Shown here: in pieces, positions 1 through 64,000 of the stretch
Position numbering within the stretch: the first letter of the stretch is position 1
How the letters are laid out: each line of letters begins with the position of its first letter
From: Bryobacterales bacterium
GTDB lineage: Bacteria > Acidobacteriota > Terriglobia > Bryobacterales > UBA6623
Length of the DNA stretch: 64,000 bases
Assembly: GCA_965261065.1 (NCBI GenBank)
Contig: OZ253444.1
Location: forward strand, 3,526,382 to 3,590,381
Reading direction: 5' to 3'
The notes under the pieces: generated by a model
Databases searched by the model: none
The model's input: only the letters and a program-made list of their open reading frames with translations
What the model was told of the DNA's origin: nothing
Position numbers and translations under genes: made by a program

Positions 1-932
<932 letters not shown>

Positions 933-968
933 ATGTCCCTCGGAATCGAGATTTCGGTTATGGAAAGG

Positions 969-1571
969 TTAGGACGCGAGGGCTTCACGAATCACGCTCC
1001 ACAGCGCGGGAAGTCCCTCGGCCGTTTTGGCTGAGAAGGGTAGAACGGAGCCGACCTGCTGCTCGACCGTTCGAAGGGCTCGAACTCGCTCCGCTGCCTT
1101 TAATTTATCAGATTTCGAGGCCACGACGACGAACGGCTTTGCGTGAGCCCTCAGCCAGTCGCGCATTTGTTCGTCGAGCGGGGTCGCTCCGTGGCGGGAA
1201 TCGATGATCAAGACCACCAGGCGCAGCGGCTCTCGGTCGAGCAAATAGCTCTCGGCAAGCCGCCGCCAATCCTCGAGCGCCTTGCGGGAGACCTTGGCAT
1301 AGCCGTAGCCGGGCAGGTCAACGAAGTAGAACTCGCCGTCGATGCGGAAGAAGTTCAACGTGCGCGTGCGGCCGGGCGTACGGCTGGTTTGTGCCAGTTG
1401 ACGCCGGTCCAGGGGTCCTTCCGACGACTTGCGTCTTGTGCCGCGCAGCAGCAGCGTGTTGAGCAGGCTCGACTTGCCGACATTACTGCGGCCGACGAAG
1501 GCTACCTCGGGAAGACGGTCTTTTGGGAGTTGGCGCGCCGACGCGGCGCTCAGGACGAACTCAACGGACAT
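969..1571 (-). CDS. engB: Ribosome-biogenesis GTPase EngB/YsxC
   Basis: 200-aa ORF with G1 GRSNVGKSSLLN, G3 DLPGYGYA and G4 SKSDK. It lies 37 nt upstream of rho on the same strand. Confidence 0.85.
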   Translation of the reverse strand: MSVEFVLSAASARQLPKDRLPEVAFVGRSNVGKSSLLNTLLLRGTRRKSSEGPLDRRQLAQTSRTPGRTRTLNFFRIDGEFYFVDLPGYGYAKVSRKALEDWRRLAESYLLDREPLRLVVLIIDSRHGATPLDEQMRDWLRAHAKPFVVVASKSDKLKAAERVRALRTVEQQVGSVLPFSAKTAEGLPALWSVIREALAS

Positions 1572-1610
1572 GATTCGAGATGTTGCTTCGAGACTCAGGA
1601 ACGGAAACCC

Positions 1611-1689
1611 GCGGATCTCAAAACCGAGATCCGCGCTACGGGCTATCTGTCGTGATAGGCCGACCAGGCGGGCACGGCATGCCCCTACA
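1611..1689. repeat. Composite intergenic palindromic repeat (GCGGATCTC-AAAACC-GAGATCCGC hairpin plus GGGCACGGCATGCCCCTACA module)
   Basis: Both modules recur in the opposite orientation at 49968-50066. Located between the lon stop and the engB start. Confidence 0.6.
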
Positions 1690-1755
1690 TTTCAAGCGGG
1701 CCGACACTTGCAGGCGGAGCGGAGACTTCGTTCAGGTAACGCCCCGCTCAGACGG

Positions 1756-4179
<2,424 letters not shown>

Positions 4180-4464
4180 CAGGTCCTCCGCCGGAGCCTC
4201 GCTCTCATTGTAACGGGTGGTTGAAACGGGAGCTGCACGGGGGGGGCTTGCGCAGCGATTCCGCAACGCGGTCGGGCGAGAGCCGGGAAGTGATTGGGGA
4301 ACGAGCGAGTTAGGTGCGGGGCGAGCGGGGCGAGCAGATTCGCAGCCGGACGAGGGCCTCGGCGGGGCCCGAAGTCGGCTGCGGAAGACACCGCTACGCT
4401 CGGCTGCCGCTCGGCGGCGTGGTGGCAGCGCAGGATGGCAGGGAGAAAGAAAACCACCCGCTCG

Positions 4465-6015
4465 CTATGGCGAGGGCCCCGAGCCGTACGGGCAAGCCGC
4501 CGCCTGATACAGATCAGCCGCCATCGCGCGCGCCCAAAAGACTCGCGGCTTGCTGCGCCGCAGCGATGCCTTGAGATTGCGCGCAACAAAAACGTGGAAG
4601 AGATTAAAAGCCAGAAACACCGTCAACAGAAAGTTCTCGATCGCCGCGGGGTCGTGCTTATATACGTGGTCGGCGTGCCAGCCGTTGACTAACTCGTTGA
4701 AACCCTGATTCTCGATGTCCCAGCGTTGATGGCCCAACCTTACCACCCGCGCGGTCCGAACCTGCAGTGAGGAAAGGGTCGTCACCCACACCCACTCGCT
4801 GTGATGCGGATGCGGTTGGGAGTCGAGTTGCGAATACTGCTGCCAGCTCTCGACGGAACGAACCACCCGCAGCGGCTGCTGCACCTGCGGCCACGACACC
4901 AGGCCCTCGTGATCCCACCACTGGCAATCGCGACCTTGATAGTCGCCGCGTTGGGGCGCCGTGGTCGGCCACAGCCCTTGGACGTCTTGATAGAGGTTGC
5001 GGCGCTCGTCCTTGAGCACGATCACGGCGTCTTTGCCATGCCCCAATAAGAAGTTGATAAACGGGGCGGTGGCGTAGAGAGCATCGGCCAACACGACGTC
5101 AAAGGCTCGCGGATAGGTCTCGAGAACTCGCGCCAGCAAACGGTGCGCCGCGGCCATCTCGTCCTCGCCGGGCCGTTGCGGCTCGGCGTCGAGCAACAGT
5201 CGCAGCGGTTCGGAGCCGGGGGGCGCATCGGAGAGCAACAGCAGTGTGACTTGGCGATGGTAGTATTGCATCTGCTGGCCATCGCGGCGCTGCACGGTGC
5301 GCTTCAAGCATCCTCGACAGCAACGGCGGTAGCTGGCGTGAGACTCATGGCCGTCGAGCACGGCCACGCCCAGCCCGCCGATCCCGGGCAGGGCCTTGTT
5401 GCGCTTGAGCCGTTCGTAGACGTGATGAATCGCTGCCCGCACCGCGGCGGCATCGAGCCGGCTGTAGACGCGCCCGAGGGTGTCGGCGCTGGGCATCTCG
5501 CGGCCCAACCACTGTTTCCAAAACGGTGCGGGCGCTAGCGTCTCTAACGCGTTGAGGCTGCCCAGCCGTGTCCAGAACAGCACCAGCACCGACTGCAGCA
5601 CCACCCGCGTCGGGATGCGCGGCCGCGGCCTGGTGTCGCCGACGGCGGCCAGCAGCGAGTCCCGCAGACCGTAGACCTTCTCGGCGTAGTGCAGCAGGCG
5701 TCGAAGAACGTCATTCCTCCCGGCGGCTTCGGAGCCGCTTCCATTCACGCTCGGAGACCTCGTCGAGGAGCCGTTGGAGTTGCTGGTAGGCGGCCACGGC
5801 CTGGCGGACGCGGGCCTCCCAGTGGCGGGGCACAAACAGCTGCTGCAGTTGCCCTTGGCGATTCCGCACCAAATACAACGAGGCGTGAAGCTGACCGCGA
5901 GCACAGCGACAGGTGGGCTTGCCGCAGGTGCGTTGGCGGGGCGCCAGCGTGCCGTGCAGCAACCAGCGGCCATGGACGAGCTGCGCGATGCGGGAGCGGA
6001 GCCTACGTTCGGCAT
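4465..6015 (-). CDS. DDE transposase (IS4 superfamily); true N-terminus uncertain
   Basis: The C-terminal signature [27 protein letters not shown] is typical of DDE_Tnp_1-type transposases. The first ~100 codons of the listed ORF overlap ORF 5711-6049 in another frame and are probably not translated as shown. Confidence 0.75.
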
Positions 6016-6049
6016 CCGAGAGATGAGAGCGAGTGGGGGCCGCCTTCAT
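5711..6049 (-). CDS. Small Cys-motif (zinc-ribbon-like) protein, upstream ORF of the IS
   Basis: 112 aa with [21 protein letters not shown] followed by a coiled-coil-like tail. Its 3' end overlaps the transposase frame. Confidence 0.5.
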
Positions 6050-6271
6050 GACTGGTATAATTAATATATATCAGAATAACACATGGGTCAAGTCCGCCGG
6101 GGGAATGCGAATCTGCTCGGACCTGGAGGACGAGCGAAAACACTTGCTAAATCAAATGTTTCCGACCCTCAAGAAATGTGGATGCGGAACCGCTGGGGCT
6201 TGCGGGCCTGCCGTCAGCGGCGCGGGCACGGCATATCGTGCCCAATATTTCGTGGAGATGGGGCGCCGGGG

Positions 6272-7552
6272 TTAGCCGGCCTTGTCGAGCAGGGTGAGGC
6301 TTACGTTGTGGTTCTCGACCATCTCCTTGGTCACCACGAACTTCTTGACCATCTTCTTCGACGGCAGGTAGTACATCAAGTCGAGCATCAACTCTTCCAG
6401 AATCATCCGCAGCCCGCGAGCACCGACTTTACGTTCCAGCGCTAGCGCGGCGATCGACTGCAGTGCGTCTTCCTCGAAGGTCAGTTCGATGTTTTCGAAT
6501 TCGAACAGCTTCTGGTACTGGCGGATCAACGAGTTCTTCGGACGGGTCAAGATCTCCATCAAGGCCGCTTCGTTGAGGTCGCTCAGAACCGTGCTGACCG
6601 GCAGGCGTCCGACGAATTCCGGAATGAATCCATGGCGGATCAGATCCTGCGGCTGGACCTGCGCAAGCAACTTGGCGTCTCTCTCCCCGCCTTCGAGCTT
6701 CCCGGGAGCGGGTTTTTCCTCATGGTTTTCAGCCGAGCGGAAGCCCACCACCCGATGGTTCAGCCGGCGTCCGATGATCTTCTCGAGCCCGATGAACGCT
6801 CCACCGCAAATAAACAAGACGTTCGTCGTATCCACTGGCGTGAACTCTTGATGGGGATGCTTGCGGCCTCCTTGCGGAGGCACGTTTGCGATCGTTCCTT
6901 CGAGGATCTTGAGCAGCGCCTGTTGAACGCCTTCGCCCGAGACGTCGCGCGTGATGGACGGGTTCTCGTCCTTACGGCTGAGCTTGTCGATCTCGTCGAT
7001 GTAGATGATGCCCTGCTGTGCCTTTTGGACATCGCCGTCCGCCGACTGCAGTAGCTTGAGGATGATGTTCTCGACGTCCTCGCCCACATAGCCCGCCTCA
7101 GTGAGCGTGGTGGCGTCGGCGATGGCGAACGGAACTTCCAGTATCCTAGCCAGCGTTTGCGCCAACAGCGTCTTACCAGTGCCGGTCGGTCCGATCAGCA
7201 GGATGTTGGACTTCTGCAACTCGACGTCGTCGTTCGAGCGCTGTTTCGTCATGAAGACGCGCTTGTAGTGGTTGTAGACGGCGACGGCGAGGTTCTTCTT
7301 GGCCCGCTCCTGGCCGACCACATACTGGTCGAGCTGTTCGCTCAGTTCCTGCGGCTTGAGGAGAGTCAACGCACCGCCGGCCGGCTGCTCGCGGCGGTCG
7401 TCCTCAAGGATTGAGTTGCAGACCGCAACGCATTCGTCGCAGATGTAGGCCTTGGGGTAGTCGCCGGGCGTGGAAATCAGCTTCCCAACAACTTCTTGGG
7501 TCTTGTGACAGAAAGAGCAGCGGAGCGTTTCGTCCGATCCGTTTCGCTTCAC
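6272..7552 (-). CDS. clpX: ATP-dependent Clp protease ATP-binding subunit ClpX
   Basis: 426 aa with an N-terminal zinc ribbon (CSFCHK...CDEC), Walker A GPTGTGKT and Walker [10 protein letters not shown]. Confidence 0.95.
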
Positions 7553-7741
7553 CCGAGACTCCTTGGGCCGGTGATGCCTTCAGTCGCTCGAAGCCCGGCG
7601 CGGGAACAGGCTGATTTCATCTTCAACTATCCTACGATTACCTTACCATGGCATCAGATCCAATCCGCAACAAACCTTAGGGGCCGGCTAGTCTTGGTTC
7701 GGGCCGGATCTGTAAGCCGGGCGCGTCCCGGGGGGACGGTT

Positions 7742-7753
7742 GGGGGGGGGGGG
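7742..7753. repeat. G12 homopolymer in the divergent clpX/pta intergenic region
   Basis: Read directly: t-gggggggggggg-t. Confidence 0.9.
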
Positions 7754-7993
7754 TGCTGGAACGCGATGCCTTTTCGGCGCTTCGAAAGCCGTCGGCCGGT
7801 GAACACCCCGCGGCATGATTTCGGCATCAGTGCAACGGTGGTTGGTCGTTCTAGGCCGCTACCCGTTCTGTGATGTGAACAGGCGCCCGGTTGGGAAGCA
7901 ACGGCCCGGCTGGATTGCGGCAAGAACCCCGCTCGACGGCTTGCGCCGCGCGCCATTGGTCATTCCAGACAAGCCTTCGCTAAGATCGGTGAG

Positions 7994-8968
7994 ATGTCAG
8001 TGTTCCTCGATAGCGTCGTCGCCCGCGCTCGCACACTCAACAAGCGGGTCGTCTTCCCCGAGGGCGACGATGAACGCGTTCAGGCGGCGGCTGAGCGCCT
8101 GGCCCGGGACCACGTCCTCGCACCCATCCTGGTCAGCACGAACGACAACGCGCCGGCGGGCGTGACCATCCTCCATCCCAAGACCTACGCTCATGCCGAC
8201 CGCCACGTGCGTCTACTCCTCGAGCGCCGCCGGGCCAAGGGCATGACCGAGCGCGAGGCGCGAGACACAGCCGCGCAGCCACTGTACTTTGCCTCCCTGC
8301 TGCTGGCCCACGGAGAAGCCGACGGTCTCGTCGGCGGCGCCGGCAATACCACGGCCGAAACCGTGCGGGCGGCGATCTACTGTCTCGGCATCAAACCGCG
8401 GTACCGGTTGATGTCGAGCTTCATGATGCTTGTCCATCCCAACGAGAGCTTCGGCAGCCGCGGCGTGCTCGTGTTCGCGGACGCCGCTGTCGTACCCGAC
8501 CCGAATGCCGGACAGCTCGCCGACATTGCCATTGCTACTGCTGAGAACACGCGCAAGTTCCTCTCCGACCCGCCCCGCGTAGCGATGCTTTCGTTTTCGA
8601 CCAAAGGGAGCGCCCGCCACCCCATGGTCGAGAAGGTCGCCGAGGCCGTGCGGATCGTGCAACAGCGCGCGCCCGAGCTCACCATCGACGGAGAGTTGCA
8701 GGCCGACGCCGCGCTGGTCGTGTCGGTCGGACGGAGCAAAGCACCGGGTTCCCCAGTCGCAGGCCGCGCCAACGTGCTCATCTTTCCCGATCTCAATTCG
8801 GCCAATATCGGCTACAAGCTCGCTGAGCGTCTCGGCGGCGCGCAGTCGCTCGGCCCGTTCCTGCAGGGGCTCTCGAAACCCGCCAACGACCTATCCCGCG
8901 GCTGCTCGGCCGACGACATCTACTACGTCGCCGCCATCACGGCTCTTCAGGCTCAGAAAGAAGTGTAG
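7994..8968 (+). CDS. pta: Phosphate acetyltransferase
   Basis: 324 aa starting [29 protein letters not shown]..., with the PTA_PTB-type core ...[14 protein letters not shown]...SFSTKGSA...[10 protein letters not shown]. Confidence 0.85.
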
Positions 8969-9022
8969 CCGTGGCGCTGGCGTTCGAGCTTGTCTTCCTC
9001 TGCCTCAACGGGCCGAGGCTAC

Positions 9023-9062
9023 CCGCTGCCACGCTGAGTGAAACTAGTCCTCGTGGCAGCGG
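9023..9062. terminator. Perfect 11-bp-stem hairpin between convergent pta and a small minus-strand ORF
   Basis: CCGCTGCCACG (9023-9033) pairs with CGTGGCAGCGG (9052-9062) around an 18-nt loop. There is no U-tract, so terminator function is assumed from position only. Confidence 0.4.
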
Positions 9063-9150
9063 TCACCCGGCCTCATGGAGGGCTGATACACGCAGCGCCA
9101 GCCTGTTTCCAAGACTTGCCATTCGCGGCACGGCATACGTTCCTGGTTAC

Positions 9151-10380
9151 TAGTATATCGTTTCAATAAAACATACTCATACAGCAACGGTTCCTGCTAG
9201 GCTGAAGGCATGGCAGGAAAGTAGAAGCGTCTCAAGCTGCAACTCAGCCCCGCAGAGGTGCAGCATCTGGAGCGGCTGCGTGGTTCGCGGACGGCTCCGG
9301 TTCGGGAGGTGCAGAGAGCTGAGATTCTGTGGCGTTATCATTCCGGCGAGACCATTGCCGAGATTATGCGAACCGTGAAGATGACCCGCAAAAGCGTCGG
9401 CAAATGGATCGATCGAGCCCTCGCCATGGGCGTGGAAGCAGCGCTCAAGGATGCCTATCATCGTCCCCAGCAGCCCCTCATCACCGCCGATGCCAAGGCC
9501 TGGGTGGTGCATTTGGCCTGTAGCAAACCCAAGCAACTCGGTTACGCCGCCGAACTCTGGACCCGCAGTGCGCTGACTCTACACGTGCGCCGGCATGCCG
9601 TGGAAGCAGGCTATCCGGCGTTGGACCAAGCGGCTAAGGCGACCGTCCACCGGATCCTGGCCGAGCAACCTCTGCATCCAGAGAAGGTGAAGTACTACCT
9701 GGAGCGTCGCGATCCCGATTTTGAGTCCAAGATGCGGCAGGTGTTGCTGGTCTACCGCGAAGTGGCTTGGCAGAATGAAAGCCCTCGCGACGGCCTCTCG
9801 CCGGAGGTGATCACGGTTTCGGTAGACGAGAAGCCCGGCGTGCAAGCGATCGCCAACGTCGCGCCGGACCTGCCGCCGAAGCCTGGGCGGCATCCCAGCG
9901 TGGCTCGCGATTACGAGTACAAACGTCTAGGAACTTGCTCGATTCTGGCGGCGCTGGACTTGCATAGCGGTCGGGTGACGGCGCGGGTGGAGCGGCGTCA
10001 CCGCAGTCGGGAATTCATCTTGCTGCTCCAGGATCTGGACCAATTTTACCCGGACGAGTGCACGATCCGATTGATCTTGGACAATCATTCCTCGCACATA
10101 TCGAAGGAGACGAAAGCCTACTTGGCGACGCGTCCGAACCGCTTCAAATATGTGCATACGCCCACCCACTGGTCCTGGCTCAACATAGTCGAGACGCTGT
10201 TTGGCAAGATGGCGCGCACATTCTTAAAGCGAATACGAGTCGAGTCCTGGGCGGAGCTTCGGGAACGAATCCTGAAAGGAATCGCGGAGATCAACGCCGC
10301 TCCAGTCGTTCACCGCTGGAGGAAGTTCGAGTCGCTTGAGGTCACCTAGAGTGGGTATGTTTTAGTGAAACTATATACTA
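9151..10380 (+). mobile_element. IS630-family element, type A (my label), copy 1
   Basis: The 1226-bp body (9153-10378) is flanked by TA on both sides. It has ~30-bp imperfect terminal inverted repeats (GTATATCGTTTCAATAAAACATACTCA / complement of TGGGTATGTTTTAGTGAAACTATATAC). A near-identical copy lies at 28149-29378. Confidence 0.9.
9258..10349 (+). CDS. IS630-family DDE transposase
   Basis: 363 aa counted from GTG 9258, with an HTH N-terminus and DDE contexts VSVDEKPG, LILDNHSSH and SWLNIVETLF. An upstream in-frame ATG (9210) is separated from the ORF by TAG at 9222-9224. Confidence 0.9.
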   Translation: MQHLERLRGSRTAPVREVQRAEILWRYHSGETIAEIMRTVKMTRKSVGKWIDRALAMGVEAALKDAYHRPQQPLITADAKAWVVHLACSKPKQLGYAAELWTRSALTLHVRRHAVEAGYPALDQAAKATVHRILAEQPLHPEKVKYYLERRDPDFESKMRQVLLVYREVAWQNESPRDGLSPEVITVSVDEKPGVQAIANVAPDLPPKPGRHPSVARDYEYKRLGTCSILAALDLHSGRVTARVERRHRSREFILLLQDLDQFYPDECTIRLILDNHSSHISKETKAYLATRPNRFKYVHTPTHWSWLNIVETLFGKMARTFLKRIRVESWAELRERILKGIAEINAAPVVHRWRKFESLEVT

Positions 10381-10699
10381 GGTTGTTCGCCAAGCGTGTG
10401 GTACAGGTAGTATCGTCGTAGCAGATCCCCTTGGGGACAGCAGCCGGAGGCGGCGGGCACGCCTGCAGGCCGACAATCACCACGCCCCCCGTCAAGAGAG
10501 CCGTGACAATCGAGTACTTCCACTCCTTCATGGTCTTCACCTCGGCGACCATTATGAGACGGGTACGTAGGTTTTGCAATGGTTACGCTCATCCCGTGGT
10601 TGCTTCGGTGCCGAGAGGTGCCGAGCGGTTGGGTATAGAGGCTAAGCGTTGTCCTTCCGACCCTGCGGCCCGACGAGGATGGCTTAGTATGATCGACGC

Positions 10700-11701
10700 A
10701 TGAAGATTCAAACCACGGTCGTGGGAAGCTACCCCATTCCCCGCTGGCTGTACGGCGACTCGTCCCGCACAACGCTCCGCGACGCCATTTCCGTTGTTCT
10801 CAAGACGCAGGAACTTGCCGGGATCGACCTTGTCGCCGATGGAGAGCTGAACCGTTTCGACCCCAGCCACCCCGAGACCAACGGCATGATCGACTACTTC
10901 GTGACCCGCATGTCGGGCGTCAAGACCCGCTACTCGATCAGCGACATCGAAGCGTTCCGGGCCGACGAGGGAATGAGCTTCCGCGCCGCCCCCGCAGGCA
11001 TCGTCACGGACGAAATCGGCGATGGCGTCCTCAACCTGCCCGCCGACTACGAGTTCACGAAGGAGCTGACGGCGAAGCCGCTCAAGTTCACCTGCACCGG
11101 GCCGCACATGCTGGCCAAGACCGTCACGGACCGCCACTATGGCTCCTACGACAAGGTGGCGATGGCGATCGCTACCGTCTTGCGGCGTCAACTCGAGCGC
11201 ATCCCGGCCGATGTCGTCCAAATCGACGAGGCCAACATTCCCGGTCACCCCGAAGACCAGGAATGGGCCATCGAGGCGCTCAATCACGTGCTCGACGGCA
11301 TGCGGACCACGCGCGCCGTTCACATTTGCTTTGGCAATTACGGCGGCCAGACGATCCAGAAGGGTCTCTGGGAGAGCCTCGTGCCTCTGCTCAACGGCCT
11401 GCACGTCAACCATTACGTGCTCGAGTTCGCACGCCGAGGCTACCAGGAACTACCCATCCTCAAGGACGTGGACTCCAAGATCGGCATCGGGTTGAGCGTC
11501 GTCGATATCAAGGACAACGAAGTCGAATCCGCCGACCTGATCGCCTCGCGCATCGAGAAGGCTTGCAGCGTGCTCGGCGAAGAGCGCATCCACTACATCC
11601 ACCCTGACTGCGGCTTCTGGATGTTGAAACGAAGCGTGGCTGACCGCAAGATGAAAGCGCTAGTCGAAGGGCGTGACTTGTTCTACGGGCGCAAGTCGTA
11701 G
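10700..11701 (+). CDS. Cobalamin-independent methionine synthase-like methyltransferase (short MetE catalytic-domain type)
   Basis: 333 aa starting MKIQTTVVGSYPIPRWL. Zinc-ligand contexts AVHICFGNYGG and YIHPDCGFWML are typical of the Meth_synt_2 domain. Confidence 0.75.
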   Translation: MKIQTTVVGSYPIPRWLYGDSSRTTLRDAISVVLKTQELAGIDLVADGELNRFDPSHPETNGMIDYFVTRMSGVKTRYSISDIEAFRADEGMSFRAAPAGIVTDEIGDGVLNLPADYEFTKELTAKPLKFTCTGPHMLAKTVTDRHYGSYDKVAMAIATVLRRQLERIPADVVQIDEANIPGHPEDQEWAIEALNHVLDGMRTTRAVHICFGNYGGQTIQKGLWESLVPLLNGLHVNHYVLEFARRGYQELPILKDVDSKIGIGLSVVDIKDNEVESADLIASRIEKACSVLGEERIHYIHPDCGFWMLKRSVADRKMKALVEGRDLFYGRKS

Positions 11702-11828
11702 GCGGGACAAGGCGAGGTGATGGCAGGCTGTCAAGGAACAGTTTGCAAGTCCCGTATTTTCCACAGGGGCGATGGTTGAACACCGAAGACGGTCTCGGTT
11801 ATAGGGGCTTCCGAGGGGCTCGATGGTC

Positions 11829-11865
11829 CGTGCCGGACCGCTCCCTTACGGTCACGGCTCGGTTT
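11829..11865 (-). repeat. Dispersed ~37-nt intergenic repeat, copy 1 (reverse orientation, variant)
   Basis: CGTGCCGGACCGCTCCCTTACGGTCACGGCTCGGTTT is the complement of the AAACCGAGCCGTGACCGT(C/A)AGGGAGCGGTCCGGCACG unit seen at four other sites. Confidence 0.8.
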
Positions 11866-11996
11866 CCGGGCTTGCGGTGGAGCCTTACGCTACGATTCGA
11901 CGCCTATACCTTCTCTGACCCAAACTATGCAAAAGTTAACGAACACCGCTCCCACCTTTTGTAACCGGGTCTCATAGGCGAGCGCCGAAATAGATA

Positions 11997-14792
11997 ATGG
12001 TTGGCCGCACCATCTCGCACTACAAGATCCTCGATAAGCTCGGGGAGGGCGGCATGGGCGTGGTCTACAAGGCCGAAGACACCCGACTCGACCGGTTGGT
12101 GGCGCTGAAGTTCCTGTCCGTCAGTGAGCGCACCGACGAAGAGGACAAGGCGCGTTTCGCGCGCGAGGCCCGAGCCGCCGCCGCCCTCGACCACCCCAAC
12201 ATCTGCACCGTCTACGAAATCGACGAGGTGGAAGGCCGCTCGTTCATCGCGATGGCCTTCTTGAAAGGCCGAACCGTGCAGCAGATGGTCGAGACCGCGC
12301 CGGTCCCGATCGACGCGGCGTTGGACCTAGCCATGCAAGCCGCCAAGGGGCTCGCGGCGGCCCACCAGAACGGCATCGTTCACCGCGACATCAAGAGCGC
12401 CAACCTGATGGTCACCAACCCCACCGCGGGCAGCGAAGCGCAACTGAAGATCATGGACTTCGGCTTGGCGCAACTCACCGCCGGAGCCAGCAAGCTCACC
12501 GTCGAAGGATCCACTTTGGGGACCGCCGCCTACATGTCTCCGGAGCAGGCCCGCGGCGACAAGGTGGATCACCGCACCGATCTTTGGTCGCTCGGCGTGG
12601 TGTTCCACGAACTGATCACCGGGCAATTGCCATTTCGCGGCGAGTACGAGCAGGCGATCATCTACTCGATCCTCCACGAACCCCCCGAGCCGATCAGCTC
12701 GCTACGTAGTGGAGTAGGCCTCGAGCTCGAGCGCATTGTCAACAAGGCCCTGGCAAAGGACCCCGACGACCGCTACCAAAGCGCTGTGGATCTACTTGTC
12801 GATCTACGTACGCTCAGGAAGGAGCGCGAGTCGATCGTAAGCCGCATCACTCATCCCTCGCACGTCACACAGGCGCACGCCACCCAGGCGGGGACGCCTA
12901 CGGCTTCGGCGTCTGCCCGTATGGGTAAGCCAGCAGCCCCGACCATGGGCAGCGCGGGGACTACCACGCAAGGGGCTCCCTCTGCCGCTCCGCATCGGCA
13001 TCCCTTCTTCCATCGCAGGTGGGTCAAGTTTGCAGGGCTGGGGCTCGCGCTGTTCGTCGTGTTCGTTGCCGCGCGATGGGTGCCGCCCATGTGGGATCGA
13101 CCAATGGGGAAGATGGACGGGCCGCTGTTTGGTTGGCGTGGACGCGGGGAGCCGCCGCGAATCGCCCCCATCACGAGCGATGCGGGGATTGAATCCTTCG
13201 CCTCGTTCTCGCCCGACGCCAGCCAGATTGCCTACACCTGGGACGGCGGGAGCGGAGGCAACTCGAACATCTACGTCAAGCTCATCGACGGCGGGGCCTC
13301 GCTGCGCCTCACCGACAGCTCCGCCATCGACAGCAGCCCCGCCTGGTCGCCCGACGGCCGCAACATAGCCTTCCTGCGCTACCAGCGCGGATCCGCGGGC
13401 GTCTACCTCGTCCCGCCCATCGGCGGGGCCGAACGCAAGATCGCCGACGTCCGGATTCCGCGGCGCAGTCATGTGCTCCGAAACTTGGCCTGGTCACCGG
13501 ACGCCAAGCACCTGGTCCTGGTCGAGGGAGGCGCAGCCGGGGAGCCGGGTGGAACCCAGCTGCTCACGATCAGTAGCGGCGAGCGCACCGCGATTCTCGA
13601 AGGCAGGCGGCGGGGCGGCTTCCGTCACAGCCCTGCGTTCTCACCCGATGGCCGCGCGATCGCCTTCCTGCAGTCCGTGGGCTTGAGCGCTGACGACATC
13701 TACATCGTGAGGCTCGACCAGGATCTTCAAGCAGCCGGCGAGCCGCGGCGAGTGACGGAAGATGAAGCGCGCATCGACGGCCTGGTTTGGGCGGTGGACG
13801 GTGAATCGATCATCTTCTCGTCCGAACGCAACGGCCAAAGGGGGCTGTGGCGTGTACCGGCCCGCGGCGGCCGGATCTTTCCCCTGCCCGGCGCCGGCGA
13901 GGGCGCCCGGCTTCCCGCCGTCTCCGCCGACGACAGCAAGCTCGCGTACACACGGTCGATGCGGGATCTCAACATCTGGCGCCAGAGCCTGGCAGGGGAC
14001 ACCGAGCCCGAACCGCTGATCCGTTCCACCCGCCTCGACCATCTGCCGCGCTATTCGCCCGACGGCCGCCGTATCGCCTTCATCTCTGACCGCACGGGTA
14101 GCATGCAGCTCTGGGTGGCCGACAACGACGGGACCAACGCGCTTCAGCTCACCTCCTACGAGGGCGAGTTGGTCACCCTGCCAAACTGGTCCGCCGATAG
14201 CCGCCGCATCGCGGTGCAAGTCATTGAGCGCGACCGCTCCCACATCGACCTGGTGAACGTCGAAGACCGCTCTCGCCGCCGTCTCGAACTCCCCGAGGAG
14301 GGCGGCATCGCTCCCTCTTGGTCGCACGACGGCCGATGGATCTACCTTACCCGTCGCTTCCAGGGTGTGTGGAAGTTCCCGATTCCCGATGGTGTTGACG
14401 CCGGCGCTGAACCGGTGCAGGTCGTTGCCGCCGGCGGCTTTGCGCAGGTATCGCCGGACGGCAAGTACCTCTATTTGCTTACGCGGGGACGTAGCGAAGG
14501 AGGTGTCATGCGGGTGCCGCTCGATGGCGGGGAAGAGTCGGTACTCCCTATCCAAGCAGCCCGCGGCCAGTTTACGGTCACGGAGTCCGGCATCTACTTC
14601 CTCGGTCGAGGCGGCGATTTCAACCTGTTCGACTTCGCGACAGGCCAAGTGAAGACGCTCGCAACCATCGAGGGCGTGGCAGACGGCTTCCGGGCTGCCT
14701 CATTCTCGGTTTCACCCGACGGTCGCTCGCTGCTGTTCGTCCGCAACGACCGCAACGAAGCCGACCTGATGCTGATCGAAAACCTGCGCTAA
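11997..14792 (+). CDS. Ser/Thr protein kinase fused to TolB-like beta-propeller repeats
   Basis: 931 aa with Hanks-kinase motifs GEGGMGVVYKA, HRDIKSANL and DFG, then a TM segment, then about 9 repeats of the (W/F/Y)SPDG(R/K)xIAF type. Confidence 0.85.
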   Translation: MVGRTISHYKILDKLGEGGMGVVYKAEDTRLDRLVALKFLSVSERTDEEDKARFAREARAAAALDHPNICTVYEIDEVEGRSFIAMAFLKGRTVQQMVETAPVPIDAALDLAMQAAKGLAAAHQNGIVHRDIKSANLMVTNPTAGSEAQLKIMDFGLAQLTAGASKLTVEGSTLGTAAYMSPEQARGDKVDHRTDLWSLGVVFHELITGQLPFRGEYEQAIIYSILHEPPEPISSLRSGVGLELERIVNKALAKDPDDRYQSAVDLLVDLRTLRKERESIVSRITHPSHVTQAHATQAGTPTASASARMGKPAAPTMGSAGTTTQGAPSAAPHRHPFFHRRWVKFAGLGLALFVVFVAARWVPPMWDRPMGKMDGPLFGWRGRGEPPRIAPITSDAGIESFASFSPDASQIAYTWDGGSGGNSNIYVKLIDGGASLRLTDSSAIDSSPAWSPDGRNIAFLRYQRGSAGVYLVPPIGGAERKIADVRIPRRSHVLRNLAWSPDAKHLVLVEGGAAGEPGGTQLLTISSGERTAILEGRRRGGFRHSPAFSPDGRAIAFLQSVGLSADDIYIVRLDQDLQAAGEPRRVTEDEARIDGLVWAVDGESIIFSSERNGQRGLWRVPARGGRIFPLPGAGEGARLPAVSADDSKLAYTRSMRDLNIWRQSLAGDTEPEPLIRSTRLDHLPRYSPDGRRIAFISDRTGSMQLWVADNDGTNALQLTSYEGELVTLPNWSADSRRIAVQVIERDRSHIDLVNVEDRSRRRLELPEEGGIAPSWSHDGRWIYLTRRFQGVWKFPIPDGVDAGAEPVQVVAAGGFAQVSPDGKYLYLLTRGRSEGGVMRVPLDGGEESVLPIQAARGQFTVTESGIYFLGRGGDFNLFDFATGQVKTLATIEGVADGFRAASFSVSPDGRSLLFVRNDRNEADLMLIENLR

Positions 14793-14882
14793 CCAGCCAA
14801 GAGCTGCGCCCTCGATAACCCGAAGTGGCGACGATGCAGCTTGTAGGGGTGGACCGCTGCGTCCGCCCCGGCGCCGGGTATT

Positions 14883-16248
14883 AACCGGGCACATGGGTAA
14901 CACATGATGCCAAGCACATAGGTAACACTTTGAGGCATAGAACATTTCTGGGAGGGAATGCTTTATGCCGTGGCAGGAGACCTGTGTGCGAGACGAGAGA
15001 ACCCATTTTATCGTGGACTGGGAAAGAGACGAGGAGTCGATGGCCGAGCTGTGCCGGCGCTACTCGGTGAGCCGCAAGACCGGCTACAAATGGCTGCAGC
15101 GCTACCAGCAGCAGAGCTGGGAAGGTTTGCAGGACCACTCCCGGGCGCCGCAACGCCATCCCGGTCAGACCGCGGCCGCGATCGAGCAAGAGATTCTCGC
15201 TCTGCGGGTGCAGCACAGTCGCTGAGGTGCGGTCACCTTGAGGGCGCGGCTGCAGCGAAGGCAGCCCGACGTGGCATGGCCGGCGGTGAGCACGATCGGA
15301 AATCTGCTGCGACGACACGGTCTGAGCGTGCCCCGACGACGCCGGCCCCGCGCCGCACCGACCCCGCTGCCGCTGACGCCAGGCAAGCAGCCCAACCAGG
15401 TTTGGTGCGCCGACTTCAAAGGCTGGTTTCGCACCCAAGACGGCCGGCGCTGCGATCCCTTAACGATCTCGGACGCGGCCAGCCGCTACCTGTTGCGGTG
15501 CCCGGCGGTGACGAAACCGGACGGGGACCATGTTCGGCCGTTGTTCGAGGCGACGTTTCGAGAGTTTGGACTGCCGCGGGTGATGCGCACCGACAACGGG
15601 CCGCCGTTTGCGACCCTGGCGGTGCACGGGCTGGGGCGGCTGGCAGTGTGGTGGATCAAGTTGGGGATCTGTCCCGAGCGGATCGAGCCGGGACATCCGG
15701 AACAGAACGGGCGGCATGAGCGGATGCACCGTACGCTGAAGCAAGAGACCGCCGCGCCGCCAGCGGCGAATCTGCGAGCGCAGCAACGGGCGTTTGATGG
15801 CTTTCGCAGCGACTACAACGAGGAGCGACCGCACCAGGGACTGGAGTTGCGAACCCCTGGTGAGTGTTATCACGGCGCGGCGCGGGCGTATCCGTCGCTG
15901 GTGGACGAGCCGGAGTATGCGGCGCCGATGCAGGTGCGGCGCGTGATGGATGGGCGGATTCGCTGGCGGCGTCAACGAGTGTTCGTCGGCAAGGGACTCA
16001 ACGGGGAGCGGGTCGGGGTGGAGGAGATCGAGGAGGGCGTGTGGCGAGTGTGGTTTTCCTTTTATGAGTTGGGAGTATTCGAGGAACGAGAGCGGCGGTT
16101 GCGCCCGAGCAAGGGCCCAGCGGCGGGCCCTTCGTCCGGGGGTGGGACTTGACTCTGGTCGCCCTCCGGGCTCCCTGCGTCAAGCCCCACCCCGGACGAA
16201 AAGTGTTACCTATGTGCTTGGCATAAAGTGTTACCTATGACCCGGTCA
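14883..16248 (+). mobile_element. IS481-family insertion sequence
   Basis: ~48-bp imperfect terminal inverted repeats at 14883-14930 and 16201-16248 (..CCGGGCACATGGGTAACAC...ATGCCAAGCACATAGGTAACACTT) enclose an HTH plus rve-type ORF. Confidence 0.85.
14965..16152 (+). pseudogene. IS481-family transposase with one in-frame TGA
   Basis: ORFs 14965-15225 and 15238-16152 are in the same frame, separated by TGA at 15226-15228 (..LRVQHSR*GAVTLRARL..). DDE contexts are WCADFK, MRTDNGPPF and HPEQNGRHERMHRTLK. Confidence 0.85.
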
Positions 16249-16464
16249 GTTCACTGTAGGCGGCTTCTCTTTCGCGCAGAAACCGAGAGCGACTTCGCAC
16301 GCCGGGGTGGACGCAGCGGTCCACCCCTACACCATGAACTGAGTTGCGAACTGAGCCGGTGGTAGGTACACCTCGCCTAACGAGAACAGAATTCGCGCTA
16401 CGCCCGGCATAACGCTCTAATAGCCCGTTGGTGCGATCTCGTGCTTGATGCTGGCTAGGCGCGG

Positions 16465-17385
16465 CTAGGCGGCAAGCAATCCTGTGCCATTCCCATAGAG
16501 GATCTTGGCCAGCACCTCTTTCGAAGGCGCCAGCCGCCGCAGGGCATCCAAACAAGTCGCGCCGATACAGGTGTTGTCGCGGCGTCCCGCGCCCTTGCCG
16601 TCGTAGCAAGGGCAGTCGCTGCCCCAGATCAATTTGCCGGCATGCCGCTCGAGAAAGCCGCGTGTGAAATCTTCGTCGCGGGTCATGGCGTTGCGGCCCG
16701 AGCCCGCAGCCAGATCTCCATAGATGTTGGGATAGTCGGCCAACAAGCGGTCTGTCAGACCGCCTGGTTTCACCGGGCCCTCGGGATACATATCGGTGGG
16801 GTCGAGGTCCGCGCTGATGTTGCCCCACCAGGTTTGCGCGTGGCCGATGAAGTTCACATCGGGATACGCTTCGAGGATCTTCGGCAGGTTCTCGATCCCC
16901 AGGTTGTACATCTCGTGTTCGAAGTGAAGCAGGACGGGGACCTTGCGGTCCCGCGCCAGATCGAAGATCGCGCGCATTTCTTTCGAGTCGACCGGAACAG
17001 AGAACTTCTCCTCGCCGATGCCGATCGCGCCGCGGTCGAGGTAGGTGGAAAGCGTCTCGACGGCGTTGGGCTCGGCCGGGTCGGCGCAGGCGAACAGCAC
17101 GAAGTCGTGGTCGGCGCTGGCTAACAGCGCCTCGCACTCCGCGTTGTCGCCGATCCGCTCGAGCAGCCAGCCGGCGCCTGCCAGCAGGACGCTCTTCGTC
17201 ACTCCCAACTGCTTCTCGTGAGCAATCAGTTGCTCGTTGGTCCGGCCCAGATGCCGCGTGTGGGTGTGAAGGTCGAGGATTGGCTCAGGAGCCGTGGTGT
17301 CGGCTTCGGGCTGCGTTGCCCCTTCAGAACAGGCCGCGGTGGCGGCAAGGGTGGTGAGGAAGGTACGGCGGTCGAGGTTCGTCAT
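16465..17385 (-). CDS. Tat-exported metal-dependent amidohydrolase
   Basis: The likely start is ATG 17385 (MTNLDRRTFLTTLAATAA, twin-arginine signal). HxH motif DLHTHTRH. The longer listed ORF has an implausible N-terminal extension. Confidence 0.7.
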   Translation of the reverse strand: MTNLDRRTFLTTLAATAACSEGATQPEADTTAPEPILDLHTHTRHLGRTNEQLIAHEKQLGVTKSVLLAGAGWLLERIGDNAECEALLASADHDFVLFACADPAEPNAVETLSTYLDRGAIGIGEEKFSVPVDSKEMRAIFDLARDRKVPVLLHFEHEMYNLGIENLPKILEAYPDVNFIGHAQTWWGNISADLDPTDMYPEGPVKPGGLTDRLLADYPNIYGDLAAGSGRNAMTRDEDFTRGFLERHAGKLIWGSDCPCYDGKGAGRRDNTCIGATCLDALRRLAPSKEVLAKILYGNGTGLLAA

Positions 17386-17469
17386 ATCGGTTGGTCGCAG
17401 AGTTGGGTTCAAGTTGTCTAAGCCCTTCTGAGTCAGTATGATGAGCAATTCAACCCAGGTCAACAATCG

Positions 17470-18477
17470 ATGAAGAGAGTGCGAGCGGGGGTCGTCGGGT
17501 TCACCGGCTACAGCGGTGCTGAGTTGGTGCGGATTCTCCGCAACCATCCCGGTGTCGAGCCGGTCCTGCTGGAGCACCGTAGCCAGTCGGCCGACGACTA
17601 CGCCTTCCTCGATGGCGGGCCGGAGCGCCTGCCGTGCAGCGAGGAGACTTTCAAGAGCGGAGATCTGGCCGTCGTCTTTCTGGCGACGCCCCACGAAGTC
17701 TCGCTCGAACTGGTTCCCCAGATGCTCGACTGCGGGCTAAAGGTGGTCGACCTGAGCGGCGCCTTTCGGCTCCGCACTGTCAACAACTACGATCGCTGGT
17801 ACCAGATGAAGCACACGCGGCCGGACCTGCTCGCGGAAGCCGTTTACGGTCTGCCTGAGTATTTTCGCAATGTTACCAAGGTGGCGCGTTTGGTTTCGAA
17901 CCCGGGGTGCTACCCTACCGCGGCGAACCTTGCGCTACGCCCGTTGGTCGTCGAAGGCGTGCTCGACCGCGAGGCCGGCGTGATCTGCGACGCCAAATCG
18001 GGGGTCAGCGGCGCCGGCAAGAAGCCAAGCGGCAAAACGCACTTCTGCAGCGTTACCGAGAACTTCTCGGCGTACGCCGTGCTTGTACATCGGCATGTGC
18101 CCGAAGTTCTGCTGACGTCGGATCTCGAAGAAAAGGAGCTCAGCTTCACCGCGCAGCTCCTGCCCGTCCATCGCGGCATTCTCGAAACGATCTACGTGCG
18201 CACGGCCGAATCGCTCACGCGCGATGACCTCGAGGCCGTTTACCGCAAGGCTTACGAGAAAGAGCCTTTCATCCGGATTTTTCCCGAGGGAGAATTTCCC
18301 AGCCTGCAGTCGGTGAACCACACAAATTTCTGTGATCTGGGCATCCAGGTTGATCCCGAGACGCGTCGTGTGGTGATCGTCGCGGCCATCGACAACCTGA
18401 TCAAAGGGGCCGCCGGACAGGCCGTGCAGAACATGAACCTCATGCTCGGGTTTCCCGAAACCGAGGCGTTGTTGTAG
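17470..18477 (+). CDS. argC: N-acetyl-gamma-glutamyl-phosphate reductase
   Basis: 335 aa with GFTGYSGAELVRIL and the catalytic Cys context SNPGCYPTA. Confidence 0.9.
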   Translation: MKRVRAGVVGFTGYSGAELVRILRNHPGVEPVLLEHRSQSADDYAFLDGGPERLPCSEETFKSGDLAVVFLATPHEVSLELVPQMLDCGLKVVDLSGAFRLRTVNNYDRWYQMKHTRPDLLAEAVYGLPEYFRNVTKVARLVSNPGCYPTAANLALRPLVVEGVLDREAGVICDAKSGVSGAGKKPSGKTHFCSVTENFSAYAVLVHRHVPEVLLTSDLEEKELSFTAQLLPVHRGILETIYVRTAESLTRDDLEAVYRKAYEKEPFIRIFPEGEFPSLQSVNHTNFCDLGIQVDPETRRVVIVAAIDNLIKGAAGQAVQNMNLMLGFPETEALL

Positions 18478-18521
18478 GCACGGCCGATTCTCGGGCGCTC
18501 CTTTTCCCAACAGGAAAGCAC

Positions 18522-19298
18522 GTGAAGCTGCTGATTAAGATCGGTGGGACGCTCATCGATTCCCCCGAGGCCCGCCAGTCGATGGCCCGAAAGATCGCCG
18601 CGATTGTCCAACCGGATCGCCGCGTCGCGGTCGTTCACGGCGGCGGCAAGCAGCTCAGCCGCTACCTGAAAGAGCAAGGCGTCGACAGCGAGTTTCGCGG
18701 CGGGTTTCGCGTGACGCCGCCGGAAATTCTCGATGCGGTGTTGCGAATTCTCACCGGTTCAGTCAACCATCATTTACTCGCCGCCCTCCGCGAAACCGGC
18801 GTGCAAGCCGTGGGCTTGTCCGGCATTGACGGTGGCATGGTCGAGGCGCGGCAGCTCTCGCCTGAACTAGGGGCGGTGGGCGAGGTCGAGACCGTCGACC
18901 CGTCGCTGCTGGACTTGTTGACCGGTGAGAATTTCTTGCCCGTGGTGGCCTGCATCGCGGGCGGCGCGGGCGGCGCGGTCTACAACGTTAACGCCGATCA
19001 GATGGCCGTCGCCTGCGCCGGAGCCTTCAAGGCCGACCAACTCGTCTTCCTCACCGACGTGGAGGGCGTGCTGGACCGCGACGGGCGCCTCATCTCTCGG
19101 TTGACCGCCGCCGAGGCTCTCAACCTTATCGACACGGGTGTCGCCGGCGGGGGCATGGAGGCGAAGCTGCGCGCCGCTGTCGCCGGCGTCAGCAAGGGCA
19201 TTCCCGAGGTTCGGATCGTCGCGGGGACGCAGCCGGATGTTCTCGAAGGCCTGCTGTCCGACGGCCCGCCGCCAGGCTCCACGCTCGTCCTGGACTAG
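18522..19298 (+). CDS. argB: Acetylglutamate kinase
   Basis: 258 aa with KIGGTLI, VVHGGGKQ and NVNADQMA, characteristic of the amino-acid kinase family (ArgB). Confidence 0.9.
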   Translation: MKLLIKIGGTLIDSPEARQSMARKIAAIVQPDRRVAVVHGGGKQLSRYLKEQGVDSEFRGGFRVTPPEILDAVLRILTGSVNHHLLAALRETGVQAVGLSGIDGGMVEARQLSPELGAVGEVETVDPSLLDLLTGENFLPVVACIAGGAGGAVYNVNADQMAVACAGAFKADQLVFLTDVEGVLDRDGRLISRLTAAEALNLIDTGVAGGGMEAKLRAAVAGVSKGIPEVRIVAGTQPDVLEGLLSDGPPPGSTLVLD

Positions 19299-19677
19299 CC
19301 GCCTGGGCTCTCCGACCCCTCTTTCTAAACAAACCAACCGAGTTTTGTGATGCTGCGTCCCTGCCGGGCGGCTCACCGCGGGGGCTTGTTTGTTTCGGCA
19401 TCCGCGGGCCACTTCGGTATGGAACCTCATCGTAATCAACGGTTTATCTGGATCTTGAACCACGCTCGGCTGCGAGTTACGGGAGGCGTCCGCAGGCCCT
19501 CGACAGCGGGCCGGCAACGCCGCGAAATAAAAAGTTGCAAATAGTATTACCAATTGAGATCGTTTTTGGCATAATATAGATCTCTTTAGGTAATAAGTAA
19601 AGTGTTAAGATAACTTACTTACGTATCGAACGTGACTTGTCTTAAAATCGGTCGTTGCGCCGCGAGGAGGCAGTATC

Positions 19678-20649
19678 GTGAGAACGCAAGCAGTGCAGGT
19701 CAAGAGTGCGGTGGGGCGATTGCTCTGTGATCCCATCTTCCAACCTTCGGGCAAGAAGCTACTGGCCAAGGGCCACCAGATCAGTGAGGAGGATATTCGG
19801 GTTCTGGACCTGGAGGGACACGAAAAGGTTCGGGTGGCGGTGCTCGAGGATGGGGAGGTGCCAGAAGACGAGGCCGGGCTTCGCATCGCTTCCGAAGTCG
19901 CCTGCGGTTCGATGGAGATCCGCCTCAGTGCCGGCGGAAGGGCGAACTTATTCGCGACGGAGAATTGCTGTCTCCTGCTGGATGAGAATTTGCTCAAAGA
20001 GATGAATCAGTCCGGGAGCGTGAGCATCGCGACGATGCCGAACTTCTCGTTCATCGCCCGCGGGCAGCGCCTGGCGAGCGTAAAGAGCACTCCTTTTGCC
20101 GTGCCCAAGAAGGGTTTCGAACGGACGCTGAAGCTGGCCACGAACAAGGGGCCGATGCTGCAGGCGCGCCCCATGCAGAACCCGACGGTCGCTGTGCTTT
20201 ACAGCGACCCCCGCGAGGGGGGCCGTAGCCGACAACTCTTCGAGGGAATCATGCGAACCCGGCTTGAACGCCTGGGAACGTCGGCTTCCTTTGTACTCTC
20301 CGCCATTGAAGAAGAGACTGCGGTCGCACGGGCGCTCGATCATCTGCTGCGCGCGAGACCGACTCTCGTCCTCATGGCTTCCACGACGGCGCCTGCCGGT
20401 CCCGACGACGTTGTGGGGCTGGCGATGGCCAAGGTCGGATGCACCGTCGAAAGCTTTCTGGCCCCGGTTGAACCCGGCAACCTGTTGCTTCTCAGCTACT
20501 CGGGCGATATTCCGGTCGTGGCGGCTCCCGGCTGCTTCCGCTCGCCCAAGCCCAACGTGATCGACTTGGTGCTTCCGCCCCTGCTTGCCAATTACCGGCT
20601 CTCCGCCGGCGAGGTCTCCTCCCTGGGGCACGGGGGATTGCTGGCGTAG
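19678..20649 (+). CDS. Uncharacterised molybdopterin-binding-like (MoeA-related) protein
   Basis: 323 aa. The N-terminal pattern xVxVxxAVGRLLxxxI...KGHxIxEEDIxxL...V.VxxLEDGEVxEDEAGLRIA resembles small molybdopterin-binding proteins. GGAGG lies upstream of the GTG start. Confidence 0.45.
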   Translation: MRTQAVQVKSAVGRLLCDPIFQPSGKKLLAKGHQISEEDIRVLDLEGHEKVRVAVLEDGEVPEDEAGLRIASEVACGSMEIRLSAGGRANLFATENCCLLLDENLLKEMNQSGSVSIATMPNFSFIARGQRLASVKSTPFAVPKKGFERTLKLATNKGPMLQARPMQNPTVAVLYSDPREGGRSRQLFEGIMRTRLERLGTSASFVLSAIEEETAVARALDHLLRARPTLVLMASTTAPAGPDDVVGLAMAKVGCTVESFLAPVEPGNLLLLSYSGDIPVVAAPGCFRSPKPNVIDLVLPPLLANYRLSAGEVSSLGHGGLLA

Positions 20650-20675
20650 GGCATAGTCGGGCTGTATCGACCCGG

Positions 20676-21368
20676 CTACAGAGCTGAGGGAACGCCGCGT
20701 GCGGTCCCCGCGGCTGACTCCGGGGTTGACTCGTCCCCGGATGTGCCGGCCACCCGCTCTTGCGACGTTTGCGGTTCTACGGCATCGAGCTTGCGCGTCT
20801 CGCGCCAGGTGTGGACGATGCGGTGAATCACTGTGATATTCGAGAGCACCGCCAGCACCCACAACACCGGTGCCATGCGATTCGTAACCGCACCGATGAT
20901 GATCAGCACGATGCGTTCGGGGCGCTCCAGAAAACCCACCTTGCAGCTCCCGATGACGTTCTCCGACCGTGCCCGCGTGTAGCTGATCATGATGGAGCCC
21001 GTCATCGCGACCGCCGTCAAGATGATGTAGAAGAACCGGTTGATGCTGGCGTAATACACCAGCAAACCCATGAGCAGGATCAGGTCGGTGTAGCGGTCGA
21101 GCACCGAGTCCAGAAATCCGCCGAAACGAGTCACCCGATTGCTTTGACGCGCCACCGGGCCGTCGATCAGGTCGAACAGCGCTCCGCAAAGCACCACCAC
21201 GCCGGCCGACCGAAAATCGCCGCGCGCGAACAGCCACGCTGCAACCGCGTTAATACCCAGACCGATTGAGGTGAGCGCATTGGGATGAATGCGCGTGCCG
21301 CTCAGCAGACGCACGAGGCCGTCTAGTATCCATTCTCCGGCCCTGCCGATTTTCCCTGTGAGCGCCAT
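20676..21368 (-). CDS. CDP-alcohol phosphatidyltransferase family protein
   Basis: 230 aa, multi-TM, with signature DLIDGPVARQSNRVTRFGGFLDSVLDRYTD (D-G-x2-A-R...G-x3-D-x3-D). Confidence 0.85.
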   Translation of the reverse strand: MALTGKIGRAGEWILDGLVRLLSGTRIHPNALTSIGLGINAVAAWLFARGDFRSAGVVVLCGALFDLIDGPVARQSNRVTRFGGFLDSVLDRYTDLILLMGLLVYYASINRFFYIILTAVAMTGSIMISYTRARSENVIGSCKVGFLERPERIVLIIIGAVTNRMAPVLWVLAVLSNITVIHRIVHTWRETRKLDAVEPQTSQERVAGTSGDESTPESAAGTARGVPSAL

Positions 21369-21410
21369 GACGGGTATGGGGAACCGTCGACGACCGAGCC
21401 CCGACTCGGC

Positions 21411-21893
21411 CTAGCTCCGGTCGTGGACCGTCGTCAACCTCACGACTTCCATCTCCCTCACGCCGCCGGGCGTACGAACCTCGGCGACATCGCCCTCCAC
21501 TTTCCCGAGCAGCGCCTTCCCAATGGGAGATGTGGTGGAAATCTTTCCGTTCGGGGCATCGGCGTCTTCCGACGTCACCAGCAGAAACTCCACTTCCTTG
21601 TCGTTGTTGAGGTCATAGACTACCACGCTGGAACCAAAACCCACCACGCCCCGCGGAATCTTGGTCAGGTCAACCATGCGAAGCTGCGCAAGCCTAGTCT
21701 TGAGCTGTGCCAGACGGGCGCCCACGAAATCCTGACGCTCCTTCGCCGCGTGATACTCGGCGTTCTCACTGAGGTCGCCTAGCTCTCTCGCACGCTGAAT
21801 CTCCTTGGGTAGCTCGTGCTTGAGCTCGTACTCGAGCTTCTTGACCTGTTCTTCCAGTTTTTGAACGAAGTCGAAGGTCATGCCTTGATCCAC
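21411..21893 (-). CDS. greA: Transcription elongation factor GreA
   Basis: 160 aa with an N-terminal coiled coil (...RARELGDLSENAEYHAAKERQ...) and a C-terminal FKBP-like domain. Confidence 0.9.
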   Translation of the reverse strand: MDQGMTFDFVQKLEEQVKKLEYELKHELPKEIQRARELGDLSENAEYHAAKERQDFVGARLAQLKTRLAQLRMVDLTKIPRGVVGFGSSVVVYDLNNDKEVEFLLVTSEDADAPNGKISTTSPIGKALLGKVEGDVAEVRTPGGVREMEVVRLTTVHDRS

Positions 21894-22088
21894 CCGAGGC
21901 TGCCCAGCCTCGCTCTACATCAAAAAGACCGGTTCCGCTTTCGAGAAACCAGCATCCGGAAACAGCCTAACCAGCCCTGATTATAGAACACGGCTCGGAC
22001 GGCCCATCGACGGGTCACTGGCGGGGACCCGTGCTTGCGACGCCTTCTCCGACCCGGTGCTATTCTCTGGTGACCGCCCCAAGGACCG

Positions 22089-22856
22089 ATGCCAAAGGGA
22101 CCAAGCTACACCGCCTACGACGACTTCGCCTGGTTCTACGAGCGTTACTGGAGCGAGCCGTTCGCCGCCGACGTGCGGCCTATTCTCCAAGACACGCTGC
22201 TACCACTCGTCCCGCCGGGCGGACACATTCTCGATCTTTGCTGTGGAGTAGGCCACTCGAGCCATTGGCTCACGGCCTGTGGCTTCCGCGTGACGGGACT
22301 GGATGGCTCAAACGAGATGATCCACCTGGCCCGCCGGAACGCTCCTCGGGCTGAGTTCGTCGTTGCCGACGCGCGAGCGTACGCCCAGCCTGACTCCTAC
22401 GCCGCCGCCATCTGTACCTTCGACAGCCTCAACCATCTGCCGACGGAAAGTGACCTTAAACAGGTCCTCCGCAACGTTCAACAGAGTCTTGGGCGCGAGG
22501 GGCTGCTCCTCTTCGATATGAATCTAGAGGCCGGCTTCCTGGCCGCCTCGCCGGACTCCTACTCCATCGTCAAAGACGACCATGTTTGCGTCGCCGAAAG
22601 CCTTTTCGACCCCTCCAGCCGCGTCGCCTGCTCGGATGTGACCATGTTCCGGCGCGAGAACGGACTCTGGCGGCGGCGCGATGTCGAGATCCGCGAGTAC
22701 TGCTTCAGCCAGAAGCAGATCCGAGGCGCGCTGTCCGGCGCCGGATACACTCAGTTCATCGCACTCGACGCATCCCGCGATCTAGGCATGACCAACGGTA
22801 CGGGGCGCATGTTCTATCTTGCCGCGAAGAGCGACCGGCCGCGCCTGCGGGCCTAG
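22089..22856 (+). CDS. Class I SAM-dependent methyltransferase
   Basis: 255 aa with motif I HILDLCCGVGHSS and post-I GLDGSNEMI. Confidence 0.75.
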   Translation: MPKGPSYTAYDDFAWFYERYWSEPFAADVRPILQDTLLPLVPPGGHILDLCCGVGHSSHWLTACGFRVTGLDGSNEMIHLARRNAPRAEFVVADARAYAQPDSYAAAICTFDSLNHLPTESDLKQVLRNVQQSLGREGLLLFDMNLEAGFLAASPDSYSIVKDDHVCVAESLFDPSSRVACSDVTMFRRENGLWRRRDVEIREYCFSQKQIRGALSGAGYTQFIALDASRDLGMTNGTGRMFYLAAKSDRPRLRA

Positions 22857-22890
22857 CGTTGGCCTAGCGTGGGTTGATCGGCCGCCAGCC

Positions 22891-23322
22891 CTAGGGACGG
22901 AAGAACTCGACCGGCGCCAGCCCAATGATCGTCCAACGCTTCTTCAATAGCGCCAGGCGCAAGGAGAGGATCTCCCTTCGGTTCTCGACCTTGCCGAGCC
23001 CATTCCGTGGGCTGACCTGCACCAGCCAGTCTACTTGTAGTACCCGGTTCTCACCCTCCTCGCGGCTCTCGATTACCTGTACCGACGACGCGAGATCGTT
23101 CTGGCTGATCAGGGCCACCACGTAGGTTTCGAGCCGCGCATAGTCTTCCCATGCCCGCCGATCGAAGTAGCTAAGAAAGGCCGCCGGGCTGTCGGCCTGC
23201 AGCGCACGGCTGGCGTCCTTCAAGGTCCGCGCAGCCGAATTCTTTTGCGCGTCCGCCGGGGCTGGCAGTGCCAGCACCAGCAGGCCTAGACACAGGCCCG
23301 CACACCCGATCCTGTAGATCAT
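22891..23322 (-). CDS. Secreted hypothetical protein
   Basis: 143 aa with a signal peptide (MIYRIGCAGLCLGLLVLALPAPADA). No recognisable motif. Confidence 0.5.
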   Translation of the reverse strand: MIYRIGCAGLCLGLLVLALPAPADAQKNSAARTLKDASRALQADSPAAFLSYFDRRAWEDYARLETYVVALISQNDLASSVQVIESREEGENRVLQVDWLVQVSPRNGLGKVENRREILSLRLALLKKRWTIIGLAPVEFFRP

Positions 23323-23394
23323 ATATGAATTGTCGCCGCTGTTTCGAGTCCGGCGGGCAGGCCGGTGGCGTCACAACCTCCTTGCCGCGGCCTG

Positions 23395-24363
23395 CTACCG
23401 ACGTTCAACATTGCGTTCGAGGTACGGCCCGAGACCGGGCAAGTCATAGAACTCGTCCATGAGGAAATATTCCTCGCCGAGGGGCACACCGGCGTGGGAC
23501 CCGTGGAGCCGTGACATGTACTCCATGTACCAATCCGAGATCAGGACGGCGATGGCCTGGTCATCGAGGCTGTCGAACTCCGGCACGTAGAGATTGCGCT
23601 TAGCCAGCGCCGCCCGGGTTGACGGTGCTTGCCCCGGACTGGCGCGTACGTTGCGGTGGAGTTGGAAGCCGCGCTCCTTGCGCTTCTGCTGTTCGGCGTT
23701 AAACTCCATGACGATGTTGGGGCGGTGGCCGAGCCCCCAGGTCAATCGGGCCTTGCCGTAGTGATACGAGGCCTCGTGTGGCTCCAGCCCCAGCTCGAAA
23801 TGCTCCGGGTGGACGTTGCGATAGCCCGCCAACCAATAGGCCTCCGCCAACATCCAACCGACGTTTCGATGCCCGGGGTTCTTCTGATAGTGCTCCCAAG
23901 CGTTGTGTCCGAGCACGACGTCGGGCTTGTACTTGCGAATCAACAGAATCAACTGCTCGCGCATCTCGTTGAGCGGGTAGGGGTTCTCGAAGTTGTTGCG
24001 CCAGTTGAGGCTGATCACCTTCTCCATGCCGAGGGCGGCGATGGCCTCTTTGGTTTCGTGCAAGTTGATGATGTCGTTGCGCGGGTAGCCGTGCCGACCG
24101 TCCTTCTCATCGTTCGACGCTCGGATGTAGATGGCGCGATAGCCGTCGTCGACAAGACGGGCGATCAATCCAGCCATACCGTAGTCGGTCGAGTGGTCGT
24201 CGTGGTGCGGTTGGGGGACGAGGACGACCTTGCCGGGCGGGGTTTCGCCGGTGGGAAGGAGGTCTGTGGATTGCGCGCCCAGCGACGCCAGGCTAATGCC
24301 CGCTGCCAGCAGCACCCGCTGAATAGAGATCAACACCCTCCGCCGCTCCGACCGGACGACCAT
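23395..24363 (-). CDS. PIG-L/LmbE-family deacetylase, secreted
   Basis: The likely start is ATG 24363 (MVVRSERRRVLISIQRVLLAAGISLASLGA). It carries the PHHDDHS motif of the LmbE family. Confidence 0.65.
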   Translation of the reverse strand: MVVRSERRRVLISIQRVLLAAGISLASLGAQSTDLLPTGETPPGKVVLVPQPHHDDHSTDYGMAGLIARLVDDGYRAIYIRASNDEKDGRHGYPRNDIINLHETKEAIAALGMEKVISLNWRNNFENPYPLNEMREQLILLIRKYKPDVVLGHNAWEHYQKNPGHRNVGWMLAEAYWLAGYRNVHPEHFELGLEPHEASYHYGKARLTWGLGHRPNIVMEFNAEQQKRKERGFQLHRNVRASPGQAPSTRAALAKRNLYVPEFDSLDDQAIAVLISDWYMEYMSRLHGSHAGVPLGEEYFLMDEFYDLPGLGPYLERNVERR

Positions 24364-24518
24364 TCTATCACCCGTGTCGCCGGGATTCCTTAAGAGATTG
24401 TAGGGGCGGGCCCTCGTGCCCGCCCGCACACTTCTTGCAGTTACGTCCTCTTTCCCACAGTCCAGTAGTGATAGGTGCGCGGCGCGTGGCCCCGCCGGGA
24501 ATGGCGTTCCGCGTCAGC

Positions 24519-24941
24519 TCAGCGGAGGCGGTCGAGTTGGGGGAAGAAGAACGCTAACTCCGCCGCGGCGGTCTCGGGCGCGTCGGAGCCGTGGAGGGCG
24601 TTGCGTTCGATGTCGGTCCCGACCTTGCCGCGAATGGTTCCCTCGGGAGCCTTGGTGGAGTCGGTCGGCCCCATCAAGTCTCGCAACGCCGCGATACCGT
24701 TCTCGCGCTCGAGCGCCATTGGGACGACATCGCCTTCCGTCATGAACGTTACGAGCGAATCAAAGAACGGCCGCTCTCGATGGACCTCGTAAAACGCTTC
24801 TGCCTGCGGGCGGGTCAGGTGCAGCTTCCTCATGGCGAGAATGCGGAAGCCGGCCTTTTCGATCTCGCTGACAATCTCGCCGATGTGCCCGGCCGCCGTG
24901 GCGTCGGGCTTGATGATGGTAAGTGTCTGTTCAACAGCCAT
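24519..24941 (-). CDS. ndk: Nucleoside diphosphate kinase
   Basis: 140 aa with TLTIIKPDA and the active-site context NALHGSD. Confidence 0.95.
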   Translation of the reverse strand: MAVEQTLTIIKPDATAAGHIGEIVSEIEKAGFRILAMRKLHLTRPQAEAFYEVHRERPFFDSLVTFMTEGDVVPMALERENGIAALRDLMGPTDSTKAPEGTIRGKVGTDIERNALHGSDAPETAAAELAFFFPQLDRLR

Positions 24942-24987
24942 AAGTCTGTTTCCGTGGCACGCTCGCCCGGATGAGCAAGGCGCGCGT

Positions 24988-25851
24988 CTACAAGATTTTC
25001 GCTAGGGTTGAGCCCATCTCCGCGGGAGACGGAGCAACGGCGATGCCCGCAGCCTCGAGCGCTGCTACCTTTTCGGCTGCGGTGCCTTTGCCGCCGGAGA
25101 TGATCGCGCCGGCGTGCCCCATGCGGCGTCCCGGCGGGGCTGTGCGGCCCGCGATGAAGGAGACAACGGGTTTCTTCACGTTGTCTTTGATAAACGCGGC
25201 GGCTTCTTCCTCGGCCGTCCCGCCGATCTCACCGATCATGATCACCGCGTGGGTGTCGGGGTCGTCGTTGAACAGGCCCAGGGTGTCAACAAAGCTCGTC
25301 CCTATGATGGGGTCTCCGCCGATGCCGATGCAGGTGGATTGCCCGATGCCGAGCGTGCTGAGCTGTCCGACCGCTTCGTAGGTCAGCGTTCCGGAACGCG
25401 ACACCACGCCGACGTTCCCTTGCTTGTGGATGTAGCCGGGCATGATGCCAAGCTTCGACTTGCCGGGGGAAATGATCCCCGGGCAGTTCGGCCCGATCAG
25501 CCTCGTCCGGCTGCCTCGAAGCCCATAGCTCACCTTGACGAGGCCCTGCGCCGGGATGCCTTCGGTGATACAGACGACGATCTCGATCCCGGCGTCCGCG
25601 GCTTCCAAGATGGCGTCCGCCGCGCCCGCCGCCGGCACGAAAACGATCGAGGCGTTGGGCTGGACGGCGTCCACCGCCTCGCTGACGGTGTTGAACACCG
25701 GCAAGCCAAGTTGCTCGGTCCCGCCTTTGCCCGGCCGCACCCCTCCGACCACTTTGGCTCCGTAGTCCATGCACTGCTGGGCGTGGAACGAGCCCGCCTT
25801 GCCGAAGCCCTGCACTAGGATGCGTGTATTCTCGTCGAGAAGAATGCTCAT
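24988..25851 (-). CDS. sucD: Succinyl-CoA synthetase alpha subunit
   Basis: 287 aa with GFGKAGSFH and the phosphohistidine loop [17 protein letters not shown]. Confidence 0.95.
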
Positions 25852-25866
25852 GACTCGCTGTGTCGA

Positions 25867-27027
<1,161 letters not shown>

Positions 27028-27112
27028 GAAGCGGAGAAGCGCGTGCTACGATCTGGGGACTCTTGAAGATGAAAGCTCATCATAGGGGATCTCCCGAGGG
27101 GAGCGCAAACCC

Positions 27113-28147
27113 ATGAGCGCCGTTAGGGAAGCGCTGCATAAGGCCGCGCGCCGCGCCGATTTAAGCGAGCCGGAAGCGCTCGCGGTGATGAACGAAATCC
27201 TCTCCGGCGAGTCCACCCCGACACTGATCGGCGCGCTACTGGTCGCGCTCAGCATGAAGGGCGAGACGGTTGACGAGGTCGTCGGTTTTGCCCGCGCCAT
27301 GCGCTCGCAGGCGGCGAAAATCCCTTGCAAGACGGCGGCTTCCGAGCTGGTCGATACCTGTGGTACCGGCGGCGATGGCTCGCAATCATTCAATATCTCG
27401 ACCGTCAGCGCCTTCGTCGTCGCCGGGGCGGGGGCGCATGTCGCCAAGCACGGCAACCGCTCGATCTCGAGCCGCTGCGGCAGCGCGGATGTCTTGGAAG
27501 CGACGGGGGTGAACGTCGGTCTGACGCCTGAGCAGATGGCCCGCTCGATTGACGAGGTCGGCATCGGGTTCCTTTTCGCTCCGGCGATTCACACCGCCAT
27601 GAAGCATGCCGGGCCGGTGAGGGCGGAGTTGAAGATGCGGACCGTCTTCAACGTGCTTGGGCCGCTGACGAATCCGACCGGGGCTTCGGCCCAGGTGTTG
27701 GGCGTGTTTGAAGATCGTTTGACGCCGATGCTTGCGGAAGCGCTGGCTCACCTGGGCACGGCGCGCGCGTTTGTGGTCCACGGCAGCGACGGGTTGGACG
27801 AGATCACTACGACCGGGGCCACCCGAGTGGCGGAGGTCTCAGGCGGAGCGGTTAGCGAGAGAACGTTGACACCCAATGACTTCGGTCTGCCTCGCGCCGC
27901 GCCGCACGACTTAGCCGGGGGTGGCCGCGAGGAGAACGCCGCGATCCTGCGCGCGATTCTTGACGGGACGAGAGGGCCCAAACGCGACATCGTGCTGGCC
28001 AACGCATCCGCCGCGCTGGTTGCGGCGGGCCGGGCGGGCGACTTTCGCGAAGGTGTTGGGCTGGCCGGGGCGTCCATCGACGGAGGCAAGGCGGCGGAGA
28101 AGCTCGACGAGTTGGCGCGCTTCACGCAGCAGTTCTCGTCGGACTAA
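27113..28147 (+). CDS. trpD: Anthranilate phosphoribosyltransferase
   Basis: 344 aa with DTCGTGGDGSQSFNIST and KHGNRSISS. Confidence 0.9.
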   Translation: MSAVREALHKAARRADLSEPEALAVMNEILSGESTPTLIGALLVALSMKGETVDEVVGFARAMRSQAAKIPCKTAASELVDTCGTGGDGSQSFNISTVSAFVVAGAGAHVAKHGNRSISSRCGSADVLEATGVNVGLTPEQMARSIDEVGIGFLFAPAIHTAMKHAGPVRAELKMRTVFNVLGPLTNPTGASAQVLGVFEDRLTPMLAEALAHLGTARAFVVHGSDGLDEITTTGATRVAEVSGGAVSERTLTPNDFGLPRAAPHDLAGGGREENAAILRAILDGTRGPKRDIVLANASAALVAAGRAGDFREGVGLAGASIDGGKAAEKLDELARFTQQFSSD

Positions 28148-28148
28148 C

Positions 28149-29378
28149 TAGTATATAGTTTCACTAAAACATACCCACTCTAGGTGACCTCAAGCGACTC
28201 GAACTTCCTCCAGCGGTGAACGACTGGAGCGGCGTTGATCTCCGCGATTCCTTTCAGGATTCGTTCCCGAAGCTCCGCCCAGGACTCGACTCGTATTCGC
28301 TTTAAGAATGTGCGCGCCATCTTGCCAAACAGCGTCTCGACTATGTTGAGCCAGGACCAGTGGGTGGGCGTATGCACATATTTGAAGCGGTTCGGACGCG
28401 TCGCCAAGTAGGCTTTCGTCTCCTTCGATATGTGCGAGGAATGATTGTCCAAGATCAATCGGATCGTGCACTCGTCCGGGTAAAATTGGTCCAGATCCTG
28501 GAGCAGCAAGATGAATTCCCGACTGCGGTGACGCCGCTCCACCCGCGCCGTCACCCGACCGCTATGCAAGTCCAGCGCCGCCAGAATCGAGCAAGTTCCT
28601 AGACGTTTGTACTCGTAATCGCGAGCCACGCTGGGATGCCGCCCAGGCTTCGGCGGCAGGTCCGGCGCGACGTTGGCGATCGCTTGCACGCCGGGCTTCT
28701 CGTCTACCGAAACCGTGATCACCTCCGGCGAGAGGCCGTCGCGAGGGCTTTCATTCTGCCAAGCCACTTCGCGGTAGACCAGCAACACCTGCCGCATCTT
28801 GGACTCAAAATCGGGATCGCGACGCTCCAGGTAGTACTTCACCTTCTCTGGATGCAGAGGTTGCTCGGCCAGGATCCGGTGGACGGTCGCCTTAGCCGCT
28901 TGGTCCAACGCCGGATAGCCTGCTTCCACGGCATGCCGGCGCACGTGTAGAGCCAGCGCACTGCGGGTCCAGAGTTCGGCGGCGTAACCGAGTTGCTTGG
29001 GTTTGCTACAGGCCAAATGCACCACCCAGGCCTTGGCATCGGCGGTGATGAGGGGCTGCTGGGGACGATGATAGGCATCCTTGAGCGCTGCTTCCACGCC
29101 CATGGCGAGGGCTCGATCGATCCATTTGCCGACGCTTTTGCGGGTCATCTTCACGGTTCGCATAATCTCGGCAATGGTCTCGCCGGAATGATAACGCCAC
29201 AGAATCTCAGCCCTCTGCACCTCCCGAACCGGAGCCGTCCGCGAACCACGCAGCCGCTCCAGATGCTGCACCTCTGCGGGGCTGAGTTGCAGCTTGAGAC
29301 GCTTCTACTTTCCTGCCATGCCTTCAGTCTAGCAGGAACCGTTGCTGTATGAGTATGTTTTATTGAAACGCTATACTA
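28149..29378 (-). mobile_element. IS630-family element, type A, copy 2 (inverted relative to copy 1)
   Basis: The 1226-bp body (28151-29376) is flanked by TA and differs from copy 1 by a few substitutions. Its left TA lies 2 nt after the trpD stop. Confidence 0.9.
28180..29271 (-). CDS. IS630-family DDE transposase (copy 2)
   Basis: 363 aa, identical to the copy 1 protein except Thr/Ala in RSAL[T/A]LHV. The same upstream ATG (29319) and in-frame TAG (29305-29307) are present. Confidence 0.9.
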   Translation of the reverse strand: MQHLERLRGSRTAPVREVQRAEILWRYHSGETIAEIMRTVKMTRKSVGKWIDRALAMGVEAALKDAYHRPQQPLITADAKAWVVHLACSKPKQLGYAAELWTRSALALHVRRHAVEAGYPALDQAAKATVHRILAEQPLHPEKVKYYLERRDPDFESKMRQVLLVYREVAWQNESPRDGLSPEVITVSVDEKPGVQAIANVAPDLPPKPGRHPSVARDYEYKRLGTCSILAALDLHSGRVTARVERRHRSREFILLLQDLDQFYPDECTIRLILDNHSSHISKETKAYLATRPNRFKYVHTPTHWSWLNIVETLFGKMARTFLKRIRVESWAELRERILKGIAEINAAPVVHRWRKFESLEVT

Positions 29379-31340
29379 GGCCGCGCCGCGACGCTGATCT
29401 GCGCGCTAGAACTCGAACGCCAGCAAGATGTGACGAAGCTGGGCGAGTGGCCGTTCGAAATCGGACTGTGGGTCGGCAGAGCGGCGACGCCGAACCGCAT
29501 GGGCTCGAAAGATGACAACTACCCGGACACCGCCAGGCGTAAGACGATTTCCTTTTGGAACGACAGCAGCAAGCCGGCACCGATCCCGTTGGAGGAGTGC
29601 CCGTGGTGCGGCACCAAATTCCAGCGTGAGTCGTTCCGATTGTCTGCCAATGGCAAGGCGAATCGCGACAACCCAACGGACCTGACCGTCGCCTGCCTGA
29701 ACAGGAAATGCGACTTCACGCGGGACCGCCCGCTGCCGATTCTGGCTGTGGATGAACCGATCTATCGGCGACTGCCTTGCTTCCTGATCGCGACAGTAGA
29801 CAAGTTCGCTGCCCTCCCCTGGAAGGGAGAAACCGGCAAGTTCTTCGGACGCGCGGATCGCTACGACCGGCAAGGGTTCTACGGTCCGTGCGAGCCCGGC
29901 AGAGGAACGTTGCTACCTGAGGGCAGGCTGGCGCCTCCGGAACTCATCATTCAAGACGAGTTGCACTTGATTTCGGGTCCGCTCGGAACGATGGCCGGAT
30001 TGTATGAAACCGCGCTGGACGCGCTCTCGGTCATCGAGAAGGATGGTCACAAGATACGGCCGAAGATTGTGGCTTCGACGGCGACGGTCCGGCGCGCCGA
30101 GACACAGATTCGGGCTCTGTTCGATCGACGCACAGTGGATATCTTTCCGCCGCCCGGTCCCGATAGATGCGACTCGTTCTTTGCGGAGACCCTTTCACCG
30201 GAGCAGAGCAACGCCCGGCTGTATCTGGGCGTCGCGGCGCAAGGACGCAGCCCGAAGGTTGTAATGTTGCGTGTGTATCTGGCGCTGCTCGGCGCCGGAG
30301 AAAGATGGTACACGGCCCCGAAAAAGAAGGCCGACCCGGAAAATCCCGCCGACCCGTATATGACGCTCGTCGGCTATTTCAACGCTTTGCGTGAGTTGGG
30401 CGGAGCCAGAAGACTCATCGAGGACGAGATCCGGAACCGTCTCGCGGGTTATGCGTCCCGCCGACGCGCCGGTGAAGAAGAGGGATTGTTCGTTAATCGC
30501 AAGATCGAGTATGAACCCGTCGAGCTGACCAGTCGAATCGATACCGGGCGGGTGGCCGAGGCGAAGCAGCGACTGGCGCTCGCTTTCTCCGAAGACAAGA
30601 AGGTGGATGTCGCCATCGCAACGAACATGATCTCGGTCGGTCTCGACATTGTACGGCTGGGCCTGATGGTGGTCTTTGGTCAGCCGAAGACCAGCTCGGA
30701 ATACATCCAGGCTACGAGCCGCGTTGGCCGCGATCCCGAGCGGCCCGGTCTCGTCGTGACAATCCTGAACGTCCACAAGCCGCGTGACCGTTCGCACTAC
30801 GAGCGCTTCGCGGCCTATCACGAGACGTTCTACCGGAGCGTTGAGGCGACCAGCGTCACGCCGTTTTCGCCCCGTGCGCTCGACAAGGGTTTGGCGGCGA
30901 CGCTGGTTGCGATGGCGCGGCACGGGTTCGACGTTTTGACGCCGCCGCGCGGTGCGGCCGAGATTCTGAAGCACAGGACCGAACTGGACTCGGTGGTCGA
31001 TTCCTTGAGTCAACGTGCGTACGGTCACAGCCTTGGCTCCGACGCGGAGAGAGATCGCCTGAAGCAGAGGGTGCGGCAACGAGCGTTGGATCTGCTGGAT
31101 GACTGGTCGAAGGTAGCTCAGGAGCAGCAAAATGTCGGCGCGGGCTTGCAGTACAACGCCGCCGAGGTTGGAGCAGCGGCCCCATTGCTTTACGACTATC
31201 TGAGTCCAGACGTTAAGAACCTGCCACCTACCCATTGGAAGATGAAGTTTCGCGCGAATCGCTCCCTTCGAGACGTCGAAGCGGCGGTGAACCTCTGGGT
31301 GAGGACGATGGACAACGTGGATCTCGAGGAGGACCAGTAG
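29379..31340 (+). pseudogene. drmA: DISARM DrmA-like SF2 helicase, 5'-truncated at the IS630 boundary
   Basis: The frame is open from the IS junction (LGRAATLICALELERQQDVTKLGEW...). Motif II is IIQDELHLISGP, helicase-C motifs are IATNMISVGLDI and QATSRVGRD, and there is a Cys4 ribbon (CPWCG...CLNRKC). Motif I and an RBS-linked start are missing. Confidence 0.7.
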
Positions 31341-32325
31341 GATGCCCCGGAAGAAAGAGAAGCGTCCTCACGGTGAGATCCGCCAGAGTCAGATACTTAC
31401 GACGTTTGGTCCGGGTTCGATGACGGATCTGCCCAAGCACTCGGTGTTGATTGGCGGACTCGACTACTGGCTTGGAAGCCGGGATGCGATCAGCGAACCA
31501 CGGTTGGCCCGGAAGCTGGCAAAAATTCTTGAAGTGCCGACTTTGCGTCTTGAGACGCCGCCCCCCGCTGATGATGATCCGACAGCCCCGCCGAGTGGGG
31601 TTCGGGTTTTTCAGTTCCCGGAATGGTTTGTTACCCAGGATGTGGAGAGCAAGCAGGCGGACTCGGCTACGCGATCTCGCCTTCTCGTGCACCGCCGGGC
31701 GCTGACTCGCGGAAAGTATCGTGATCGCGATAAGAAAGCACGTCCGGTTGTGCCAGTTCGCTTCGTGAGAGCGTGTCATGGGGGCCACATCGGCGACATC
31801 GACTGGTATGTATTCGTGCATGAAGGCCAGTCAGAGTGCAAGTCCCTGCGCCGACAACTCTACCTCGATGAGCGAGGCACCAGCGGCGATCTTGCGGAGG
31901 TCTTCATCCGATGCGAATGCGGCAAGGCGGATAGGAGCATCGCCCAGGCAGCAAAGTTGGGGGATCGGCCGTTAGGATTATGCGACGGCGCGAGGCCCTG
32001 GCTTGGCCCTGCGATGAAGGAGAAATGCAACGATCAGAACCGATTGCTCGTCCGGACGGCCTCGAACGCCTATTTCCCCCAAACGTTGAGCGTGATCTCG
32101 CTGCCGGACCGGAACGAAGCCGTTCAGCAAGCTGTGAGCGCGGTTTGGGACTTCTTAGAGGCAGCCGAGAGTCTCGAAAACGTTCAGAGAGAACGCAAGA
32201 AAGCCAAGGTTCAGCAGGGCCTGGATGGTATTACCGACGAGGAAGCATGGTCGGAGATTGAAGCGCGGCGTGGCGTATCTGACGGCGAAGAGAAGTCGGT
32301 GAAGGCAGCCGAACTGGAAACCCTA

Positions 32326-33489
32326 GTGTAGTGCGTCAAGCAGATTGCACCTTATGCAGGGCGGCACGTCCTCGCTTGACTTTCTCGAGGATGTCGGAGG
32401 CGGTCGCTGTCCAGATGAAGGGCGTGGGATGCTCGTTGTGCTGGGCGATGTAGTCGTCAATGGCGGCGACGAGCTCGTCCACGCTGCGAAACACGCCGCG
32501 GCGCAGGCGCTTGACGGTGAGATCGCGAAAGAATCGCTCGACCATGTTCAGCCACGACGCCGAGGTCGGGGTGAAATGAATGTGGAAGCGCGGGTGACGA
32601 TCGAGCCAACGCTTCACAGCGGCATGCTTGTGGGTGGCATAGTTGTCCACGATGAGATGAAGCTGTTTGTCCTTGGGAGTGCGGCGGTCAATTAAGCGCA
32701 GGAAGCGCAACCATTCCTGGTGGCTGTGTCGGGGCATGCACTCGGCGATCACGCTGCCGTCAAGAGTGTTGAGCGCCGCAAACAGGGTGGTCGTGCCGTT
32801 GCGCTTGTAATCGTGGGTCATCGTTTGGCCGCGTCCCTTTTTGAGCGGCAGGCCGGGTTGGGTGCGATCGAGGGCTTGGATTTGGGACTTCTCATCGAGC
32901 GAGAGAACCAGAGCATGCTCAGGCGGATTGAGATAGAGTCCGACGATGTCGTCGAGTTTCTCGGCGAAACGCGGGTCATTGCTGAGCTTGAAGGTCTTGA
33001 CGCGGTGGGGCTTGAGGCCATGGGCGCGCCAAATCCGTCCCACGGTGGAAGCGCTGACGCCGGCCGCGGCGGCCATGGTGCGGCGGCTCCAGTGTGTGGC
33101 GTTGGACGGTTTCTCGCGGGTGGTCTTGTGGATGATCTGCTGTACTTTCTGCTTCGAGACGGCAGGTGTACGACCGGGCCGTGGGGCGTCTTTTGCAATG
33201 CCGGCGATGCCGCTTTCGAGAAAGCGCGTGCGCCAGCGGGCCACCAACTGCCGCGAGACACCGAGCTGTGCGGCGATCTGCTTATTCTCGAGACCGTGGG
33301 CGGCCAGCAGGACAATCCTGGCTCGCAGGGCGAGACGAACGGCGACTTGGCGGCCGCGCGCGTAGCGGTCCAACTGCTTGCATTGCGCTGTGTTCAAAGT
33401 TACTGGTTGTGCTCTTCGCATCCCATGCCTCCTGTTAATAGAGACGATGGGAAGCCAATGTAAGTTACAGTATTTATGGTGCACTACAC
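32326..33489 (-). mobile_element. IS630-family element, type B (my label), tandem copy 1
   Basis: 1164 bp with terminal GTGTAGTGC inverted repeats, flanked by TA (32324-25 and 33490-91). Confidence 0.85.
32336..33421 (-). CDS. IS630-family DDE transposase (type B)
   Basis: 361 aa from ATG 33421 ([17 protein letters not shown]...), with AGGAGG upstream. DDE contexts are [17 protein letters not shown] and [10 protein letters not shown]. The longer listed ORF reads through into the neighbouring copy. Confidence 0.9.
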
Positions 33490-33491
33490 TA

Positions 33492-34655
33492 GTGTAGTGC
33501 GTCAAGCAGATTGCACCTTATGCAGGGCGGCACGTCCGCGCTTGACTTTCTCGAGGATGTCGGAGGCGGTCGCTGTCCAGATGAAGGGCGTGGGATGCTC
33601 GTTGTGCTGGGCGATGTAGTCGTCAATGGCGGCGACGAGCTCGTCCACGCTGCGAAACACGCCGCGGCGCAGGCGCTTGACGGTGAGATCGCGAAAGAAT
33701 CGCTCGACCATGTTCAGCCACGACGCCGAGGTCGGGGTGAAATGAATGTGGAAGCGCGGGTGACGATCGAGCCAACGCTTCACAGCGGCATGCTTGTGGG
33801 TGGCATAGTTGTCCACGATGAGATGAAGCTGTTTGTCCTTGGGAGTGCGGCGGTCAATTAAGCGCAGGAAGCGCAACCATTCCTGGTGGCTGTGTCGGGG
33901 CATGCACTCGGCGATCACGCTGCCGTCAAGAGTGTTGAGCGCCGCAAACAGGGTGGTCGTGCCGTTGCGCTTGTAATCGTGGGTCATCGTTTGGCCGCGT
34001 CCCTTTTTGAGCGGCAGGCCGGGTTGGGTGCGATCGAGGGCTTGGATTTGGGACTTCTCATCGAGCGAGAGAACCAGAGCATGCTCAGGCGGATTGAGAT
34101 AGAGTCCGACGATGTCGTCGAGTTTCTCGGCGAAACGCGGGTCATTGCTGAGCTTGAAGGTCTTGACGCGGTGGGGCTTGAGGCCATGGGCGCGCCAAAT
34201 CCGTCCCACGGTGGAAGCGCTGACGCCGGCCGCGGCGGCCATGGTGCGGCGGCTCCAGTGGGTGGCGTTGGACGGTTTCTCGCGGGTGGTCTTGTGGATG
34301 ATCTGCTGTACGTTCTGCTTCGAGACGGCAGGTGTACGACCGGGCCGTGGGGCGTCTTTTGCAATGCCGGCGATGCCGCTTTCGAGAAAGCGCGTGCGCC
34401 AGCGGGCCACCAACTGCCGCGAGACACCGAGCTGTGCGGCGATCTGCTTATTATCGAGACCGTGGGCGGCCAGCAGGACAATCCTGGCTCGCAGGGCGAG
34501 ACGAACGGCGACTTGGCGGCCGCGCGCGTAGCGGTCCAACTGCTTGCATTGCGCTGTGTTCAAAGTTACTGGTTGTGCTCTTCGCATCCCATGCCTCCTG
34601 TTAATAGAGACGATGGGAAGCCAATATAAGTTACAGTATTTATGGTGCCCTACAC
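33492..34655 (-). mobile_element. IS630-family element, type B, tandem copy 2
   Basis: 1164 bp, head-to-tail with copy 1 and sharing the TA at 33490-91; the outer TA is at 34656-57. One inverted-repeat mismatch (GTGTAGGGC). Confidence 0.85.
33502..34587 (-). CDS. IS630-family DDE transposase (type B)
   Basis: 361 aa. It differs from the other copy at E/D (HGL[E/D]NKQ) and K/N (SKQ[K/N]VQQ). Confidence 0.9.
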
Positions 34656-35499
34656 TAGTGGCCGCGCGAGAGGAGATCGGTGAAGACCGGCCTGAGGGCG
34701 TTTTCTATGCGCGATCACTGCCTAGAGCCGCGTGGGACAGGCCTTGGATGGCGAGCATTGAGCGCGTCGTTCTTATCCATCGTTTGCGCGAGGTTGTGGC
34801 GTCGGTCGGTTTCACCCGATTTGAATCGGCCTCCGCCGATTTCGAGGGTGAGCTGGATATGGGTGTCCGCCGGGCATCGTTGGCACGCGATATATCGTGG
34901 CTGCCCGCAGTTGAGAATAAGGGAGAAGGCTTCTTCATTCAGTTCAAGAAGTCAGCAATTGACGAGTGGCTGCTAGAGCCTGGCGTCCAGTCGAGAACTG
35001 CCGCCTTGAATCGGGGTTTTCAGGCCTGGAGTCGGGAGCACTCTGGGGCCGGCCGGAAGTTTCCCCGTCCGGAGCACATCATGCTCCACTCGGTGTCGCA
35101 TCTTTTACTCACCGCGGTTTCCTTGCAGTGTGGGTATCCGGCCAGCTCAATTCGGGAACGAGTGTATGCCATACCGAGTATCGGATACGGGATTCTTCTG
35201 TACACAGGCAGTTCGGATGCTGAAGGTACGTTGGGCGGGTTGGTGGAGGTAGGCCGCAACATTCACGAATCCCTGCGTGACGCTCTGGAGATGGCCCAGC
35301 TGTGTTCCAATGACCCGGTCTGCGCTCAGCATGAGCCCGAGAGCGGGCATGAGCACCGCTACCTACATGGCACCGCTTGTCATGGATGCGTGCTCGTTGC
35401 GGAAACCAGTTGCGAGCAGCAGAACGATTTCCTTGATCGCGCGCTTGTAGTCTGGACGGTTGAGGCGGAGGGCGCAGAGTTCTTCCCGGAGATCAAACC

Positions 35500-36291
35500 T
35501 TGAGCGAAGAACTCTTCAATCTCCCACCCGCGGACCTACGTGTACTCGCATCGGCGGTCCGCTCCGGGAGACTAACCGTGCCGTCTTCCGGTGCCGGGGT
35601 CGAAAGATTCGTGGGGCGCGAAGGCTCCGACGAGGTGTCCAAAGCGCTGGGGGATCTCCAATCTGCCGGCTGCTCACAGGAAGGTGTCGCTCGCTGTTTA
35701 GAAATGCTGGCCGCCGGAGCCGAGACACAGCGCGGACTGGACGAGGCCGTGCAAGTCGTGACCACGGGGCCCGAGATGGCAGCCGTTGCGAACCGGGACA
35801 CGATGGTTGTTGTGCAGGAGATGTTTCGGCGGGCCGAGCGGAGCGTCTTGGTCTCCGGGCATACGGTTTTCGAGGGCCGAAAGGTGTTTCGGGAGCTTGC
35901 CGCCAGAACGCTCGAACTCCCTGATCTGCAAGTCCGGATGTTCCTTGACATCCGCAGGAAGGCTGGCGACACGTCGCTTGACTCGGAGATCGTTTGGCGC
36001 TTCGTCGATCACTTTCGACGCGCGCACTGGCCCGAGGGCTGTCCGCTGCCGCAGATCTACTACGATCCTCGGTCATTGGCTTCGGATCGGCAAAAGCAGG
36101 CAGTCTTGCACGCGAAGTGCGTTGTCGCGGACGATTCCGAGCTGTTTGTGTCCTCGGCCAACTTTACCGAGGCGGCGCAGGTGCGGAACATCGAGCTTGG
36201 GCTGCTTCTGCGGTCGTCCGCACTTGCCTCCCAGGTAGGCAACTTCTTCGACTCGCTCGTCGAATCCGGACACTGCCAGCGGGCAAATTGA
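35500..36291 (+). CDS. drmC: DISARM DrmC-like PLD/HKD-domain protein
   Basis: 263 aa with HKD motif LHAKCVVADDSELFVSSANFTEAAQVRNIELG. Its TTG start overlaps the drmB stop (TTGA). Confidence 0.7.
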   Translation: MSEELFNLPPADLRVLASAVRSGRLTVPSSGAGVERFVGREGSDEVSKALGDLQSAGCSQEGVARCLEMLAAGAETQRGLDEAVQVVTTGPEMAAVANRDTMVVVQEMFRRAERSVLVSGHTVFEGRKVFRELAARTLELPDLQVRMFLDIRRKAGDTSLDSEIVWRFVDHFRRAHWPEGCPLPQIYYDPRSLASDRQKQAVLHAKCVVADDSELFVSSANFTEAAQVRNIELGLLLRSSALASQVGNFFDSLVESGHCQRAN

Positions 36292-36706
36292 AAAGTGGCT
36301 CCTTCCGCTATCTGTTACTCCACCAGGCTAGAAGTTGCCCGGTTGGAGACGGGGCGTCATACAACCGGACGGTTGCATGCCGGCATGTCCTGCAGAGCAG
36401 TAGTTGGTCACAGGCGACTTGGTCCACACTTGTTGCTGGCACGCAGGCGGTGGCGGAGGGCCCGCGGAGATCAGCCCAGGACAGCGGTTTCCTGTCTCGC
36501 CGACGGTGACTCGCGGGCGGGGCGACCGCGTGAACCCGGCAGGCAGAACCCGTGCGCACCCTGAACCCACATTACGGGCACCGGCTTCCTCAAGAACTCG
36601 GCCCTAAGGGCGTAACTTGCTGAAACCTAGTCACTTAGCGCGAGACACAGTTTTTTGGAGGAGAGTCCGGAAAGTGGGTGATTGTGGCAGGGGCTGGTCG
36701 GAGTCC

Positions 36707-37476
36707 TCAAGCCGTTTGTTTGGCCGCTTCGCCATGCTCTGCTCTCTGGATAGTTTTGGCAGCCCTACGACGAGCCGTTGAGGTGCGGTAGGCCCTGCGG
36801 ACTGTGGTGGCCCCAACGCCAAGCTTCGATGCAATCTGGGACCAGCTCATGTCCTCCTGATCGCGCAGCCGCACTACCTCGTCTCGGTCGAACACCATCC
36901 TCGGTCGGCCAATTCGTTTCCCCAACGCCAGTGCTCGCTCGTGCCCCGCTTTGATCGCGTCGACACGCTCCTCGTTCTCCATTTCGGCAAACCATGCTTG
37001 AATCGCCCAGAGCAGCTTGCCCATGGTAGAGCTGATCGCGCCGGTCTGAGACTTCACCGGCACCACGGTCACTTCTGCGTCCGCCAGTTCGTAGACGGTC
37101 GAGATGACCTCACGCATGTCGCGGCCGAGACGTGAGACCTTCCAGACCAGCAAGCGATCGAACTTACGGAGCGCGGCATCCCTCTTCATTCGCTCGAACA
37201 TCGGACGAGATCGGGCGCCCTTGCGACCAGACTTCCCTTGCTCGACGTAGATGTACTGATCAGCGAGACGATCAGCGACGACCTGGTTGACGCGATAGAC
37301 CGTTCGTGGAGGATCTGGGCCCCGGACTTCTTCCGCGACGATGCAGTAGGAGAGATCGTCAGGACCTGACCCCAGTCACGAGGCGACCCGTCCTTCTCAG
37401 CTACTGCAAGCAAGTCCTGGAACTGGTTCTCGCTAGTTTGTCGGTCACTGGAGACCCGGAAATACAAAGCATCCAC
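36707..37476 (-). pseudogene. Serine recombinase/resolvase, frameshifted
   Basis: The N-terminal ORF (37186-37476) begins MDALYFRVSSDRQTSENQ, which contains the catalytic Ser. The remainder sits in another frame (36707-37201): FDRLLVWKVSRLGRD... and HTH MSWSQIASKLGVGATTVRRAY. Confidence 0.75.
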
Positions 37477-37645
37477 ATTGCACCTCGCAGTTGATGCGAG
37501 GCGGTGGTGCCATCAAGGTTCTGGTCTGGAGGGAAACGATCGGTCCCACGCTTTGGTGGGGCAAACTCCGACGAGCCTTCGATAGGTTTTTGGAACCAAA
37601 TGGAACCAATCGAGGGAAGGTGCTGGCTGTAAGTTGTTGAAAAGA

Positions 37646-37721
37646 TGGTGGCCAGGGACGGAATTGAACCGCCGACGCCGGCCTTTTCAGGGCCGCGCTC
37701 TACCGACTGAGCTACCTGGCC
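37646..37721 (-). tRNA. tRNA-Phe (GAA)
   Basis: The minus strand reads GGCCAGGTAGCTCAGTCGGTAGAGCGCGGCCCTGAAAAGGCCGGCGTCGGCGGTTCAATTCCGTCCCTGGCCACCA. It has a 7-bp acceptor stem, anticodon loop CTGAAAA and an encoded CCA. Confidence 0.9.
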
Positions 37722-37976
37722 ATCTTGTTCGATTCTAGGGAGCGGCTCGATGTAGTGTCAACGAAGCCTCGTTCCCGCTACTCTAGTCATAGCAGATCCC
37801 ATCCTAAGTTCGTCATGCCTCACGCTGATCCCGGAACGAACCCACCCCCGTTGGGGCCGCGCGCGGAGCCGAACCGCCGCGGTCGGCCACTGAGTTTGAT
37901 CGGCTGCAACGTTCGATCCGGTCGCGCGGGGTAACCTTGGAGTCGACGGCGCGCTTTTTTCACGGAGACAATCGGC

Positions 37977-39527
37977 TTGGTTGACGTCGCAGCCACACTC
38001 GAGCAACACGAACTCCTGCTGACCGGGGGCAACGGCTTCTTGGGTAAGATCTTGCTGGCCCTGCTGCTCGACCGCTATCCGGGGCTGAAGCACTTGCACG
38101 TGCTCGTGCGGCCTCGTGGCGACCGCACCGCCGAAGAGCGCTTTGCCCAAGAAGTGCTGGCCTCGCCGCCGCTCGAAGCCATCGTCGAAAAGCGCGGCCA
38201 AGACTTCATCCGCCAAAAGGTCACCGTATGGCCGGGCGATGCGGCGCGACCCGATTGCGGGGTCGACTCCGACGGCTGGGCCGGCGACGTCGGCCTCATA
38301 CTCAACTGCGCGGGGCTGGTGGAGTTCTTCCCGCCGCTTGATCAGTCGCTGCAAGCCAACGTGGATTCGGTCGAACACCTGTGCGCCTTGGCCGAACGGG
38401 TCGGCGCGAAGCTCTTGCACGTCTCGACCTGCTACGTGGCCGGCGAGTGCGATGGCTTGGTCGAGGAGACCGAGCCGATCGACGGCTTCTACCCTCACCG
38501 CGCCGGCGTCGAGGACGTGAGCTTTGACGCCGCTGTCGAGTTGGAGGAGTGCCGCCGGCGGATCGGGCAGATTCGCCAGGCCTACACCGCCCGGGGCCGC
38601 GACTCGGACGGCAAGTCCGCGCGTGAGTTGACGGACCGGCTGATTGAAATGGGCCGCCGCCGCGCCGCGCGATGGGGCTGGGTCAACACCTACACCTACA
38701 CCAAGAGCCTCGGCGAGCAGGTGCTCGCTAGCCGGGACGGTCTCGATTTCACGATTGTCCGCCCGGCGATCGTCGAGAGCTCGTTGCGTTTCCCGTTCCC
38801 GGGTTGGATTGAGGGCGGCCGGACCTCGGCCCCGTTGCTGCTGATGGCTCTCGGCGGGATGACGGACTGGCCGGCGCGCGGCGACATCCCGCTGGAAGTC
38901 GTCCCGGTCGATCAGGTAGCGTCGGCGATCGTCATCGCTGGCGCGTTGCTGCTGAACGGCCGGCACGAAAGCGTCTATCAGCTCGGCTCGGCGGACGTGA
39001 ATCCCTTTGAGTTGGAACCCCTGATCGAGTTGCTATGCCGGGAGACGCGCAAGTCGGGCCCGAACGGCAGCCGCCCGGTGAAGGTCCCGTTTTGGTTGCA
39101 GCGCCGATCCAAGCCACGGTTGCTTTCCGAGCAAGAGGCACGCATCGGCCGCGAGCGATTGCGCCGGCGGTTGGACAAGGCGCAAGCCATGGCCGCCGCG
39201 TTGCGAGGGTTTGCCGAGCAGGCAAAGTTCCCCGGCCGGGCGGCGCTGGGCAAGTGGGCGGCGTCGCTGCGCACGTTCGGCTTGCAAATCAATTTTCGCG
39301 AACAGACGCTCGAACAATACCTTCCCTTCATCCAGCGAAATCGCTACATCTTCGAGGCGCACAATATCCGTGCGGCCTATGAGCAAATCACCCAAGCCGA
39401 CCGGCGGCGGCTGCCGTGGGACCCGGAGAGAATCGACTGGACCGACTACTGGACCCGCAATCAAATAGAGGGCATCCGCAAGTGGATTCAACCCGAGGCC
39501 GTGCGCGACTGGTCGTTCAAGATCTGA
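37977..39527 (+). CDS. Fatty acyl-CoA reductase-like SDR (thioester-reductase/male-sterility NAD-binding domain)
   Basis: 516 aa with Rossmann motif LLTGGNGFLGKILL and the pattern HLHVLVRP...ERF, ...NCAGLVEF..., HVSTCYVAG. Confidence 0.7.
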   Translation: MVDVAATLEQHELLLTGGNGFLGKILLALLLDRYPGLKHLHVLVRPRGDRTAEERFAQEVLASPPLEAIVEKRGQDFIRQKVTVWPGDAARPDCGVDSDGWAGDVGLILNCAGLVEFFPPLDQSLQANVDSVEHLCALAERVGAKLLHVSTCYVAGECDGLVEETEPIDGFYPHRAGVEDVSFDAAVELEECRRRIGQIRQAYTARGRDSDGKSARELTDRLIEMGRRRAARWGWVNTYTYTKSLGEQVLASRDGLDFTIVRPAIVESSLRFPFPGWIEGGRTSAPLLLMALGGMTDWPARGDIPLEVVPVDQVASAIVIAGALLLNGRHESVYQLGSADVNPFELEPLIELLCRETRKSGPNGSRPVKVPFWLQRRSKPRLLSEQEARIGRERLRRRLDKAQAMAAALRGFAEQAKFPGRAALGKWAASLRTFGLQINFREQTLEQYLPFIQRNRYIFEAHNIRAAYEQITQADRRRLPWDPERIDWTDYWTRNQIEGIRKWIQPEAVRDWSFKI

Positions 39528-39542
39528 TTGCCGCGAGCGCGA

Positions 39543-39579
39543 AAACCGAGCCGTGACCGTCAGGGAGCGGTCCGGCACG
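39543..39579 (+). repeat. Dispersed ~37-nt intergenic repeat, copy 2
   Basis: AAACCGAGCCGTGACCGTCAGGGAGCGGTCCGGCACG. Confidence 0.85.
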
Positions 39580-39623
39580 AACCCTGACGCCACTCGAGGC
39601 CGCTAGCAGCGGGCGGCGGGGTT

Positions 39624-39702
39624 GTTTCTCGCAAAGACGCAAAGGCGCAAAAGACACCGTGTCTCTTGCGTTCTTGGCGATCTTAGCGTCTTTGCGAGAA
39701 AC
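39624..39702. repeat. Long nested palindrome between convergent genes
   Basis: Perfect 17-bp arms: GTTTCTCGCAAAGACGC (39624-39640) and GCGTCTTTGCGAGAAAC (39686-39702). The inner hairpin is GCAAAAGACAC-C-GTGTCTCTTGC (39647-39669). Confidence 0.8.
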
Positions 39703-39763
39703 AAAAAACCCGACCTCAGTAAGCAACTCGCTCACCTACGGCCACGTGTACGGGTCCACGGCC

Positions 39764-42355
39764 TCATCGCATCGGGAACGTTAGCGTTTCGTTGAGAACA
39801 ACCAGCCCATTGGGACTCAGCCCTTCCGCGATGGGTCGCGCGGCTCCCTTGCGGCTCACGATGGCCCAGGAATAGCGGAATGACAGGCGTTCGATCAGCC
39901 CCGACGCGAGGTTCTCGCGCAGCACGCGGCGCGTGTGCCCGGTGATCTTTACCGATCCCTCGTCGGCAATCGCTGCCAGGACAACCACTCCTTCCGGCAG
40001 GGTCGTCAAGTAGGTCTCCATTGCCACGACATCCTCGTCGTTGGCCCACGTATCGAAGGCGCGGACCGGCCCCAAAACGCCGGATTCGGGATCGATCGTG
40101 AGGAAGTTGAACCCCCGTCCGACACCGCCACCGTGAACCCGGTAAAGCAACTTACCCGCCATCTCGAAGCTGGCCACCGGCGCGGTGCTCAAGAAGCCGC
40201 CGGAGACGACGCGAAAGTCGATGGCGCCTTGGCTCGGCAAGACGCGCACTGCGACCTCGCGGGCCACCGTCTCTGGAATCACCGAGCGTCCGATGAGCGA
40301 AACCGTGTGCTCGCCTGCCGCCGCACCCGCCAAGGCTTCGAAAGACAGCGACAGCGTCTGCCCGGGCACACCTGCCGGAATACGCGCCTCGACTCCCGGT
40401 GGTACGCCGCCGAACTCGAAGCGAATCAGATCACAGAAGCCGTTGACGCCGTTCAACAAGACAGACACGGTTTGTGGCGGCCCTCCGGGCTGCACGACCA
40501 CCGGCCCTGGCTCGCCGAGGGACAGTAGGAAGCCAGGCCTGTCTTGCACGCCGGTGATGCGCAGCCGATGGCCGTTGCCGGCAATGCCATTTTGCAGAAG
40601 GCTCAGCTCAGCGATCACCGCCGCGGTGTCGCCGGCGATGTGGGTGTTTGTCTGGTAGATGCCTGCCATGCCCGGCAACATGCCCGAAAAGAACACGGGC
40701 AGCTCGACGCCGTCGAGGAAGGCCTGCGGCGTCTCGGCGGTGAGGTTCACTTGAGCCGGTGCCTCGCCGTCCGCAAGCGGGGTCTCGCCCGGCCCGAGTC
40801 CCGTGCCGTAGATCTCGAGGTAGCTGCCCGGCGGCACGCCGTTGGCCACGTCGACCGGGCACGGACGCCCAGGCCGGAACACGCCGACCTCGAAGATGCC
40901 GGGTGACGCCTGGGCCACCTCGACTTCGACCGGAGTACTCGGCATGCCGGCTCGATAAACCGTCGCTTCAGCGGCCCCCAATGGCACGTCCCACGGTATT
41001 TGTCCGCGCACCTCTTGGGGGTTGCTGAAGAGCAGCGGCATCGCCGAACCCTCGACGCAAGCGCTCACCGGTCCCAAGTGAAACGGCAGGTCGCCGCCTG
41101 CAACCGAGCGCCCGGCCGAGGCCAATCCGTCGCCGGCAAGCAAAGCCAAGGCTCCGGGAGAAAGCTGCTGCAGTCCGCCGGCCATGTTGACCACGCCATC
41201 GGGGTCGAGTTGCGCGACGCGTGTCTCAGAAAACTCGGGCGATGGACTGCCGGCCCACACCCCGGCCAACTCGAAGTAGGCGTCGCGCGGACGAAGGCGA
41301 TCGAGGCCCGGCTGGTGTCCCGCGGAGATTCGCATGAGCCCGTGCCAGGCTTCGTTGCGAAAGCCGTCGGGGAACGAGGGGTCTTCGCGGCCGGCCGACG
41401 TTTGAGTCTCAGGATCGCCGCCGCGCCACCATTCGTCGACGTACGCCGCGTACACGCCGCCGAGAATGGGCCCGGACTCTTGCTGAACCAGGTCTTCGAT
41501 GGCCCGCGCCTGCTGTTCCGCAACCTCCGCCTGCGGTTGCGCATCGAGGGCCCCTGCGAGGTGATCGTAGGCGTCGACGCCGAACGACGAGACGAGCAGC
41601 GGCTTCCCGGTGACCATCGATACAGCGGCCAGCGCGGCTTCGGCCGGCTCGGCGCCGGGCAGGTTGAGCGACCAAAAGGCCAGGCCGAGTTGGCCGAGGT
41701 CGTCCGTATGAAGGTCGCGCGAGCCGATCTGGTCGAGTTGTGAGACGGTGGTGGTCAGCAACGCAGTCCGCGCCTCCGCGTCACGGAGCACGCCGGCGGC
41801 TTCCGCGAGCAAGGCGTAGAAGTCAGCGGGCGAGCCGGCGAACTTCGATCGGTAGTCGTCGCCCACGTCTTCCCCGAAGACGAACGCGATCACCCGCGGC
41901 TCGTCCCGCCACGACGTGACGTAGTCCCGGAACTCGGCGAGGATCTCGTCCCGCAACGCGCGCCCGTCGGCATCGGCGGCTGAGAGGGAACGCGTGGTGT
42001 CGTAGAAGCGGTCGAGTGGAAAGCCGGCCAGCCAGTAGAGGTTAGTGCTGCCGAGCACGAAGCGAAAGGAGCGCTCGTCGGGCGGCATCAGTGCCAGGGT
42101 GCGAATCGTGTTCGCCCCCATGGCGGCGATGAGCGGAAGGTCTCGCGGGTAGAAGCAGCCGGCGCCGGCGTTGTGGTCCGACCAGCCTTCGCCGATCGGC
42201 ACGTTGCTATAGACGACACCACGAACGACGAAGGGAACGTCGTTCAGCAAAAGCTGGGAGTCGCGGATTTCAAAGCCGGCTGATAGCGCAGCCGTTGACA
42301 GCAGGGCGAGGAGAACCAGTGCGGCAGAGATTCTCCCCGAGCGGGGTGCGGCCAT
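39764..42355 (-). CDS. Secreted multidomain protein: glycoside-hydrolase-like TIM-barrel N-domain, Ig-like repeats, C-terminal ILEI/FAM3-like domain
   Basis: 863 aa with a signal peptide. The N-terminal region reads FEIRDSQLLLNDVPFVVRGVVYSN.... The C-terminal ~95 aa (GFNFLTIDPESGVLGPVRAFDTWANDEDVVAMETYLTTLPEGVVVLAAIADEG...SFRYSWAIVSRKG) aligns well by eye with the FAM3/ILEI domain. Confidence 0.6.
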   Translation of the reverse strand: MAAPRSGRISAALVLLALLSTAALSAGFEIRDSQLLLNDVPFVVRGVVYSNVPIGEGWSDHNAGAGCFYPRDLPLIAAMGANTIRTLALMPPDERSFRFVLGSTNLYWLAGFPLDRFYDTTRSLSAADADGRALRDEILAEFRDYVTSWRDEPRVIAFVFGEDVGDDYRSKFAGSPADFYALLAEAAGVLRDAEARTALLTTTVSQLDQIGSRDLHTDDLGQLGLAFWSLNLPGAEPAEAALAAVSMVTGKPLLVSSFGVDAYDHLAGALDAQPQAEVAEQQARAIEDLVQQESGPILGGVYAAYVDEWWRGGDPETQTSAGREDPSFPDGFRNEAWHGLMRISAGHQPGLDRLRPRDAYFELAGVWAGSPSPEFSETRVAQLDPDGVVNMAGGLQQLSPGALALLAGDGLASAGRSVAGGDLPFHLGPVSACVEGSAMPLLFSNPQEVRGQIPWDVPLGAAEATVYRAGMPSTPVEVEVAQASPGIFEVGVFRPGRPCPVDVANGVPPGSYLEIYGTGLGPGETPLADGEAPAQVNLTAETPQAFLDGVELPVFFSGMLPGMAGIYQTNTHIAGDTAAVIAELSLLQNGIAGNGHRLRITGVQDRPGFLLSLGEPGPVVVQPGGPPQTVSVLLNGVNGFCDLIRFEFGGVPPGVEARIPAGVPGQTLSLSFEALAGAAAGEHTVSLIGRSVIPETVAREVAVRVLPSQGAIDFRVVSGGFLSTAPVASFEMAGKLLYRVHGGGVGRGFNFLTIDPESGVLGPVRAFDTWANDEDVVAMETYLTTLPEGVVVLAAIADEGSVKITGHTRRVLRENLASGLIERLSFRYSWAIVSRKGAARPIAEGLSPNGLVVLNETLTFPMR

Positions 42356-42461
42356 TCGGGTTGAGAGGGGTTAACTACAAATGTATATAAATGCGCGTTG
42401 ATTTGCAAGGAACAGATGTAGCCAGGAATGGATGTAGACAGCAACGCCAGGGCCATCGGCG

Positions 42462-42665
42462 CTAAGCGTCCACCCGCGGCATGATGAACCAGAGAACAAG
42501 GTAGGCCAGTGTGCCCGGGAAACCCACCGAGACGATGGAGACCACGACGTACAGGAAGCGGACCAGCGTCGGGTTCCAGCCCAGCCACTCGGCGAGGCCG
42601 CCGCAGACCCCGGCGATCCAGCGGTGCCGCCGGGAACGGCGCAAGGGGTTTCGGGGTTCAGGCAT
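42462..42665 (-). CDS. PspC-domain membrane protein
   Basis: 67 aa from ATG 42665. The sequence RRSRRHRWIAGVCGGLAEWLGWNPTLVRFLYVV is a typical PspC domain. Confidence 0.8.
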   Translation of the reverse strand: MPEPRNPLRRSRRHRWIAGVCGGLAEWLGWNPTLVRFLYVVVSIVSVGFPGTLAYLVLWFIMPRVDA

Positions 42666-42843
42666 GATCCGCCTCCAGCGGCCTGGGCGCGTCTCTTGAC
42701 ATCCATGAAAGCATACGCCGCCCGGCATGCGATGTTCCCGGCCCGCCGTGCTTTTGAATCCCTACGCGGGCTTGAGGACCGCTTAACGCCTCGGCCCGAC
42801 GTGACACCGCCGGGCATCGAGCGCTTTTCAAGCGCACCGAATC

Positions 42844-44499
42844 CTACATCGGTTCGGCAGGTTCTGGAATGTAGGGCAGCTCGATCGTTACTTCGTCTTC
42901 GGCCGACAAGCTCAGGCGCTTGCCGGAAGCCCCGAGAGCACGACGGACTTCGGGGTCCCAGAGATCGAACGTCTCGGGGAAGGGGACTACATAGAAAGTG
43001 TAGGTGCCGGGCGGCATCCCGGGCAGTGTGAAATTCGCGTCGGCGCCGAGGCGCAGGCGGCCACGGTATTGATAGCCGTCTGTCTTCTCGGAAATCACCA
43101 TGACCCATGCCGTTGAAAGCTCCTCAGCCTCAACACCCTCCGGCGGCTTGACAGTACCGTTTACAACGGCGCCGTCGAACGCGACTTCGAGCTGGAGGCC
43201 GGAAACCGACGTGTCGGCCGGTACCGTGATTTCAGGTTTGTCGAGCCGCCGGCCCGCCAGCGTGACGGCCCGCAAGTAGCCTCCCGTGGGCAGGTTCTGA
43301 AGACTAATACGATACAGGCCCGGCAGCAGGTCGTCGATCTCGAACAAGCCGCTGGTGTGCGGGGCGGGAATGGACGCTCTGCGGCTCCACTGGTTCGCGA
43401 TCATACCGTTGAGAACTACCCGAAGCGGCCTGGGCCGTTCGCTGGGGGGCGAGGCTTGGTCCTCGGGCGGGTCCTGAAAGACGACCTCGCCGCTTGCCGT
43501 CAATCCGTCCGTTGTAACCAGGACGACATCGTCGGTGGCAGAATCGATCACCTGTACCGCTTGACGGGCGTAGCGCCGCTCGCCGCGCACGTGGGCGATG
43601 ATGTAGTAGGAACCGGGTGCGAGTCCGCGGAAGGAAAACAATCCTTCCGGACCGGCGATGATGTTGCCGCGGCTGTGCCTGTCGTTCCCGTCAACGCGCA
43701 GAAAACAGGGGCAGGGCTTGCCGGTCTTGCCGTCGAGCACAACCCCGCTCAAGCTGGTTTTCGGGGCCACGCCTAGCTCGAAATCCACCGCGCTGATTTC
43801 GGTGCCCCAGTTCACCCGGATGAGGGCCGCCTCGTCGGCTTCGGGTACGCCGGGGTAGAACTCGCGAGCGCTCTCGTAGTAGAGGATGCCGGGCGGGGCG
43901 GTTTCGCGGGGCGGCCACGCGCGGAGAGCGTACTTGCCTGGGGCTAGTCCGTAGATGCGGTATTCGCCGAGGTCGTTCGACGTTGCCGATCCGGCGCCGC
44001 TCCAGCGGTTGCGGTCGGGGTCGTAAGACCGGCGGTACGCCCTGACTTGCGCACCGCGCAGCGGATCGCCGTAAGCGTCGATAACGCGTCCGGTGATGAC
44101 GGCGGACGGGCGCAACTCGATTCGTACATTTTCGCGCGACTCGCCCTCGGACAGGCGGAGCGTCGCGGATGTATGGAACATGCCGCGCCGTTCGTAACCG
44201 GTCTTGTCGACCGCAAGGGAGTATCGACCCGCCGCGAAGCCCGCGAAGTGGAACCTGCCGTCGGCTGCGGTTGTGGCGCGTCGGGGGCGCGGGCGTTGGC
44301 CTCGCCCTCCGCCTCGCGACGAGTTGCCGCCGAGCATGACAGCCGCGCTTGCCAGGGGGTCGCCGGTTTTCGACGATACGACGATTCCGCCGATTTCACC
44401 GCTCGGCTCTTCCAACGTGACGGCCTCCGCGGTTTGGGCGTTGGCGATGCCGGCCACGGCCGGCAGGAGGGTTATGAGAATCAGGACCGTTTGTTTCAT
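42844..44499 (-). CDS. Secreted carboxypeptidase-regulatory-like repeat protein
   Basis: The start is ATG 44499 (MKQTVLILITLLPAVAGIANA). Repeats include GxVxDxxGxPLxxAxV and PGxYxL (GRYSLAV, GKYALRA, GSYYIIA, GLYRISL, GTYTFYV). Its ATGA overlaps the upstream gene. Confidence 0.7.
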   Translation of the reverse strand: MKQTVLILITLLPAVAGIANAQTAEAVTLEEPSGEIGGIVVSSKTGDPLASAAVMLGGNSSRGGGRGQRPRPRRATTAADGRFHFAGFAAGRYSLAVDKTGYERRGMFHTSATLRLSEGESRENVRIELRPSAVITGRVIDAYGDPLRGAQVRAYRRSYDPDRNRWSGAGSATSNDLGEYRIYGLAPGKYALRAWPPRETAPPGILYYESAREFYPGVPEADEAALIRVNWGTEISAVDFELGVAPKTSLSGVVLDGKTGKPCPCFLRVDGNDRHSRGNIIAGPEGLFSFRGLAPGSYYIIAHVRGERRYARQAVQVIDSATDDVVLVTTDGLTASGEVVFQDPPEDQASPPSERPRPLRVVLNGMIANQWSRRASIPAPHTSGLFEIDDLLPGLYRISLQNLPTGGYLRAVTLAGRRLDKPEITVPADTSVSGLQLEVAFDGAVVNGTVKPPEGVEAEELSTAWVMVISEKTDGYQYRGRLRLGADANFTLPGMPPGTYTFYVVPFPETFDLWDPEVRRALGASGKRLSLSAEDEVTIELPYIPEPAEPM

Positions 44500-46061
44500 G
44501 GCACGGCAGTGAGGTCGATCTCGATATCGCTGCCGGCTTCGACAGGGAAAGCGCGAGCCGCCGACCCGGCCTCGTCCCATACGTCGTCGCCGCGGACGGC
44601 GCGGGCGCTCAGATCCCGCCACGCACAGATGCGGTAGTCGCCGGGCACAACCTTGTCGAACGCGAACCGGCCGTTCTGGTCGGCTTGCACCGAACGGATC
44701 GCGTGCGGGCCCTTGAGCCCGACGCGAAACTGTGCCGCTTCGCGCACCTCCCCGGCCTCGCGCGGCTTCTTGACGCGCCCGTGCACTGTGGCGAAATCGC
44801 CCGAGAGGACGACCTCGATCTGCTCCACACGTCCTTCGGCCAAGTCGATCGTCCGGGCCGGCACGGGCTTGCCGTCGAGGCGCACTTCCGTGACGAAGAA
44901 GAGCGAGGGCGCGGCCCACCAGCGAGAGACGTCGACTTCGTACGTTCCGGGGGAGAGGCCCATGCTTTCAAACTCGAAGCCGGGCGGCTCCGCGTCGGCC
45001 GCGGCGACTTGCTCACCATCGCCGCCACGGAAGACCAGGTAGACCTCGCCGCTCGGCCGGCCCACGGCCAAGACATCCCGGTCGAAAACCACGCGGCCTT
45101 GCAGGCCCGTCTGCGGCCGAGGCGACAGCACCAGGTCCGAGATGTGGTCGTTGACCTCGATGGAGCCTAGAGGAACGCGCCGGGATCCGTCGGAGTCGGT
45201 GGAATCGGAACGGCGAATGTAGGCCGCGGCGTACTTGCCAGGCCTCACATTCGGGAAGGTAAAGGCGCCGCCCTGTTCGAGCCGGGCAGCCGTCCGGCCT
45301 CGTCCGCGGCCGATCAGCGCAATCATGTGGGCGCCGCTGCCGGAGTGGTCGACGCCGGTCAGACGGCCGGAGACCTTGAAAAGCTGCCGCTCTTCCGTGC
45401 GCGTGTGGAGAACGATCTGCACGCCTCGAATGTCATCGCCTTCCTCGACCTCGACCTCCGTTGGCTCAGCTTCCAGGGCTCCCCGAAAGCGCCTCGACCG
45501 GCTTCCCCGCACGCGGAGTCGGTACTCACCCGGCTCGAGGTTCGCGATGCGGAAGATGCCACGATCGTCCGAAGACACCCGGCGGCGAACGTCACGGTCG
45601 CCACTCGCCGAGGTCGTGGTCGAGAGGCTCGCGTCGCCAACGGGCTCGCCGAGTTCGTCGATCACGCGCCCGTTGATGGCGGCCGCGCGGCCCATCTCGA
45701 AATCAATCTGGGCGCAGTCTTCCGGCTGCGTGCAGTCAAGCACGACGCGGCCGCCGTTGTGACCGCCGGAGGTCTTCGTGTAGTAACCGTTACGTTCGAC
45801 GCCGAGGGCGACGCGCGGCGAGGGCAGGCCGGTGATCCAGTAGCGGCCCTGCTCGTTCGTCTTGGTAACGGCAAGGATGCCGGCGGTAGGATCGCCGGTG
45901 CGGCCGACGTCGTGGGCGATGACGCGGACGCGGGCCAGGGCGACCGTGCGTTGGCCGTTGTGCGTAACAACGCTGCCACTGACCGAGGTTTCCGCGACAA
46001 GAATACCCGCGGCGGCGAGAACCAGAACCGGTAGCAAGGCCTTGCGAAGAGGGCTTGGCAT
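44496..46061 (-). CDS. Secreted carboxypeptidase-regulatory-like repeat protein
   Basis: The likely start is ATG 46061 (MPSPLRKALLPVLVLAAAGILVA). Repeat style matches the downstream gene (GRVIDELGEPVGDASL, PGEYRLRV, PGKYAAAY, PGTYEVDV, PGDYRICA). Confidence 0.7.
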   Translation of the reverse strand: MPSPLRKALLPVLVLAAAGILVAETSVSGSVVTHNGQRTVALARVRVIAHDVGRTGDPTAGILAVTKTNEQGRYWITGLPSPRVALGVERNGYYTKTSGGHNGGRVVLDCTQPEDCAQIDFEMGRAAAINGRVIDELGEPVGDASLSTTTSASGDRDVRRRVSSDDRGIFRIANLEPGEYRLRVRGSRSRRFRGALEAEPTEVEVEEGDDIRGVQIVLHTRTEERQLFKVSGRLTGVDHSGSGAHMIALIGRGRGRTAARLEQGGAFTFPNVRPGKYAAAYIRRSDSTDSDGSRRVPLGSIEVNDHISDLVLSPRPQTGLQGRVVFDRDVLAVGRPSGEVYLVFRGGDGEQVAAADAEPPGFEFESMGLSPGTYEVDVSRWWAAPSLFFVTEVRLDGKPVPARTIDLAEGRVEQIEVVLSGDFATVHGRVKKPREAGEVREAAQFRVGLKGPHAIRSVQADQNGRFAFDKVVPGDYRICAWRDLSARAVRGDDVWDEAGSAARAFPVEAGSDIEIDLTAVP

Positions 46062-46394
46062 CGGTTGCAGGGTCGCGGCAGCGGCCGGCCTCGGCACACG
46101 GGGATGACCGGGGTGCCCGGACCGTCCGAACTAATCATACGATTGCCGGGAAGCGGCGGTTTCAGTCAAGATCGGGAGCAACTGGATTTGTCCCGAAAAG
46201 CCGCATCGTCATTGGGATCGTAACGTACATGAAATGTTTGTTTTCGCCCGTCTTGGTGCGTTATCATTGCTTATCCATTCTGGTTGAGTGGAGTCGACGA
46301 CAGCTTTCTGTCAGGGGTGAGCTGTCAGTTCCGAACTGAGGGCGGATCGTAGTGGCGTTGTCGATGTGCCGGCTCCTGCTGAGGGGGCTCGAGG

Positions 46395-47474
46395 TTGCCG
46401 CTAGTGGACTGTCGCAAAGAAAACGTAGTGGTAAACGCGCAGCCGGGCGGGCGCAGGGGCCCGCCCCTACCGTCTCGCTGGATACTCCTACAACGAAGGA
46501 ATCTCCACGATATTCCACTAGCTCATTCGTTACACTGGAAGCTCAGCCCGCTGCTGCTTCTGCTATCTTTTCTCCTGCTCTGTCCAGGTCCGGCCGTCGG
46601 CCAGGCGCCCGCCGAGCCGAACCCATACGTCAGCAGCCAGGTCTGCAAGGCGTGCCATCAGGACCTCTGGCAAAGTTTCAACCGCAATCCGCACTTCAAA
46701 TCGGTCGCTTCGGGCAAGAAACCGCCGGAGCAAACCGGGTGCGAGGGTTGCCACGGTCCTGGCGGGCTGCACGTGAAGGGAATGGGCGACAAGACGAAGA
46801 TCCGCCGTTTCCCCTTGCTACAGCCGAACGAAGTGCTCAACGAGTGCCTCGCGTGTCACGCCAAGGACTTCGGCAAGATGAACATCCGGCGGTCCTCGCA
46901 TTCGACCGCCGAGGTGAGCTGTATCAACTGCCACTCGATTCACGGTTCCCAAGAGGGACGCGCCCTGCTGGCCGACAAGCAGCGCAACGTCTGCTACGGC
47001 TGCCACATCGAGATTCGCGCTCGCTTCGACCTGCCCTTCAAGCACCGCGTCAATGAAGGCGTCATCGACTGCACCGACTGCCACAACCCGCACGGCGCGC
47101 CGATGGCGACGTGGAGTATCGCGCAGGCCCCGCGCATGGTTTCGCACGGCTTCGGCAACGACCTGCCTTGCCTGAAGTGCCACACCGACAAGCGCGGCCC
47201 GTTTGTGCACGAGCATCCCCCGGTGCGCGTGGAGGGCTGCCCGATGTGCCACGACCCCCACGGCAGCACCAATCCGCGGCTGCTGCAGCGGCCGGCGGTC
47301 TTCACGCTTTGTCTCGAGTGCCACAACAGCGTGGTCGGGTTCGGGCCGCGGATGGGCGGTATTCCCGCCCCGGGCCGGCGCTTTCATGATCTCTCCCAGC
47401 CACAGTTTCAAAATTGCGTGACGTGCCATTCGAGGATTCACGGCTCGAATACCGATCCGCTCTTTAGACGATGA
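46395..47474 (+). CDS. Periplasmic decahaem c-type cytochrome (MtrA/DmsE/PioA-like)
   Basis: Ten CxxCH motifs (CKACH, CEGCH, CLACH, CINCH, CYGCH, CTDCH, CLKCH, CPMCH, CLECH, CVTCH) sit in about 290 mature residues. The signal-like segment LSPLLLLLSFLLLCPGPAVGQA is present. The true start is unclear, and no ATG/GTG lies near the signal peptide. Confidence 0.8.
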   Translation: MPLVDCRKENVVVNAQPGGRRGPPLPSRWILLQRRNLHDIPLAHSLHWKLSPLLLLLSFLLLCPGPAVGQAPAEPNPYVSSQVCKACHQDLWQSFNRNPHFKSVASGKKPPEQTGCEGCHGPGGLHVKGMGDKTKIRRFPLLQPNEVLNECLACHAKDFGKMNIRRSSHSTAEVSCINCHSIHGSQEGRALLADKQRNVCYGCHIEIRARFDLPFKHRVNEGVIDCTDCHNPHGAPMATWSIAQAPRMVSHGFGNDLPCLKCHTDKRGPFVHEHPPVRVEGCPMCHDPHGSTNPRLLQRPAVFTLCLECHNSVVGFGPRMGGIPAPGRRFHDLSQPQFQNCVTCHSRIHGSNTDPLFRR

Positions 47475-49831
47475 CGACCCGCGGCGCATGGCTTTGCTGG
47501 CTTGCCCTTCTAGCGGCGACGCTAGTGAGGGCGCAGCCGATCATTACGCCCACGCCCGACATGCCCGACGAGATCGAAGAGGTGGGCGACTACACCATCT
47601 CGAACTCGTTCGAAGTCGGCTACCGCATGAGCAATGTGAGCGGCAACCATGACGTCTACCGCAGCAGCATCAACTTCGGCAACGGCGTGCGGTTGTTCGA
47701 AGGGCAGTTACGCATCAACTCGAAGGAAGGCAAGGGGACGCTGATCGATAACCTGTCGTTCCACACCGTCGGACAAGGCGAGGACCCCTACCAGTTCACA
47801 CGGTTCGAGATCGAGAAGAACGGCTGGTTCCGCTACGACATGCAGCTTCGCGTCAACCGTTTTTTCAACCGGCTGCCGTCGCTATGGAGCGGCGAGCGCG
47901 GGCAGTGTGTGCTGACCGGGACATGGGTAACACTTTATGCCAAGCACATAGGTAACACTTTTTCGGGCCGGCTGATGCGAAGTCTGCGCTAACTCTCGTG
48001 GAATCAGGGCACTGGCAAAGCTTTCTTCGGCCGAGGCTAGGCTGGGCCATCGCCTTGGTAAGCGGAGGAAACCAAAGGAGTTCGGCCCCGGTTCTGTCAA
48101 GGCCTCGCGCCCGCGAGCCGACAGGGGAGCCTTGACAGGTTCGGGGGCGAACTCCAGCCTTGAATAGCAAGGCGATGGTCCATGTGTTACCTATGTGCTT
48201 GGCATAAAGTGTTACCCATGTGCCCGGTCAATACCGTGGAGCGAGCGGACGTTCCAGAACCACGACCTGCGGCTATTCCCCGATTCGCGGTTCGAGATCC
48301 TGCTCGGCTATGACCGCAATTCCCAAACCGGCCCGGGTTTCAGGTCCGAAGGCATCTCGCGCGACTTTGGGGCCTTCCGCAACGAGAACTTCCTGCGGCT
48401 GACCCGCGACCTGCGCCGGCAGAACAACCAGTACCGCGCGGGCTTCGATACGCGGGTGGCTGGGCTGGCGATTACGTTCATGCAGGCTTTCGACAACTAC
48501 AAAGAGGATACGCTCTACGGAGACGGCTCGCTATCTCCGTCGCTCTCGCCAAACGTGCAGCCGGTCGAGAGCTTGCAGCGCAACGAGCCGATCCATGGCA
48601 ACACGCCGGTCACGTCCGTCGCCATCCGGACAGAGAAGGAGCACAAGATCGGCTTCCAGGGCCGCTATGTGTACGCCAGTGGCAACCGCAACTTTCTGCT
48701 TTCCGAAGACATCACGGCGATCAATTCCGACCTGAATCTGTCCAGCCTCCGGCACACCTTCATCATGGGCGACGCCCGGCGCAAGCAAGGTAGCGGCGAC
48801 TTCACCGTCGCGTTCATGCCGACCCACCGCTGGACGCTCAGCAACACGACCTCGGTCAACAATACCCGCATCAGCGGCAATTCAGCGTTTCTCGAAGTCA
48901 CCGCCTCGACCTCGCAGTTTCAGGAGTTCGAGCACCTAGGCATTCGCCACATCTCGAACGCCAGCGAGGTCAACTTCCGCGCGCACCCAAAGCTCGGGGT
49001 GTACGGCGCGTATCGTTTCTCGCGGCGGCGCATCCAGACGCGCGAGAGCTTCCACTTCCCCGACTTCGATTTCGAAGTCGATCTTTTCGAGCAAGAGAGC
49101 GACATCAACTCGAGTGTCGGCGGGTTTCGCTGGCGTCCCCGGCGAGAGTTGCGGGTATCGTTTGACGCGGAGTTCGGCGAGGCGGATCTGCCGTTTACGC
49201 CGCGCAGCGAGCGGAAGTTTCATTCGGAAACCGTTCGCGTGCAGTGGCGCAAGAACGGGTTCTTGCTCGGTGGGAACTTCAAGAGCCGCGAAAACGACAA
49301 TTCCGCGACGCTGATCACACACAGCTCTGTCGGGCGGCACTACGGCTTCAACAGCTCGTGGGTGAATCCAGACGGCAGGCTTACCCTCGACGGCGGCTAC
49401 ACCAAGGTCGAACTCGACACGGCCTCAGGCATCTTCAACTTCTTCCCCGAAGGCGAGACACCGGCGGCAAGCCGCGCCTTCTACACGATGAACCTGCACA
49501 ACGTGTATTTCAGCACTCGCATTCAACCGCGTGACCGGCTGACTCTGTACCTTGCCTACAACCTGTCGAAAGATACGGGTGATGGGCGCGGGCAGCCGAG
49601 CTTTGGGCTGGCTTGGAGCCAACCTACTCGAATTTTAGTTTCGACGGAACGAACTTCTTCAACAGCTTCCCGCTCACCTATCAGTCGCCCTCAGCGCGCG
49701 TGTCGGTGACGCTGCACGAACACCTTTCGTGGAATCTCGGCTGGCAGTTTTACAACTACGGTGAGCGCTTCGTCGGCGAGCAGAATTATCACGCCCATGT
49801 GAGCTACTCCAGCCTGCGTTGGAGTTTCTAG
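47471..49831 (+). pseudogene. Outer-membrane beta-barrel partner of the decahaem cytochrome (MtrB/PioB-like), broken by a MITE and a frameshift
   Basis: The ATG overlaps the cytochrome stop (ATGA) and is followed by signal peptide MTTRGAWLCWLALLAATLVRA. The MITE interrupts the gene at 47913-48230. The frame changes near 49580-49615. The last frame ends ...YSSLRWSF, an OMP-type C-terminal Phe. Confidence 0.6.
47913..48230. mobile_element. 318-bp MITE with the terminal inverted repeats of the IS481 element
   Basis: The ends TGACCGGGACATGGGTAACACTTTATGCCAAGCACATAGGTAACACTT and the complement at 48183-48230 match the IS481 inverted repeats at 14883-14930/16201-16248. There is no coding capacity. 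Confidence 0.85.
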
Positions 49832-49967
49832 CCGAACAACCGTGCCCCGAAAGCGAGTGCGGGGTAAATCCACCACCCGGTGGCTCAGGGGCTGGGTACC
49901 CATCCCTGGCGTTCCAGACTCGGGCGCAACGGGCCTCTGCCCGGTTGGGGTCGCAGACCCTGTCGAA

Positions 49968-50066
49968 TGTAGGGGCACGGCATGCCGTGCCCGGCGGCTT
50001 CGAACGATCGACTTGACCCGAACGCGGGTACAGCGCGTACCGTGGATCTCGGTTTTGAGATCCGCG
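49968..50066. repeat. Composite intergenic palindromic repeat, second copy
   Basis: TGTAGGGGCACGGCATGCCGTGCCC ... GGATCTCGGTTTTGAGATCC. These are the same two modules as 1611-1689, inverted. Confidence 0.6.
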
Positions 50067-50216
50067 GCCTTCCCTTGCTAGGGCGTCAGGCGTACGCCTA
50101 GGTACCAAACCTCTTTTTGCACTGGAAGTTGCGTAGGAGGGGAACTACAGGAGGCCCAACATCGCACCGCCCGCCGGCTGCCTTGGGCGAGAACCCGGCG
50201 GGCGCAGTGAATCAGA

Positions 50217-50486
50217 CTACTCGGGCGTCTTGCCGTAGTACGCCGCGTTCTTCGCGGTAAACTCGTCCCACTTCTCGGGCAGGTCTTCGAGGGCAAAGAT
50301 CGCCGAGACGGGGCAGACGGGCACACAAGCGCCGCAATCGATACACTCATCCGGCTCAATGTAGAGCATCTCCGCGGCCTCGAAATCCTCTTCGTCGGAT
50401 TTGGGGTGGATGCAGTCAACCGGACAGGCGTCAACACAAGCCGTATCCTTCGTGCCGATGCAAGGTTCCGCGATTACGTACGCCAT
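50217..50486 (-). CDS. 7Fe-type ferredoxin
   Basis: 89 aa from ATG 50486 (MAYVIAEPCIGTKDTACVDACPVDCI...CIDCGACVPVCP). Confidence 0.85.
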   Translation of the reverse strand: MAYVIAEPCIGTKDTACVDACPVDCIHPKSDEEDFEAAEMLYIEPDECIDCGACVPVCPVSAIFALEDLPEKWDEFTAKNAAYYGKTPE

Positions 50487-50672
50487 ATGAACATCGTCTC
50501 CTTGGTAGTTAGAACCGGTCAAATCCACCCGGCTCCCTACAATCAGAATAGCGGATTGTATCACAGGCCCGCAGGGCCCTAACGGCCTGGTGACGCGGGC
50601 CTCCTGGCCTGCAGCGTCGACCTCCGGGTCGACGTCTCCGCCCACATCTACCACCGGCGCCACGGGCCCTTG

Positions 50673-50750
50673 AAACCGAGCCGTGACCGTCAGGGAGCGG
50701 TCCCGCACGGCATTTTTCACAGCCTCTCAGGGAGCGGTCCCGCACGAACC
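50673..50750 (+). repeat. Dispersed intergenic repeat, copy 3, with internally duplicated TCAGGGAGCGGTCCCGCACG unit
   Basis: AAACCGAGCCGTGACCGTCAGGGAGCGGTCCCGCACG, then 17 nt, then TCAGGGAGCGGTCCCGCACGAACCC. Confidence 0.8.
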
Positions 50751-50802
50751 CCCACGCCTCAGGGAAGTCCCTGTATGAGCCCCGCTCCAAGACGCGCTTG
50801 AA

Positions 50803-51687
50803 CTACCCCGCCTTGCGGGCCTTATTGCGCGCGGGCGCGGCCTTCTTCGCCGGGACGCCCTCGGCTTGCGCGGCTGTGGCGCGGGCCGGCCCCTTCTTCT
50901 TTGGCCCCTTGTTGGACTGCGATTGGAGGCTCTTCTGGAGCGCGTCCATGAGGTCGATGACCGGCGCGAGCCTCGGCCCCTCGGTGGAGGCGGTCTCTTC
51001 GCCGGCGCGCTTGGCCTCGACCAACTCCTTGAGCCTCGCCTGATATTGATCGGTGTACTTCTCGGGCTTGAACGGAGCGGCGAGGCTTTCGATCAACTGG
51101 CCGGCGAGCTTCGTCTCGGCGGGCTTGACCTCGATGTCATCCTCCGAACTATTCCTGCCGTATTCGGCGAGCGTGCGGATCTCGTTGGGGGAGTACATCG
51201 TATGGAGCGTCAGCCCTTGCTCCCGCGCCCGGACGAGCACCGTGTACTCGCGCTGATGCATGGCCAGCTTCGCGACGGCGGCGTAGCCGGCCTGATCCAT
51301 GGTGTCGACGAGCAGATGGTACGCTTTGCGGCCGGCGTCTTCGGGAACCAGGTAATACGAGCTGTCGAAGTAGAGCGGGTCGACCTCGTCCATCTTGACG
51401 AACTCGAGGATCTCCATGCTGTCGGCCGACTGCGGCTGGACCTTCTTGATCTCCGCGTCCTCCACGAGGACATACTGGTCTTTGATGTACTGGTACCCCT
51501 TGACAATCTCGGAGCGCTCGACCGTGCAGTCACACGTCGGGCAGTACAACTGCTGGCGCACGCGCGTATGACACGTGCTGTGCAACTGGTTGAAGCTGAT
51601 TCGTTCGCTGCGCGCCGCGGTGAACAGGCGCACCGGGACCGAGATCAAGCCAAAGGTAATATAGCCCTTCCAGACGGTGGCGGCCAT
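50803..51687 (-). CDS. ku: Non-homologous end-joining protein Ku
   Basis: 294 aa starting MAATVWKGYITFGLISVPVRLF, with a Ku core and a basic C-terminal tail. No ligD lies adjacent within the window. Confidence 0.9.
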   Translation of the reverse strand: MAATVWKGYITFGLISVPVRLFTAARSERISFNQLHSTCHTRVRQQLYCPTCDCTVERSEIVKGYQYIKDQYVLVEDAEIKKVQPQSADSMEILEFVKMDEVDPLYFDSSYYLVPEDAGRKAYHLLVDTMDQAGYAAVAKLAMHQREYTVLVRAREQGLTLHTMYSPNEIRTLAEYGRNSSEDDIEVKPAETKLAGQLIESLAAPFKPEKYTDQYQARLKELVEAKRAGEETASTEGPRLAPVIDLMDALQKSLQSQSNKGPKKKGPARATAAQAEGVPAKKAAPARNKARKAG

Positions 51688-51808
51688 GGAACCTCCCCTT
51701 CAATTCACCCGAGCCCAAGCGTCGAAACCGTGCGGGGGGCGGCCGTGGGGGCTCGATATCCTCCTACGATCCTAGACCAGGTTGGAAGTTCCTGCAACCA
51801 TTGGGGAA

Positions 51809-51845
51809 AAACCGAGCCGTGACCGTCAGGGAGCGGTCCGGCACG
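51809..51845 (+). repeat. Dispersed ~37-nt intergenic repeat, copy 4
   Basis: AAACCGAGCCGTGACCGTCAGGGAGCGGTCCGGCACG. Confidence 0.85.
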
Positions 51846-52041
51846 AACCCTCACACGCCTCGGAAGGCTCTATCCTTAGGGGTAGGGCCGGACACGAACC
51901 CCACGCTTTGCGGGCGCTGAACCTCAAACGAAAATTCCCACCCTAGCTCGCAGCCTACTCGCGCTGGCCTGCCTCGCTGCGCCCGCGCAAGCCCAATCCG
52001 ACGAACGGCGGGAGCAACTCGCCGAGCACATCCGCGCGGGC

Positions 52042-52551
52042 TTGCAAGCCCGTGACGAGCATCGCCTAGACGCTGCGGCGCTCGAATTCGAAGCGGCCCT
52101 CGCCCTCGCTCCCGACGTGGCCCAACTTCATGCCAGCCTCGGCCTGGTGCGGCACCGGCAGGGCACCTTGACGCCCGCGGTCGAGTCCTTTCGCCGGGCC
52201 CTCGAGTTGAAGCCCGATCTCGGCGGCGTGCACGGCCTACTGGGGTTCGATCTGCTGATGCTCGGCGAGTTCGAAACCGCGCTGGGACATCTCGAGAAAG
52301 GACAACAGGAAGATCCATCGAACCTCGAAGTGCAGTCCTGGTTGGGCCTGGCGTATTTCGAGACAGGCCAGCACCAGAAGGCGATTGCGACCTGGGAGTC
52401 GGTGTGGGAGTCGAAACCCCGCGACCTGAACGTCTTGCTGTATCTCGACAAGGCCTACAAGGCCGTGCTCGGCAAGCTGCTCGAGCTCTTCGACGACGTT
52501 CCCGGCCCTGAGCTGATCGTGTGTGACATGTTCTCGGGCTGGGTCTCCTAG
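52042..52551 (+). CDS. TPR-repeat protein fragment (probable gene remnant)
   Basis: The TPR-like helices include ALELKPDLGGVHGLLGFDLLMLGEFETALGHLEKG. The upstream in-frame stretch encodes a signal-like KIPTLARSLLALACLAAPAQA but has no canonical start. A TAG at 52549-51 is followed in frame by one FG-GAP-like unit. Confidence 0.45.
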   Translation: MQARDEHRLDAAALEFEAALALAPDVAQLHASLGLVRHRQGTLTPAVESFRRALELKPDLGGVHGLLGFDLLMLGEFETALGHLEKGQQEDPSNLEVQSWLGLAYFETGQHQKAIATWESVWESKPRDLNVLLYLDKAYKAVLGKLLELFDDVPGPELIVCDMFSGWVS

Positions 52552-52818
52552 GCCGATCCCGATGCGCCCGACTCGAAACTGGAAGGCTTGGCCCGCCTGT
52601 CGAACCCCGACCACGCCGAAGCAGTCGACCTCGACCAGGACGGCCGCATGGACCTGATAGTGGCCGATCTCGGCGAAGTGATGCCGCTTCAGGGCGATAG
52701 CGCGGTTGATTTGCCCCTCACTCGCGTTCGGGGCTCGGTTGCCTTAACTTGACACCCCGGTCCGAATCACGCTTAGATCAGACGGCACACGTAGGCCAAG
52801 TGAGGAGTTCCGAAATCA

Positions 52819-54018
52819 ATGACCAACCGTAGACGCTTTCTGCAAACGATCCCGGCGGCGGCGTCCGTCGGTCTGGCCACGACGGGCTGCGGCGCTGGCG
52901 ACCTGCCCGGGCCCGAGCGCGACTACTTCCACGAATTGGGCGTGCGGCAGTTCATCAACGCCGCCGAACCCTACACCGCCCTCACCGGAGCGTTGATGCC
53001 GCCCGAAGCCGTCCAGGCCATTGTCTACGCTTGCACCCGCTACGTGCGTTTGGCAGACCTGCACGATGCGATTGGCCGGCGGCTCGCCGAGATGATTGGT
53101 TGTGAAGGGGCGATGGTCTGCGCCGGCGCGGCTTCAGGCCTCACGCTCGGAACCGCCGCGTGCATCACTGGCAGTGACCCCGACGCCATCCGTCAACTCC
53201 CCGACACGACCGGCCTCAAGAACGAGGTCATCATCCAGAAGGCCCACCGCTACGGCTACGACCGTGCCATCCGAAACTGCGGCGGCCAATTCGTCGAGGT
53301 CGAGACGCACGAGCAACTCGAAGCCGCCATCAATGAGCGCACGGCGGCCATGCTCTTCAACAACACCAACGACCCGAAGGGCCAAATCAAGGTCGCCGAG
53401 TTCGCCGCGCTCGGCAATAAGCACGGCATCCCGGCGTTCGATGACTGTGCCGCCGACGTCCCGCCGGCCTCGCACCTGAACGAATACCTCGACATGGGTT
53501 TCGACCTCGTGACCGTCTCGGGCGGTAAGGGCATCTACGGCCCACAGAACGCCGGTCTGCTGATCGGCCGCAAAGACCTCATCGAGGCCGCGCGCCTGCA
53601 CAGCCCTCCATCGAGCGCGGGCATCGGACGCGGCATGAAGGTCAGCAAGGAAACGATGCTCGCCATGATGGTGGCCGTGGAGTCGCTTCTGGCGCGCGAT
53701 CACGAGGCTGAGTGGCGCGAGTGGGAGCGCCGCATCAACCTCATCGCCGAGAAGGTCGCCGTCATTGACGGCGTGCGAACGGAGACATTCACGCCGCCCT
53801 TGCATTACCACGTCCCTCACTTGCGCATTCAGTGGGACGAGCAGCAAGTTCCCGTCGCGCCCGTCGACGTCAAGCGCCGTCTTCGCGAGGGAGACCCTTC
53901 GATCGAGCTCCGCTCCAGCCCCAACGACCGGATCGAGTTAGGCGTATGGATGCTCAAACCCGGCCAGGAGGAGATCGTCGCCGAGCGGATCCACGAAATC
54001 CTGGCCGCCGCGGCCTGA
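52819..54018 (+). CDS. Tat-signal SelA-like PLP-dependent enzyme
   Basis: 399 aa with twin-arginine signal MTNRRRFLQTIPAAASVGLATTGC and PLP-lysine context VTVSGGKGIYGPQNAGL, typical of SelA/DgaE-like aminotransferase-fold proteins. Confidence 0.65.
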   Translation: MTNRRRFLQTIPAAASVGLATTGCGAGDLPGPERDYFHELGVRQFINAAEPYTALTGALMPPEAVQAIVYACTRYVRLADLHDAIGRRLAEMIGCEGAMVCAGAASGLTLGTAACITGSDPDAIRQLPDTTGLKNEVIIQKAHRYGYDRAIRNCGGQFVEVETHEQLEAAINERTAAMLFNNTNDPKGQIKVAEFAALGNKHGIPAFDDCAADVPPASHLNEYLDMGFDLVTVSGGKGIYGPQNAGLLIGRKDLIEAARLHSPPSSAGIGRGMKVSKETMLAMMVAVESLLARDHEAEWREWERRINLIAEKVAVIDGVRTETFTPPLHYHVPHLRIQWDEQQVPVAPVDVKRRLREGDPSIELRSSPNDRIELGVWMLKPGQEEIVAERIHEILAAAA

Positions 54019-55521
54019 CGAGAAAGACGGATTCAAAATGGGGCGCGAGATGGACTTTGATCCTTTCTACGGGAGCAAGGGCGAGAAACCATCGGCCCAA
54101 ACGGCCGAAGTGCCGACACGGCCGGCGACGGCAGGATGAGTTGAGCGGTACGAGGTAAGCGGCACGAGTTCGCAAGGTTAGAGGAAGGGAAGCGACAGCG
54201 AAGGACATGCCCAGACCGGGAGTTCACAACGACTGCGACCCCGGGCCGGCCGCTAGCGAGGCCGACTGTTAGCGAGCAGCGTCGGAAAGACCGAACTTCA
54301 AACAGCACTGCGTCGGGCAGACGCCGAAGAGAGTGCGGATGGAGGCCCGGTTTGAAGGCGTCCCGAAACTGAAGTTTCCTGGGGCTCCTTGCCAGTTGAC
54401 AAAGCGAATCTCCTCATGGAAACCCGGCGGTGGAGCCGCAAGGCGGGAACCTCGGGTACCGACCCTCTTTCTTAATGGGAGCCCTGAAGATGGAAAAGCC
54501 GCGACGCACCATCACCACGCCCTCCAGCCGCGCAGCTTGAAATCAAGATCCGTGATGCGGTACCCGATGTCCCATGGCTTGCGCGCCTGGCCAGTGGCGC
54601 AGGTCCCTAGACCTGCCGTGTCGTTACTCTTACCGACACACGTCGACCGGAAGGTCGACGCCCACACGAAACCCCGAGCATCGACATGAGTGTCGATGCG
54701 GCAGACGTAGGCGTCCGCGCCACACCGCCAACCCGCTCGACTAGCGGCCGAACAAAGGAGGTCTACCCTGCTCGCGCCCCCCCCGGTTGATGCCAACGAA
54801 GGAGCGTACGTTGTCCAACGCTCGCCGGCCCAACGCTGCCTGCGACAGCTCAGCGGCATGCCGTTGCCCTCTGCCGCCCCACCGCACGCCCCCAACGCTT
54901 CATCGATCGGCGGAACCACGGCTCACCGATCAACTGCCGCCGATCTCGGCGAGCAGGCGCTCGGCTTCGTCGAGGGCGGGCTGGTAGCAATGCGGCGGGC
55001 CGTCGCACTCAGCGCGTTCCTTGGCGGTTTCGGCGTGGCTGCGGGCGGAGGTGAGGTCGCCGGCGTCGAGGTCGAGCCGGGCCAGGAAGTTGTGGATGTC
55101 CGCCTGCTGCAGGCGGTACCCGCAGCGGTCGGCGATGCGCCGGGCTTCTTCGGCGTCACGGCGGGCGGAGCCGGCCGCGACTTGGGTGCGATGCCAGCGG
55201 GCCCAGGCGAGCAGGATGTCGGCCTCGACTTCGACTAGGTTGATCCGGCGGCAACGGGCAAGCGCTTCGGTGAGGTGCTTTTCGGCCTTGGCCAGATGGC
55301 GGTCGCGCTGCCGGGGTTCGTGTGACGCCAGGGCCTCCCGCGCCCAGCCGAGCAGCCATTCGGCCCGGATGATGTCGCGCTCAACGCTCTCGACATCGGC
55401 GAGTTCGCGCGACTGGCGGGCGGCTTCGAGGGCGGCTTGAGGATCGCCCATGAACAGGGAGCGCAGAGCTTGGTAGACCTCATCGGAGCAGAGGCCCTGT
55501 TTATGGTCAGCTTTTCTCCAA

Positions 55522-56552
55522 GCTTGGTATCCACTTGACTCAGGTGACCCCAAGATGTAGTGTAGGGCCTGGTGGAGGATTACCCGCGCGACCAACTCGA
55601 ATTCGAGTCTCGCTTTGCGAGCGAGGAGGCTTGCCGCGACTATCTGTTCGCCTTGCGCTGGCCAGAGGGTTTCCGCTGTCCAAGGTGTGGGCATGAGCGC
55701 GCTTGGCCGGTGCGCAAAGTGTGGTTCGAATGCGCTCGCTGCGGGCGGCAAACCTCCGTCACCGCCGGCACGATCTTTCAAGACACACGCAAGCCGCTGC
55801 GGCTGTGGTTCCGGGCGATGTGGACCATCACCACGCAGAAGAATGGGGCCAGCGCCCTGGGTCTACAGCGCGTTCTGGGACTGGGCAGTTACCAAACCGC
55901 CTGGCCTTGGATGCACAAGCTGAGGCGAGCGATGGTGCGCCCGGGGCGGGAGCGATTGACGGGCCTCGTCGAGGTCGATGAGACCTACTGGGGCGCTGAA
56001 GAAGAAGGGGTAATCGGCCGGCAGACCGAGCGTAAAGCGTTGATTGCAGTCGCCGCGGAAGAGAGAGGCACCGGGCTGGGGCGCATCCGCATGCAGCGCG
56101 TTCAGAACGCCTCGGCGGCCAGTTTGATGCCCTTCGTCGAGGAGTCGGTCGAGCCGGGCAGCGTGGTTGTTACCGACAACTGGTCGGGCTACGATCCGCT
56201 CAAGAAGAAGGACTACCAGCGTCGTATCATCTCGATTAACAACCGCCGCGAGCAGGCCTCGCAGCTACTGCCGAGGGTGCACTTGGCGATCTCGCTACTC
56301 AAGCGCTGGATGCTGGGCACGCATCAGGGGGCGGTCAGCCACGAGCATCTGGACTACTATCTCGACGAGTTCGTGTTCCGCTTCAATCGGCGCAGATCAC
56401 GCAGTCGGGGCAAGCTCTTCTACCGCCTTGTGCAGCAGGCCATGGCGGTGGAGCCGACGCCGTACCGCTCGATCGTCGCCGATTGGGACGCTAAGACGCT
56501 GTGAGCCCAACTACAAGATGTTGGGGTCACCTGAGTCAAGTGGATACCCGGC
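55522..56552 (+). mobile_element. IS1595-family insertion sequence
   Basis: 1031 bp with 32-bp inverted repeats GC(T/C)(T/G)GGTATCCACTTGACTCAGGTGACCCCAA. An 8-bp direct target duplication TTCTCCAA sits at 55514-55521 and 56553-56560. Confidence 0.9.
55572..56504 (+). CDS. IS1595-family (ISXO2-like) transposase
   Basis: 310 aa with an N-terminal zinc ribbon (FRCPRCGH...FECARCGRQ) and DDE contexts VEVDETYWG and VVTDNWSGY. Confidence 0.9.
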   Translation: MEDYPRDQLEFESRFASEEACRDYLFALRWPEGFRCPRCGHERAWPVRKVWFECARCGRQTSVTAGTIFQDTRKPLRLWFRAMWTITTQKNGASALGLQRVLGLGSYQTAWPWMHKLRRAMVRPGRERLTGLVEVDETYWGAEEEGVIGRQTERKALIAVAAEERGTGLGRIRMQRVQNASAASLMPFVEESVEPGSVVVTDNWSGYDPLKKKDYQRRIISINNRREQASQLLPRVHLAISLLKRWMLGTHQGAVSHEHLDYYLDEFVFRFNRRRSRSRGKLFYRLVQQAMAVEPTPYRSIVADWDAKTL

Positions 56553-56941
56553 TTCTCCAATACCCCGTCGAGGCTTCCAGCTCCTGGGCCGCCTCGTCGA
56601 AACGGCCTTCATAAGCCAGCAGGCGGCCCAACTCCTGGTGGCCGACGGCCTCCCGAAATTCCTCCTCGATCTCGCGGCACAGCTCGACCCGGCGGCGCAA
56701 GTTGCGCTCGACCGCCGCTAGCTTGCCGATCGGGAGCTGAGCCATGTGGGCCAAGTTCCCCAGGCCGATCGCGAGGTTCTCCTTGTCGCTCGCCTTTTCC
56801 CGAAGGCTGTTGTGCATCTCGAAAACCGGTACCGCCCGGCCTGGCTGCCCGGACAGGCTATAGGAGTTGGCCAGTCCATTGAGCGTCCAGGCCTGGTCGC
56901 GCTCGTCCTTCAGCCGAGCCGGGCGGCCCTCGCCGTCGGGG

Positions 56942-58462
56942 AACATCCATGATAGGTATCTGTCAAGGATGGACGCAGTCATCCGAATCCTCCCGTCAGC
57001 GGGGGCGTTGTCTTCAGCAGTGACGCTTCGCAGCCCGAGCGTTTTTGCGAATCAAGTCGCAAGGTCAACGAGTCACGTGACCAGACATCCATGTGCGCGC
57101 ATCGGGTCGCCCCACCGTACCGGCCGGGGGACCGTCGCGGAAGATTCAGTTTGGGTTTTCAGGCCCGCCGGCCTCGAAACAGAGATACGGACGCATCAGA
57201 AATTTCCCAGGAAACTCCCAGCAAACTCCTTCGCGTAGTCCCCAACAGGCGAGGACCGGCGGGCCGCTCGTGACACCGCACAGCGTCGATGAAACTCTTC
57301 GTTTCTCCTTTTAACAGAAAAAAAGCAAATTCTCCTCGTTACGCCTCGGCCGCAACCCGCGGCACGAACGCGCGGCCACTGGTGTCCACGGCCCGCAGAT
57401 ACGTCACCAACTTGCGCGCCACGGCCAACGTCGCGCGATTGCGAGACCCGCGCGTCAACTCCCGCTCATGGACGTCGTGCAGTTGCGGGTTCCAGCGCGG
57501 CGCGAGTTTCGCCGCCTCGATCAGCACCCGCTGCAAATGCTTGTTGCGCTGCTTCGACAGCGGTCCCCGCTGCGTCTTGCCGGCCGACTCGCGCTGTGCC
57601 GAACACAACCCACAGTAACTCACCGCCTGGCCCAGCGAACCGAAGCGCTCGGGCTCGACGGTCTCCAGCGCCCAGGTCAACGCCGTCACCTCCCCCACGC
57701 CGCGAATCGACTGCAGCAACTCGACGCGTTCCCGCAACAGCGGATGGCGCCGCAATCCGCGCAGTAACTCCTGCTGCAAACGATCGAACATTTCCAGGCT
57801 GCCGCGGGTGATGGCGAGCAGCTCGATCACCGACTCGGGCGTGTCGCGCAGGCTGTCGAGATAGGAGTAGAAATAGTTGCGCCCGTGCAGCCGCCGGGCA
57901 TCGTAGGGTTCGCCCACTTCCATCAGTAGCCCGCTGATTTTGTTCTTCATGCGGACGGCTTCGCCCAGCAGCAGATTGCGATAGCGCAGCACGCGCCGCA
58001 ACTCGCGCAGGGCAGGCGGCGCCACGTAGCAGCGCGGCAGCAGGTTGCAGCGCAGCAGGTCACTGATCTTGGTGGCGTCGAGACGGTCGTTCTTCTTCTT
58101 GGCGCAGGCGATGGCCTTGAGCATGGCCGGGTGTGCGACTTGCAGTTCCTGGGCGAAGGGCTGGAGGTGATCGTAAATCCAGCCGGTAAACAGGGTGGCT
58201 TCGAGCGCGCCCACCCAAGGGCGCTCGAGGGCTGACGCCCAAGCGGTCAGGGCGGCGCGAGTGGCCGCGACCTGACCGCGCTGGACGATCGTTCCGTCCC
58301 CGGTTTTGATGCAGAAGCTGATGCTTTTCTTATGGACATCGAGTCCGATGTAGTAGAGTTCTGGCATGGAATCCTCCTGGGATTGGCTCTGAGCCGACCG
58401 CGTGGCCGCTCTCAGCATTTTGCCCCCGGGAGGATTCCTCTTTGCCACTACCTATGCATTGA
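56942..58462 (-). mobile_element. IS110-family (IS1111-like) insertion sequence
   Basis: About 1.52 kb; the ends are good to roughly +/-5 bp. TGTT is present at both junctions. Subterminal inverted repeat CATAGGTA / TACCTATC(A)TG. There is ~95 nt 5' and ~395 nt 3' of the transposase CDS. Confidence 0.75.
57339..58367 (-). CDS. IS110-family DEDD transposase
   Basis: The start is ATG 58367, with AGGAGG upstream. The N-terminus reads MPELYYIGLDVHKKSISFC and the C-terminal motif is LQSIRGVGEVTALTWALE. Confidence 0.9.
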   Translation of the reverse strand: MPELYYIGLDVHKKSISFCIKTGDGTIVQRGQVAATRAALTAWASALERPWVGALEATLFTGWIYDHLQPFAQELQVAHPAMLKAIACAKKKNDRLDATKISDLLRCNLLPRCYVAPPALRELRRVLRYRNLLLGEAVRMKNKISGLLMEVGEPYDARRLHGRNYFYSYLDSLRDTPESVIELLAITRGSLEMFDRLQQELLRGLRRHPLLRERVELLQSIRGVGEVTALTWALETVEPERFGSLGQAVSYCGLCSAQRESAGKTQRGPLSKQRNKHLQRVLIEAAKLAPRWNPQLHDVHERELTRGSRNRATLAVARKLVTYLRAVDTSGRAFVPRVAAEA

Positions 58463-60886
58463 AACAGAGCACTGAGAAGTTCGATGCGCATCTGGTAGGC
58501 CCCGAAGCGGTAGTAGAGCAGTTGGTTGAGCCGGTCTCGGAACAGCTCGCGCGCCTCGTCGTACCGTCCGGCACCCACGGTATGGTGGTACAGCTCGATG
58601 ACCGGCGCCAGGTCGCCGACCGACTCCACCTTGTCCGGCGCCGGCACGGCATCGAAGTAGTCCCGCAGCCGGCTGTGCACACCCTCTTTGTCCCCCAGCC
58701 GGTCGTAGGCATACTGCCGGACAATCGGGTGCAGGTCGTAGCGGCCGCTCCCCTCGTCGATGAAGAGCAAGCCGCGCGATTCCATCTCCTCCAGCGCTTG
58801 GTCGAACTCGTCCTCGCTCTTAAACGGGTTCAAGTGCAGCAGCGCCTCGTAGTCCATCGGGCTGCGGAACGCGGCGAAGCGGCTGAGCAGGCCGCGCTTC
58901 GCCTCGTCCATCTCGTCGTAGGCGACTTGCAGGATGTGGTGCTGCTCTTTGCCTCTCAGCTTGTCGAGCACGGTGTGCCGCCCCGCCGCCCGAATGTCGC
59001 CGCGCATCTTCGGGTCTCGGAGAATTGCGCCCGCCAGGAGCCGCAGCGAGAGCGGGTGCCGTCCGTAGGGAGCGATGGCCGCGCCGATCTCGGCCCGCGT
59101 GCCCTGGATGCCTTCCGACTGGAAGAAGGTCACCGCGTCTTCGGGGTCCAAGTCGTGGAGATCCTCGCGCCGGCAGCCCGCCAAAGGGCCGTCCGGCCCT
59201 TGCAGCTCTTTCGGAACCAGCCGGCTGGTCAGCAGAACTCGCCCTTGGTGAGAGGCGGCCATTGCCTCCAGAAAGTCCCCTGCGTGAGGATCGACGCAGC
59301 CGTTCTCGTCGCCCGCCGTCTTGTCGCCGCGGTACGCCGCATCGAGCCCCTCGTAGGCGCGCAGCTCACGCTCGAAGCCGTCCAACACCAGCAGAATCCG
59401 CCGCTGCTGAAGCTGCGTGAACAAGGCCCGAACCTTCTCCGAAGGCGAGCGGATTGCGGCCGGGTCGATCCGGCCGCCGCTGGCATAGGCCAGAGCCTCA
59501 TCGAGAAACGAGGCAAAGCGTGCCTCGCGCTCGTAGAACGACCACCACAGCACGCCCTCGGGCCGCTGCTCGTCGGCCACGCGGCAGCCCTTGGCACTGG
59601 CGGCACTTTCCTCGGCATGTCCCGGCAGCGGCAAGCCCAGCACGTCGCGCTGCAGCCAAGCCCACGTCAGCGCCGACTTGCCCATGCCGCCGATGGCGAT
59701 CAGCGCCATCACCGGCTGATTGCCGCCCGTCAGCCATCCGGTCAGCATCCGCCGCTCGTTCACCCGCCCTGTGAAGTTCGGTTGGAGCGGGTAGGGCGGC
59801 ACAAAGTCGGGCTTCGGTGGCCGTGGGCGAACCTGTGGCGCTGCGGGCGTTTTTCTGAGGCGGGCACGAAGCGGTGCGGGTGACTCCACCGGTTCGGCCG
59901 GTTTGCGATCCCCACCGGCAGGCTTCTCGTCAAGCCTGCGCCGCCACCTGCTCCCCTCGGTTGGTACGGCGAGGCCCTTGCCTTGCAGCCTTCGCAGGCT
60001 CTTTCGCACGGCCACCTCGGTCGGTCTTCGGACGCGGCCTTTGAGGGACCCACAAACGTCTTCGATGCTTGCGGCTTCGGAGACCCTTGCGTCCAGATAC
60101 TCGACGATGCAATGGTCAATCTTCTCGTTTCGCCGCGCAACCCACCAGCGCCCCACACCAACGGGAACACCGACGATAGCGGCCAAGCCCGCCAGTATTG
60201 ATATGGCTGTGACAGGGTCCATAGCTGACGCCTTCGGAAGTCCCCACCGATTCTAACGTCTATTCACACGAAATGCCCGTCGTTCTCCTCATCCCTAGAG
60301 GCCCAAATCCGTACGTAAGAATTCTGACAAGCCCGTGATACCCCGGCTCCCCGCAACCGCGACACCCGCGACAACGGAGCCGCGGATGTAAATCCGCGGG
60401 CGCGGCAGAGGCCCGCGCTTCTTGATAGCGCAACCTGCCCTATCCAACCGCGGGGTCCAAGCCCCGGCAGGGGCGCATGAGACTTTCTGCTCCCACATCC
60501 GGCTCTCTTCGAGCCCCACCCTTCGAGTCATGAGAGCGTTACGACAGAGATTCACCATTTAGACGCCAAAGAAAACGAACCCAAATCATCCGAGGTCATC
60601 CCCGGCGCGACGAAAACGTGAGGAACAAACCCACCGAACTCACCCCGCCCCAGCACAGTCACGGAATTTCAAAAATAATTTCCCCAAACCTTTCAACGAC
60701 TTGCCTCTCCAGCCACCCGCCGGCCCTACACCCGAACCGTACACTGAGGATGAAGAAAAGCCGGTCGCGGTCTGGCCGGCGTTGAGAGGGACGCGACGAA
60801 CCTGGGCGCCGTACCGGGAAGGAGCCGCGGGATCGGACCGGGGCACCCGGGCCATCAAAAAGGAGGCGAACCCCGAAGGGGTGGCC

Positions 60887-60916
60887 AAAATAAAAGCCCT
60901 GGGCGTGAGCCCAGGG
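60887..60916 (-). terminator. Canonical intrinsic terminator on the minus strand
   Basis: The minus strand reads CCCTGGGC-TCAC-GCCCAGGG followed by CTTTTATTTT. The stem is at 60897-60916 and the U-tract at 60887-60896. Confidence 0.7.
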
Positions 60917-61198
60917 AACCGATCCCCTTCAAACCTCCCGAGCCCTGTAATGGCGGCACAACCAACCACACCGCGAAGACCGATGACGCACAACCAACCA
61001 GCTCCACGCTACCGGCGCGCCGGGCTTCGCCGATACGTAACGGAGATCCAAGGCCCCCTCTGGAAAGCGGGCAAAAACGGACAAAACAGGACAAAACAGG
61101 ACATTTTCGGGCGACCCACACCCGCCGAACCGGCCCTCAGCCCGCCCCCTAAACGTTCACTTCAACGGCCCCCGCCCAGCGCCGCAACCGGCCCCCAA

Positions 61199-61969
61199 CT
61201 ACCTCCCCATCCAGCCGCCGTCGACCGTCACGATCGTGCCGTTGACATAGTCGGCGGCCGACGAGGCCAAGAACACCGCCGCGCCAGCCAGGTCTTCGGG
61301 CTCGCCCCAGCGGCCCTGCGGAATCCGCGAGAGGATCGCCGGGTTACGCACGGGGTCTTTCTGCAACGCCGCCGTGTTGTCGGTACGGATGTAGCCCGGC
61401 GCGATGCCGTTCACGTTGACGCCGTGGCCGGCCCACTCGTTCGACAGTGCCATCGTCAACGTGGCGATGCCGCCCTTGGCGGCAGCGTAGCCGGGCACCG
61501 TGATGCCGCCCTGAAAGCTCAGCAGCGACGCCGTGAAGATAATCTTCCCCGCGCCGCGCGCCAGCATCTCCTTGCCGAACTCGCGGCTCAGAATGAACTG
61601 CGCGTTCAAGTTGACCTCGACGACCTTGTCCCAATACTCGTCGGGGTGCTCGGCGGCGGGTTTGCGAAGGATCGTGCCCGCATTGTTGACGAGGATGTCG
61701 ATCACCGGCACGTCCGCCTTGACCCGGCCGATGAAGTCGTAGAGCGCCTCGCGGTCCGAGAAGTCGCAAGCATACGCGCGGCAGCTCCGTCCCGTGGCGC
61801 GGACGGCGGTTTCCAACGCGCTGCCTTCGGCCTCGAGCGTGGCGCTGACGCCGACGATGTCCGCGCCCGCCTCGGCCAGCGCGACGGCGATCGCCTTGCC
61901 GATGCCCCGCTTCGCGCCCGTCACGAGCGCGGTCTTGCCGTCAAGTCGAAACTGATCAAGGATGCTCAT
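61199..61969 (-). CDS. Short-chain dehydrogenase, 2-deoxy-D-gluconate 3-dehydrogenase (KduD)-like
   Basis: 256 aa from ATG 61969 (MSILDQFRLDGKTALVTGAKRGIGKA), with NNAG and YAAAKGG (YxxxK). Confidence 0.75.
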   Translation of the reverse strand: MSILDQFRLDGKTALVTGAKRGIGKAIAVALAEAGADIVGVSATLEAEGSALETAVRATGRSCRAYACDFSDREALYDFIGRVKADVPVIDILVNNAGTILRKPAAEHPDEYWDKVVEVNLNAQFILSREFGKEMLARGAGKIIFTASLLSFQGGITVPGYAAAKGGIATLTMALSNEWAGHGVNVNGIAPGYIRTDNTAALQKDPVRNPAILSRIPQGRWGEPEDLAGAAVFLASSAADYVNGTIVTVDGGWMGR

Positions 61970-62045
61970 AGCGATTGTCACGAGACGCTGGCAGTCGTCC
62001 GGAGGACGCAACAACGCAACAGAGTGTCAAGTTCTCAACAAGCGC

Positions 62046-62082
62046 GCCGCGGCAAAAACCGAGCCGTGACCGTCAGGGAGCG
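62046..62082 (+). repeat. Dispersed ~37-nt intergenic repeat, copy 5
   Basis: AAACCGAGCCGTGACCGTCAGGGAGCGGTCCGGCACG. Confidence 0.85.
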
Positions 62083-62323
62083 GTCCGGCACGAGCCCTGG
62101 CGCGACTCCAGAAGCCTTTAGGGCATCAAACCTCGTGCCACAGCAACTCGTCGGTTTCAGATCGAAGGCCTCGCTAGCCGCTTTCAGGCGCGAAAACCAT
62201 CGGAGCGGCGCCCATGTGCGTCAACGCAGATCGTGCGGCGCGTCGAGCAGGCGGGCATGGCATGCCGCGCCCCTACATTCCGACCAGCGCCGCCGTCGAT
62301 TGCGCCTCGGCATGCCCCGAACC

Positions 62324-63343
62324 CTACGCCGAACAATCGATCAAGATCTTCATGCACTCGCCGCCGCTATCCATCTTCAGAAAACTCTCGCCCAGATGGT
62401 CGAGCGAGGTTGTCTCGGTCACCAGGCGGTCGAGCGGGAGCTTCGCCGACGCCGCCAAGTCGATCGCTTTCTGGAAGTCCTCGCGCTCGTAGACCCGCGC
62501 GCCCAGCAGCCGCAGTTCGCGCCAGAAGAACCGGAACAGATCAATCTTCGGCCGCTGCGCGAAGATGGCCACGACGATGATCCGCCCGCGCGTGCGCAGA
62601 AGCTAGGTCATCACCTCGGCGCCCGCGTCCGAGCCCGAGACTTCAAACACGGCGTCCGCGCCCACCCCGCCGGTGCGCTCCTCGACCCGCTCGGCGAGGT
62701 TTACCTCCTTGGGATTAACGGCCTCCAACCCCAACTGCCGCGCCAAATCCACCCGGAACGGATTCACTTCCGAGACCAGCACGCTGCCGCCGGCCTCTTG
62801 CGCCACCAAGGCGACCAGCATACCGATGGGCCCGCCGCCGATCACCACCACGTTTTCGCCGAGCTCGATCGCGCCCAGCCGCACGTCATGACACGCCACC
62901 GCCAGCGGCTCGATCATCGCGCCGTGCGCCAGCGACAGGTTCTCGGGCAGCCGCAGCAGCGTCTCGGCCGGCACCGTCCAGTAACGTTGGAACGCGCCGG
63001 GAGTGTCGATGCCCATGAAGTTGAGGTTCTGACAGATGTGGCTATGCCCGGCCCGGCACGCCGGACAACCGCCACACGGATCCAGCGGCATCACCGTCAC
63101 GTGCTCACCGAGCGCCCAGGTGCCGACGCCCTCGCCGGTCGCCGAGATCGCGCCCGACATCTCGTGCCCCAGGATTGCCGGCATCTTGACGCGCTTGTCC
63201 ATCGCGCCATGGAAGATGTGCAGGTCCGTGCCGCAGACGCCGCAGTGCTAGACTTCGATTTGCACCTGGCCCAGCCGGGGCGTGACGGGGGAGCATTCGC
63301 CCAGCGTGATGGTGCGGTCACCCGCGTAGAAAGCCGCTTTCAT
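62324..63343 (-). pseudogene. Zn-dependent alcohol/polyol dehydrogenase with two in-frame TAG codons and no frameshift
   Basis: The frame is continuous from ATG 63343 (MKAAFYAGDRTITLGE...) to the stop at 62324. Motifs are HCGVCGTDLH, GHEMSG, CGGCPACRAGHSHIC and GGGPIG. TAG codons sit at 63248-63250 (codon 32) and 62603-62605 (codon 247). Confidence 0.7.
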
Positions 63344-63439
63344 AATTCCCCGCCTGCCCCGACATCTTACTGGAACCGGGGTCAGCGTGTTGAAGCCCAG
63401 CCTGAAGCCGAACTTGAAGCGCGGCAGGCCGCCGCCCGT

Positions 63440-64000
63440 CTACAGCTTGTGGCCGCAGAACTTGCAATGAGTCGCGTCGTGGTCATGACCCTCGGCCGAG
63501 CACGACGGACACGCCTGCGTGCTCACCGCCTTCGGAACGCGCACCAGCTCGGCCGACACGATGCCCGTCGGCACGGCGATAATCCCGTAGCCCATGATCA
63601 TCAGCAGCGCCGACAGCATCTGCCCGAGGACGGTGGTCGGTGTAATGTCGCCATAGCCCACCGTGGTCATGGTCACGATCGCCCAATACATGCCGGTCGG
63701 GATGCTGGTGAAGCCGGCCTTCTCGCCTTCGATCAGATACATCGCCGAGCCCATGATCAAGACGACCGTCAGCACGGTCCCGAGGAAGACCGTGATCTTC
63801 GCACGGCTGGCCCGCAGGGCACGCAGAAGCTAGTCGGCCTCGCCGAGGTACTGCGCCAGCTTCAACACGCGGAAGACCCGCAGCAGGCGCAACGCGCGGA
63901 TCACCACCAGCGACTGCGTACCCGCGACGACCAAGCTGAGATAGGTAGGAATGATGGCCACCAAATCGACCAGCCCGAAAAAGCTAAACGCGTACTGAAG
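63440..64000 (-). pseudogene. Voltage-gated-type K+ channel (N-terminus beyond window) with one in-frame TAG
   Basis: S4 reads VIRALRLLRVFRVLKLAQYLGEAD*LLRALRASRAKITVFL, the selectivity filter is TTVGYGD, and there is a C-terminal Cys4 tail (CPSC...CKFC). The TAG is at 63830-63832. Confidence 0.7.

Follow-up and report, generated by a model that had tools for sequence, protein, structure and literature searches.

Probable rear half of a class 1 DISARM locus in a Bryobacterales genome, disabled and broken up by insertion sequences

The window, by which we mean the whole 64-kb stretch of Bryobacterales DNA that was analysed, very probably carries an inactivated class 1 DISARM operon that insertion sequences (IS) have broken up and of which the 3' half is present. 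DrmA, DrmB and DrmC, the rear half of such an operon, are encoded at 29379-36291 on the + strand, and the locus is that of a known system, an ordinary dying defence locus, rather than a new one. In intact DISARM, DrmA (an SF2 helicase) and DrmB (DUF1998) form an ATP-dependent complex; the N-terminal part of DrmA contributes a trigger loop that keeps the complex autoinhibited, and DNA with a 5' single-stranded overhang activates it, while methylation by DrmMI marks self DNA and DrmC is a candidate PLD nuclease, dispensable even in the intact system (PMC9142583; bioRxiv 10.1101/2021.12.28.474362).

Gene layout, family identity and intact relatives

Open reading frames on the + strand extend over 29430-31340, 31342-32331, 34544-35503 and 35500-36291. 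They correspond to a 653-codon 3' fragment of drmA (29379-31340), to codons 1-328 (31342-32325) and 329-609 (34658-35503) of an interrupted drmB, and to an intact drmC (35500-36291) for a PLD/HKD protein of 263 residues. An earlier note, made from the sequence alone, had described a remnant drmA-drmB-drmC cluster, and every feature that it listed was found where it had been placed. This includes the proposed translational coupling, with the drmA stop ending at 31340 and the drmB ATG at 31342, and with the drmB stop (35501-35503) and the drmC TTG (35500) sharing a TTGA. The motifs that it quoted (IIQDELHLISGP, QATSRVGRD, CPWC...CLNRKC, HSVSHLL, GSSDAEGTLGGLVE, CSNDPVC, CHGC...SCE and LHAKCVVADDSELFVSSANFTEAA) are all present in the translations.

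DISARM has been defined by adjacent genes for DrmA (pfam00271), DrmB (pfam09369) and DrmC (pfam13091) (bioRxiv 10.1101/2021.12.28.474362). As the earlier note had suggested, profile searches were made with Pfam and PADLOC on an IS-free reconstruction, and the core triplet was recovered on three consecutive, co-directional genes as Helicase_C, MZB (PF09369, the DUF1998-type zinc-binding domain, on residues 475-573 of the reconstructed DrmB) and PLDc_2. The matches to the PADLOC profiles are far beyond chance (DrmA, E=1.9e-242; DrmB, 1.6e-75; DrmC, 1.3e-81). Among the NCBIfam models, DrmB_fam scored 569.8 bits against a cutoff of 240 over residues 10-593 of the reconstructed protein, and the equivalog NF038319 (DISARM_DrmC_I) 162.1 bits against 133, which makes this a class-I-type DrmC; the drmA fragment covers positions 524-1165 of the 1165 in DISARM_DrmAS and, with 767.6 bits, does not reach the cutoff of 950 set for the full-length protein. 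Comparison with characterised proteins, also recommended in the note, gave the same assignment, since the fragment matched Serratia DrmA (PDB 7S9V chain A, residues 658-1255; E=6.7e-116) and the reconstructed DrmB matched Serratia DrmB (chain B; E=1.8e-100).

The uninterrupted locus and its methylase, which the note had proposed to look for in sister genomes, were found in two relatives (L001 and L002, ~82% DNA identity; 79-83% to the window over 29380-36291), where the operon reads drmD-drmMI-drmA-drmB-drmC. Their SNF2 protein DrmD scored 1108 bits with NF038317 (cutoff 610), and drmMI, located between drmD and drmA, encodes an MmeI/Eco57I-type N6-adenine methylase of 1327 residues. The coupling of drmA, drmB and drmC, the length of drmC and its 4-bp overlap with drmB are also the same as in the window. 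Judged by this sequence comparison, the window locus is derived from a class 1 DISARM, ancestrally drmD-drmMI-drmA-drmB-drmC.

The break in drmA and its displaced front half

The drmA fragment represents the C-terminal 653 codons only, matching residues 484-1137 of intact homologues of 1137 residues. Its frame stays open upstream as far as 29379, immediately after the TA that flanks an IS630-family element of 1226 bp on the - strand (IS A, 28151-29376), and the tblastn alignments with intact homologues set in at residue 484, precisely where IS A ends. Motif II (DELH), the Cys4 element, RecA2 and motif VI are retained, while the N-terminal region and Walker A, which in the homologue P0002 (FFPTGGGKTEAYLG, with GGGKT) lies upstream of the break point, are missing, and a full-length DrmA with two RecA domains is not encoded.

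IS A is delimited by its inverted terminal repeats (28148-28177 and 29350-29379), by flanking TA dinucleotides (28149-28150 and 29377-29378) and by a transposase gene (28180-29271) with Pfam DDE_3, HTH_32 and HTH_23 domains. On the left it adjoins the trpD stop codon and on the right the drmA fragment; this trpD boundary is a junction made by the IS and not an island border or att site. A second copy of IS A (99.7% identity) lies in inverted orientation at 9153-10378 of the window.

One alternative is a simple IS-mediated deletion, for instance between directly repeated copies of IS A, in which the window's genome would have lost drmD, drmMI and drmA up to codon 483 outright, with nothing of the front half surviving. 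In its favour, no tblastn similarity to drmD, drmMI or the 5' part of drmA was found anywhere in the 64-kb window, bearing out the remark in the earlier note that neither drmD nor a methyltransferase is present; IS A also sits exactly at the break with TA on both sides, an arrangement equally compatible with splitting. A deletion, however, leaves no reciprocal product, and sister assemblies (99.8-99.9% identity) hold, besides the trpD-IS A-drmA3' junction of the window, the complementary drmA5'-IS A junction, the two being on the same contig in one case and in the same sample in another. We therefore consider a deletion unlikely.

In sister assemblies (99.8% identity) drmD, drmMI and drmA codons 1-484 are located elsewhere and are riddled with IS elements, the order in one of them (L089) being drmD with two IS, drmMI with one IS, drmA codons 1-42, a remnant of a second IS630-family element (IS B), drmA codons 54-484 and IS A. 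Here, as in L088, codons 54-484 end in '...GACCAAC TA' followed by the left end of IS A, whereas in the window the right end of IS A is followed by 'TA GGCCGCGCC', the complement of that junction; across the break point the intact homologues read GACCAACTGAGCCGCGCC. On the outer sides, the trpD flank '...CTAAC TA' and the flank of the region beyond the displaced half (X), 'TA GTTAG...', join to form the palindrome CTAACTAGTTAG. Since the front half survives as IS-disrupted pseudogenes in sister assemblies, the locus was probably split by IS recombination, and neither truncation nor plain deletion is likely to account for the missing half. The displaced piece ends at the opposite IS A end with a matching TA, which indicates one insertion into drmA and then recombination between IS copies that split the locus.

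The history that we propose begins with insertion of IS A at a CTAG site at codon 484 of drmA, a step that we regard as demonstrated. This copy would then have recombined with a second IS A just downstream of trpD, giving trpD-IS A-drmA3'-drmB-drmC-tRNA-Phe, as in the window, and drmD-drmMI-drmA5'-IS A-X elsewhere. The latter product is seen in sister assemblies and would be expected in the window's own genome most simply as the result of an inversion. Later, two copies of IS B would have entered drmB in tandem in the lineage of the window, while drmB is intact in one sister haplotype and holds a MITE in another. The front half is seen only in sister metagenome assemblies, outside the window's own 64 kb, and it may have been lost from the window's genome. 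On the contig that holds L084 and L088, drmA5'-IS A-X follows window position 50081 via a copy of IS B, an arrangement that goes beyond a single inversion and may stem from an additional rearrangement or from a mis-join. In the more distant relatives searched, trpD and X were not confirmed as ancestral neighbours.

drmB, drmC and the tRNA-Phe site

In the window drmB is not one contiguous frame but breaks off at codon 328, where 2.3 kb of DNA intervene. The gap consists of two tandem 1164-bp IS630-family copies of IS B on the - strand (32326-33489 and 33492-34655), each bounded by TA, with a single TA (33490-33491) between them and six differing positions. The transposase of the second copy (33502-34587) carries Pfam DDE_3 and HTH domains and is nearly identical to the ORF of the first (32336-33505). 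The insertion site is CTAG, and removal of the pair restores a continuous frame of 609 codons. The pair is shared with L084 and L085 and is missing from L003 and L086; in L086 drmB holds a 253-bp MITE between near-identical 9-bp repeats, so that three states (intact, tandem IS, MITE) occur in the population. The view that only drmC is intact holds within the window and not beyond it, as the sister contig L003 (99.8% identity) has an uninterrupted drmB. Because the DrmA fragment has neither Walker A nor the N-terminal region and drmB is interrupted, the window should encode no functional DrmAB motor; drmC alone is left as a complete gene.

It may be asked whether drmC, or drmB and drmC where drmB is intact, has been kept as useful in itself, for example as a PLD nuclease serving other defence systems. 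Full-length drmC with an intact HKD motif is found in all haplotypes seen, and according to a suggestion by Bravo et al. (PMC9142583) PLD nucleases of the DrmC type can stand in for one another across systems. However, DrmC is dispensable even in intact DISARM, and a gene of 792 bp may simply have escaped insertion so far. The drmC genes of the window and L003 differ by one synonymous and one non-synonymous change; with so few substitutions, and with housekeeping genes behaving alike, there is no selection signal, and we hold such a residual role to be distinctly doubtful. Similarly, the presence of seven or more IS insertions and a single MITE within ~13 kb of DISARM DNA, across co-existing haplotypes, might suggest that the DISARM of this population is a preferred or selected target of mobile elements, inactivated stepwise and adaptively with drmC or drmB-drmC retained for a residual role. 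We rate this improbable; if true, adaptive loss of DISARM could, for example, lessen self-targeting once the methylase is gone, or make the cell accessible to gene transfer.

The earlier note had left a choice between a dying locus and the end piece of a variant that has no methylase. A DISARM that is functional and by nature consists of drmA, drmB and drmC alone would have a precedent in Serratia, where class 1 DrmABC continues to protect against phage M13 when the methylases are absent and methylase loss is not autoimmune (bioRxiv 10.1101/2021.12.28.474362). Nevertheless, the drmA frame meets the end of the IS where homologues have residue 484 and Walker A is missing, while ATP hydrolysis is essential for DISARM (PMC9142583); drmB is split; and the nearest relatives carry drmD and the N6-adenine methylase gene immediately upstream. 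On the cut in drmA and these upstream genes we reject the methylase-less reading as very improbable, and the dying locus stands.

The cluster ends near a tRNA-Phe (GAA) on the - strand (37646-37721), and the 3' end of this tRNA is turned towards the cluster, as had been claimed (ARAGORN; Rfam tRNA, 69.3 bits). The 77 bp directly 3' of it (37569-37645, - strand) are kept beside the intact DISARM of L002, which also adjoins tRNA-Phe (blastn, 86% identity between window 37569-37721 and L002 17387-17539). In L074 (94% DNA identity in the right flank) synteny with the window is lost 31 bp past the tRNA, where other genes are located, and a tyrosine integrase with different cargo occupies the same tRNA; this tRNA-Phe is a variable hotspot. 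The classic tRNA-island geometry that had been proposed thus stands for the position of the tRNA and the variable content, and does not extend to a repeat or an integrase. No second copy of the 25-nt tRNA 3' end was found in the window or L074 (up to 3 mismatches), nor any among the direct repeats of L002; the actual border on the far side is to be expected upstream of drmD, outside the DNA searched. No cognate integrase linked to the DISARM segment lies next to the tRNA, only a small resolvase-type serine recombinase.

This recombinase gene (36707-37476, - strand), reported in the earlier note, is indeed of the resolvase/invertase type; three-frame translation shows it split over two frames, an N-terminal part with YFRVSSDRQ starting at 37476 and 164 C-terminal codons at 37201-36707, of which the Pfam Resolvase domain covers positions 52-144 only. 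It is apparently frameshifted; one extra G in the G-run near 37317 lets it read through as 256 residues in L086, a contig of 2x coverage. As all data are long-read metagenome assemblies, single-base frameshifts such as this one may be sequencing errors.

Comparison with known systems

That the locus belongs to another helicase-DUF1998 system (Druantia DruE, ARMADA, Dpd or the MrfA/YprA repair helicases) is so improbable as to be negligible: a YprA-type helicase and a DUF1998 domain are common to all, and Pfam's present name for DUF1998 is 'MrfA Zn-binding domain', but in the window a protein of its own carries DUF1998, with a PLD gene after it, the scores exceed the cutoffs of DrmB_fam and DrmC_I, the PDB matches are to DrmA and DrmB, and in ARMADA the partners of the YprA-like helicase are a BrxHII-like helicase and a PglX-like methylase, not DrmB and DrmC. 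For the helicase, the top PADLOC matches are ten DrmA models, with Dpd models at E=2e-4 or weaker (~1e-4 or weaker among the profile matches overall) and no DruE; no DruE or ARMADA-type match was returned by PADLOC, Pfam or NCBIfam. The rival families named in the earlier note were thus not the best matches, and its assignment to DrmA, DrmB and DrmC stands.

With these systems the window shares the YprA-family SF2 helicase core and the DUF1998 zinc-binding module, whereas their partner genes differ and the profile matches here are DISARM-specific. In MrfA, helicase and DUF1998 are in a single polypeptide, as they are generally described to be in ARMADA, Druantia and Dpd; here they are split between DrmA and a DrmB of 609 residues, followed by the PLD gene. 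The resemblance to tRNA-associated islands is that the cluster adjoins the tRNA-Phe 3' end, that the cargo in L074 differs and that DISARM lies beside tRNA-Phe in L002; the window differs from them in having no tRNA 3' end repeat (window, L002 and L074), no DISARM-linked integrase and a trpD edge made by an IS.

The closest counterpart is the class 1 DISARM of Serratia sp. SCBI (7S9V/7S9W), with the same three core proteins, order and coupling; the window differs in that it has neither drmD nor drmMI, that drmA is without its first ~483 codons and that two copies of an IS interrupt drmB. The hosts differ as well, Serratia being a proteobacterium and the window coming from an uncultured member of the Bryobacterales (Acidobacteriota), and DrmA is of a short form here (about 1130 residues in intact homologues) compared with 1325 residues in Serratia. 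Class 2 DISARM (drmE-drmA-drmB-drmC-drmMII, Bacillus paralicheniformis) has the core triplet of helicase, DUF1998 and PLD proteins in common (bioRxiv 10.1101/2021.12.28.474362); it carries DrmE and a 5mC methylase, whereas the intact relatives here carry DrmD and an adenine methylase, and the DrmC matches the class-I model.

Gene layout and identity of the remnant

The region is bounded on the left by trpD (27113-28147) and on the right by a reverse-strand tRNA-Phe(GAA) gene (37646-37721). IS A, a 1226-bp IS630-family element (28151-29376) with 30-nt terminal inverted repeats, a DDE_3 transposase and a TA on each side, lies directly 3' of the trpD stop codon. Three genes follow on the forward strand. 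The drmA fragment (29379-31340, 653 codons) is open from the first base past the TA of IS A, and drmB starts with an ATG at 31342, one base past the drmA stop, and is broken after codon 328 by two tandem copies of IS B, an IS630-family element of 1164 bp (32326-33489 and 33492-34655). The layout of the pair is TA-IS-TA-IS-TA, with 6 differing positions between the copies, and taking it out together with one TA yields an unbroken 609-codon ORF ending at 35503. The TTG start of drmC (35500-36291, 263 codons) overlaps the drmB stop. The ends of IS B with their flanking TA (32324-34657) remake a C-TA-G site at each end, which may explain how a second copy, slightly different in sequence, came to insert precisely at this junction and give the tandem arrangement.

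Every motif quoted in the earlier note, which had read these genes from sequence alone as a remnant drmA-drmB-drmC cluster, was found in the translations of the window. The drmA fragment matched the PADLOC DrmA profile (E=1.9e-242), residues 658-1255 of PDB 7S9V chain A (E=6.7e-116) and model positions 524-1165 of 1165 of NCBIfam DISARM_DrmAS, where its 767.6 bits remain under the cutoff of 950 only because half of the protein is missing. Reconstructed drmB matched PADLOC DrmB (E=1.6e-75), NCBIfam DrmB_fam (569.8 bits, cutoff 240) and, over its full length, PDB 7S9V chain B (E=1.8e-100), and drmC matched PADLOC DrmC (E=1.3e-81) and NCBIfam DISARM_DrmC_I (162.1 bits, cutoff 133). The Pfam domains are Helicase_C in the drmA fragment, MZB/DUF1998 in drmB and PLDc_2 in drmC. 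On these profile matches, all three genes are assigned to DISARM.

The nearest full-length DrmA homologues, at 89-91 % amino-acid identity, were found on L001 and L002, contigs of relatives in which the operon is uninterrupted. Its order there is SNF2 helicase (1083 aa), MmeI/Eco57I-like methylase (1327 aa), DrmA (1092-1137 aa), DrmB (607 aa) and DrmC (263 aa), with the same coupling as in the window (1-nt gap between drmA and drmB, 4-nt overlap between drmB and drmC). The SNF2 protein scores above the DISARM_DrmD equivalog cutoff (1108 bits vs 610), and the gene order matches class 1 DISARM as the literature defines the class (bioRxiv 10.1101/2021.12.28.474362). Window positions 29380-36291 align to both contigs at 79-83 % DNA identity, starting exactly at the end of IS A. 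In L001 (1-23414; 6x coverage, with the methylase split into four gene calls) the intact operon is located within a multi-system defence island that also contains HigB/HTH and Gp49/HI1420 toxin-antitoxin pairs, a CBASS operon (patatin, E2, SMODS), an HTH and M78 peptidase pair and a resolvase.

Breakage of drmA and fate of the front half

Homologue alignments to the window drmA start at residue 484, and in P0002, an intact DrmA homologue, the break point falls about 30 residues past the Walker A motif (FFPTGGGKTEAYLG). DISARM requires ATP hydrolysis and formation of the DrmA-DrmB heterodimer, and the autoinhibitory trigger loop comprises residues 176-232 in the N-terminal part of Serratia DrmA (PMC9142583). 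Since the cut leaves Walker A upstream and ATP hydrolysis is essential, the fragment could not be a working motor. The window is thus predicted to encode no functional DrmAB, leaving drmC as the sole intact gene, as the earlier note had stated. Its second option, the tail of a methylase-less variant, is rejected, because drmA is cut at an IS end without its Walker A and the relatives possess drmD and the methylase. Its observation and its main interpretation, a dying DISARM locus, were correct: what remains is the 3' half of a class 1 DISARM operon, broken up by IS elements.

Neither drmD, drmMI nor the DrmA N-terminus gave a tblastn match anywhere in the 64-kb window, including beside a second IS A copy (9153-10378). 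This copy, also 1226 bp long and TA-flanked, is 99.7 % identical to that at 28151-29376 and inverted relative to it, and its flanks are without DISARM sequence. Removal of the front half by an IS-mediated deletion would fit this absence of drmD, drmMI and drmA 5' sequence from the window; however, the complementary drmA5'-IS A junction is present in sister assemblies, which makes deletion improbable. A search with residues 1-485 of P0002 retrieved a 437-aa fragment (P0121) that is encoded in two sister assemblies. On one sister contig, L089, drmD is broken by ISAZ013-type and IS1595-type elements and drmMI by a DDE_Tnp_1 element, followed by drmA codons 1-42, an IS B remnant, drmA codons 54-484, IS A and then unrelated genes, denoted X. 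The window carries an IS1595-family element (55519-56552; Zn_ribbon_IS1595 and DDE_Tnp_IS1595), a 99.7 %-identical copy of which interrupts drmD in L089 (2413-3511).

The two drmA ends are complementary at the nucleotide level. In the sister assemblies the 5' fragment ends in '...CTCGACCAAC TA' followed by the left end of IS A, in the window the right end of IS A is followed by 'TA GGCCGCGCCGCG', and intact homologues read CTCGACCAACTGAGCCGCGCCGCC across the break point. The break is the result of a single insertion of IS A, which duplicated the TA of a CTAG site. On the outer sides, the trpD flank '...CTAAC TA' (28140-28150) and the X flank 'TA GTTAG...' (L089 12507-12520) join into a 12-bp perfect palindrome, CTAACTAGTTAG, as expected if a second IS A was formerly situated between trpD and X. 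This suggests that trpD and X were once contiguous and that the palindrome was a favoured IS630-type target. The X genes were found downstream of trpD at none of the loci from a TrpD metagenome scan, which reached only <=75 % identity.

Insertion of IS A into drmA was the first step. A reciprocal recombination of this copy with a second IS A, in the simplest case an inversion, would then separate the operon halves and yield both products. As IS630-type elements are always TA-flanked on both sides, the flanks alone cannot tell whether IS A created the junction or entered an existing one, and only the reciprocal junction in the sister assemblies resolves this. These assemblies share the trpD-IS A-drmA3' junction of the window at 99.8-99.9 % identity; the IS-IS split is seen directly in them, and for the window's own genome we infer the same event. 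The contig of L084, another sister assembly, shows an arrangement beyond a single inversion (L088, 8817-12510). There a full IS B, drmA(54-484), IS A and X come after window position 50081, which puts the drmA piece only about 12 kb rightward of tRNA-Phe; this would point to either a further IS B-mediated rearrangement or mis-assembly. The window and L004, a more distant relative, are collinear across position 50081.

Haplotypes of drmB and the tRNA-Phe site

The split drmA is common to all assemblies of the lineage, and drmB varies among them. It is intact (609 aa) in L003 (sample ERZ25068966, 21x) and carries the tandem IS B pair in the window, in L084 (another contig of ERZ25068966, 22x) and in L085 (sample ERZ25071132). 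In L086 (2x coverage) it carries a 253-bp MITE (7566-7818, corresponding to window 35010-35018) with terminal inverted repeats of about 22 nt, flanked by a near-identical 9-bp repeat, ATCTGGGTT, where the window reads ATCGGGGTT. The MITE marks a third haplotype and was acquired independently of the IS B pair. Given the shared split, drmA was split first, with separate mobile elements then striking drmB independently in different co-existing haplotypes. Such repeated disruption would be the pattern expected of DNA no longer under selection. The 44 differences in 21 kb between the window and L003, possibly assembly noise, are too few to reveal relaxed selection, and housekeeping genes are equally rich in non-synonymous changes.

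Other mobile sequences in the window include an rve-type IS (14895-16236, about 1.34 kb; ORF 15238-16152, Pfam rve and rve_3) with 34-nt inverted repeats at its ends, and a 329-bp MITE-like derivative of it (47908-48236) with identical perfect terminal repeats, absent at this site in the relatives L004 and L074. An Rfam Acido-Lenti-1 small RNA on the reverse strand (60869-60916; 40.2 bits, gathering score 37) fits the acidobacterial origin.

The tRNA-associated island geometry proposed earlier stands in part. The flanks of L074, a Bryobacterales MAG, are 94-97 % DNA-identical to the window, and synteny is lost 31 bp beyond the 3' end of tRNA-Phe, where L074 (1-9746) contains a tyrosine integrase (8465-9595) and unrelated cargo, including an IS B remnant, the 253-bp MITE (6318-6568) and an IS6-like transposase-like ORF recognised by eye. 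A tRNA-Phe is also found in L002, about 1.4 kb from the end of the intact DISARM, and the 77 bp just past this tRNA are shared with the window. This cargo swap and the DISARM of L002 together mark tRNA-Phe as a variable hotspot. The direct repeat of the tRNA-Phe 3' end, sought as the far att site, was found in neither the window, L002 nor L074, and no integrase accompanies the DISARM segment. A scan with the gene to the right of tRNA-Phe placed the organism among uncultured Bryobacterales and brought up L074 as the hotspot relative, and in none of the relatives does trpD adjoin tRNA-Phe as an empty site would require. Because the junction at trpD was made by IS recombination, the island's actual far border would fall upstream of drmD. 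The serine recombinase beside tRNA-Phe is of the small resolvase type and reads in two frames; L086 has one extra G in a G-run near 37317 and reads through as 256 aa, and a homopolymer error is a possible cause of the two frames.

Comparison with known systems

The genes are properly annotated as a partial drmA, an IS-interrupted drmB and a drmC, all from a defunct class 1 DISARM, and it would be wrong to list the locus among active or new methylase-less defence systems. Beyond correct annotation, its interest is only that of a tidy example, a small case study of how a defence system is lost: an IS630-family element inserts, IS copies recombine, and further mobile elements strike repeatedly across co-existing haplotypes. 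It also illustrates that IS recombination can produce a spurious island border, here at trpD.

The drmA/drmB/drmC assignment of the earlier note was sustained against other helicase-DUF1998 families: DISARM profiles match, no Druantia model scored against the three genes in the PADLOC profile search, and PADLOC matches to Dpd models were no better than E about 1e-4 to 1e-3. Druantia and ARMADA helicases generally have helicase and DUF1998 fused, and MrfA likewise carries both on one polypeptide, whereas in the window DUF1998 resides on a separate protein. The locus is a known system, detectable with standard HMMs, and the current understanding of DISARM is unchanged by it.

Follow-up and report, generated by a model that had tools for sequence, protein, structure and literature searches.

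Abutted dimers of bacterial insertion sequences are known from (IS30)2, the IS21 tandems and the IS911 and IS256 dimers, all of them replicative or copy-out intermediates with a highly reactive junction, often with a strong promoter at it, and high instability, and in (IS30)2 the abutted ends are 2 bp apart. IS630 of Shigella sonnei and ISY100 of Synechocystis, the characterised bacterial members of the IS630/Tc1/mariner superfamily, are ca. 1.15 kb long and have one ORF, for a transposase with HTH and DDE_3 domains, between short terminal inverted repeats, and they duplicate a TA at the target. In vitro, ISY100 moves by cut-and-paste: the fragment that is excised is linear and integrates at TA, and neither circles nor dimers were seen as intermediates (PMC2170065). 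As to the target, IS630 is cited as favouring TA within CTAG (Tenzen et al., 1990, 1991, cited in PMC2170065), whereas for ISY100 TA targets with little preference for their context are reported (PMC6400869). Our literature searches for tandem, dimer or head-to-tail pairs of bacterial IS630-family elements, IS630 and ISY100 included, found no description of any, in keeping with the preliminary description of this DNA, which was not aware of any for the family.

Comparable structures have been described in Drosophila. Double insertion that keeps the target-site duplication at the junction is established there for other elements; the dimers of the P element, hobo and R1 have the form TSD-TE-TSD-TE-TSD, with the duplication kept internally, and double-insertion dimers are favoured at sites matching the preferred target of the element (McGurk and Barbash, 2018; PMC5932611). 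Bari1, a Tc1-like element of Drosophila melanogaster, forms heterochromatic arrays, each with roughly 80 copies, in which the units are without their first two nucleotides and no intact target-site duplication is found at the junctions (PMC8834629).

The pair described here lies inside drmB, in a 64-kb stretch of Bryobacterales DNA that was analysed as a whole (the window). Two 1164-bp elements of the IS630 family, both on the minus strand, are arranged head-to-tail as TA-IS-TA-IS-TA with a period of 1166. Copy A (32326..33489) and copy B (33492..34655) are separated by a single TA common to the abutted ends (33490..33491), and the outer TAs, at 32324..32325 on the left and 34656..34657 on the right, form regenerated CTAGs together with C32323 and G32326 in the first case and C34655 and G34658 in the second. 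Direct reading and a script both gave these coordinates, so that the two direct copies with one TA between them and a TA on each outer side stand as first described. The terminal inverted repeats, GTGTAGTGC and GCACTACAC, are perfect over 9 nt; the junction reads GCACTACAC-TA-GTGTAGTGC, a single IS end with its target TA reads GACGCACTACAC-TA, and copy B carries the variant GCCCTACAC in its transposase-proximal inverted repeat, a variant also present in two dispersed copies (L010 and L065), each TA-flanked within CTAG. Copies A and B differ by six substitutions and no indels, at IS positions 47 (T in A, G in B), 770 (T and G), 821 (T and G), 962 (C and A), 1135 (G and A) and 1158 (A and C). 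Four of these are coding, all at third codon positions, and one falls within the transposase-proximal inverted repeat. The few differences noted earlier (E/D, K/N and one inverted-repeat base) are among them, as E45D and K92N in the protein.

Both transposase genes, at 32336..33421 in copy A (E45 and K92) and 33502..34587 in copy B (D45 and N92), are on the minus strand and have intact ORFs of 361 aa. The transposase matches the NCBIfam model NF033545 (IS630 family) with 293.9 bits against a cut-off of 100, over model positions 2-299 of 299, and the Pfam domains DDE_3, HTH_32, HTH_29 and HTH_23 are all above their cut-offs. This match, together with the inverted repeats and the TA target-site duplication, bears out the assignment to the IS630 family. 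D176, D259 and E295 are a putative catalytic triad, assigned by motif, and a cut-and-paste mode is assumed for the element by homology with ISY100. Exact-protein look-ups gave no match for the transposase or for DrmC, and one for trpD. The gene organisation, inverted repeats and TA duplication are those of IS630 and ISY100; however, the pair belongs to a separate acidobacterial clade whose termini are GTGTAGTGC. A related Bryobacterales MAG has 13 dispersed copies that share 98.5-98.9% identity with copy A, all 13 of them flanked c-TA...TA-g, and random pairs of dispersed copies differ at a median of 4 positions (range 0-10).

The host gene is split into a 5' fragment with codons 1-328 (31342..32325, plus strand), whose last two bases are the left TA of the CTAG, and a 3' fragment with codons 329-609 and the stop (34658..35503, plus strand), which carries the MZB/DUF1998 zinc-binding domain (PF09369). 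When the two are joined, i.e., when 32326-34657 is removed, the result is an open protein of 609 aa with the junction ...AAELETL|..., as had been claimed for a DrmB of about 610 aa. Against PADLOC DrmB the restored protein gives a match over residues 11-593 (E 1.6e-75), and it aligns without gaps across the junction with intact homologues of 71-99% identity. The PADLOC match, and the position of the gene between drmA and drmC, settle its identification as drmB. Downstream, drmC (35500..36291, plus strand) is intact and codes for a PLD-family nuclease (PLDc_2; PADLOC DrmC E 1.3e-81). Upstream, drmA (29376..31340, plus strand) is truncated; its product matches PADLOC DrmA (E 1.8e-242) and Pfam Helicase_C but spans residues 484-1137 in the numbering of full-length relatives, the first 483 codons (5' 43%) being absent. 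The drmA homology begins (tblastn match from 29376) at the last base of a neighbouring IS630-family element of 1226 bp, IS#1 (28151..29376, minus strand), which is unrelated to the pair (its transposase is 30% identical to the pair's). IS#1 lies between trpD and the truncated drmA, at the boundary of the deletion, with flanks C-TA-[G...C]-TA-G. An inversion that moved the DISARM genes was considered and rejected, the missing genes being absent next to the other IS#1 copy.

Relatives have an N6-methylase of 1316-1356 aa and a DrmA of 1132-1137 aa. A search of the whole 64-kb window gave no DrmMI homologue, and the cognate methyltransferase (DrmMI/DrmMII) and full-length DrmA that define a complete DISARM are both missing from it. 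The locus was already defunct when drmB was interrupted. The functional consequence of the drmB insertion was probably nil, because DISARM had by then lost the methylase and the 5' 43% of drmA. In a sibling strain, drmB is disrupted independently by a 244-bp MITE-like element.

Two further public assemblies, L119 (22x) and L120 (47x), contain the same pair with the same abutted junction, and in a fourth contig, L115, whose flank is 99.89% identical, the site is precisely empty and reads GGAAACCCTAGTGGCC, with one TA inside the CTAG. A single-copy intermediate allele at the drmB site was found in none of these assemblies. The three pair-bearing lineages are diverged by ca. 0.1%, and both transposase ORFs are intact in the window and in L119. 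The empty site in L115, at only about 0.1% divergence, supports the earlier claim that the insertion is recent. The window, L119 and L115 are equidistant, with 8 differences per 7.2 kb in each pairing, and over these 7.2 kb the window and L119, both of them pair-bearing, have no flank substitution in common. Equidistance without a common substitution implies that both events took place on a very short branch.

That an assembler wrote a single IS copy twice is extremely improbable. The assemblies of the locus seem, by the naming of their contigs, to come from similar long-read metagenome pipelines, and 11 small deletions in L120 fall within the pair and nowhere else, which shows consensus trouble in this repeat. 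However, three sequences that were assembled separately, in different ENA analyses, contain the pair, the T/G difference at position 47 recurs in all of them, the junction must occur in reads in order to be assembled, and analogous junctions are present in 35 unrelated metagenome contigs. Of the six A/B differences, the other five occur in the window alone (in L119 the two copies differ at 2 sites), and being mostly private to one assembly the differences say little. On these grounds we have withdrawn the six differences as proof of independent donors, an argument by which six was typical of random pairs of dispersed copies and the A/B divergence exceeded that of the flanks (P about 0.002-0.02). 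The reading of the third-codon differences as a signature of selection before insertion is weakened as well. The ancestral copies were nearly identical, so that independent donors are not demonstrated.

Target choice bears directly on how such a pair may arise. Across the clade, i.e., in 54 delimited elements with transposase identities of 63-99%, CTAG is found at 105 of 107 half-sites and the TA is duplicated. The use of CTAG is thereby nearly absolute, like the preference cited for IS630 and unlike what is reported for ISY100. No target preference beyond CTAG was found among the 54 elements, and an extended target resembling the IS ends (CACTAGTG) was rejected, since nothing is conserved past CTAG. 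In the window CTAG is three-fold under-represented (75 observed vs. 218 expected), and IS630 junctions make up seven of the 75. Because the termini are 5'-G...C-3' and the TA is duplicated, each insertion turns one CTAG into two.

We consider it probable that the pair is a real chromosomal tandem that arose by two successive cut-and-paste insertions into one CTAG of drmB. The transposase of the clade integrates at the TA of 5'-CTAG-3' and duplicates it, and in the proposed mechanism the first insertion would leave C-TA-G(IS) at the left end of the element and (IS)C-TA-G at its right end. If another copy then entered either of the regenerated CTAGs in the same orientation, the result would be exactly the geometry observed, TA-IS-TA-IS-TA with one TA in common. 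Insertions at the junction sites would add no further cost to the host and would for this reason preferentially survive. The donor of the second copy may well have been the sister copy of the first insertion, given that the two copies are so alike. As in the Drosophila double-insertion dimers, the junction between the two copies and both outer flanks retain the target-site duplication. Unlike those dimers, the pair is bacterial, and its target is regenerated by the terminal bases of the element itself, so that the second insertion needs no special property of the locus. The Bari1 arrays belong to the same superfamily and are likewise precisely head-to-tail; however, the pair consists of two complete units with an intact TA.

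The short branch fits a coupled event, i.e., a duplication or a hop from the sister copy, better than two unrelated insertions into CTAG, of which there would be about 7,000-9,000 sites per genome (an extrapolation that assumes a genome of about 8 Mb). Tandem duplication in situ of a single insertion has to be weighed here, and we regard it as rather unlikely. By this route, unequal sister-chromatid exchange or replication slippage between 6-bp repeats (CTAGTG...CTAGTG) would copy the IS with its TA (1166 bp), with no second transposition. The CTAGTG direct repeats are visible at 32323-32328 and 34655-34660, bracketing the pair, the GTG that starts the right flank of the target being the same as that which starts the left terminus of the IS. 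The ancestral copies were ca. one base apart, and both steps fall on a branch without substitutions in the 7.2-kb flank, as such a duplication would have it. However, six bases of homology over 1.17 kb are a poor substrate, and, with the position-47 difference present in all three assemblies, it may be that the two copies were never identical. Moreover, duplication cannot yield the heterodimers and inverted abutments found elsewhere in the clade, and identical geometry would then need a second mechanism.

These abutments come from a metagenome scan, in which the abutted junction was detected in 35 contigs. One of them, L094, has a complete head-to-tail pair, c-TA-IS-TA-IS-TA-g, made of different elements that are 76.6% identical, and in L093 the two elements of the pair share 80% identity. 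Inverted pairs are found in L097 and in L099, the latter with a third end abutted. Only insertion beside an existing element explains the heterodimers and the inverted pairs, and the notion that abutted pairs are always direct homodimers is contradicted by these same four contigs. The heterodimers show that a re-insertion route exists in the clade; re-insertion, rather than duplication, was probably also the origin of the drmB pair. In L107, five junctions occur within about 600 bp. Pair formation is infrequent in the genome sample, where none of the 54 delimited elements has an abutted partner and no abutted pair is present among 79 genome loci; the closest neighbours are 1955 bp apart start-to-start (L020) or are inverted copies spaced by about 3.2 kb (L002). 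The flank GGCAGTACAC-TA of L010 was tried as an abutted IS end and left uncounted, since no partner end was found upstream. The junction pattern had no matches in viral contigs.

The same contigs weigh on a third alternative, which we hold to be very unlikely: that a dimer-type pathway like those of (IS30)2, the IS21 tandems and the IS911/IS256 dimers produced the pair or uses it as a substrate. The pair resembles those dimers in its direct, nearly identical copies with abutted ends a few bp apart, the 2-bp TA spacer between IRR and IRL being as in (IS30)2, and three short-read contigs (L088, L095 and L106) terminate at a junction, the second unit there being 100% identical. However, the pair belongs to a cut-and-paste family, and ISY100, the one IS630-family element studied in vitro, is purely cut-and-paste (PMC2170065). 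A consensus scan for sigma-70-type promoters, not specific to acidobacterial promoters, gave none on either strand between 33300 and 33700; the outward TTGACG and the AT-rich hexamer closest to it are 23 nt apart. The pair has also been retained in three lineages, unlike an unstable hyperactive intermediate, and heterodimers and inverted pairs do not fit dimerisation. The preliminary description had left the choice between a second insertion into the duplicated TA and a dimer-type intermediate; the comparative evidence favours the former, and the latter found no support.

The structure is real but fairly ordinary, and current understanding is not overturned. For annotation, tandem IS630 copies with one common TA should not be discarded as assembly errors. 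For the host, the locus illustrates a stepwise decay of DISARM, in which the methylase disappeared together with the 5' part of drmA at an IS boundary and drmB was then disrupted independently in siblings. For the family, since the target is duplicated at every insertion, a CTAG-specific element with G...C termini predicts abutted pairs, mixed pairs and MITE arrays, as the metagenome scan found. One could go further and suppose, although we think it quite unlikely, that IS630-clade elements and their MITE derivatives are self-seeding, each insertion adding a selectively free target, which would lead to pairs, chains and arrays. L099, with three ends in a row, and L107, with its five junctions, are the contigs cited for the build-up of chains and arrays. 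In a stronger version, the abutted IRR-TA-IRL junction could be a preferred substrate, the pair moving as a unit or its inner ends being co-cut, and this, if true, would add to the IS630/Tc1/mariner superfamily a mode of transposition that is not described for it. Self-seeding itself, if true, would be a bacterial route from a transposon to a tandem-repeat array.

Two copies of an IS630-family element, each 1164 bp long, lie in direct orientation with a period of 1166 inside drmB, a gene of the DISARM phage-defence system, at 32326–33489 (copy A) and 33492–34655 (copy B). Single TA dinucleotides are located at the outer left (32324–5), the inner junction (33490–1) and the outer right (34656–7). 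Reading of the sequence from 32200 to 34800, a repeat finder and a script agreed on this head-to-tail TA-IS-TA-IS-TA layout, as the preliminary description had it, and the script found no third copy of the element across the window. Perfect 9-nt terminal inverted repeats (GTGTAGTGC / GCACTACAC) bound both copies, and each copy has an uninterrupted 361-aa ORF on the minus strand. This transposase, with DDE_3 and HTH domains, matches the whole NCBIfam model NF033545 (293.9 bits; cut-off 100), bearing out the assignment to the IS630 family. A and B are distinguished by six substitutions, with no indels: two are synonymous, two change an amino acid (E45D and K92N), one falls in the leader and another in the inverted repeat proximal to the transposase. 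Precise removal of the pair, joining 31342–32325 to 34658–35503, gives an open 609-aa protein (about 610 aa had been claimed) that matches PADLOC DrmB over residues 11–593 (E 1.6e-75) and has DrmA (E 1.8e-242) and DrmC (E 1.3e-81) as neighbors. The restored junction is ungapped against intact DrmB homologues at 71–86% identity, plus one at 99%.

Three further public contigs covering the locus came from exact-protein look-ups with the adjoining trpD and the 99% DrmB homologue. The pair is present in L119 (ERZ25068966, 344 kb, 22x), collinear with 17113–38147 of the window with 23 mismatches and no gaps, and in L120 (ERZ25071132, 1.14 Mb, 47x). The latter is 72 nt shorter at the pair through 11 small deletions (1–29 nt), all within the two IS copies (L120 15208–17476), that disrupt both transposase ORFs and leave clean flanks; these may reflect true decay or an erroneous consensus across a tandem repeat. 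The third contig, L115 (identical to L121; ERZ25069191, 13 kb, 2x), is 99.89% identical to 25122–32328 of the window and then continues directly at 34652 onwards, reading GGAAACCCTAGTGGCCGCG at the empty site, with a single CTAG and a single TA. The pre-insertion allele predicted for the drmB site exists, therefore, and the inactivation of drmB is recent, as had been proposed. The doubt that the second copy was created by the assembly can be set aside as very unlikely, since three assemblies show the pair and L115 holds the empty allele.

The flanks of related elements point to how such a pair could form. A related Bryobacterales MAG contains at least 13 full copies that share 98.5–98.9% identity with A and B and are all flanked by c-TA...TA-g. 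Among 54 delimited elements from the clade at large (63–99% transposase identity), 105 of 107 half-sites corresponded to CTAG, with no target preference outside these four bases. As the element starts with G and ends with C, insertion into C-TA-G leaves C-TA-G... at the left and ...C-TA-G at the right, turning one target into two. The same property is found in IS#1, an unrelated IS630-family element of the window (28151–29376, minus strand) with a transposase 30% identical to that of the pair. CTAG is 3-fold under-represented in the window (75 observed vs. 218 expected from base composition), and IS630 junctions make up seven of the 75; GATC and TCGA, by contrast, are in excess. No CTAG occurs within the 1164-bp element.

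Scanning for the abutted junction GCMCTACACTAGTGTAGKGC gave 35 metagenome contigs and no viral contig. Five carry head-to-tail pairs of transposase-bearing elements: a complete c-TA-IS-TA-IS-TA-g made of two different elements, 76.6% identical (L094), a pair with members 80% identical (L093), and three in which the second unit, identical to the first, is interrupted by the contig end (L088, L095 and L106). Another two (L097 and L099) have inverted pairs, L099 with a third end also abutted. The remaining contigs contain non-coding elements of 45–340 bp with the same termini and up to five junctions per contig (L107). In L107 (1–900) and L085 (1560–1880) dense arrays of 45–220-bp units with termini GTGTAGGGC...GCCCTACAC are joined via single TAs, with five exact junctions in ca. 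600 bp; they look like MITE arrays made through the same target regeneration. No abutted pair was found among 79 loci of the genome sample, and abutted insertion is thus recurrent in the clade but not common. Mixed and inverted pairs are possible only via insertion beside a resident element, indicating that re-insertion operates in this clade.

Two routes had been proposed for the pair, a second insertion into the duplicated TA or a dimer-type intermediate. We favor the first: the pair was probably made by re-insertion into the regenerated CTAG, a route demonstrated in the clade that accounts for all the arrangements found. A reactive dimer of the IS30, IS21 or IS911 type is unlikely, given that ISY100, the family member studied in vitro, is a strict cut-and-paste transposer whose excised fragment is linear (PMC2170065), that a consensus scan showed no sigma-70-type promoter across the junction and that the window and L119 have kept the pair and both of its ORFs intact. 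Duplication in situ, between the 6-bp CTAGTG repeats found by chance on either side of a single insertion here, would fit the near-identical copies, but it could not produce mixed or inverted pairs, and we consider it possible but doubtful. The timing does not separate it from re-insertion. The window, L119 and L115 are equidistant (8 differing sites in 7.2 kb per comparison, four private changes per lineage), placing both steps on a very short branch. This equally fits in-situ duplication and a quick second insertion, in which the second copy would enter the regenerated CTAG soon after the first, perhaps from a sister copy following replication.

The six A/B differences, a number usual when dispersed copies are paired at random (median 4), were considered as a sign of two donors, an idea dropped since five are private to the window (33095, 33460, 33483, 34312 and 34453). 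The L119 copies differ at only two sites, and position 47 (T in A, G in B) is the sole A/B difference common to the window, L119 and L120. Transversions account for four of the five private substitutions, and at these five sites L119 and L120 agree with both the partner copy and the family consensus. Such changes run at ca. 4 times the per-lineage rate of the flanks (P about 0.01), possibly by gene conversion from other copies or by consensus smoothing or noise in repeats.

The insertions hit a locus already damaged. Intact relatives encode DrmMI, the methylase (1316–1356 aa), DrmA (1132–1137 aa), DrmB and DrmC. In the window, DrmA homology begins at residue 484 of some 1135, precisely at base 29376, the last base of IS#1, with trpD on the opposite side of IS#1, and no DrmMI homologue was found across the 64 kb. 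The truncation (IS#1 and the drmA remnant span 28151–31340) is common to the window, L115, L119 and L120 and looks like an IS-associated deletion predating the drmB insertion, so that DISARM was no longer functional by the time of the insertion into drmB. A 244-bp non-coding MITE-like element interrupts drmB in L115 instead (L115 7566–7818, corresponding to 35010–35018 of the window), with inverted repeats of ca. 20 nt (GGGTATGCACTTGACTCCCG) and a duplication of 9 bp (ATCTGGGTT). This element, an independent hit on the gene, does not occur in the window or in the other loci searched. Selection on the locus is relaxed and it is decaying, a setting where extra IS insertions are tolerated. IS#1 itself (1226 bp) has two inverted copies ca. 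18 kb apart (9153–10378 and 28151–29376; 4 differences), both flanked by C-TA...TA-G, which might serve to invert the intervening segment; beside the copy at 9153–10378 none of the missing DISARM genes was found. A resolvase/invertase gene adjoining drmC (36707–37476, minus strand) is divided between two ORFs of 164 and 96 aa in the window. It is called at 164 aa in L119 and L120 and as a single 256-aa gene in L115; a frameshift affects one group or the other. A 931-aa protein (11997–14792) has an N-terminal kinase domain matching the PADLOC PD-T4-6 models (E 1.9e-92), and could be a generic Ser/Thr kinase with no part in defence.

Other elements are known to form tandem dimers whose junction keeps the target-site duplication. 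In Drosophila, double insertion is the explanation given for them (PMC5932611), in a paper that also cites Dalrymple 1987 and Prudhomme et al. 2002 for bacterial tandem transposon dimers. Head-to-tail arrays are also known for the Tc1-like Bari1, although their junctions differ from those of the pair (PMC8834629). For bacterial IS630-family elements we found no report of such pairs in the literature, where older subscription journals were thinly covered, in line with the earlier remark, which knew of no description of the arrangement in this family. The pair is thus a new example, of modest interest, of an already known kind of structure, for which CTAG regeneration provides a simple and testable rationale.

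Follow-up and report, generated by a model that had tools for sequence, protein, structure and literature searches.

Porin-cytochrome conduits, familiar from bacteria that respire iron, allow Gram-negative bacteria to exchange electrons with humic substances and with insoluble iron and manganese. In the MtrCAB system of Shewanella, the core MtrAB (PDB 6R2Q) consists of a decahaem cytochrome and a barrel of about 26 strands, encoded by adjacent genes in that order, and is completed by a third component, MtrC. PioAB of Rhodopseudomonas palustris and MtoAB of Sideroxydans lithotrophicus are two-gene cores without an outer MtrC-type cytochrome. Geobacter possesses the Pcc systems (OmaB/OmbB/OmcB; PMC4282303, PMC4245776), in which a periplasmic cytochrome with eight haems is combined with a smaller, unrelated porin-like protein and a dodecahaem cytochrome on the outside, as well as the pair GSU2203 (OmcK)/GSU2204 (NF041028/NF041027), in which the GSU2204 family has been listed as an MtrB/PioB-type barrel (PMC13188914). 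Earlier work has described candidate mtrA and mtrB homologues from Acidobacteria (PMC5900883, PMC3669403) and, in a few Bryobacterales, canonical MtrCAB, termed 'Group 5' (Baker et al. 2022, PMC8805035).

From our analysis of a 64-kb stretch of DNA from a soil acidobacterium of the order Bryobacterales (the window), we conclude, with a probability of roughly 0.85, that it carries the genes for a conduit of the MtrAB/PioAB/MtoAB type, built from two components and moving electrons across the outer membrane, and that a MITE has disabled its barrel (Table 1). As in MtrAB, a gene for a decahaem cytochrome of the same family is directly followed by one for a barrel of the same fold, but the MtrC partner of the three-component MtrCAB system is absent. 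The barrel is moreover only about 12–14% identical to MtrB, scores below the thresholds of PF11854 and TIGR03509, and lacks the N-terminal CxxC. PioAB and MtoAB share the two-gene core without MtrC; PioB and MtoB are matched by the MtrB/PioB models, whereas the barrel described here is not, no genes for PioC, MtoD or CymA are adjacent, and the cytochrome lacks the long N-terminal extension of PioA. The nearest sequence-defined neighbour of both genes is the GSU2203/GSU2204 pair, although the scores obtained here are far under the respective cut-offs of 325 and 350 bits, and the GSU2204 family carries CXXCH or selenocysteine where all 64 barrels compared here lack CxxC. The 'Group 5' MtrCAB occurs in the same bacterial order and is the same kind of conduit, but it comprises three genes including MtrC, and its MtrB is detectable by standard searches; the module in the window represents a separate two-gene family that standard MtrB searches would not report. 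The Geobacter Pcc is analogous to this module, not homologous.

Table 1. Features of the conduit locus and of the related insertion sequence in the window.
Feature	Position	Strand	Basis
IS481-like insertion sequence with MITE-type terminal repeats	14877..16254	.	LZ_Tnp_IS481/HTH and rve/rve_3 domain matches
Conserved non-coding region, putative leader or promoter, upstream of the cytochrome gene	46225..46375	+	Alignment of relatives
Decahaem c-type cytochrome gene, DmsE/MtrA/MtoA/PioA family	46395..47474	+	TTG start
In-frame insertion, 117 bp, directly after cytochrome codon 3	46405..46521	+	Comparison with L050, L007, L008 and L002
Barrel gene, 5' fragment (signal peptide plus about the first 5-6 strands)	47471..47907	+	Collinear with P0001 residues 1-146
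MITE, 328 bp, inside the barrel gene	47908-48235	.	Empty sites in L007 and L008
Barrel gene, middle part, read in the +1 frame with respect to the 5' fragment	48239..49608	+	Collinear with P0001, L007 and L008
1-bp deletion site in the barrel gene	49608/49609	+	Alignment with L007, L008, L050 and L002
Barrel gene, 3' fragment, ending ...SYSSLRWSF, then stop	49609..49831	+	Open reading frame and P0001 comparison

The first gene is assigned, on the basis of its sequence, to the DmsE/MtrA family of decahaem cytochromes, and its product is predicted to attach haem and to transfer electrons. Exactly ten CxxCH motifs span residues 84-341 of the 359 encoded. The mature protein, predicted to begin at about nucleotide 46608 after ...AVGQA, has 288 residues, in agreement with the earlier note on this DNA, in which ten motifs in about 290 mature residues had been counted. 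Because no other ORF of the window contains two or more CxxCH motifs (all were screened), chance can be ruled out for this number, which is far above it. The curated decahaem DmsE profile TIGR03508 matched with 251 bits against a cut-off of 192.2, with residues 81-354 aligned to positions 2-257 of the 258 in the model, and comparison with the MtrA chain 6r2q_A gave an E value of 1.8e-33 (residues 66-325 of 333). With 207 bits, the curated cut-off of 325 bits of NF041028 was not reached. The signal peptide has a hydrophobic core and an AxA-like cleavage site, and its n-region is lengthened by an insertion.

This insertion accounts for a peculiarity at the start of the gene. It had been remarked earlier that the cytochrome has no obvious ATG or GTG near its signal peptide; indeed none was found in frame, and the sole in-frame canonical start is TTG 46395, about 50 codons ahead of the hydrophobic core. 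In the related locus L050, which does not carry the insertion, the gene begins TTG CCG CTA GCT CGT TCA ..., and the encoded MPLARSLHRKL... is the beginning of a normal signal peptide. The TTG in the window thus appears to be the ancestral start, and it seems to be missing because the 117-bp in-frame insertion has displaced it from the signal peptide. An ATT start was considered and dropped in favour of this ancestral TTG plus insertion. The inserted DNA comprises a 113-bp element and a duplicated CTAG, ends in imperfect 10-bp terminal inverted repeats (TGGACTGTCG / TGGAATATCG), and adds 39 residues to the n-region. It is carried by the window, L008, L007 (where it is partly deleted) and L002, and the cytochrome frame remains open across it in the window, L008 and L007. 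Neither the window nor the other 85 loci contained a further copy of the 113-bp element, and the one metagenome match to a 20-mer of it was judged to be due to chance. We therefore describe it as an insertion with MITE-like ends rather than a proven MITE, and reject the idea of a repeated mobile element. Export of the cytochrome might suffer from the 39 added residues. For gene callers, the lesson is that an apparently missing start may reflect a small in-frame insertion just past the true one. The non-coding region upstream of the cytochrome gene is nearly invariant in the window, L007, L008, L050 and L002, and includes GTGCGTTATCATTGCTTATCCATTC, a motif restricted to this clade; relative to these loci, the window lacks 28 bp at about 46376. 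An Rfam scan of the region gave no match, no sigma-70 consensus was present in it, and a promoter and terminator scan produced nothing convincing.

The cytochrome and barrel genes overlap by ATGA, with the TGA of the former at 47472-47474 and the ATG of the latter at 47471-47473, as the earlier note had described. When its lesions are repaired, the barrel gene has 676 codons, the same number as the intact orthologue P0001 (95% identical) and close to the earlier estimate of about 680. The signal peptide and the ...SLRWSF terminus proposed at the time were also recovered, with predicted cleavage between ...LVRA and QP. A terminal Phe is the usual assembly signal of outer-membrane barrels, and it is present in 57 of 64 relatives of this barrel.

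The earlier identification of the barrel as MtrB/PioB-type stood as far as fold and remote homology are concerned, but not as curated family membership. In Pfam and NCBIfam scans, PF11854 and TIGR03509 matched none of the three barrel fragments of the window and none of the 64 relatives; the PF11854 threshold was marginally exceeded by the distant relative P0389 (24.3 bits, cut-off 23), and TIGR03509 gave only weak matches, likewise in distant relatives. NF041027, the GSU2204 family, matched 32/64 relatives with a best E value of 8.6e-9, but the window and P0001 scored at best about 20 bits against its cut-off of 350. A narrow family profile (A1) retrieved nothing from the PDB sequences, even at E <= 10, and HHalign detected no significant similarity between it and either one MtrB sequence or a Shewanella MtrB profile. 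The link to MtrB became significant only after the profile had been broadened with distant relatives from an exhaustive representative search (A4), which aligned to the Shewanella MtrB profile (A3) over 531 columns with a probability of 97.1% and an E value of 5.3e-11. The large beta-barrel anticipated in the earlier note was predicted for the intact, 95%-identical orthologue: the AlphaFold (AF2) model, which is of that orthologue and not of the window sequence itself, is an all-beta barrel (pLDDT 83.4, pTM 0.76) with about 26 strands according to DSSP and no predicted plug domain. Its best match among solved structures in Foldseek was MtrB, 6r2q_B (E 3.5e-13, TM 0.66/0.69).

The barrel could in principle be an ordinary porin or transporter that lies beside a periplasmic cytochrome without sheathing it. 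The failure of all curated MtrB/PioB models to match is in keeping with this, as is the numerical predominance of TonB-dependent transporters, the next fold, in the Foldseek match list. These transporters, however, reached a TM of only about 0.43, so that MtrB is clearly the best structure; the A4-MtrB profile alignment is near full length, the model has no plug, and an overlapping stop and start joins the barrel to a ten-haem gene in 75 of 79 loci that range from 33 to 100% identity. We consider an ordinary porin or transporter highly improbable. Fold and profile-profile comparison instead identify the barrel as a remote and unannotated relative of MtrB, which, by the curated thresholds, is placed outside PF11854/TIGR03509 in a large unannotated sister clade.

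The pairing of the two genes is conserved. A ten-haem ORF ends at the start of the barrel in those 75 of the 79 Bryobacterales loci; three of the four exceptions are cut by contig ends, and the ORF of L010 has nine CxxCH motifs. The ATGA-type overlap recurs in relatives of 34-83% identity, and ORF clustering over 83 loci identified the cytochrome and the barrel as the only universal genes. The earlier observation that no MtrC-like cytochrome is adjacent extends to the whole window, in which there is no other multihaem ORF and no MtrC/OmcA-type outer cytochrome, and to the related loci, where the two-gene layout is conserved and no such cytochrome recurs. Near the module, we found no gene for an inner-membrane quinol dehydrogenase or a periplasmic shuttle. 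The neighbours in the window (two CarboxypepD_reg proteins, a ferredoxin and Ku) are kept in the nearest relatives only. Since no neighbour besides the pair is conserved across the family, the neighbourhood gives no clue to the substrate. FeoAB and DtxR-like genes near the module of L002 suggested a link to iron uptake, but were rejected as evidence for the module in general, as they are absent from the window. In a Solibacteraceae subgroup, the module is preceded by Tad-pilus genes and genes for a beta-propeller/TIG protein and a small outer-membrane protein, an arrangement that is not general.

Two lesions interrupt the barrel gene. The first is a MITE, inserted after codon 146, of which the earlier note had recognised the core (47913-48230). 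Its terminal inverted repeats (47918-47958 and 48184-48224) are 41 nt long and 98% complementary, it is flanked by a 3-bp target duplication, GTG (47905-47907 and 48236-48238), and it has no long ORF; together with an IS of matching ends in the same window, these features identify it as a MITE. With 331 bp added, the reading frame shifts and runs into a stop at 47990-47992, so that the MITE by itself suffices to inactivate the gene. The MITE and the IS481-like element in the window have ends of roughly 50 bp in common, with 2 mismatches, and according to BLAST share only these ends; the transposase that mobilised the MITE probably came from the IS481-like element. The second lesion is a 1-bp deletion, situated within the range in which a frameshift had been proposed (49580-49615) and seen at the level of the assembly: a C is missing from GGGCCTGG, which reads TTTGGG(C)CTGGC in relatives, and the last ~73 codons are shifted. 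Both lesions are absent from relatives that are about 95% identical in DNA (L007 and L008). For the barrel, dN/dS lies at 0.09-0.125, and the cytochrome has values of 0.02-0.08; the window lineage is elevated in neither gene. As dN/dS gives no indication of relaxed selection, the loss of the barrel is judged to be recent, as had been suspected from the sequence of the window. The inactivation itself is commonplace, being another case of a MITE-hit gene in an IS-rich genome.

These data might also be read to mean that the gene is not truly inactivated, the frameshift having arisen in assembly and the MITE being either misassembled or a variant carried by a minority. The relatives, which are long-read MAGs, have indels of their own (L008 has gained 7 bp in this gene, and L050 has lost 1 bp), dN/dS shows no decay, and the 1-bp frameshift could be an assembly or sequencing error. 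The MITE, however, bears the signature of real transposition, with clean ends, a 3-bp duplication and a matching IS in the window, and we regard an undamaged gene as improbable and the barrel as disabled.

Before its disruption, the module may have worked as follows. The decahaem cytochrome would be exported by Sec, acquire its haems in the periplasm and be threaded into the MtrB-homologous barrel of ~26 strands, so that the haem chain would span the outer membrane and join periplasmic redox carriers with extracellular substrates; formation of this complex, like the direction of electron flow, we infer. The 328-bp MITE, probably mobilised by the IS481-like element of the window, then disabled the conduit, and the loss of 1 bp towards the 3' end of the same gene is a second lesion. 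The cytochrome gene is still intact, with its ancestral TTG and an n-region lengthened by the older 117-bp in-frame insertion.

We see an even chance that the module exports electrons to acceptors outside the cell, such as Fe(III) or humic substances. Oxidation of Fe(II) or electron uptake is a lesser possibility, and the remainder falls to some other role of the module. A specifically iron-oxidising system of the PioAB/MtoAB kind had been suggested earlier from the absence of MtrC, and the two-gene layout, with an MtrC-like cytochrome neither in the window nor conserved near its relatives, agrees with this, as does the lack of CxxC in the barrels. Wee et al. (2014) are said to have found CxxC to be typical of the MtrB of metal-reducing Gammaproteobacteria and absent from MtoB and PioB. 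Against iron oxidation, no PioC/HiPIP, MtoD or CymA genes adjoin the module, the order is known physiologically only for Fe(III) reduction, carried out by Paludibaculum fermentans (PMC8407742), and the nearest sequence-defined relatives, GSU2203 and GSU2204, come from an iron reducer in which they are induced by iron oxides (PMC4070692). Iron oxidation is accordingly a reading that we entertain with some doubt.

What is new here, beyond the homologues and the few MtrCAB systems reported before, is a much more widespread two-gene version of the conduit in Bryobacterales. At E <= 1e-3, the barrel clade comprises about 1,870 clusters at 50% identity and occurs in 519 GTDB species genomes of Bryobacterales and related groups; the members examined, from Bryobacterales and related Acidobacteriota, were always paired with a DmsE-type decahaem cytochrome. 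We tentatively propose that the curated Pfam and NCBIfam MtrB/PioB models overlook a large clade of cytochrome sheaths resembling MtrB, founded by this barrel. If this is true, surveys that require a recognisable MtrB or PioB systematically undercount the capacity for electron exchange between the abundant Acidobacteria of soil and peat and iron minerals or humic substances. The family is of use for the annotation of iron-cycling genes in metagenomes from soil and peat. Wherever a source names the barrel, it is labelled "hypothetical protein".

The earlier note had proposed an MtrAB/PioAB-like porin-cytochrome module, a reading that is supported by a curated model for the cytochrome, by fold and profile alignment for the barrel, and by the pairing of the two genes in related genomes. 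The cytochrome contains exactly ten CxxCH motifs, as had been counted, together with the expected paired-CXXCH and multihaem Pfam domains. Its assignment to the DmsE/MtrA type was confirmed by a score of 251 bits over the whole NCBIfam model TIGR03508 for DmsE-family decahaem cytochromes (cut-off 192.2) and by its top match among solved structures, MtrA of the Mtr complex (6R2Q, chain A; E 1.8e-33). The GSU2203 family model gave 207 bits, under that model's cut-off.

Coordinates of the cytochrome gene, the interrupted barrel gene and the inserted element in the window
Feature	Position	Strand	Remarks
Decahaem cytochrome ORF	46395-47474	+	359 residues, ten CxxCH
Barrel gene, piece 1	47471-47907	+	first frame
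MITE	47908-48235		328 bp; empty site in L007 and L008
Barrel gene, piece 2	48239 to about 49608	+	+1 frame
Barrel gene, piece 3	about 49609-49831	+	first frame again

The TGA of the cytochrome gene and the ATG of the barrel gene share an ATGA overlap, and the barrel protein begins with a signal peptide (…TLVRA, followed by QP) and ends in …SLRWSF; the overlap, the presence of a signal peptide and this ending had all been noted. Its fragments matched no family in Pfam and only NF041027 (GSU2204 family), weakly, in NCBIfam. With the repaired protein (MITE removed, frameshift mended) as the query, some 120 full-length relatives, each 665-680 residues long, were found, none with a Pfam domain; the named ones are all "hypothetical protein" from Acidobacteria or Bryobacterales. 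Among them is an intact version, P0001 (676 residues, 95% identical), encoded in the related locus L007. In another database protein, P0098 (768 aa), one ORF on a 3.6-kb contig runs from the C-terminal two-thirds of the cytochrome into the barrel; a frameshift or a gene-calling artefact is the most probable cause, rather than a natural fusion.

P0001 was modelled with AlphaFold2 from an alignment of 64 sequences. The model is an all-beta barrel (mean pLDDT 83.4, pTM 0.76) with about 26 long strands according to DSSP and no plug domain, in agreement with the large barrel that had been predicted. Foldseek against the PDB placed MtrB first (6r2q_B; E 3.5e-13, TM 0.66/0.69), followed by 22-stranded TonB-dependent transporters only (TM about 0.43). 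Searches with curated MtrB models failed: PF11854 and TIGR03509 matched 0 of 64 barrel relatives. The narrow family profile matched no PDB sequence, and was negative in HHalign against both a single MtrB sequence (from the PDB alignment) and a Shewanella MtrB profile; NF041027 was matched by half of the 64 relatives (best E 8.6e-9). When 1.84 billion representative proteins were searched exhaustively with the barrel family (HMMER), 1,870 clusters passed E <= 1e-3, of which 1,199 also passed E <= 1e-10 and 394 passed E <= 1e-30. One distant relative attains the PF11854 threshold and others are weak on TIGR03509. Broadened with such distant relatives, the family profile (A4) aligned to the Shewanella MtrB profile nearly end to end (97.1%, E 5.3e-11, 531 columns). 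Our conclusion is that the barrel is remotely homologous to MtrB and that its clade is large and outside the coverage of curated models. The proposed MtrB/PioB type therefore stands by fold and remote homology, but not by the curated models.

One genome per GTDB species was scanned: 519 had a barrel relative, and the 79 loci retrieved all come from MAGs of Bryobacterales, Solibacteraceae or other Terriglobia/Acidobacteriota. In 75 of these loci, an ORF with ten CxxCH motifs ends where the barrel gene starts; of the other four, three are truncated by contig ends and L010 has an ORF with nine CxxCH motifs. The stop/start overlap recurs in relatives 34-83% identical. The window's neighbouring genes recur in its closest relatives only, and clustering of all ORFs from the related loci gave no third universal gene. 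The reported absence of an MtrC-like outer cytochrome was borne out, as the 64-kb window has no second ORF with at least two CxxCH motifs and no MtrC, CymA, PioC or MtoD equivalent adjoins the pair at any locus examined. In locus L002, FeoAB and DtxR-like repressors lie a few kb from the pair. In L059 (319-8945) and 15-17 similar Solibacteraceae loci, the pair lies directly downstream of a same-strand set of Tad/Flp-pilus genes (CpaE-like, CpaF, TadB, TadC), a 1,043-residue beta-propeller/TIG protein and a small outer-membrane barrel. Two secreted CarboxypepD_reg-repeat protein genes (42844-46097, minus strand) diverge from the cytochrome gene in the window, an arrangement common to L007, L008, L050 and L002 and missing in more distant relatives.

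This kind of cytochrome-barrel conduit is well known. Published work mentions candidate homologues of mtrA and mtrB in Acidobacteria (PMC5900883, PMC3669403, PMC10654088) and canonical MtrCAB in some Bryobacterales (PMC8805035); the two-gene family with a divergent barrel apparently has been unannotated so far. In MtrAB (6R2Q; PMC7198977) and PioAB (PMC6831781), the decahaem cytochrome lies within the barrel, and the chain of its haems bridges the outer membrane. The present cytochrome would likewise sit inside its barrel, with the haem chain crossing the outer membrane; this mechanism is the most likely one because both parts are homologous and their genes strictly coupled. MtoAB and PioAB do not fall into clades that are specific to a function (PMC8805035). 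No feature tested encodes the direction of electron flow. The two-gene layout and a barrel without a CxxC motif speak for uptake, the latter reportedly on the basis of Wee et al. 2014. For export speak Paludibaculum fermentans, which belongs to the same taxonomic order and reduces Fe(III) (PMC8407742), and Geobacter, in which iron oxides induce GSU2203 and GSU2204 (PMC4070692). We lean slightly towards export.

Interruption of the barrel gene by a MITE was verified against the nearest relatives, L007 and L008 (about 94-95% DNA identity), which both lack it. BLAST alignments to these break at 47907 and 48236 with a 3-bp overlap in the relatives, which delimits the element and its GTG target duplication. 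The insertion adds 331 bp, shifting the frame and leading to a stop at 47990-47992. The MITE's 41-nt terminal inverted repeats are also present, with two mismatches, at 14891 and 16240, at the borders of an element roughly 1.38 kb long that has LZ_Tnp_IS481/HTH and rve domains in its ORFs; the two have only their roughly 50-bp ends in common, which is the relationship of a MITE to its parent. The frameshift noted near 49580-49615 is present in the assembly as one missing C (GGGCCTGG to GGGCTGG) at 49608/49609. The barrel genes of L008 and L050 each carry indels that differ from this one, and sequencing error in long-read MAGs and recurrent decay are both possible causes. The dN/dS ratio lies at 0.09-0.125 in the barrel and at 0.02-0.08 in the cytochrome. 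Pairs that include the window do not exceed pairs of relatives, and the damage is therefore recent, as had been supposed.

The cytochrome had been described as lacking a start near its signal peptide. Other family members have ATG, GTG or TTG immediately ahead of a normal signal peptide. L050 (barrel 82% identical) starts TTG CCG CTA GCT CGT TCA TTA CAT AGG AAG… (MPLARSLHRKLRPLLLL…), while the window has the same TTG CCG CTA G (46395-46404), 117 additional bases (46405-46521) and then CT CAT TCG TTA CAC TGG AAG…. Thus no usual start is close by, but the TTG of L050 is present, displaced by 117 bases. The insert has imperfect 10-bp inverted ends, terminates in a second CTAG and, being in frame and stop-free, lengthens the n-region by 39 residues. 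The open frame in the window, L008 and L007 (the last with an internal 39-nt deletion), together with low dN/dS, suggests tolerance of the longer pre-protein. The CTAG immediately behind codon 2 was struck more than once (window 46401-46521; L002 8702-8908), each insertion duplicating it: the window clade has a 113-bp element, L002 and L003 have 113-bp and 191-bp elements, and L050 has neither. Presence in L002 and absence from its close relative L050 point to repeated insertion or excision. The 191-bp insertion brings a stop codon into L002, whose cytochrome is therefore called at only 230 residues. No copies of the 113-bp element were found beyond this site, and it is only a putative mobile element.

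Upstream of the cytochrome gene, about 150 bp of non-coding DNA (46225-46375) are nearly invariant in the window, L007, L008, L050 and L002, though synonymous sites of the genes have diverged (dS up to 0.9). This region has neither an Rfam match nor a sigma-70 consensus; it contains GTTATCATTGCTTATC, whose complementary strand has two GATAA repeats that recall a Fur-type box. The window alone has lost 28 bp immediately past this region, at about 46376.

The window is rich in mobile elements (14877-16254, 32336-34587, 36707-37201 and 57339-58448), including the IS481-like element, whose transposase frame is broken into two parts, a tandem pair of DDE_3 (IS630-type) transposase genes that are laid out almost identically, a resolvase and an IS110-family transposase. 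Right behind the barrel stop codon (49834-49923) is a GC-rich palindromic (REP-like) repeat, with copies at 52714-52741, in L002 (8779-8865, within its insertion, and 13812-13850) and in related loci; it may be a terminator or a small mobile repeat.

Follow-up and report, generated by a model that had tools for sequence, protein, structure and literature searches.

The locus studied here raises the question of what kind of gene was split into three pieces by two unrelated insertion elements, and what its N-terminus, a transmembrane (TM) helix followed by a winged helix, was there for. It lies in a Bryobacterales bacterium (GCA_965261065.1), within a stretch of 64,000 nt (contig OZ253444.1, positions 3,526,382–3,590,381, forward strand) that was analysed as a whole and is called the window throughout. 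The broken gene spans positions 54930–60222 of the window on the minus strand, on which all the checks were read. Our preferred answer, to which we give a probability of roughly 0.55, is that it encoded an abortive-infection sensor of the Avs-like, single-gene type, whose N-terminal effector acted on the membrane, and that IS insertions inactivated it recently.

The gene was repaired by joining the reverse complements of 58463–60222, 56553–56941, and 54930–55513, which takes out an IS110-family element, an IS1595 element and one of the two 8-bp target repeats that flank the latter. The result is a single-frame ORF of 2733 nt (910 codons plus stop; an earlier sequence-only reading had estimated about 912) with zero internal stops, and its product aligns gap-free to intact orthologues at 76–81% identity. 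Both junctions match the orthologues without indel: the IS110 junction reads ...LSALF/PDGEGRP... against ...ALFPDGENRP..., and the IS1595 junction ...STGYW/RKADHKQG... against ...STGYWKRIDDKQG.... The first gene fragment (58463–60222, minus strand) holds codons 1 to ~587, with the TM helix, the winged helix, a linker, the nucleotide-binding core (NOD) and the greater part of the arm. Its annotated reading frame continues past the IS110 boundary, so that an ORF of 630 aa (58330–60222) results, which is 100% identical to the protein P0006. The second (56553–56941, minus) covers codons ~587–716, in which the arm ends and the TPRs begin, and carries the copy of the target duplication at 56553–56560, while the third (54930–55513, minus) provides codons 717–910 and the stop, with the C-terminal TPRs and a conserved CDGPPHCY...AERLL ending. 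Since the repaired protein departs from family positions conserved at ≥90% at only 8 of 262 sites, compared with 2–8 in the intact orthologues, its inactivation is recent. In the present genome the gene is dead, with the arm split at codon 587 by the IS110 element and the TPR array at codon 716 by the IS1595 element.

The anatomy of the two elements confirms that one gene was struck by members of two unrelated families. The IS1595-family element (55522–56552, 1031 bp, plus strand) is bounded by inverted repeats of ~40 nt, one at each terminus, and flanked by a perfect 8-bp direct duplication, TTGGAGAA (56560–56553 and 55521–55514). Its transposase (55572–56504, plus strand) matches DDE_Tnp_IS1595, Zn_ribbon_IS1595, and NF033547, so that the DDE transposase with an N-terminal zinc ribbon, the inverted repeats and the 8-bp duplication that define the family are all present. 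The IS110-family element (~56942–58462, 1521 bp, minus strand) has no terminal inverted repeats or long target duplication, its ends sharing only TGTT, and because TGTT is present at both ends the junction can be placed only to within 4 nt. Its DEDD transposase ORF (57339–58448, minus strand), probably starting at 58367 (MPELYY...), matches DEDD_Tnp_IS110, Transposase_20, and NF033542, with a profile score of 176.6 bits (cut-off 140), and the non-coding ends measure 95 nt (5′) and 397 nt (3′). Excision of this element restores ALFPDGE, as in the orthologues. A look for a bridge RNA gave a weak 9-mer match only. No further copy of either transposase family was found within the 64-kb window.

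An AlphaFold2 (AF2) model of the repaired protein (pLDDT 88.8, pTM 0.81) shows a STAND fold with a TPR array and reproduces the domain order read earlier from the sequence: TM helix, basic winged helix, disordered Pro/Arg linker, STAND NOD, arm, and TPR array. The TM helix (60148–60210, minus strand; aa 5–25, TAISILAGLAAIVGVPVGVGR) reaches a Kyte-Doolittle 19-residue maximum of 2.16 at residue 6, within a helix modelled by AF2 from residue 3 to 45, and the RWWVARRNEK that follows it suggests an N-out/C-in topology by the positive-inside rule. The winged helix (59932–60126, minus; aa 33–97) has three helices and a β-hairpin wing, a net charge of ~+6 and a pLDDT of ~90 over residues 31–100; its Foldseek matches are winged-helix domains only (rmsd 1.3–2.5 Å), among them cullin WHB, Rv1846c, Z-alpha/Z-beta, Fur, H1/H5, and IclR. 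The Pro/Arg-rich linker (59773–59931, minus; aa 98–150) is disordered, with pLDDT <50 at residues 99–133, and contains at ~aa 131–135 the breakpoint of an effector cassette, after which homology to alleles carrying DUF4062 restarts at ...RP.PP.P.F..PYP..PNFTGR.

The NOD (58633–59772, minus strand; aa 151–530) comprises the NBD, HD, and WHD of STAND proteins, with FTGRVNER (59752–59775), Walker A AIGGMGKS (59674–59697), in which K182 is invariant, Walker B ILLVLDGFE (59371–59397), and the GxP motif YGRHPLSL (59044–59067), all on the minus strand. Thus ILLVLDGFE and GRHPLSL are as first read, whereas the P-loop is AIGGMGKSAL and not GIGGMGKSAL. The nucleotide-binding, helical, and winged-helix domains, both Walker motifs and an upstream hhGRxxE place the protein in the STAND superfamily; these features and the GxP motif (GRHPLSL, cf. 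GLPLAL) are shared with Apaf-1, CED-4, and plant R proteins. Against solved structures, Foldseek finds PH0952 (6mfv, E = 1e-15) and Apaf-1 (E = 6e-8), followed by CED-4, Roq1, and Avs3 (8dgc, E = 1.6e-6), and a profile search of the PDB also gives 6mfv (E = 7e-11), with AfsR (wHTH-NOD-TPR) among the matches. The secondary Apaf-1 and CED-4 matches fit the position of the PH0952 clade as sister to the Apaf-1 clade (PMC6468293). The label NB-ARC-like thus holds at the level of fold and not of family: unlike NB-ARC/AP-ATPase NODs, the repaired protein matches neither Pfam NB-ARC (PF00931) nor AAA_16 at E ≤ 1, and a relative, P0012, aligns to NB-ARC over 27 residues at 18.5 bits, under the 23.5-bit gathering cut-off. 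A suggested Avs-type identity fared similarly, being reached by Foldseek through Avs3 but not by PADLOC-DB v2, in which no family matched at E ≤ 1, the AVAST/Avs1–5 models included.

What the N-terminus was for is best approached through the relatives of the gene. The NOD-TPR core has >2,600 homologues (~55–64% identity) in many bacterial phyla and in methanogens, and in the best 120 of them the core is 54–82% identical while the N-terminus varies. The modules found there, among these 120, are DUF4062/NIR, TIR, HNH, Mrr_cat, PNP_UDP_1, and HATPase_c_4, besides two TM helices, one TM helix, a short coiled coil, or a TM helix plus winged helix. Those that are enzymes are recognised by PADLOC models built for effectors of Thoeris, CBASS, and pAgo systems; in ten relatives run through PADLOC, only effector domains or generic TPRs matched, never the core. 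DUF4062 (NIR) has been shown experimentally to be an NADase effector of Avs proteins (10.64898/2026.09.04.749371; 10.64898/2026.05.01.722283). The exchange can be followed in related Bryobacterales at a single locus, from AhpC/TSA to an OMP-barrel gene, which is occupied by a DUF4062 allele in L031 and by TM-winged-helix alleles in L003 and L023: the flanks agree at 92–97% identity, conservation extends over the 150 nt preceding the ATG, and homology is missing from the N-terminal cassette alone before the core picks up again at 84% identity. Both the place of the gene in a family with exchangeable effectors and the swap of effector modules between alleles are shown. Because cores of 76–82% identity carry DUF4062 in the same place, and at the same locus too, the N-terminus does sit in the effector slot, as had been proposed, and the unusual TM and winged-helix front end occupies the slot that in close relatives holds a cell-killing enzyme. 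Lee et al. (2026; PMC13581612) use two criteria to recognise STAND clades associated with defence, one of them being that a constant core is combined with variable effectors; in the present family, immune-type effectors (DUF4062/NIR, TIR, HNH, Mrr_cat, and PNP_UDP_1) are carried by a substantial share of members, as seen among the 120 best homologues.

A TM helix or HTH in that slot is not without precedent: PH0952 has an N-terminal winged helix, and both kinds of module are already catalogued on bacterial STANDs, in bNACHT (10.1101/2022.07.19.500537) and, for TM helices acting as effectors, in the figure on Avs7/Dsr1 of PMC13581612. What differs here is that one TM helix and one winged helix are combined in one cassette of ~130 aa at the N-terminus, which at one locus demonstrably trades places with a DUF4062 cassette. 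This cassette has no detectable sequence relative beyond 5–7 Bryobacterales genes, and its profile, searched against 1.84 billion representatives, matched only at its low-complexity linker. No enzymatic domain was detected in it and, the module being a sequence orphan as well, its activity can only be inferred. With Avs and other bacterial NLR-like proteins (Gao et al., 2022; PMC13581612) the protein shares the single-gene layout of a variable N-terminal effector, a STAND NOD and a C-terminal TPR-like sensor, and the family effectors (DUF4062/NIR, TIR, HNH, Mrr-type REase, PNP, and TM) overlap the Avs repertoire. It differs in being much smaller (910 aa) than Avs1–4, in leaving the PADLOC models of Avs1–5 unmatched, in a sensor unusually conserved across phyla (~55–64% identity), and in lying away from defence genes in ten contexts; its role against phage is a putative one. 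In the literature searched we found no experiments on members of the NOD-TPR family.

If the protein was indeed an Avs-like sensor, its single N-terminal TM helix would anchor it in the inner membrane, leaving winged helix, NOD, and TPRs in the cytoplasm, and the TPR array and arm would hold the ADP-bound NOD closed. Docking of a conserved ligand on the TPR array, with a phage protein as the likeliest candidate, may open the NOD, with nucleotide exchange and oligomerisation next. Oligomerisation would cluster the N-terminal modules, gathering the TM helices (small-residue-rich, GxxxG-type) and basic winged helices at the membrane, which they might perturb and/or where they might trap nucleic acid, and the infected cell would be arrested. 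In sister alleles, the same step would switch on a NADase or a nuclease.

A rather unlikely alternative is a membrane-tethered STAND transcription regulator like PH0952, AfsR or MalT, in which a ligand bound by the TPRs would lead to an oligomer whose winged helices bind repeated DNA sites and turn on a response, the TM helix serving localisation only, as in ToxR- or CadC-type regulators. PH0952 of Pyrococcus horikoshii, the top match by fold and profile, has the same order as that modelled by AF2, i.e., an N-terminal winged helix (ArsR-like), NOD, TPR-like arm, and TPR sensor, and is a predicted transcription factor (PMC6468293); AfsR is also among the profile matches. In addition, the winged helix is strongly basic, with what reads as a canonical ...LRRLQGKGLAV... 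where the recognition helix passes into the wing, its nearest folds include the DNA binders Rv1846c, Fur, and IclR, and the gene lies amid ordinary metabolic genes, syntenic in L001 and L004. PH0952 is only 16% identical, lacks a TM helix and differs from the present family, which exchanges its N-terminus for killing enzymes. Against a regulator, an NADase-type effector replaces the module on the same core (76–82% identity), also at the same locus, and other members have TIR, HNH, Mrr, and PNP there, a pattern typical of conflict systems and not of regulators. The fast evolution and repeated pseudogenisation of the gene also speak against a regulator, as does the presence of TM-winged-helix orthologues at two unrelated loci, which indicates no fixed target operon; a TM helix only ~8 residues from the DNA-binding domain would, moreover, make promoter binding geometrically awkward. 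Quite unlikely, in our opinion, is an effector-less or adaptor variant, whose TM-winged-helix module would recruit a separate effector, or which would act as a membrane sensor or decoy modulating paralogous STANDs of the same cell. The lack of an enzymatic domain, the adaptor-like look of the short coiled-coil N-termini of other members (the principle of effector-associated domains is described in PMC8195603) and the tolerance of a truncated, NOD-containing remnant would suit it, but no conserved neighbour gene could supply the effector, and the several independent TM-only N-termini in the family fit a role of the TM helix as the effector itself.

The Avs-like reading is consistent with how the gene has evolved. 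Its ω is ~0.31, compared with 0.07–0.14 in neighbouring genes, and its nucleotide identity 84–86% against 91.5–95%, with dN peaking at TPR residues 600–725; ω is <1 everywhere, which falls short of showing positive selection. The orthologue of a second genome (L023) was pseudogenised independently by an IS630 element, and it also shows a frameshift and has lost sequence at its 3′ end. Five of the seven TM-winged-helix lineages remain intact. This faster evolution, the independent loss elsewhere and the lack of deep housekeeping synteny agree with the earlier view of an accessory gene rather than a housekeeping regulator. The 630-aa remnant (TM helix, winged helix, and NOD, without sensor) is kept in at least four assemblies which, if anything, speaks against a strong toxicity of the module, provided that loss of arm and sensor relieves autoinhibition as in other STANDs; alternatively, the protein may not be made.

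That the double insertion stems from selection acting on a costly or autotoxic gene, and not from chance insertion into a dispensable one, is doubtful. Two unrelated IS share one 2.7-kb gene in a window with no other copy of their transposase families, the IS630 of L023 lies only ~10 codons from the IS1595 site, and an IS200/605 transposase is found in the upstream tract of L004. On the other hand, a second insertion would be neutral once the gene was broken, and with two IS in 64 kb we estimate the chance of the second falling in the same gene at ~4%, which, for a case chosen post hoc, is not compelling; two IS in one dispensable gene are only mildly improbable. The IS110 family is, by the name of NF033542, RNA-guided and site-specific, and sequence, rather than selection, may have set its position; the five intact lineages also argue against a costly gene.

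The genomic setting does not resemble a defence island, the place where the sequence-only reading had suggested looking for intact orthologues. No recognisable defence gene was found in ten contexts (the window, L001, L003, L004, L005, L006, L007, L023, L031, and L032), in all of which the gene is solitary among metabolic or housekeeping genes; an enrichment near known defence genes, the other criterion of Lee et al., is not seen in this small, descriptive sample. A conserved partner gene is likewise lacking. The tracts on both sides (54019–54929 and 60223–61198) are, as noted before, without long convincing ORFs, but the upstream one is not empty: it contains an Acido-Lenti-1 sRNA motif (60869–60916, minus strand), ~650 nt 5′ of the start codon. 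The tract with this motif is not conserved at the alternative locus of L003. The motif has a terminator-like first hairpin and is part of the locus, not of the gene.

The gene lies on the minus strand in three ORF pieces (58330-60222, 56536-56982, and 54930-55781) separated by two transposase genes. The IS1595 element occupies 55522-56552 (1031 bp), has imperfect inverted repeats of ~40 nt at its bounds, and sits between the two copies of a perfect 8-bp duplication that reads TTGGAGAA on the gene strand (56560-56553 and 55521-55514); its 310-aa product matches Zn_ribbon_IS1595, DDE_Tnp_IS1595 (E = 3e-29), and NF033547 (204.5 bits). The second insertion is an IS110-family element (~56942-58462, 1521 bp) devoid of inverted repeats, whose product matches DEDD_Tnp_IS110, Transposase_20, and NF033542 (176.6 bits); TGTT alone is common to target and element at both junctions, leaving a 4-nt ambiguity in its ends. 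Joining rc(58463-60222), rc(56553-56941), and rc(54930-55513) yields 2733 nt, a single-frame ORF of 910 codons with one stop, at its end. Both joints were confirmed by intact orthologues found afterwards, which align without gaps: ...ELLSALF|PDGEGRPARL... at the IS110 joint pairs with ...ALFPDGENRPPRL..., and ...ASTGYW|RKADHKQGLC... at the IS1595 joint pairs with ...ASTGYWKRIDDKQGVC.... The sequence-only reading, that one gene had been split by two IS elements, is thus borne out, and the motifs it quoted are present save for one letter of the P-loop (AIGGMGKSAL in the sequence).

Non-coding sequence in the IS110 element is short at the 5' end (95 nt, 58368-58462) and long at the 3' end (397 nt, 56942-57338), the layout of the IS1111 subgroup, in which a bridge RNA would sit 3' of the transposase. 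An Rfam scan inside the element, 3' end included, gave no match, and a k-mer comparison found in this 3' end only one 9-mer, CTCTGTTTC, equal to the left target/IS junction and too weak to interpret. Within the 64-kb window there are no further copies of the IS1595 element, the IS110 element, or five other transposase types.

The repaired protein was modelled with AlphaFold2 on a 119-sequence alignment, giving a confident structure (pLDDT 88.8, pTM 0.81). A hydrophobic helix starts at residue 3 and continues as helix 1 of a domain made up of three helices and a beta-hairpin wing (33-97, pLDDT ~90), followed by a disordered Pro/Arg linker (99-133), an NBD-HD-WHD nucleotide-binding module or NOD (~151-530), a helical arm (535-584), and TPR-like hairpins (600-909) reaching the C-terminus. 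Kyte-Doolittle hydropathy peaks at 2.16 within the first 25 residues and RWWVARRNEK comes next, from which we infer an N-out/C-in membrane anchor with all other domains predicted to be cytoplasmic. Against the PDB, Foldseek placed PH0952 (6mfv, a STAND protein with a TPR sensor) at the top for the full model (E = 1e-15) and Apaf-1 second (E = 6e-8), with CED-4, Roq1, and Avs3 after them, and the family sequence profile likewise picks up PH0952 (E = 7e-11), as well as AfsR in its TPR region. The N-terminal model alone retrieved only winged-helix domains (cullin WHB, BlaI-like Rv1846c, Z-alpha/Z-beta, Fur, and linker histones) at rmsd 1.3-2.5 A, but with E > 1e-3, that is, as a generic fold. Scans of the repaired protein with Pfam, NCBIfam, and PADLOC brought up no NB-ARC, AAA_16, or Avs model: in Pfam only TPR models matched, with nothing for NB-ARC or AAA_16 at E <= 1, and PADLOC returned nothing. 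The earlier description of the NTPase as NB-ARC-like therefore holds for fold and motifs and fails for Pfam membership. Several cysteines and the C-terminal motif CDGPPHCY(K/Q)PALDEAERLL show little or no variation across phyla (C804, C886, and Y893 in the family alignment, with C309, C350, and C847 nearly invariant, in repaired-protein positions), which may point to a metal site or to a capping element critical to the structure of the TPR array.

The homologue search gave over 2,600 significant matches. Full-length orthologues with the same N-terminus are P0001-P0004 (913-929 aa, 76-81% identical); the remaining homologues align over ~85% of its length, from the end of the linker through NOD and arm to the TPR, at 54-82% identity and carry other N-termini. 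Scanning and inspection showed DUF4062 to be the commonest of these, together with TIR, HNH, Mrr_cat, PNP_UDP_1, and HATPase_c_4, a conserved two-TM module in eleven proteins, several one-TM types, and a short coiled coil. The TM-winged-helix module is confined to the window protein and P0001-P0004. When 1.84 billion representative proteins were searched with a profile of these five N-termini, three matched, all in the low-complexity linker, so that no source of the cassette (the exchangeable N-terminal module) was found and it is, as far as sequence goes, an orphan. The enzymatic N-termini match PADLOC effector types of Thoeris, CBASS, and pAgo systems, and PADLOC has no model for the NOD-TPR core. 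DUF4062 was recently shown to be a TIR-like NADase, named NIR as an Avs effector (10.64898/2026.09.04.749371) and used also by the Swarozyc system (10.64898/2026.05.01.722283). Prokaryotic conflict systems have as their recognised hallmark a killing domain that can be exchanged on an unchanging sensor/NTPase core (PMC8195603), and a constant core with a variable effector is one of two criteria for defence-associated STAND clades (Lee et al., 2026; PMC13581612). A genome scan placed the source in Bryobacterales (Acidobacteriota) and located family members, at 34-63% identity, in Verrucomicrobiota, Chloroflexota, Armatimonadota, Planctomycetota, LCP-89, and archaea (Methanothrix and Methanosarcinales), a spread that implies much horizontal transfer.

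The neighbours of the window gene are a SelA-like aminotransferase gene (52819-54018) and an SDR gene (61199-62014), and P0001 and P0002 are found at the same position in the related assemblies L001 and L004. A second locus, with an AhpC/TSA-type gene on one side and the gene for a 901-aa OMP barrel on the other, holds the TM-winged-helix alleles P0003 (in L003) and the copy in L023, from another Bryobacterales genome. In L031, a further assembly, this same AhpC/TSA-OMP-barrel locus is occupied by P0005, whose core is 82% identical to the window protein but whose N-terminus is DUF4062. The flanks of L031 and L003 are 92-97% identical in nucleotides, a block of ~150 nt that stops ~25-30 nt short of the start codon on its upstream side is 91.6% identical, and the core from the ...PP.P.F..PYP... 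linker on is 84% identical, whereas the N-terminal cassettes (L031 8001-8504 and L003 10001-10393) are without similarity. L003 also has ~825 nt of extra upstream DNA missing from L031. Since the dissimilar cassettes sit amid conserved flanks and core, the TM-winged-helix and NADase modules are alternative alleles of one gene, and this swap is the best evidence at hand for placing the TM-winged-helix module in the effector slot.

By analogy with PH0952, Apaf-1, and Avs, the arm and TPR would hold the ADP-bound NOD closed; a ligand on the TPR would open it, nucleotide exchange would follow, and the protein would oligomerise, bringing the N-terminal modules together. Clustering would activate NAD+ or nucleic-acid destruction in the DUF4062, TIR, HNH, Mrr, and PNP alleles, and in the TM-only and TM-winged-helix alleles the clustered TM helices may perturb the membrane. 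The TM helices of the window protein carry the small-residue motifs AGLAA and GVPVGVG, and the basic winged helix (net charge ~+6) could bind nucleic acid at the membrane or act as a spacer. A more far-reaching reading, to which we give a probability of only about 15%, is that the TM-winged-helix cassette is a previously undescribed non-enzymatic STAND effector, which on oligomerisation driven by the sensor would form a helix bundle in the membrane with a basic winged-helix collar seizing incoming phage DNA or the chromosome there, and which would swap functionally with NADase and nuclease cassettes in a "plug-and-play" series on a near-constant sensor. The chief alternative has the protein acting as a PH0952/AfsR-type transcription regulator tethered to the membrane; this view is weakened by the allelic exchange of the cassette with an NADase, by the presence of the gene at two unrelated loci, and by its repeated loss. 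A strongly toxic effector is in turn made less likely by the remnant of the gene (TM, winged helix, and NOD, without the sensor) that is tolerated in several assemblies.

If the effector reading were true, one conserved NOD-TPR sensor would be combined with many effectors (NADases, nucleases, PNP, several TM modules, and the TM-winged helix), with at least one effector swap visible as alternative alleles at one chromosomal locus. The family would then be a convenient system for studying how STAND oligomerisation activates unrelated effectors and what non-enzymatic membrane or winged-helix effectors do. The gain would be incremental, modular effectors, TPR sensing, and frequent loss being already established for Avs and NLR-like proteins; what is new is the orphan TM-winged-helix effector cassette, carried by an otherwise familiar type of protein, the modular Avs/NLR-like STAND sensor. 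The sequence-only interpretation largely stood, with NB-ARC applying at fold level only and toxicity no more than a possibility. A TM or HTH N-terminus has precedents, both modules being already catalogued on bacterial STANDs, and no defence island was seen: in ten contexts (the window and nine of relatives, with Mrr, 2-TM, and DUF4062 proteins of other phyla among them) there is no recognisable defence gene.

The window copy is a fresh pseudogene. The repaired protein deviates at 8 of the 262 sites conserved in >=90% of the family, against 2-8 in intact orthologues, so extra decay was rejected and the insertions are recent. The double-IS allele is also found in the L002 assembly at 99.9% identity, and a 630-aa ORF (58330-60222), in which the first gene fragment reads on into the IS110 element, is present in at least four assemblies. 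Copies of it (P0125, P0127, and P0128) differ from the window by substitutions at near-invariant NOD residues (R153L, P390Q, R453L, and Y495S between them), which fits drift after inactivation; secondary inactivation of the sensor-less remnant or low-coverage assembly errors could also account for them. The L023 orthologue is a pseudogene too (6001-9230), with a frameshift near codon 345, an IS630-type element (DDE_3 and HTH ORFs, TA duplication) at ~8133-9229, after codon ~726, and its 3' end deleted. Here a third IS family has independently turned the gene into a pseudogene, ~10 codons from the IS1595 site. In two genomes, three IS families (IS110, IS1595, and IS630) have thus entered the half of the gene that encodes the sensor, a record of how such genes vanish. 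That the gene is dispensable or costly receives only mild evidence from the double hit in the window, since the second insertion was neutral once the first had occurred, two IS in 64 kb have by our own estimate a roughly 4% chance of sharing one 2.7-kb gene, the case was chosen post hoc, and IS110-family elements are guided by RNA to specific sites.

Between the window and L001/L004, nucleotide identity is 84-86% in the STAND gene, against 91.5-95% in neighbouring genes and 91-98.6% in intergenic flanks, and dN/dS is ~0.31 against 0.07-0.14 in the neighbours. dN peaks in TPR residues 600-725 (0.20-0.32, with ω of 0.34-0.56). These values indicate relaxed or diversifying evolution; positive selection was rejected, ω being <1 in every segment. 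A housekeeping regulator with deep synteny was also rejected, as synteny extends only among >90%-identical relatives and a second locus exists, and so was a partner gene downstream, none being conserved.

The upstream tract, described earlier as ORF-free, contains an Acido-Lenti-1 sRNA motif (RF01687) on the minus strand at 60869-60916, ~650 nt upstream of the STAND start (40.2 bits, gathering score 37), which fits an acidobacterial origin; its first hairpin (60916-60897), followed by a U-run, scores as a terminator. Just downstream of the SelA-like gene, a non-coding block (54019-54536) is 97.3-98.6% identical to L001/L004, the adjoining genes being only 91.5-95% identical (dS 0.16-0.29), so its conservation exceeds that of coding DNA; Rfam gave no match to it, it contains no convincing ORF, and it is possibly an undescribed RNA or regulatory element. 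The genomes are IS-rich around this gene family, with an IS200/IS605 Y1 transposase in the upstream intergenic tract of the intact P0002 (L004 8753-9196), a relative of the IS1595 element (72% nucleotide identity) ~9 kb downstream in L001, and four transposase genes clustered directly upstream of a DUF4062 family member in L032.

Follow-up and report, generated by a model that had tools for sequence, protein, structure and literature searches.

An IS1111-like insertion sequence of a Bryobacterales bacterium with a probable bridge RNA (seekRNA) gene in its 3' non-coding arm

The insertion sequence and its ends

The window, i.e. the whole stretch of 64,000 nucleotides analysed here (contig OZ253444.1 of a Bryobacterales bacterium, positions 3,526,382 to 3,590,381), contains on its minus strand a 1525-bp insertion sequence of the IS110 family (Table 1). 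Element coordinates (el) run in the direction of the transposase and are obtained by subtracting the window coordinate from 58468. The element was used as query for a BLAST search of the whole genome (8.96 Mb), which detected about 45 full copies with 99.5-100% identity plus many partial ones. The flanks differ among these full copies, and the ends of the element were fixed by their comparison. The non-coding ends thus delimited are of 100 nt upstream of the start codon of the transposase gene and 396 nt downstream of its stop codon, in agreement with the first-pass annotation, which had described an untranslated 3' arm of about 395 nt and a short 5' side. The gene for an AAA-ATPase/TPR protein is split by the window's copy.

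The alignment of the junctions of the copies shows that the left end starts with C-TGT-TTCAATGCATAGGTAG and that the right end terminates with GATACCTATCATGGA-TGT. The subterminal inverted repeats already noticed in the first-pass annotation are represented by ATAGGTA/TACCTAT, a perfect match of 7 bp (9/10 when extended) located at distances of 12 nt and 9 nt from the element ends and conserved in relatives. The left end folds into a hairpin that sequesters the Shine-Dalgarno sequence (-50.6 kcal/mol, z = -4.25), and it supplies the motif TG-n-TTCAAT. A perfect TTGACA lies in the right end, 18 bp away from the tip, and TTGAC is found at a similar distance in nearly all relatives. A junction promoter formed by the joined right and left ends is plausible.

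Table 1. Features of the element in window coordinates, and tandem modules in element (el) coordinates
Feature	Position	Strand	Evidence or remarks
Whole insertion sequence, 1525 bp	56943..58467	-	Ends from about 45 near-identical copies with different flanks
Left end	58368..58467	-	C-TGT (58464-58467), subterminal repeat (58449-58455), strong hairpin; junction alignment
Transposase, 342 aa (DEDD recombinase)	57339..58367	-	PF01548, PF02371, NF033542, alignment with IS4321
3' non-coding arm, 396 nt	56943..57338	-	
Predicted bridge/seek RNA core	57077..57265	-	End-to-end match of R1 (128.4 bits, E = 9e-34); alignments A1 and A2; covariation counts
Stem P1, 5' strand	57249..57263	-	Pairs with 57164-57176; 13 pairs, 12 compensatory, 98.6% paired
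Putative T-guide GUUGGGGAC, 5' side of target loop	57238..57246	-	Antisense to top-strand GT-CCCC-AAC; flank enrichment; relatives
Stem-loop P2, closing the target loop	57192..57235	-	7/7 pairs with compensatory changes
Target loop, 3' side, with putative B-guide	57177..57191	-	Flank statistics; left-junction matches of relatives
Stem P1, 3' strand	57164..57176	-	Partner of 57249..57263
Linker CCCAAACUGAAUCUUC	57140..57155	-	UGAA at 57145-57148, three covarying states
Stem-loop P3	57096..57139	-	6/7 pairs with compensatory changes
Putative D-guide CAUGGAUGU(C)	57084..57093	-	Sense copy of right end and core; variants recur in right ends, 10/11 loci
Hairpin P4 (GGUCA...UGACC)	57063..57082	-	Compensatory variants by eye in alignment A1
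Right end	56943..56966	-	TTGACA 56961-56966, subterminal repeat 56952-56958, terminal CATGGA-TGT 56943-56951; junction alignment
Module with 142-bp period	el 1384-1525		Up to 10.5 perfect copies, genome 6395928-6397411
Module of 330 bp	el 1196-1525		Holds the whole guide RNA gene
Module of 614 bp	el 912-1525		

Transposase and family assignment

The transposase displays the two domains characteristic of the IS110 family, the DEDD/RuvC-like N-terminal domain (DEDD_Tnp_IS110, PF01548, E = 2.6e-16) and the C-terminal Transposase_20 domain (PF02371, E = 3e-18). The NCBIfam model NF033542 "IS110 family RNA-guided transposase" recognizes it with 176.9 bits, against a cut-off of 140. The 51 left and 53 right junctions show the insertion mode of this family, namely a site-specific insertion with a short shared core and no classical target duplication. 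Two features of the IS1111 group are also present: the length of the subterminal inverted repeats is within the range of 7-17 bp, and a long downstream non-coding region is associated with a short upstream one. Judged from its sequence, the layout of the element is that of the IS1111 group, by the downstream non-coding region, the subterminal repeats, the order of the guides and the length of the protein.

A search of the PDB with the transposase detected weak, mostly C-terminal similarities with ISCro4 and IS621 (E = 9e-8 for the weak alignment with the IS621 protein). The tblastn search against plasmids recovered only distant IS110-family matches with less than 32% identity, except for one Desulfocapsa plasmid (65%), and no named close relative. 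Relatives of the transposase with 55-98% identity occur in Bryobacterales and other Acidobacteriota, in Desulfobacterota, Planctomycetota, Sumerlaeota and Chloroflexota, and in other groups.

A conserved structured RNA in the 3' arm

In these relatives the nucleotide similarity of the arm fades quickly, with the exception of a block around el 1286-1339. A structured RNA of about 190-210 nt is located in the middle of the arm (57063-57265, minus strand) and is conserved downstream of related transposases in several phyla. The aligned relatives share a common architecture composed of a stem P1, a large internal loop, a stem-loop P2, a linker, a stem-loop P3, a nearly invariant stretch and a hairpin P4. 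The consensus of P1 is CCYGCCRG.CYYGC with CGAGRCYGGCRGG, that of the linker is CCAAACU(S)AAUCUUC, and the nearly invariant stretch found 3' of hairpin P3 reads CA(A/C)AUGGAUGUCUGG.

RNAalifold predicted 32 pairs and recovered P1, P2 and P3. When 28 pairs were counted on 32 sequences, 95.3% of the cells were paired and compensatory double changes were observed for 25 of the 28 pairs. None of 500 shuffled controls reached the observed pairing values, and when the partners were shifted by one to three columns the pairing fell to 30-41%. Concerning P4, for which the automatic consensus fold was unusable, the alignment A1 being out of register, the variants GGUUC/GAACC, GGCUC/GAGCC and GAUUC/GAAUC were identified by inspection. 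G-U pairs are frequent on the strand of the transposase and turn into A-C mismatches if the other strand is read; the transposase strand is therefore the folding strand. The centroid fold of the single sequence also reproduces P1, the loop and P2. We built a covariance model (R1) from 32 sequences, and in about 18 relatives outside the seed it detects the RNA over its full length, immediately 3' of the transposase gene, with scores of 60-125 bits. The long non-coding end thus contains a conserved structured non-coding RNA, as known for bridge/seek RNAs. The first-pass annotation had presented the whole arm of 395 nt as a candidate guide RNA to be folded on the minus strand; a conserved structure was indeed found there, restricted to the middle 190-210 nt.

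A scan of positions 56500-58800 with Rfam 15 (E up to 10) gave only matches at chance level (for example P35, 22 bits where the gathering score is 70) and no curated family. R1 was not found in the genomes searched from a set of 120 others of the same phylum, with 24 candidates per genome scored under strict filters. Searched unfiltered against both copies of IS4321 from plasmid R751, it produced a best match of 4.9 bits, which has E = 0.53 and lies on the wrong strand. The transposase of IS4321 is 24% identical over its full length, and it differs in the motif region, GLVPRQYSTGG in IS4321 against GLCSAQRESAG here; the serine motif GL-S----SA of the present transposase departs from the motif GL-P----S/T-G of the IS1111 group. 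On these comparisons of sequences, the element is not closely related to those studied before, and its RNA, whose model R1 finds nothing in IS4321, is not demonstrably of the same structural family as the published IS1111-type seekRNAs.

Insertion site and putative target guides

The 51 left and 53 right flanks together give the consensus target Y-C-TGT-CCCC (logo Y|CTGT...TGT|CCCC), with TGT as the shared core and, on the left side, a C ahead of it. The four C's of the target are nearly invariant and almost no information is present to the left of position -1. The core had initially been written TGTT, since the window's copy belongs to the minority (5/53) having an extra T ahead of CCCC; the consensus of the flanks corrects it to TGT. 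A paralogous empty site, AGTAGTAGC-CTGT-CCTCGAC, adjoins one of the copies. The genome contains 168 unoccupied CTGTCCCC sites, which means that about one in five such sites is occupied.

Two segments of the internal loop correspond to this target. The 5' side of the loop ends with GGGAC or a variant and has a variable stretch ahead; in the window's copy the T-guide GUUGGGGAC is the reverse complement of GT-CCCC-AAC, i.e. of core positions 2-3 followed by the right flank. The 3' side is composed of a variable stretch followed by CUGUUU (..AUCU-CUGU-UU in the window's copy). The effective part of the B-guide located there, CU-CUGU (57179-57184), is a sense copy of the left flank and core, and as such its expected partner is the bottom strand. 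The top-strand reader is thus situated 5' and the bottom-strand reader follows, and the two contacts on opposite strands (GUUGGGGAC with GTCCCCAAC and CUCUGU with YCTGT) overlap at GT, at the crossover; the same is observed in relatives.

The occupied sites depart from the 168 empty CTGTCCCC sites exactly at the positions predicted by the guides. At position -1 a pyrimidine is present in 46 of the 51 copies (90%) against 38% of the empty sites (n = 168), and G, which represents 42% of the empty sites, never occurs. The presence of T or C and the absence of G at this position fit the U of the B-guide at -1, which can pair with A or wobble with G. Position -2 is a C in 43% of occupied against 21% of empty sites, and on the right side A, A and C are enriched at +5 to +7 (for A at +6, 52% against 20%). 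The use of the B-guide in this genome is limited to about 6 nt, the remaining part facing the flank (CCGUAU) not being mirrored in the 51 left flanks.

The guides were also compared with the flanks of 26-27 relatives, whose junctions were extracted by script. The T-guide paired with its own flanks has a score of 6.07 of 8 against 3.70 in mismatched pairings, and the values for the B-guide are 3.27 against 1.81. No permutation among 20,000 reached the observed sums for either guide (p <5e-5, a value overstated by the phylogenetic relatedness of the relatives). Matches of 9-11 nt between T-guide and right junction are found in L081, L089, L103, L055, L109, L073 and L083/86, and matches of 8-11 nt between B-guide and left junction in L053, L070, L074, L081, L089, L091, L097, L103 and L106. 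In the group L105-L110, xCCGAC guides and GTCGGx flanks replace GGGGAC and GTCCCC. The closest relative, the L031 family, has an arm 93% identical and differs by one guide base (GUGGGGGAC); its right flanks start with CCCCC in 4/7 cases, of which two read CCCCCAC. The complementarity of the loops to the target that the first-pass annotation had anticipated is therefore present, and the guides change in step with the flanks across the relatives.

Putative donor guides

The element ends are matched by two other segments, located on either side of P3. The D-guide CAUGGAUGU(C) reproduces, in sense, the nine terminal bases of the right end, the sequence copied being CATGGATGT. Among the relatives, the non-consensus D-guides AUAGAUGU, AUGAAUGG, AUGGAAGU, AUGGAGGU and AUGGAUGG are accompanied by the same change in their own right end; this covariation holds for 10 of 11 loci, L053 being the exception. 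On the other side of P3, the UGAA of the linker is complementary to TTCA at positions 5-8 of the left end. This contact (UNAA/TTN'A) exists in three covarying states, UCAA/TTGA, UGAA/TTCA and UUAA/TTAA, plus wobble cases. The UGAA is a candidate right-donor guide and, with 4 bp, the weakest of the four guides. The loops had also been expected to pair with the element ends, and these two contacts agree with that expectation. Considering the permutation tests together with the tables of donor guides, the guides covary across orthologues with both target and donor, as is characteristic of bridge/seek RNAs.

Function of the arm and alternative explanations

The interpretation of the arm as a guide RNA gene, proposed in the first-pass annotation, is based on the conserved structure, the complementarities to target and ends, and their covariation. 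By every test open to sequence alone, the RNA of this element is a bridge/seek RNA, and we estimate at about 0.9 the probability that the 3' arm encodes the bridge RNA (seekRNA) of an IS1111-type element of the IS110 family. The RNA would be produced from the transposase strand, probably by excision from a read-through transcript. In the predicted fold, the long stem P1 would close the large internal loop capped by P2, followed by the linker, P3, the single-stranded stretch and P4. The internal loop would read the target through the T- and B-guides, whose contacts overlap at GT, and the segments flanking P3 (UGAA and D-guide) would read the joined ends of the element. As for other IS110/IS1111 elements, excision would generate a circle joining right end-TGT-left end; the RNA-bound recombinase would then bring the circle junction to a Y-C-TGT-CCCC site, where the strands would be exchanged at TGT.

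Concerning expression, a scan of the arm for promoters and terminators detected no promoter-like site and one terminator-like site, of chance level and on the wrong strand. The element is present in four metatranscriptome runs, as assembled contigs in which strand, ends and level are not readable and which may contain DNA. In one run, a contig covering 56946-57197 is deeper (144 against 52), for which DNA carry-over or the extra genomic copies of this part are possible causes, so that the difference is counted neither for nor against an RNA. No circle-junction joint was reported in the contigs of the four runs.

The arm could be viewed as a feature of the DNA only, made of transposase-binding sites, subterminal repeats and half of the junction promoter, with no functional RNA. 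DNA signals do exist in the right end, where the subterminal repeat is accompanied by TTGAC(A), conserved at about 18 bp from the tip. This view is nevertheless very improbable, given that the stems accept G-U pairs on one strand only and keep their pairing through double substitutions, and that the unpaired segments track element-specific flanking host DNA, which a protein-binding DNA site would not do. An equally small probability is given to a functional RNA of another kind, either a structured 3' UTR or terminator, or an antisense or regulatory small RNA controlling the transposase instead of guiding recombination. Such a role has a precedent in Ssr9 and Asr9 of ISPpu9: IS110-family elements can carry regulatory small RNAs downstream, and Ssr9 is dispensable for the transposition of ISPpu9 (PMC12288879). 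The present element also appears to regulate translation, by the hairpin over its Shine-Dalgarno sequence. A regulator of its own mRNA, however, has no reason to match the two strands of host insertion sites over the crossover or to change along with these sites, and an unsystematic look at the 5' UTR noticed no extended complementarity.

Finally, a small protein could be encoded, since short open reading frames are listed at 57159-57281 (minus strand, 40 aa) and 57093-57314 (plus strand, 73 aa). The relatives display indels of many lengths in these frames and the conservation tracks base pairing and not codons, which leaves a coding function a negligible probability.

Comparison with known systems

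The guide RNA proposed here shares several features with the seekRNAs of ISEc11, ISKpn4, ISPa11 and ISPst6 (Siddiquee et al. 2024, PMC11187229). Published IS1111-type seekRNAs derive from the downstream non-coding region and have their top-strand match 5' of their bottom-strand match, the two overlapping in the target (PMC11187229). The position of the RNA, a DEDD transposase in the range of 330-350 aa, the subterminal inverted repeats, the site-specific target without classical duplication, the segment complementary to the top strand placed 5' of the bottom-strand one and the overlap at the crossover are all found in the present element. It differs from the elements of PMC11187229 in that two donor-reading segments are also identifiable and in its hosts, which are Acidobacteriota and other environmental phyla.

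The bridge RNA of IS621 (Durrant 2024, PMC11208160; Hiraizumi 2024, PMC11208158) has likewise four guides, divided into target and donor halves that address opposite strands, with left guides including the core and target segments held in a stem-closed internal loop. Unlike in IS621, where the RNA lies 5' of the gene, it is located here 3' of the gene, and each loop presents the strands in the opposite order. TGT replaces CT as the shared core, and the right-donor contact is limited to 4 nt and leaves the core uncovered. The two donor segments are placed on either side of a hairpin, within a multi-branch region, in contrast to the simple internal loop of IS621; donor-binding bases situated in a multi-loop were described for many IS1111 orthologues by Durrant et al. 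(PMC11208160). A third point of comparison is ISPpu9/Ssr9 (Pares-Guillen et al. 2025, PMC12288879), an IS110-family element also followed by extra modules bounded by copies of end sequences, with some modules apart from the transposase gene. ISPpu9 is a member of the IS110 group and its module consists of a separate small-RNA gene equipped with end boxes of its own, whereas the modules of the present genome repeat part of the element's own right arm in tandem, with junctions at internal NGT sites.

The covariation provides a map of four putative guide segments in an environmental lineage that is distant from the enterobacterial and pseudomonad elements investigated to date. To our knowledge, few IS1111-type guide RNAs have been dissected so far. 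The RNA-guided recombinases of the IS110/IS1111 type, a class discovered in 2024, are under development for the programmable insertion, excision and inversion of DNA. This genome constitutes a natural experiment in which about 45 recent insertions, 168 unused sites, self-targeting and core mismatches would indicate the pairing that is needed (about 6 + 9 nt), and it shows in addition the places of off-target recombination and the strand whose sequence survives at each junction. For the annotation of this genome, the element accounts for a large number of disrupted genes and tandem repeats.

Tandem right-end modules and core asymmetry

Many of the full copies continue into a tandem series of partial repeats of their own right arm, of three module types (Table 1). 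Every new module junction reads right end-GGA-TGT-C..., and the internal sites involved are three of the four TGT-C sites of the element, one of them being the DNA that encodes the D-guide. Relatives display a similar pattern at other internal NGT sites, including the DNA of the B-guide in L072 and that of the D-guide in L045. Guide-encoding DNA necessarily represents a sense copy of the sites that the guides read. In L038 the module junction GGA-AGT-C carries the A of the internal site; the core base therefore comes from the pseudo-target. Slippage at a 9-bp direct repeat was considered for the 142-bp array and proved insufficient, since the other module types share only NGT with the junctions and one relative has the A of the site in its core. 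The sequences of the junctions point to modules made by the recombinase rather than by slippage. They could arise by self-insertion followed by the collapse of a long direct repeat, or by exchange of the right junction with an internal site; unequal crossing-over would later expand the modules into long arrays.

The cores of the junctions are asymmetric. Seven right junctions of this genome read GGA-[G/C/A]GT or TGC instead of TGT. The left junctions are CTGT in 50/51 copies, including the six, among the seven cases of deviant right junction, that belong to a full copy. When the cores of target and element mismatch, the left junction keeps the base of the element and the right junction that of the target in all seven cases of this genome and in most relatives. 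If TGT is a staggered core, such a bias is expected from an exchange of the top strand followed by replication; the numbers are small and this is to be taken as a lead only. Copy-and-paste transposition has recently been proposed for IS621 and is currently debated, and the core asymmetry fits these proposals. A combined scheme can tentatively be drawn, with the odds clearly against it in our estimate, where the recombinase-RNA complex would act on the element's own NGT-C sites, guide DNA included, to give the right-end arrays, and where the core asymmetry would reflect an exchange of the top strand only, resolved by replication in a copy-and-paste manner. If this scheme is true, the 330-bp modules are complete extra guide-RNA genes. 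Among the relatives, L050 and L055 have TGA at the right junction, as in their own T-guide, and TGT at the left junction; L034 displays the opposite core pattern.

Rearrangements in the right arm

Partial right-arm modules of 142, 330 and 614 bp are found in tandem arrays 3' of full copies of the IS110-family element, both in its own genome and in relatives. All the module joints read right end-NGT-internal sequence (NGT being the core with a variable first base), and the internal junction sites include the DNA encoding the D-guide and the B-guide, the segments of the predicted guide RNA that match the element right end and the target left flank with the core, respectively. The array of 142-bp modules is composed of 10.5 perfect copies, and each 330-bp module contains an extra complete guide-RNA gene. 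One element copy (genome 2430716-2432306) displays an internal duplication of 71 bp at el 1220-1290 (el, element coordinate), bounded by the two CTGTT motifs that flank the target-binding loop. This duplication is a further rearrangement at guide-coding DNA, beside the module arrays.

In some own-genome copies, the A/T-rich beginning of the 3' arm is interrupted by an IS1595-family element of ~1.03 kb, whose 310-aa DDE transposase is ISXO2-like and includes a zinc ribbon. The insertion shows an 8-bp duplication and is located at el 1139-1146 (3 copies) or el 1157-1164 (3-4 copies).

Junctions, flanks and left end

Within single insertions, the core is asymmetric: the left junction retains the TGT of the element, whereas the right-junction core is often not TGT and follows the target. 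The relative L034 is a counter-example.

A short tandem repeat (period 9-14) starting with the CCCC motif often lies directly 3' of the insertions, in many own-genome copies and in the relatives L034, L037, L059, L091 and L098. It is present at 9 of the 45 occupied sites, versus 10 of 168 empty CTGTCCCC sites and none of 610 random CCCC sites. These repeats may represent a family that is preferred as target, or the footprint of repeated recombination.

The gene split by the element copy in the window encodes a large AAA-ATPase with C-terminal TPR repeats (the AAA_16 match is weak). At the left end of the element, a strong hairpin (-50.6 kcal/mol, z = -4.25) is predicted to bury the Shine-Dalgarno sequence directly preceding the start codon. 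The own genome also harbours about 14 copies of a second, distinct IS110-family transposase, which scores about 189 bits against NF033542.

Coordinates of the features associated with the element and its relatives
Feature	Location	Strand	Remark
Module arrays, examples	genome 6395928-6397411 (L113); 505354-506016; 539673-540335; 3440663-3441323; 3480321-3481547; 3889787-4191396
Module arrays, relatives	L031, L038, L042, L045, L072
Deviating right-junction core, own genome	4062709, 4495010, 5473865, 6140213, 8471313, 8645405, 5701660
Core asymmetry, relatives	L032, L038, L050, L055, L070, L081, L105
IS1595-family element, examples	genome 2787394-2788424 (L112); 5474253-5475283; 8323854-8324884; 755622-756652; 7441315-7442345; 8618126-8619156
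Left-end hairpin	window 58368-58440	minus	GGAAUCCUCC.. paired with ..GGAGGAUUCC
Split AAA-ATPase/TPR gene	window 58465-60222 and 56536-56940	minus
Second IS110-family transposase, example	genome 3111350-3112339		about 13 further places
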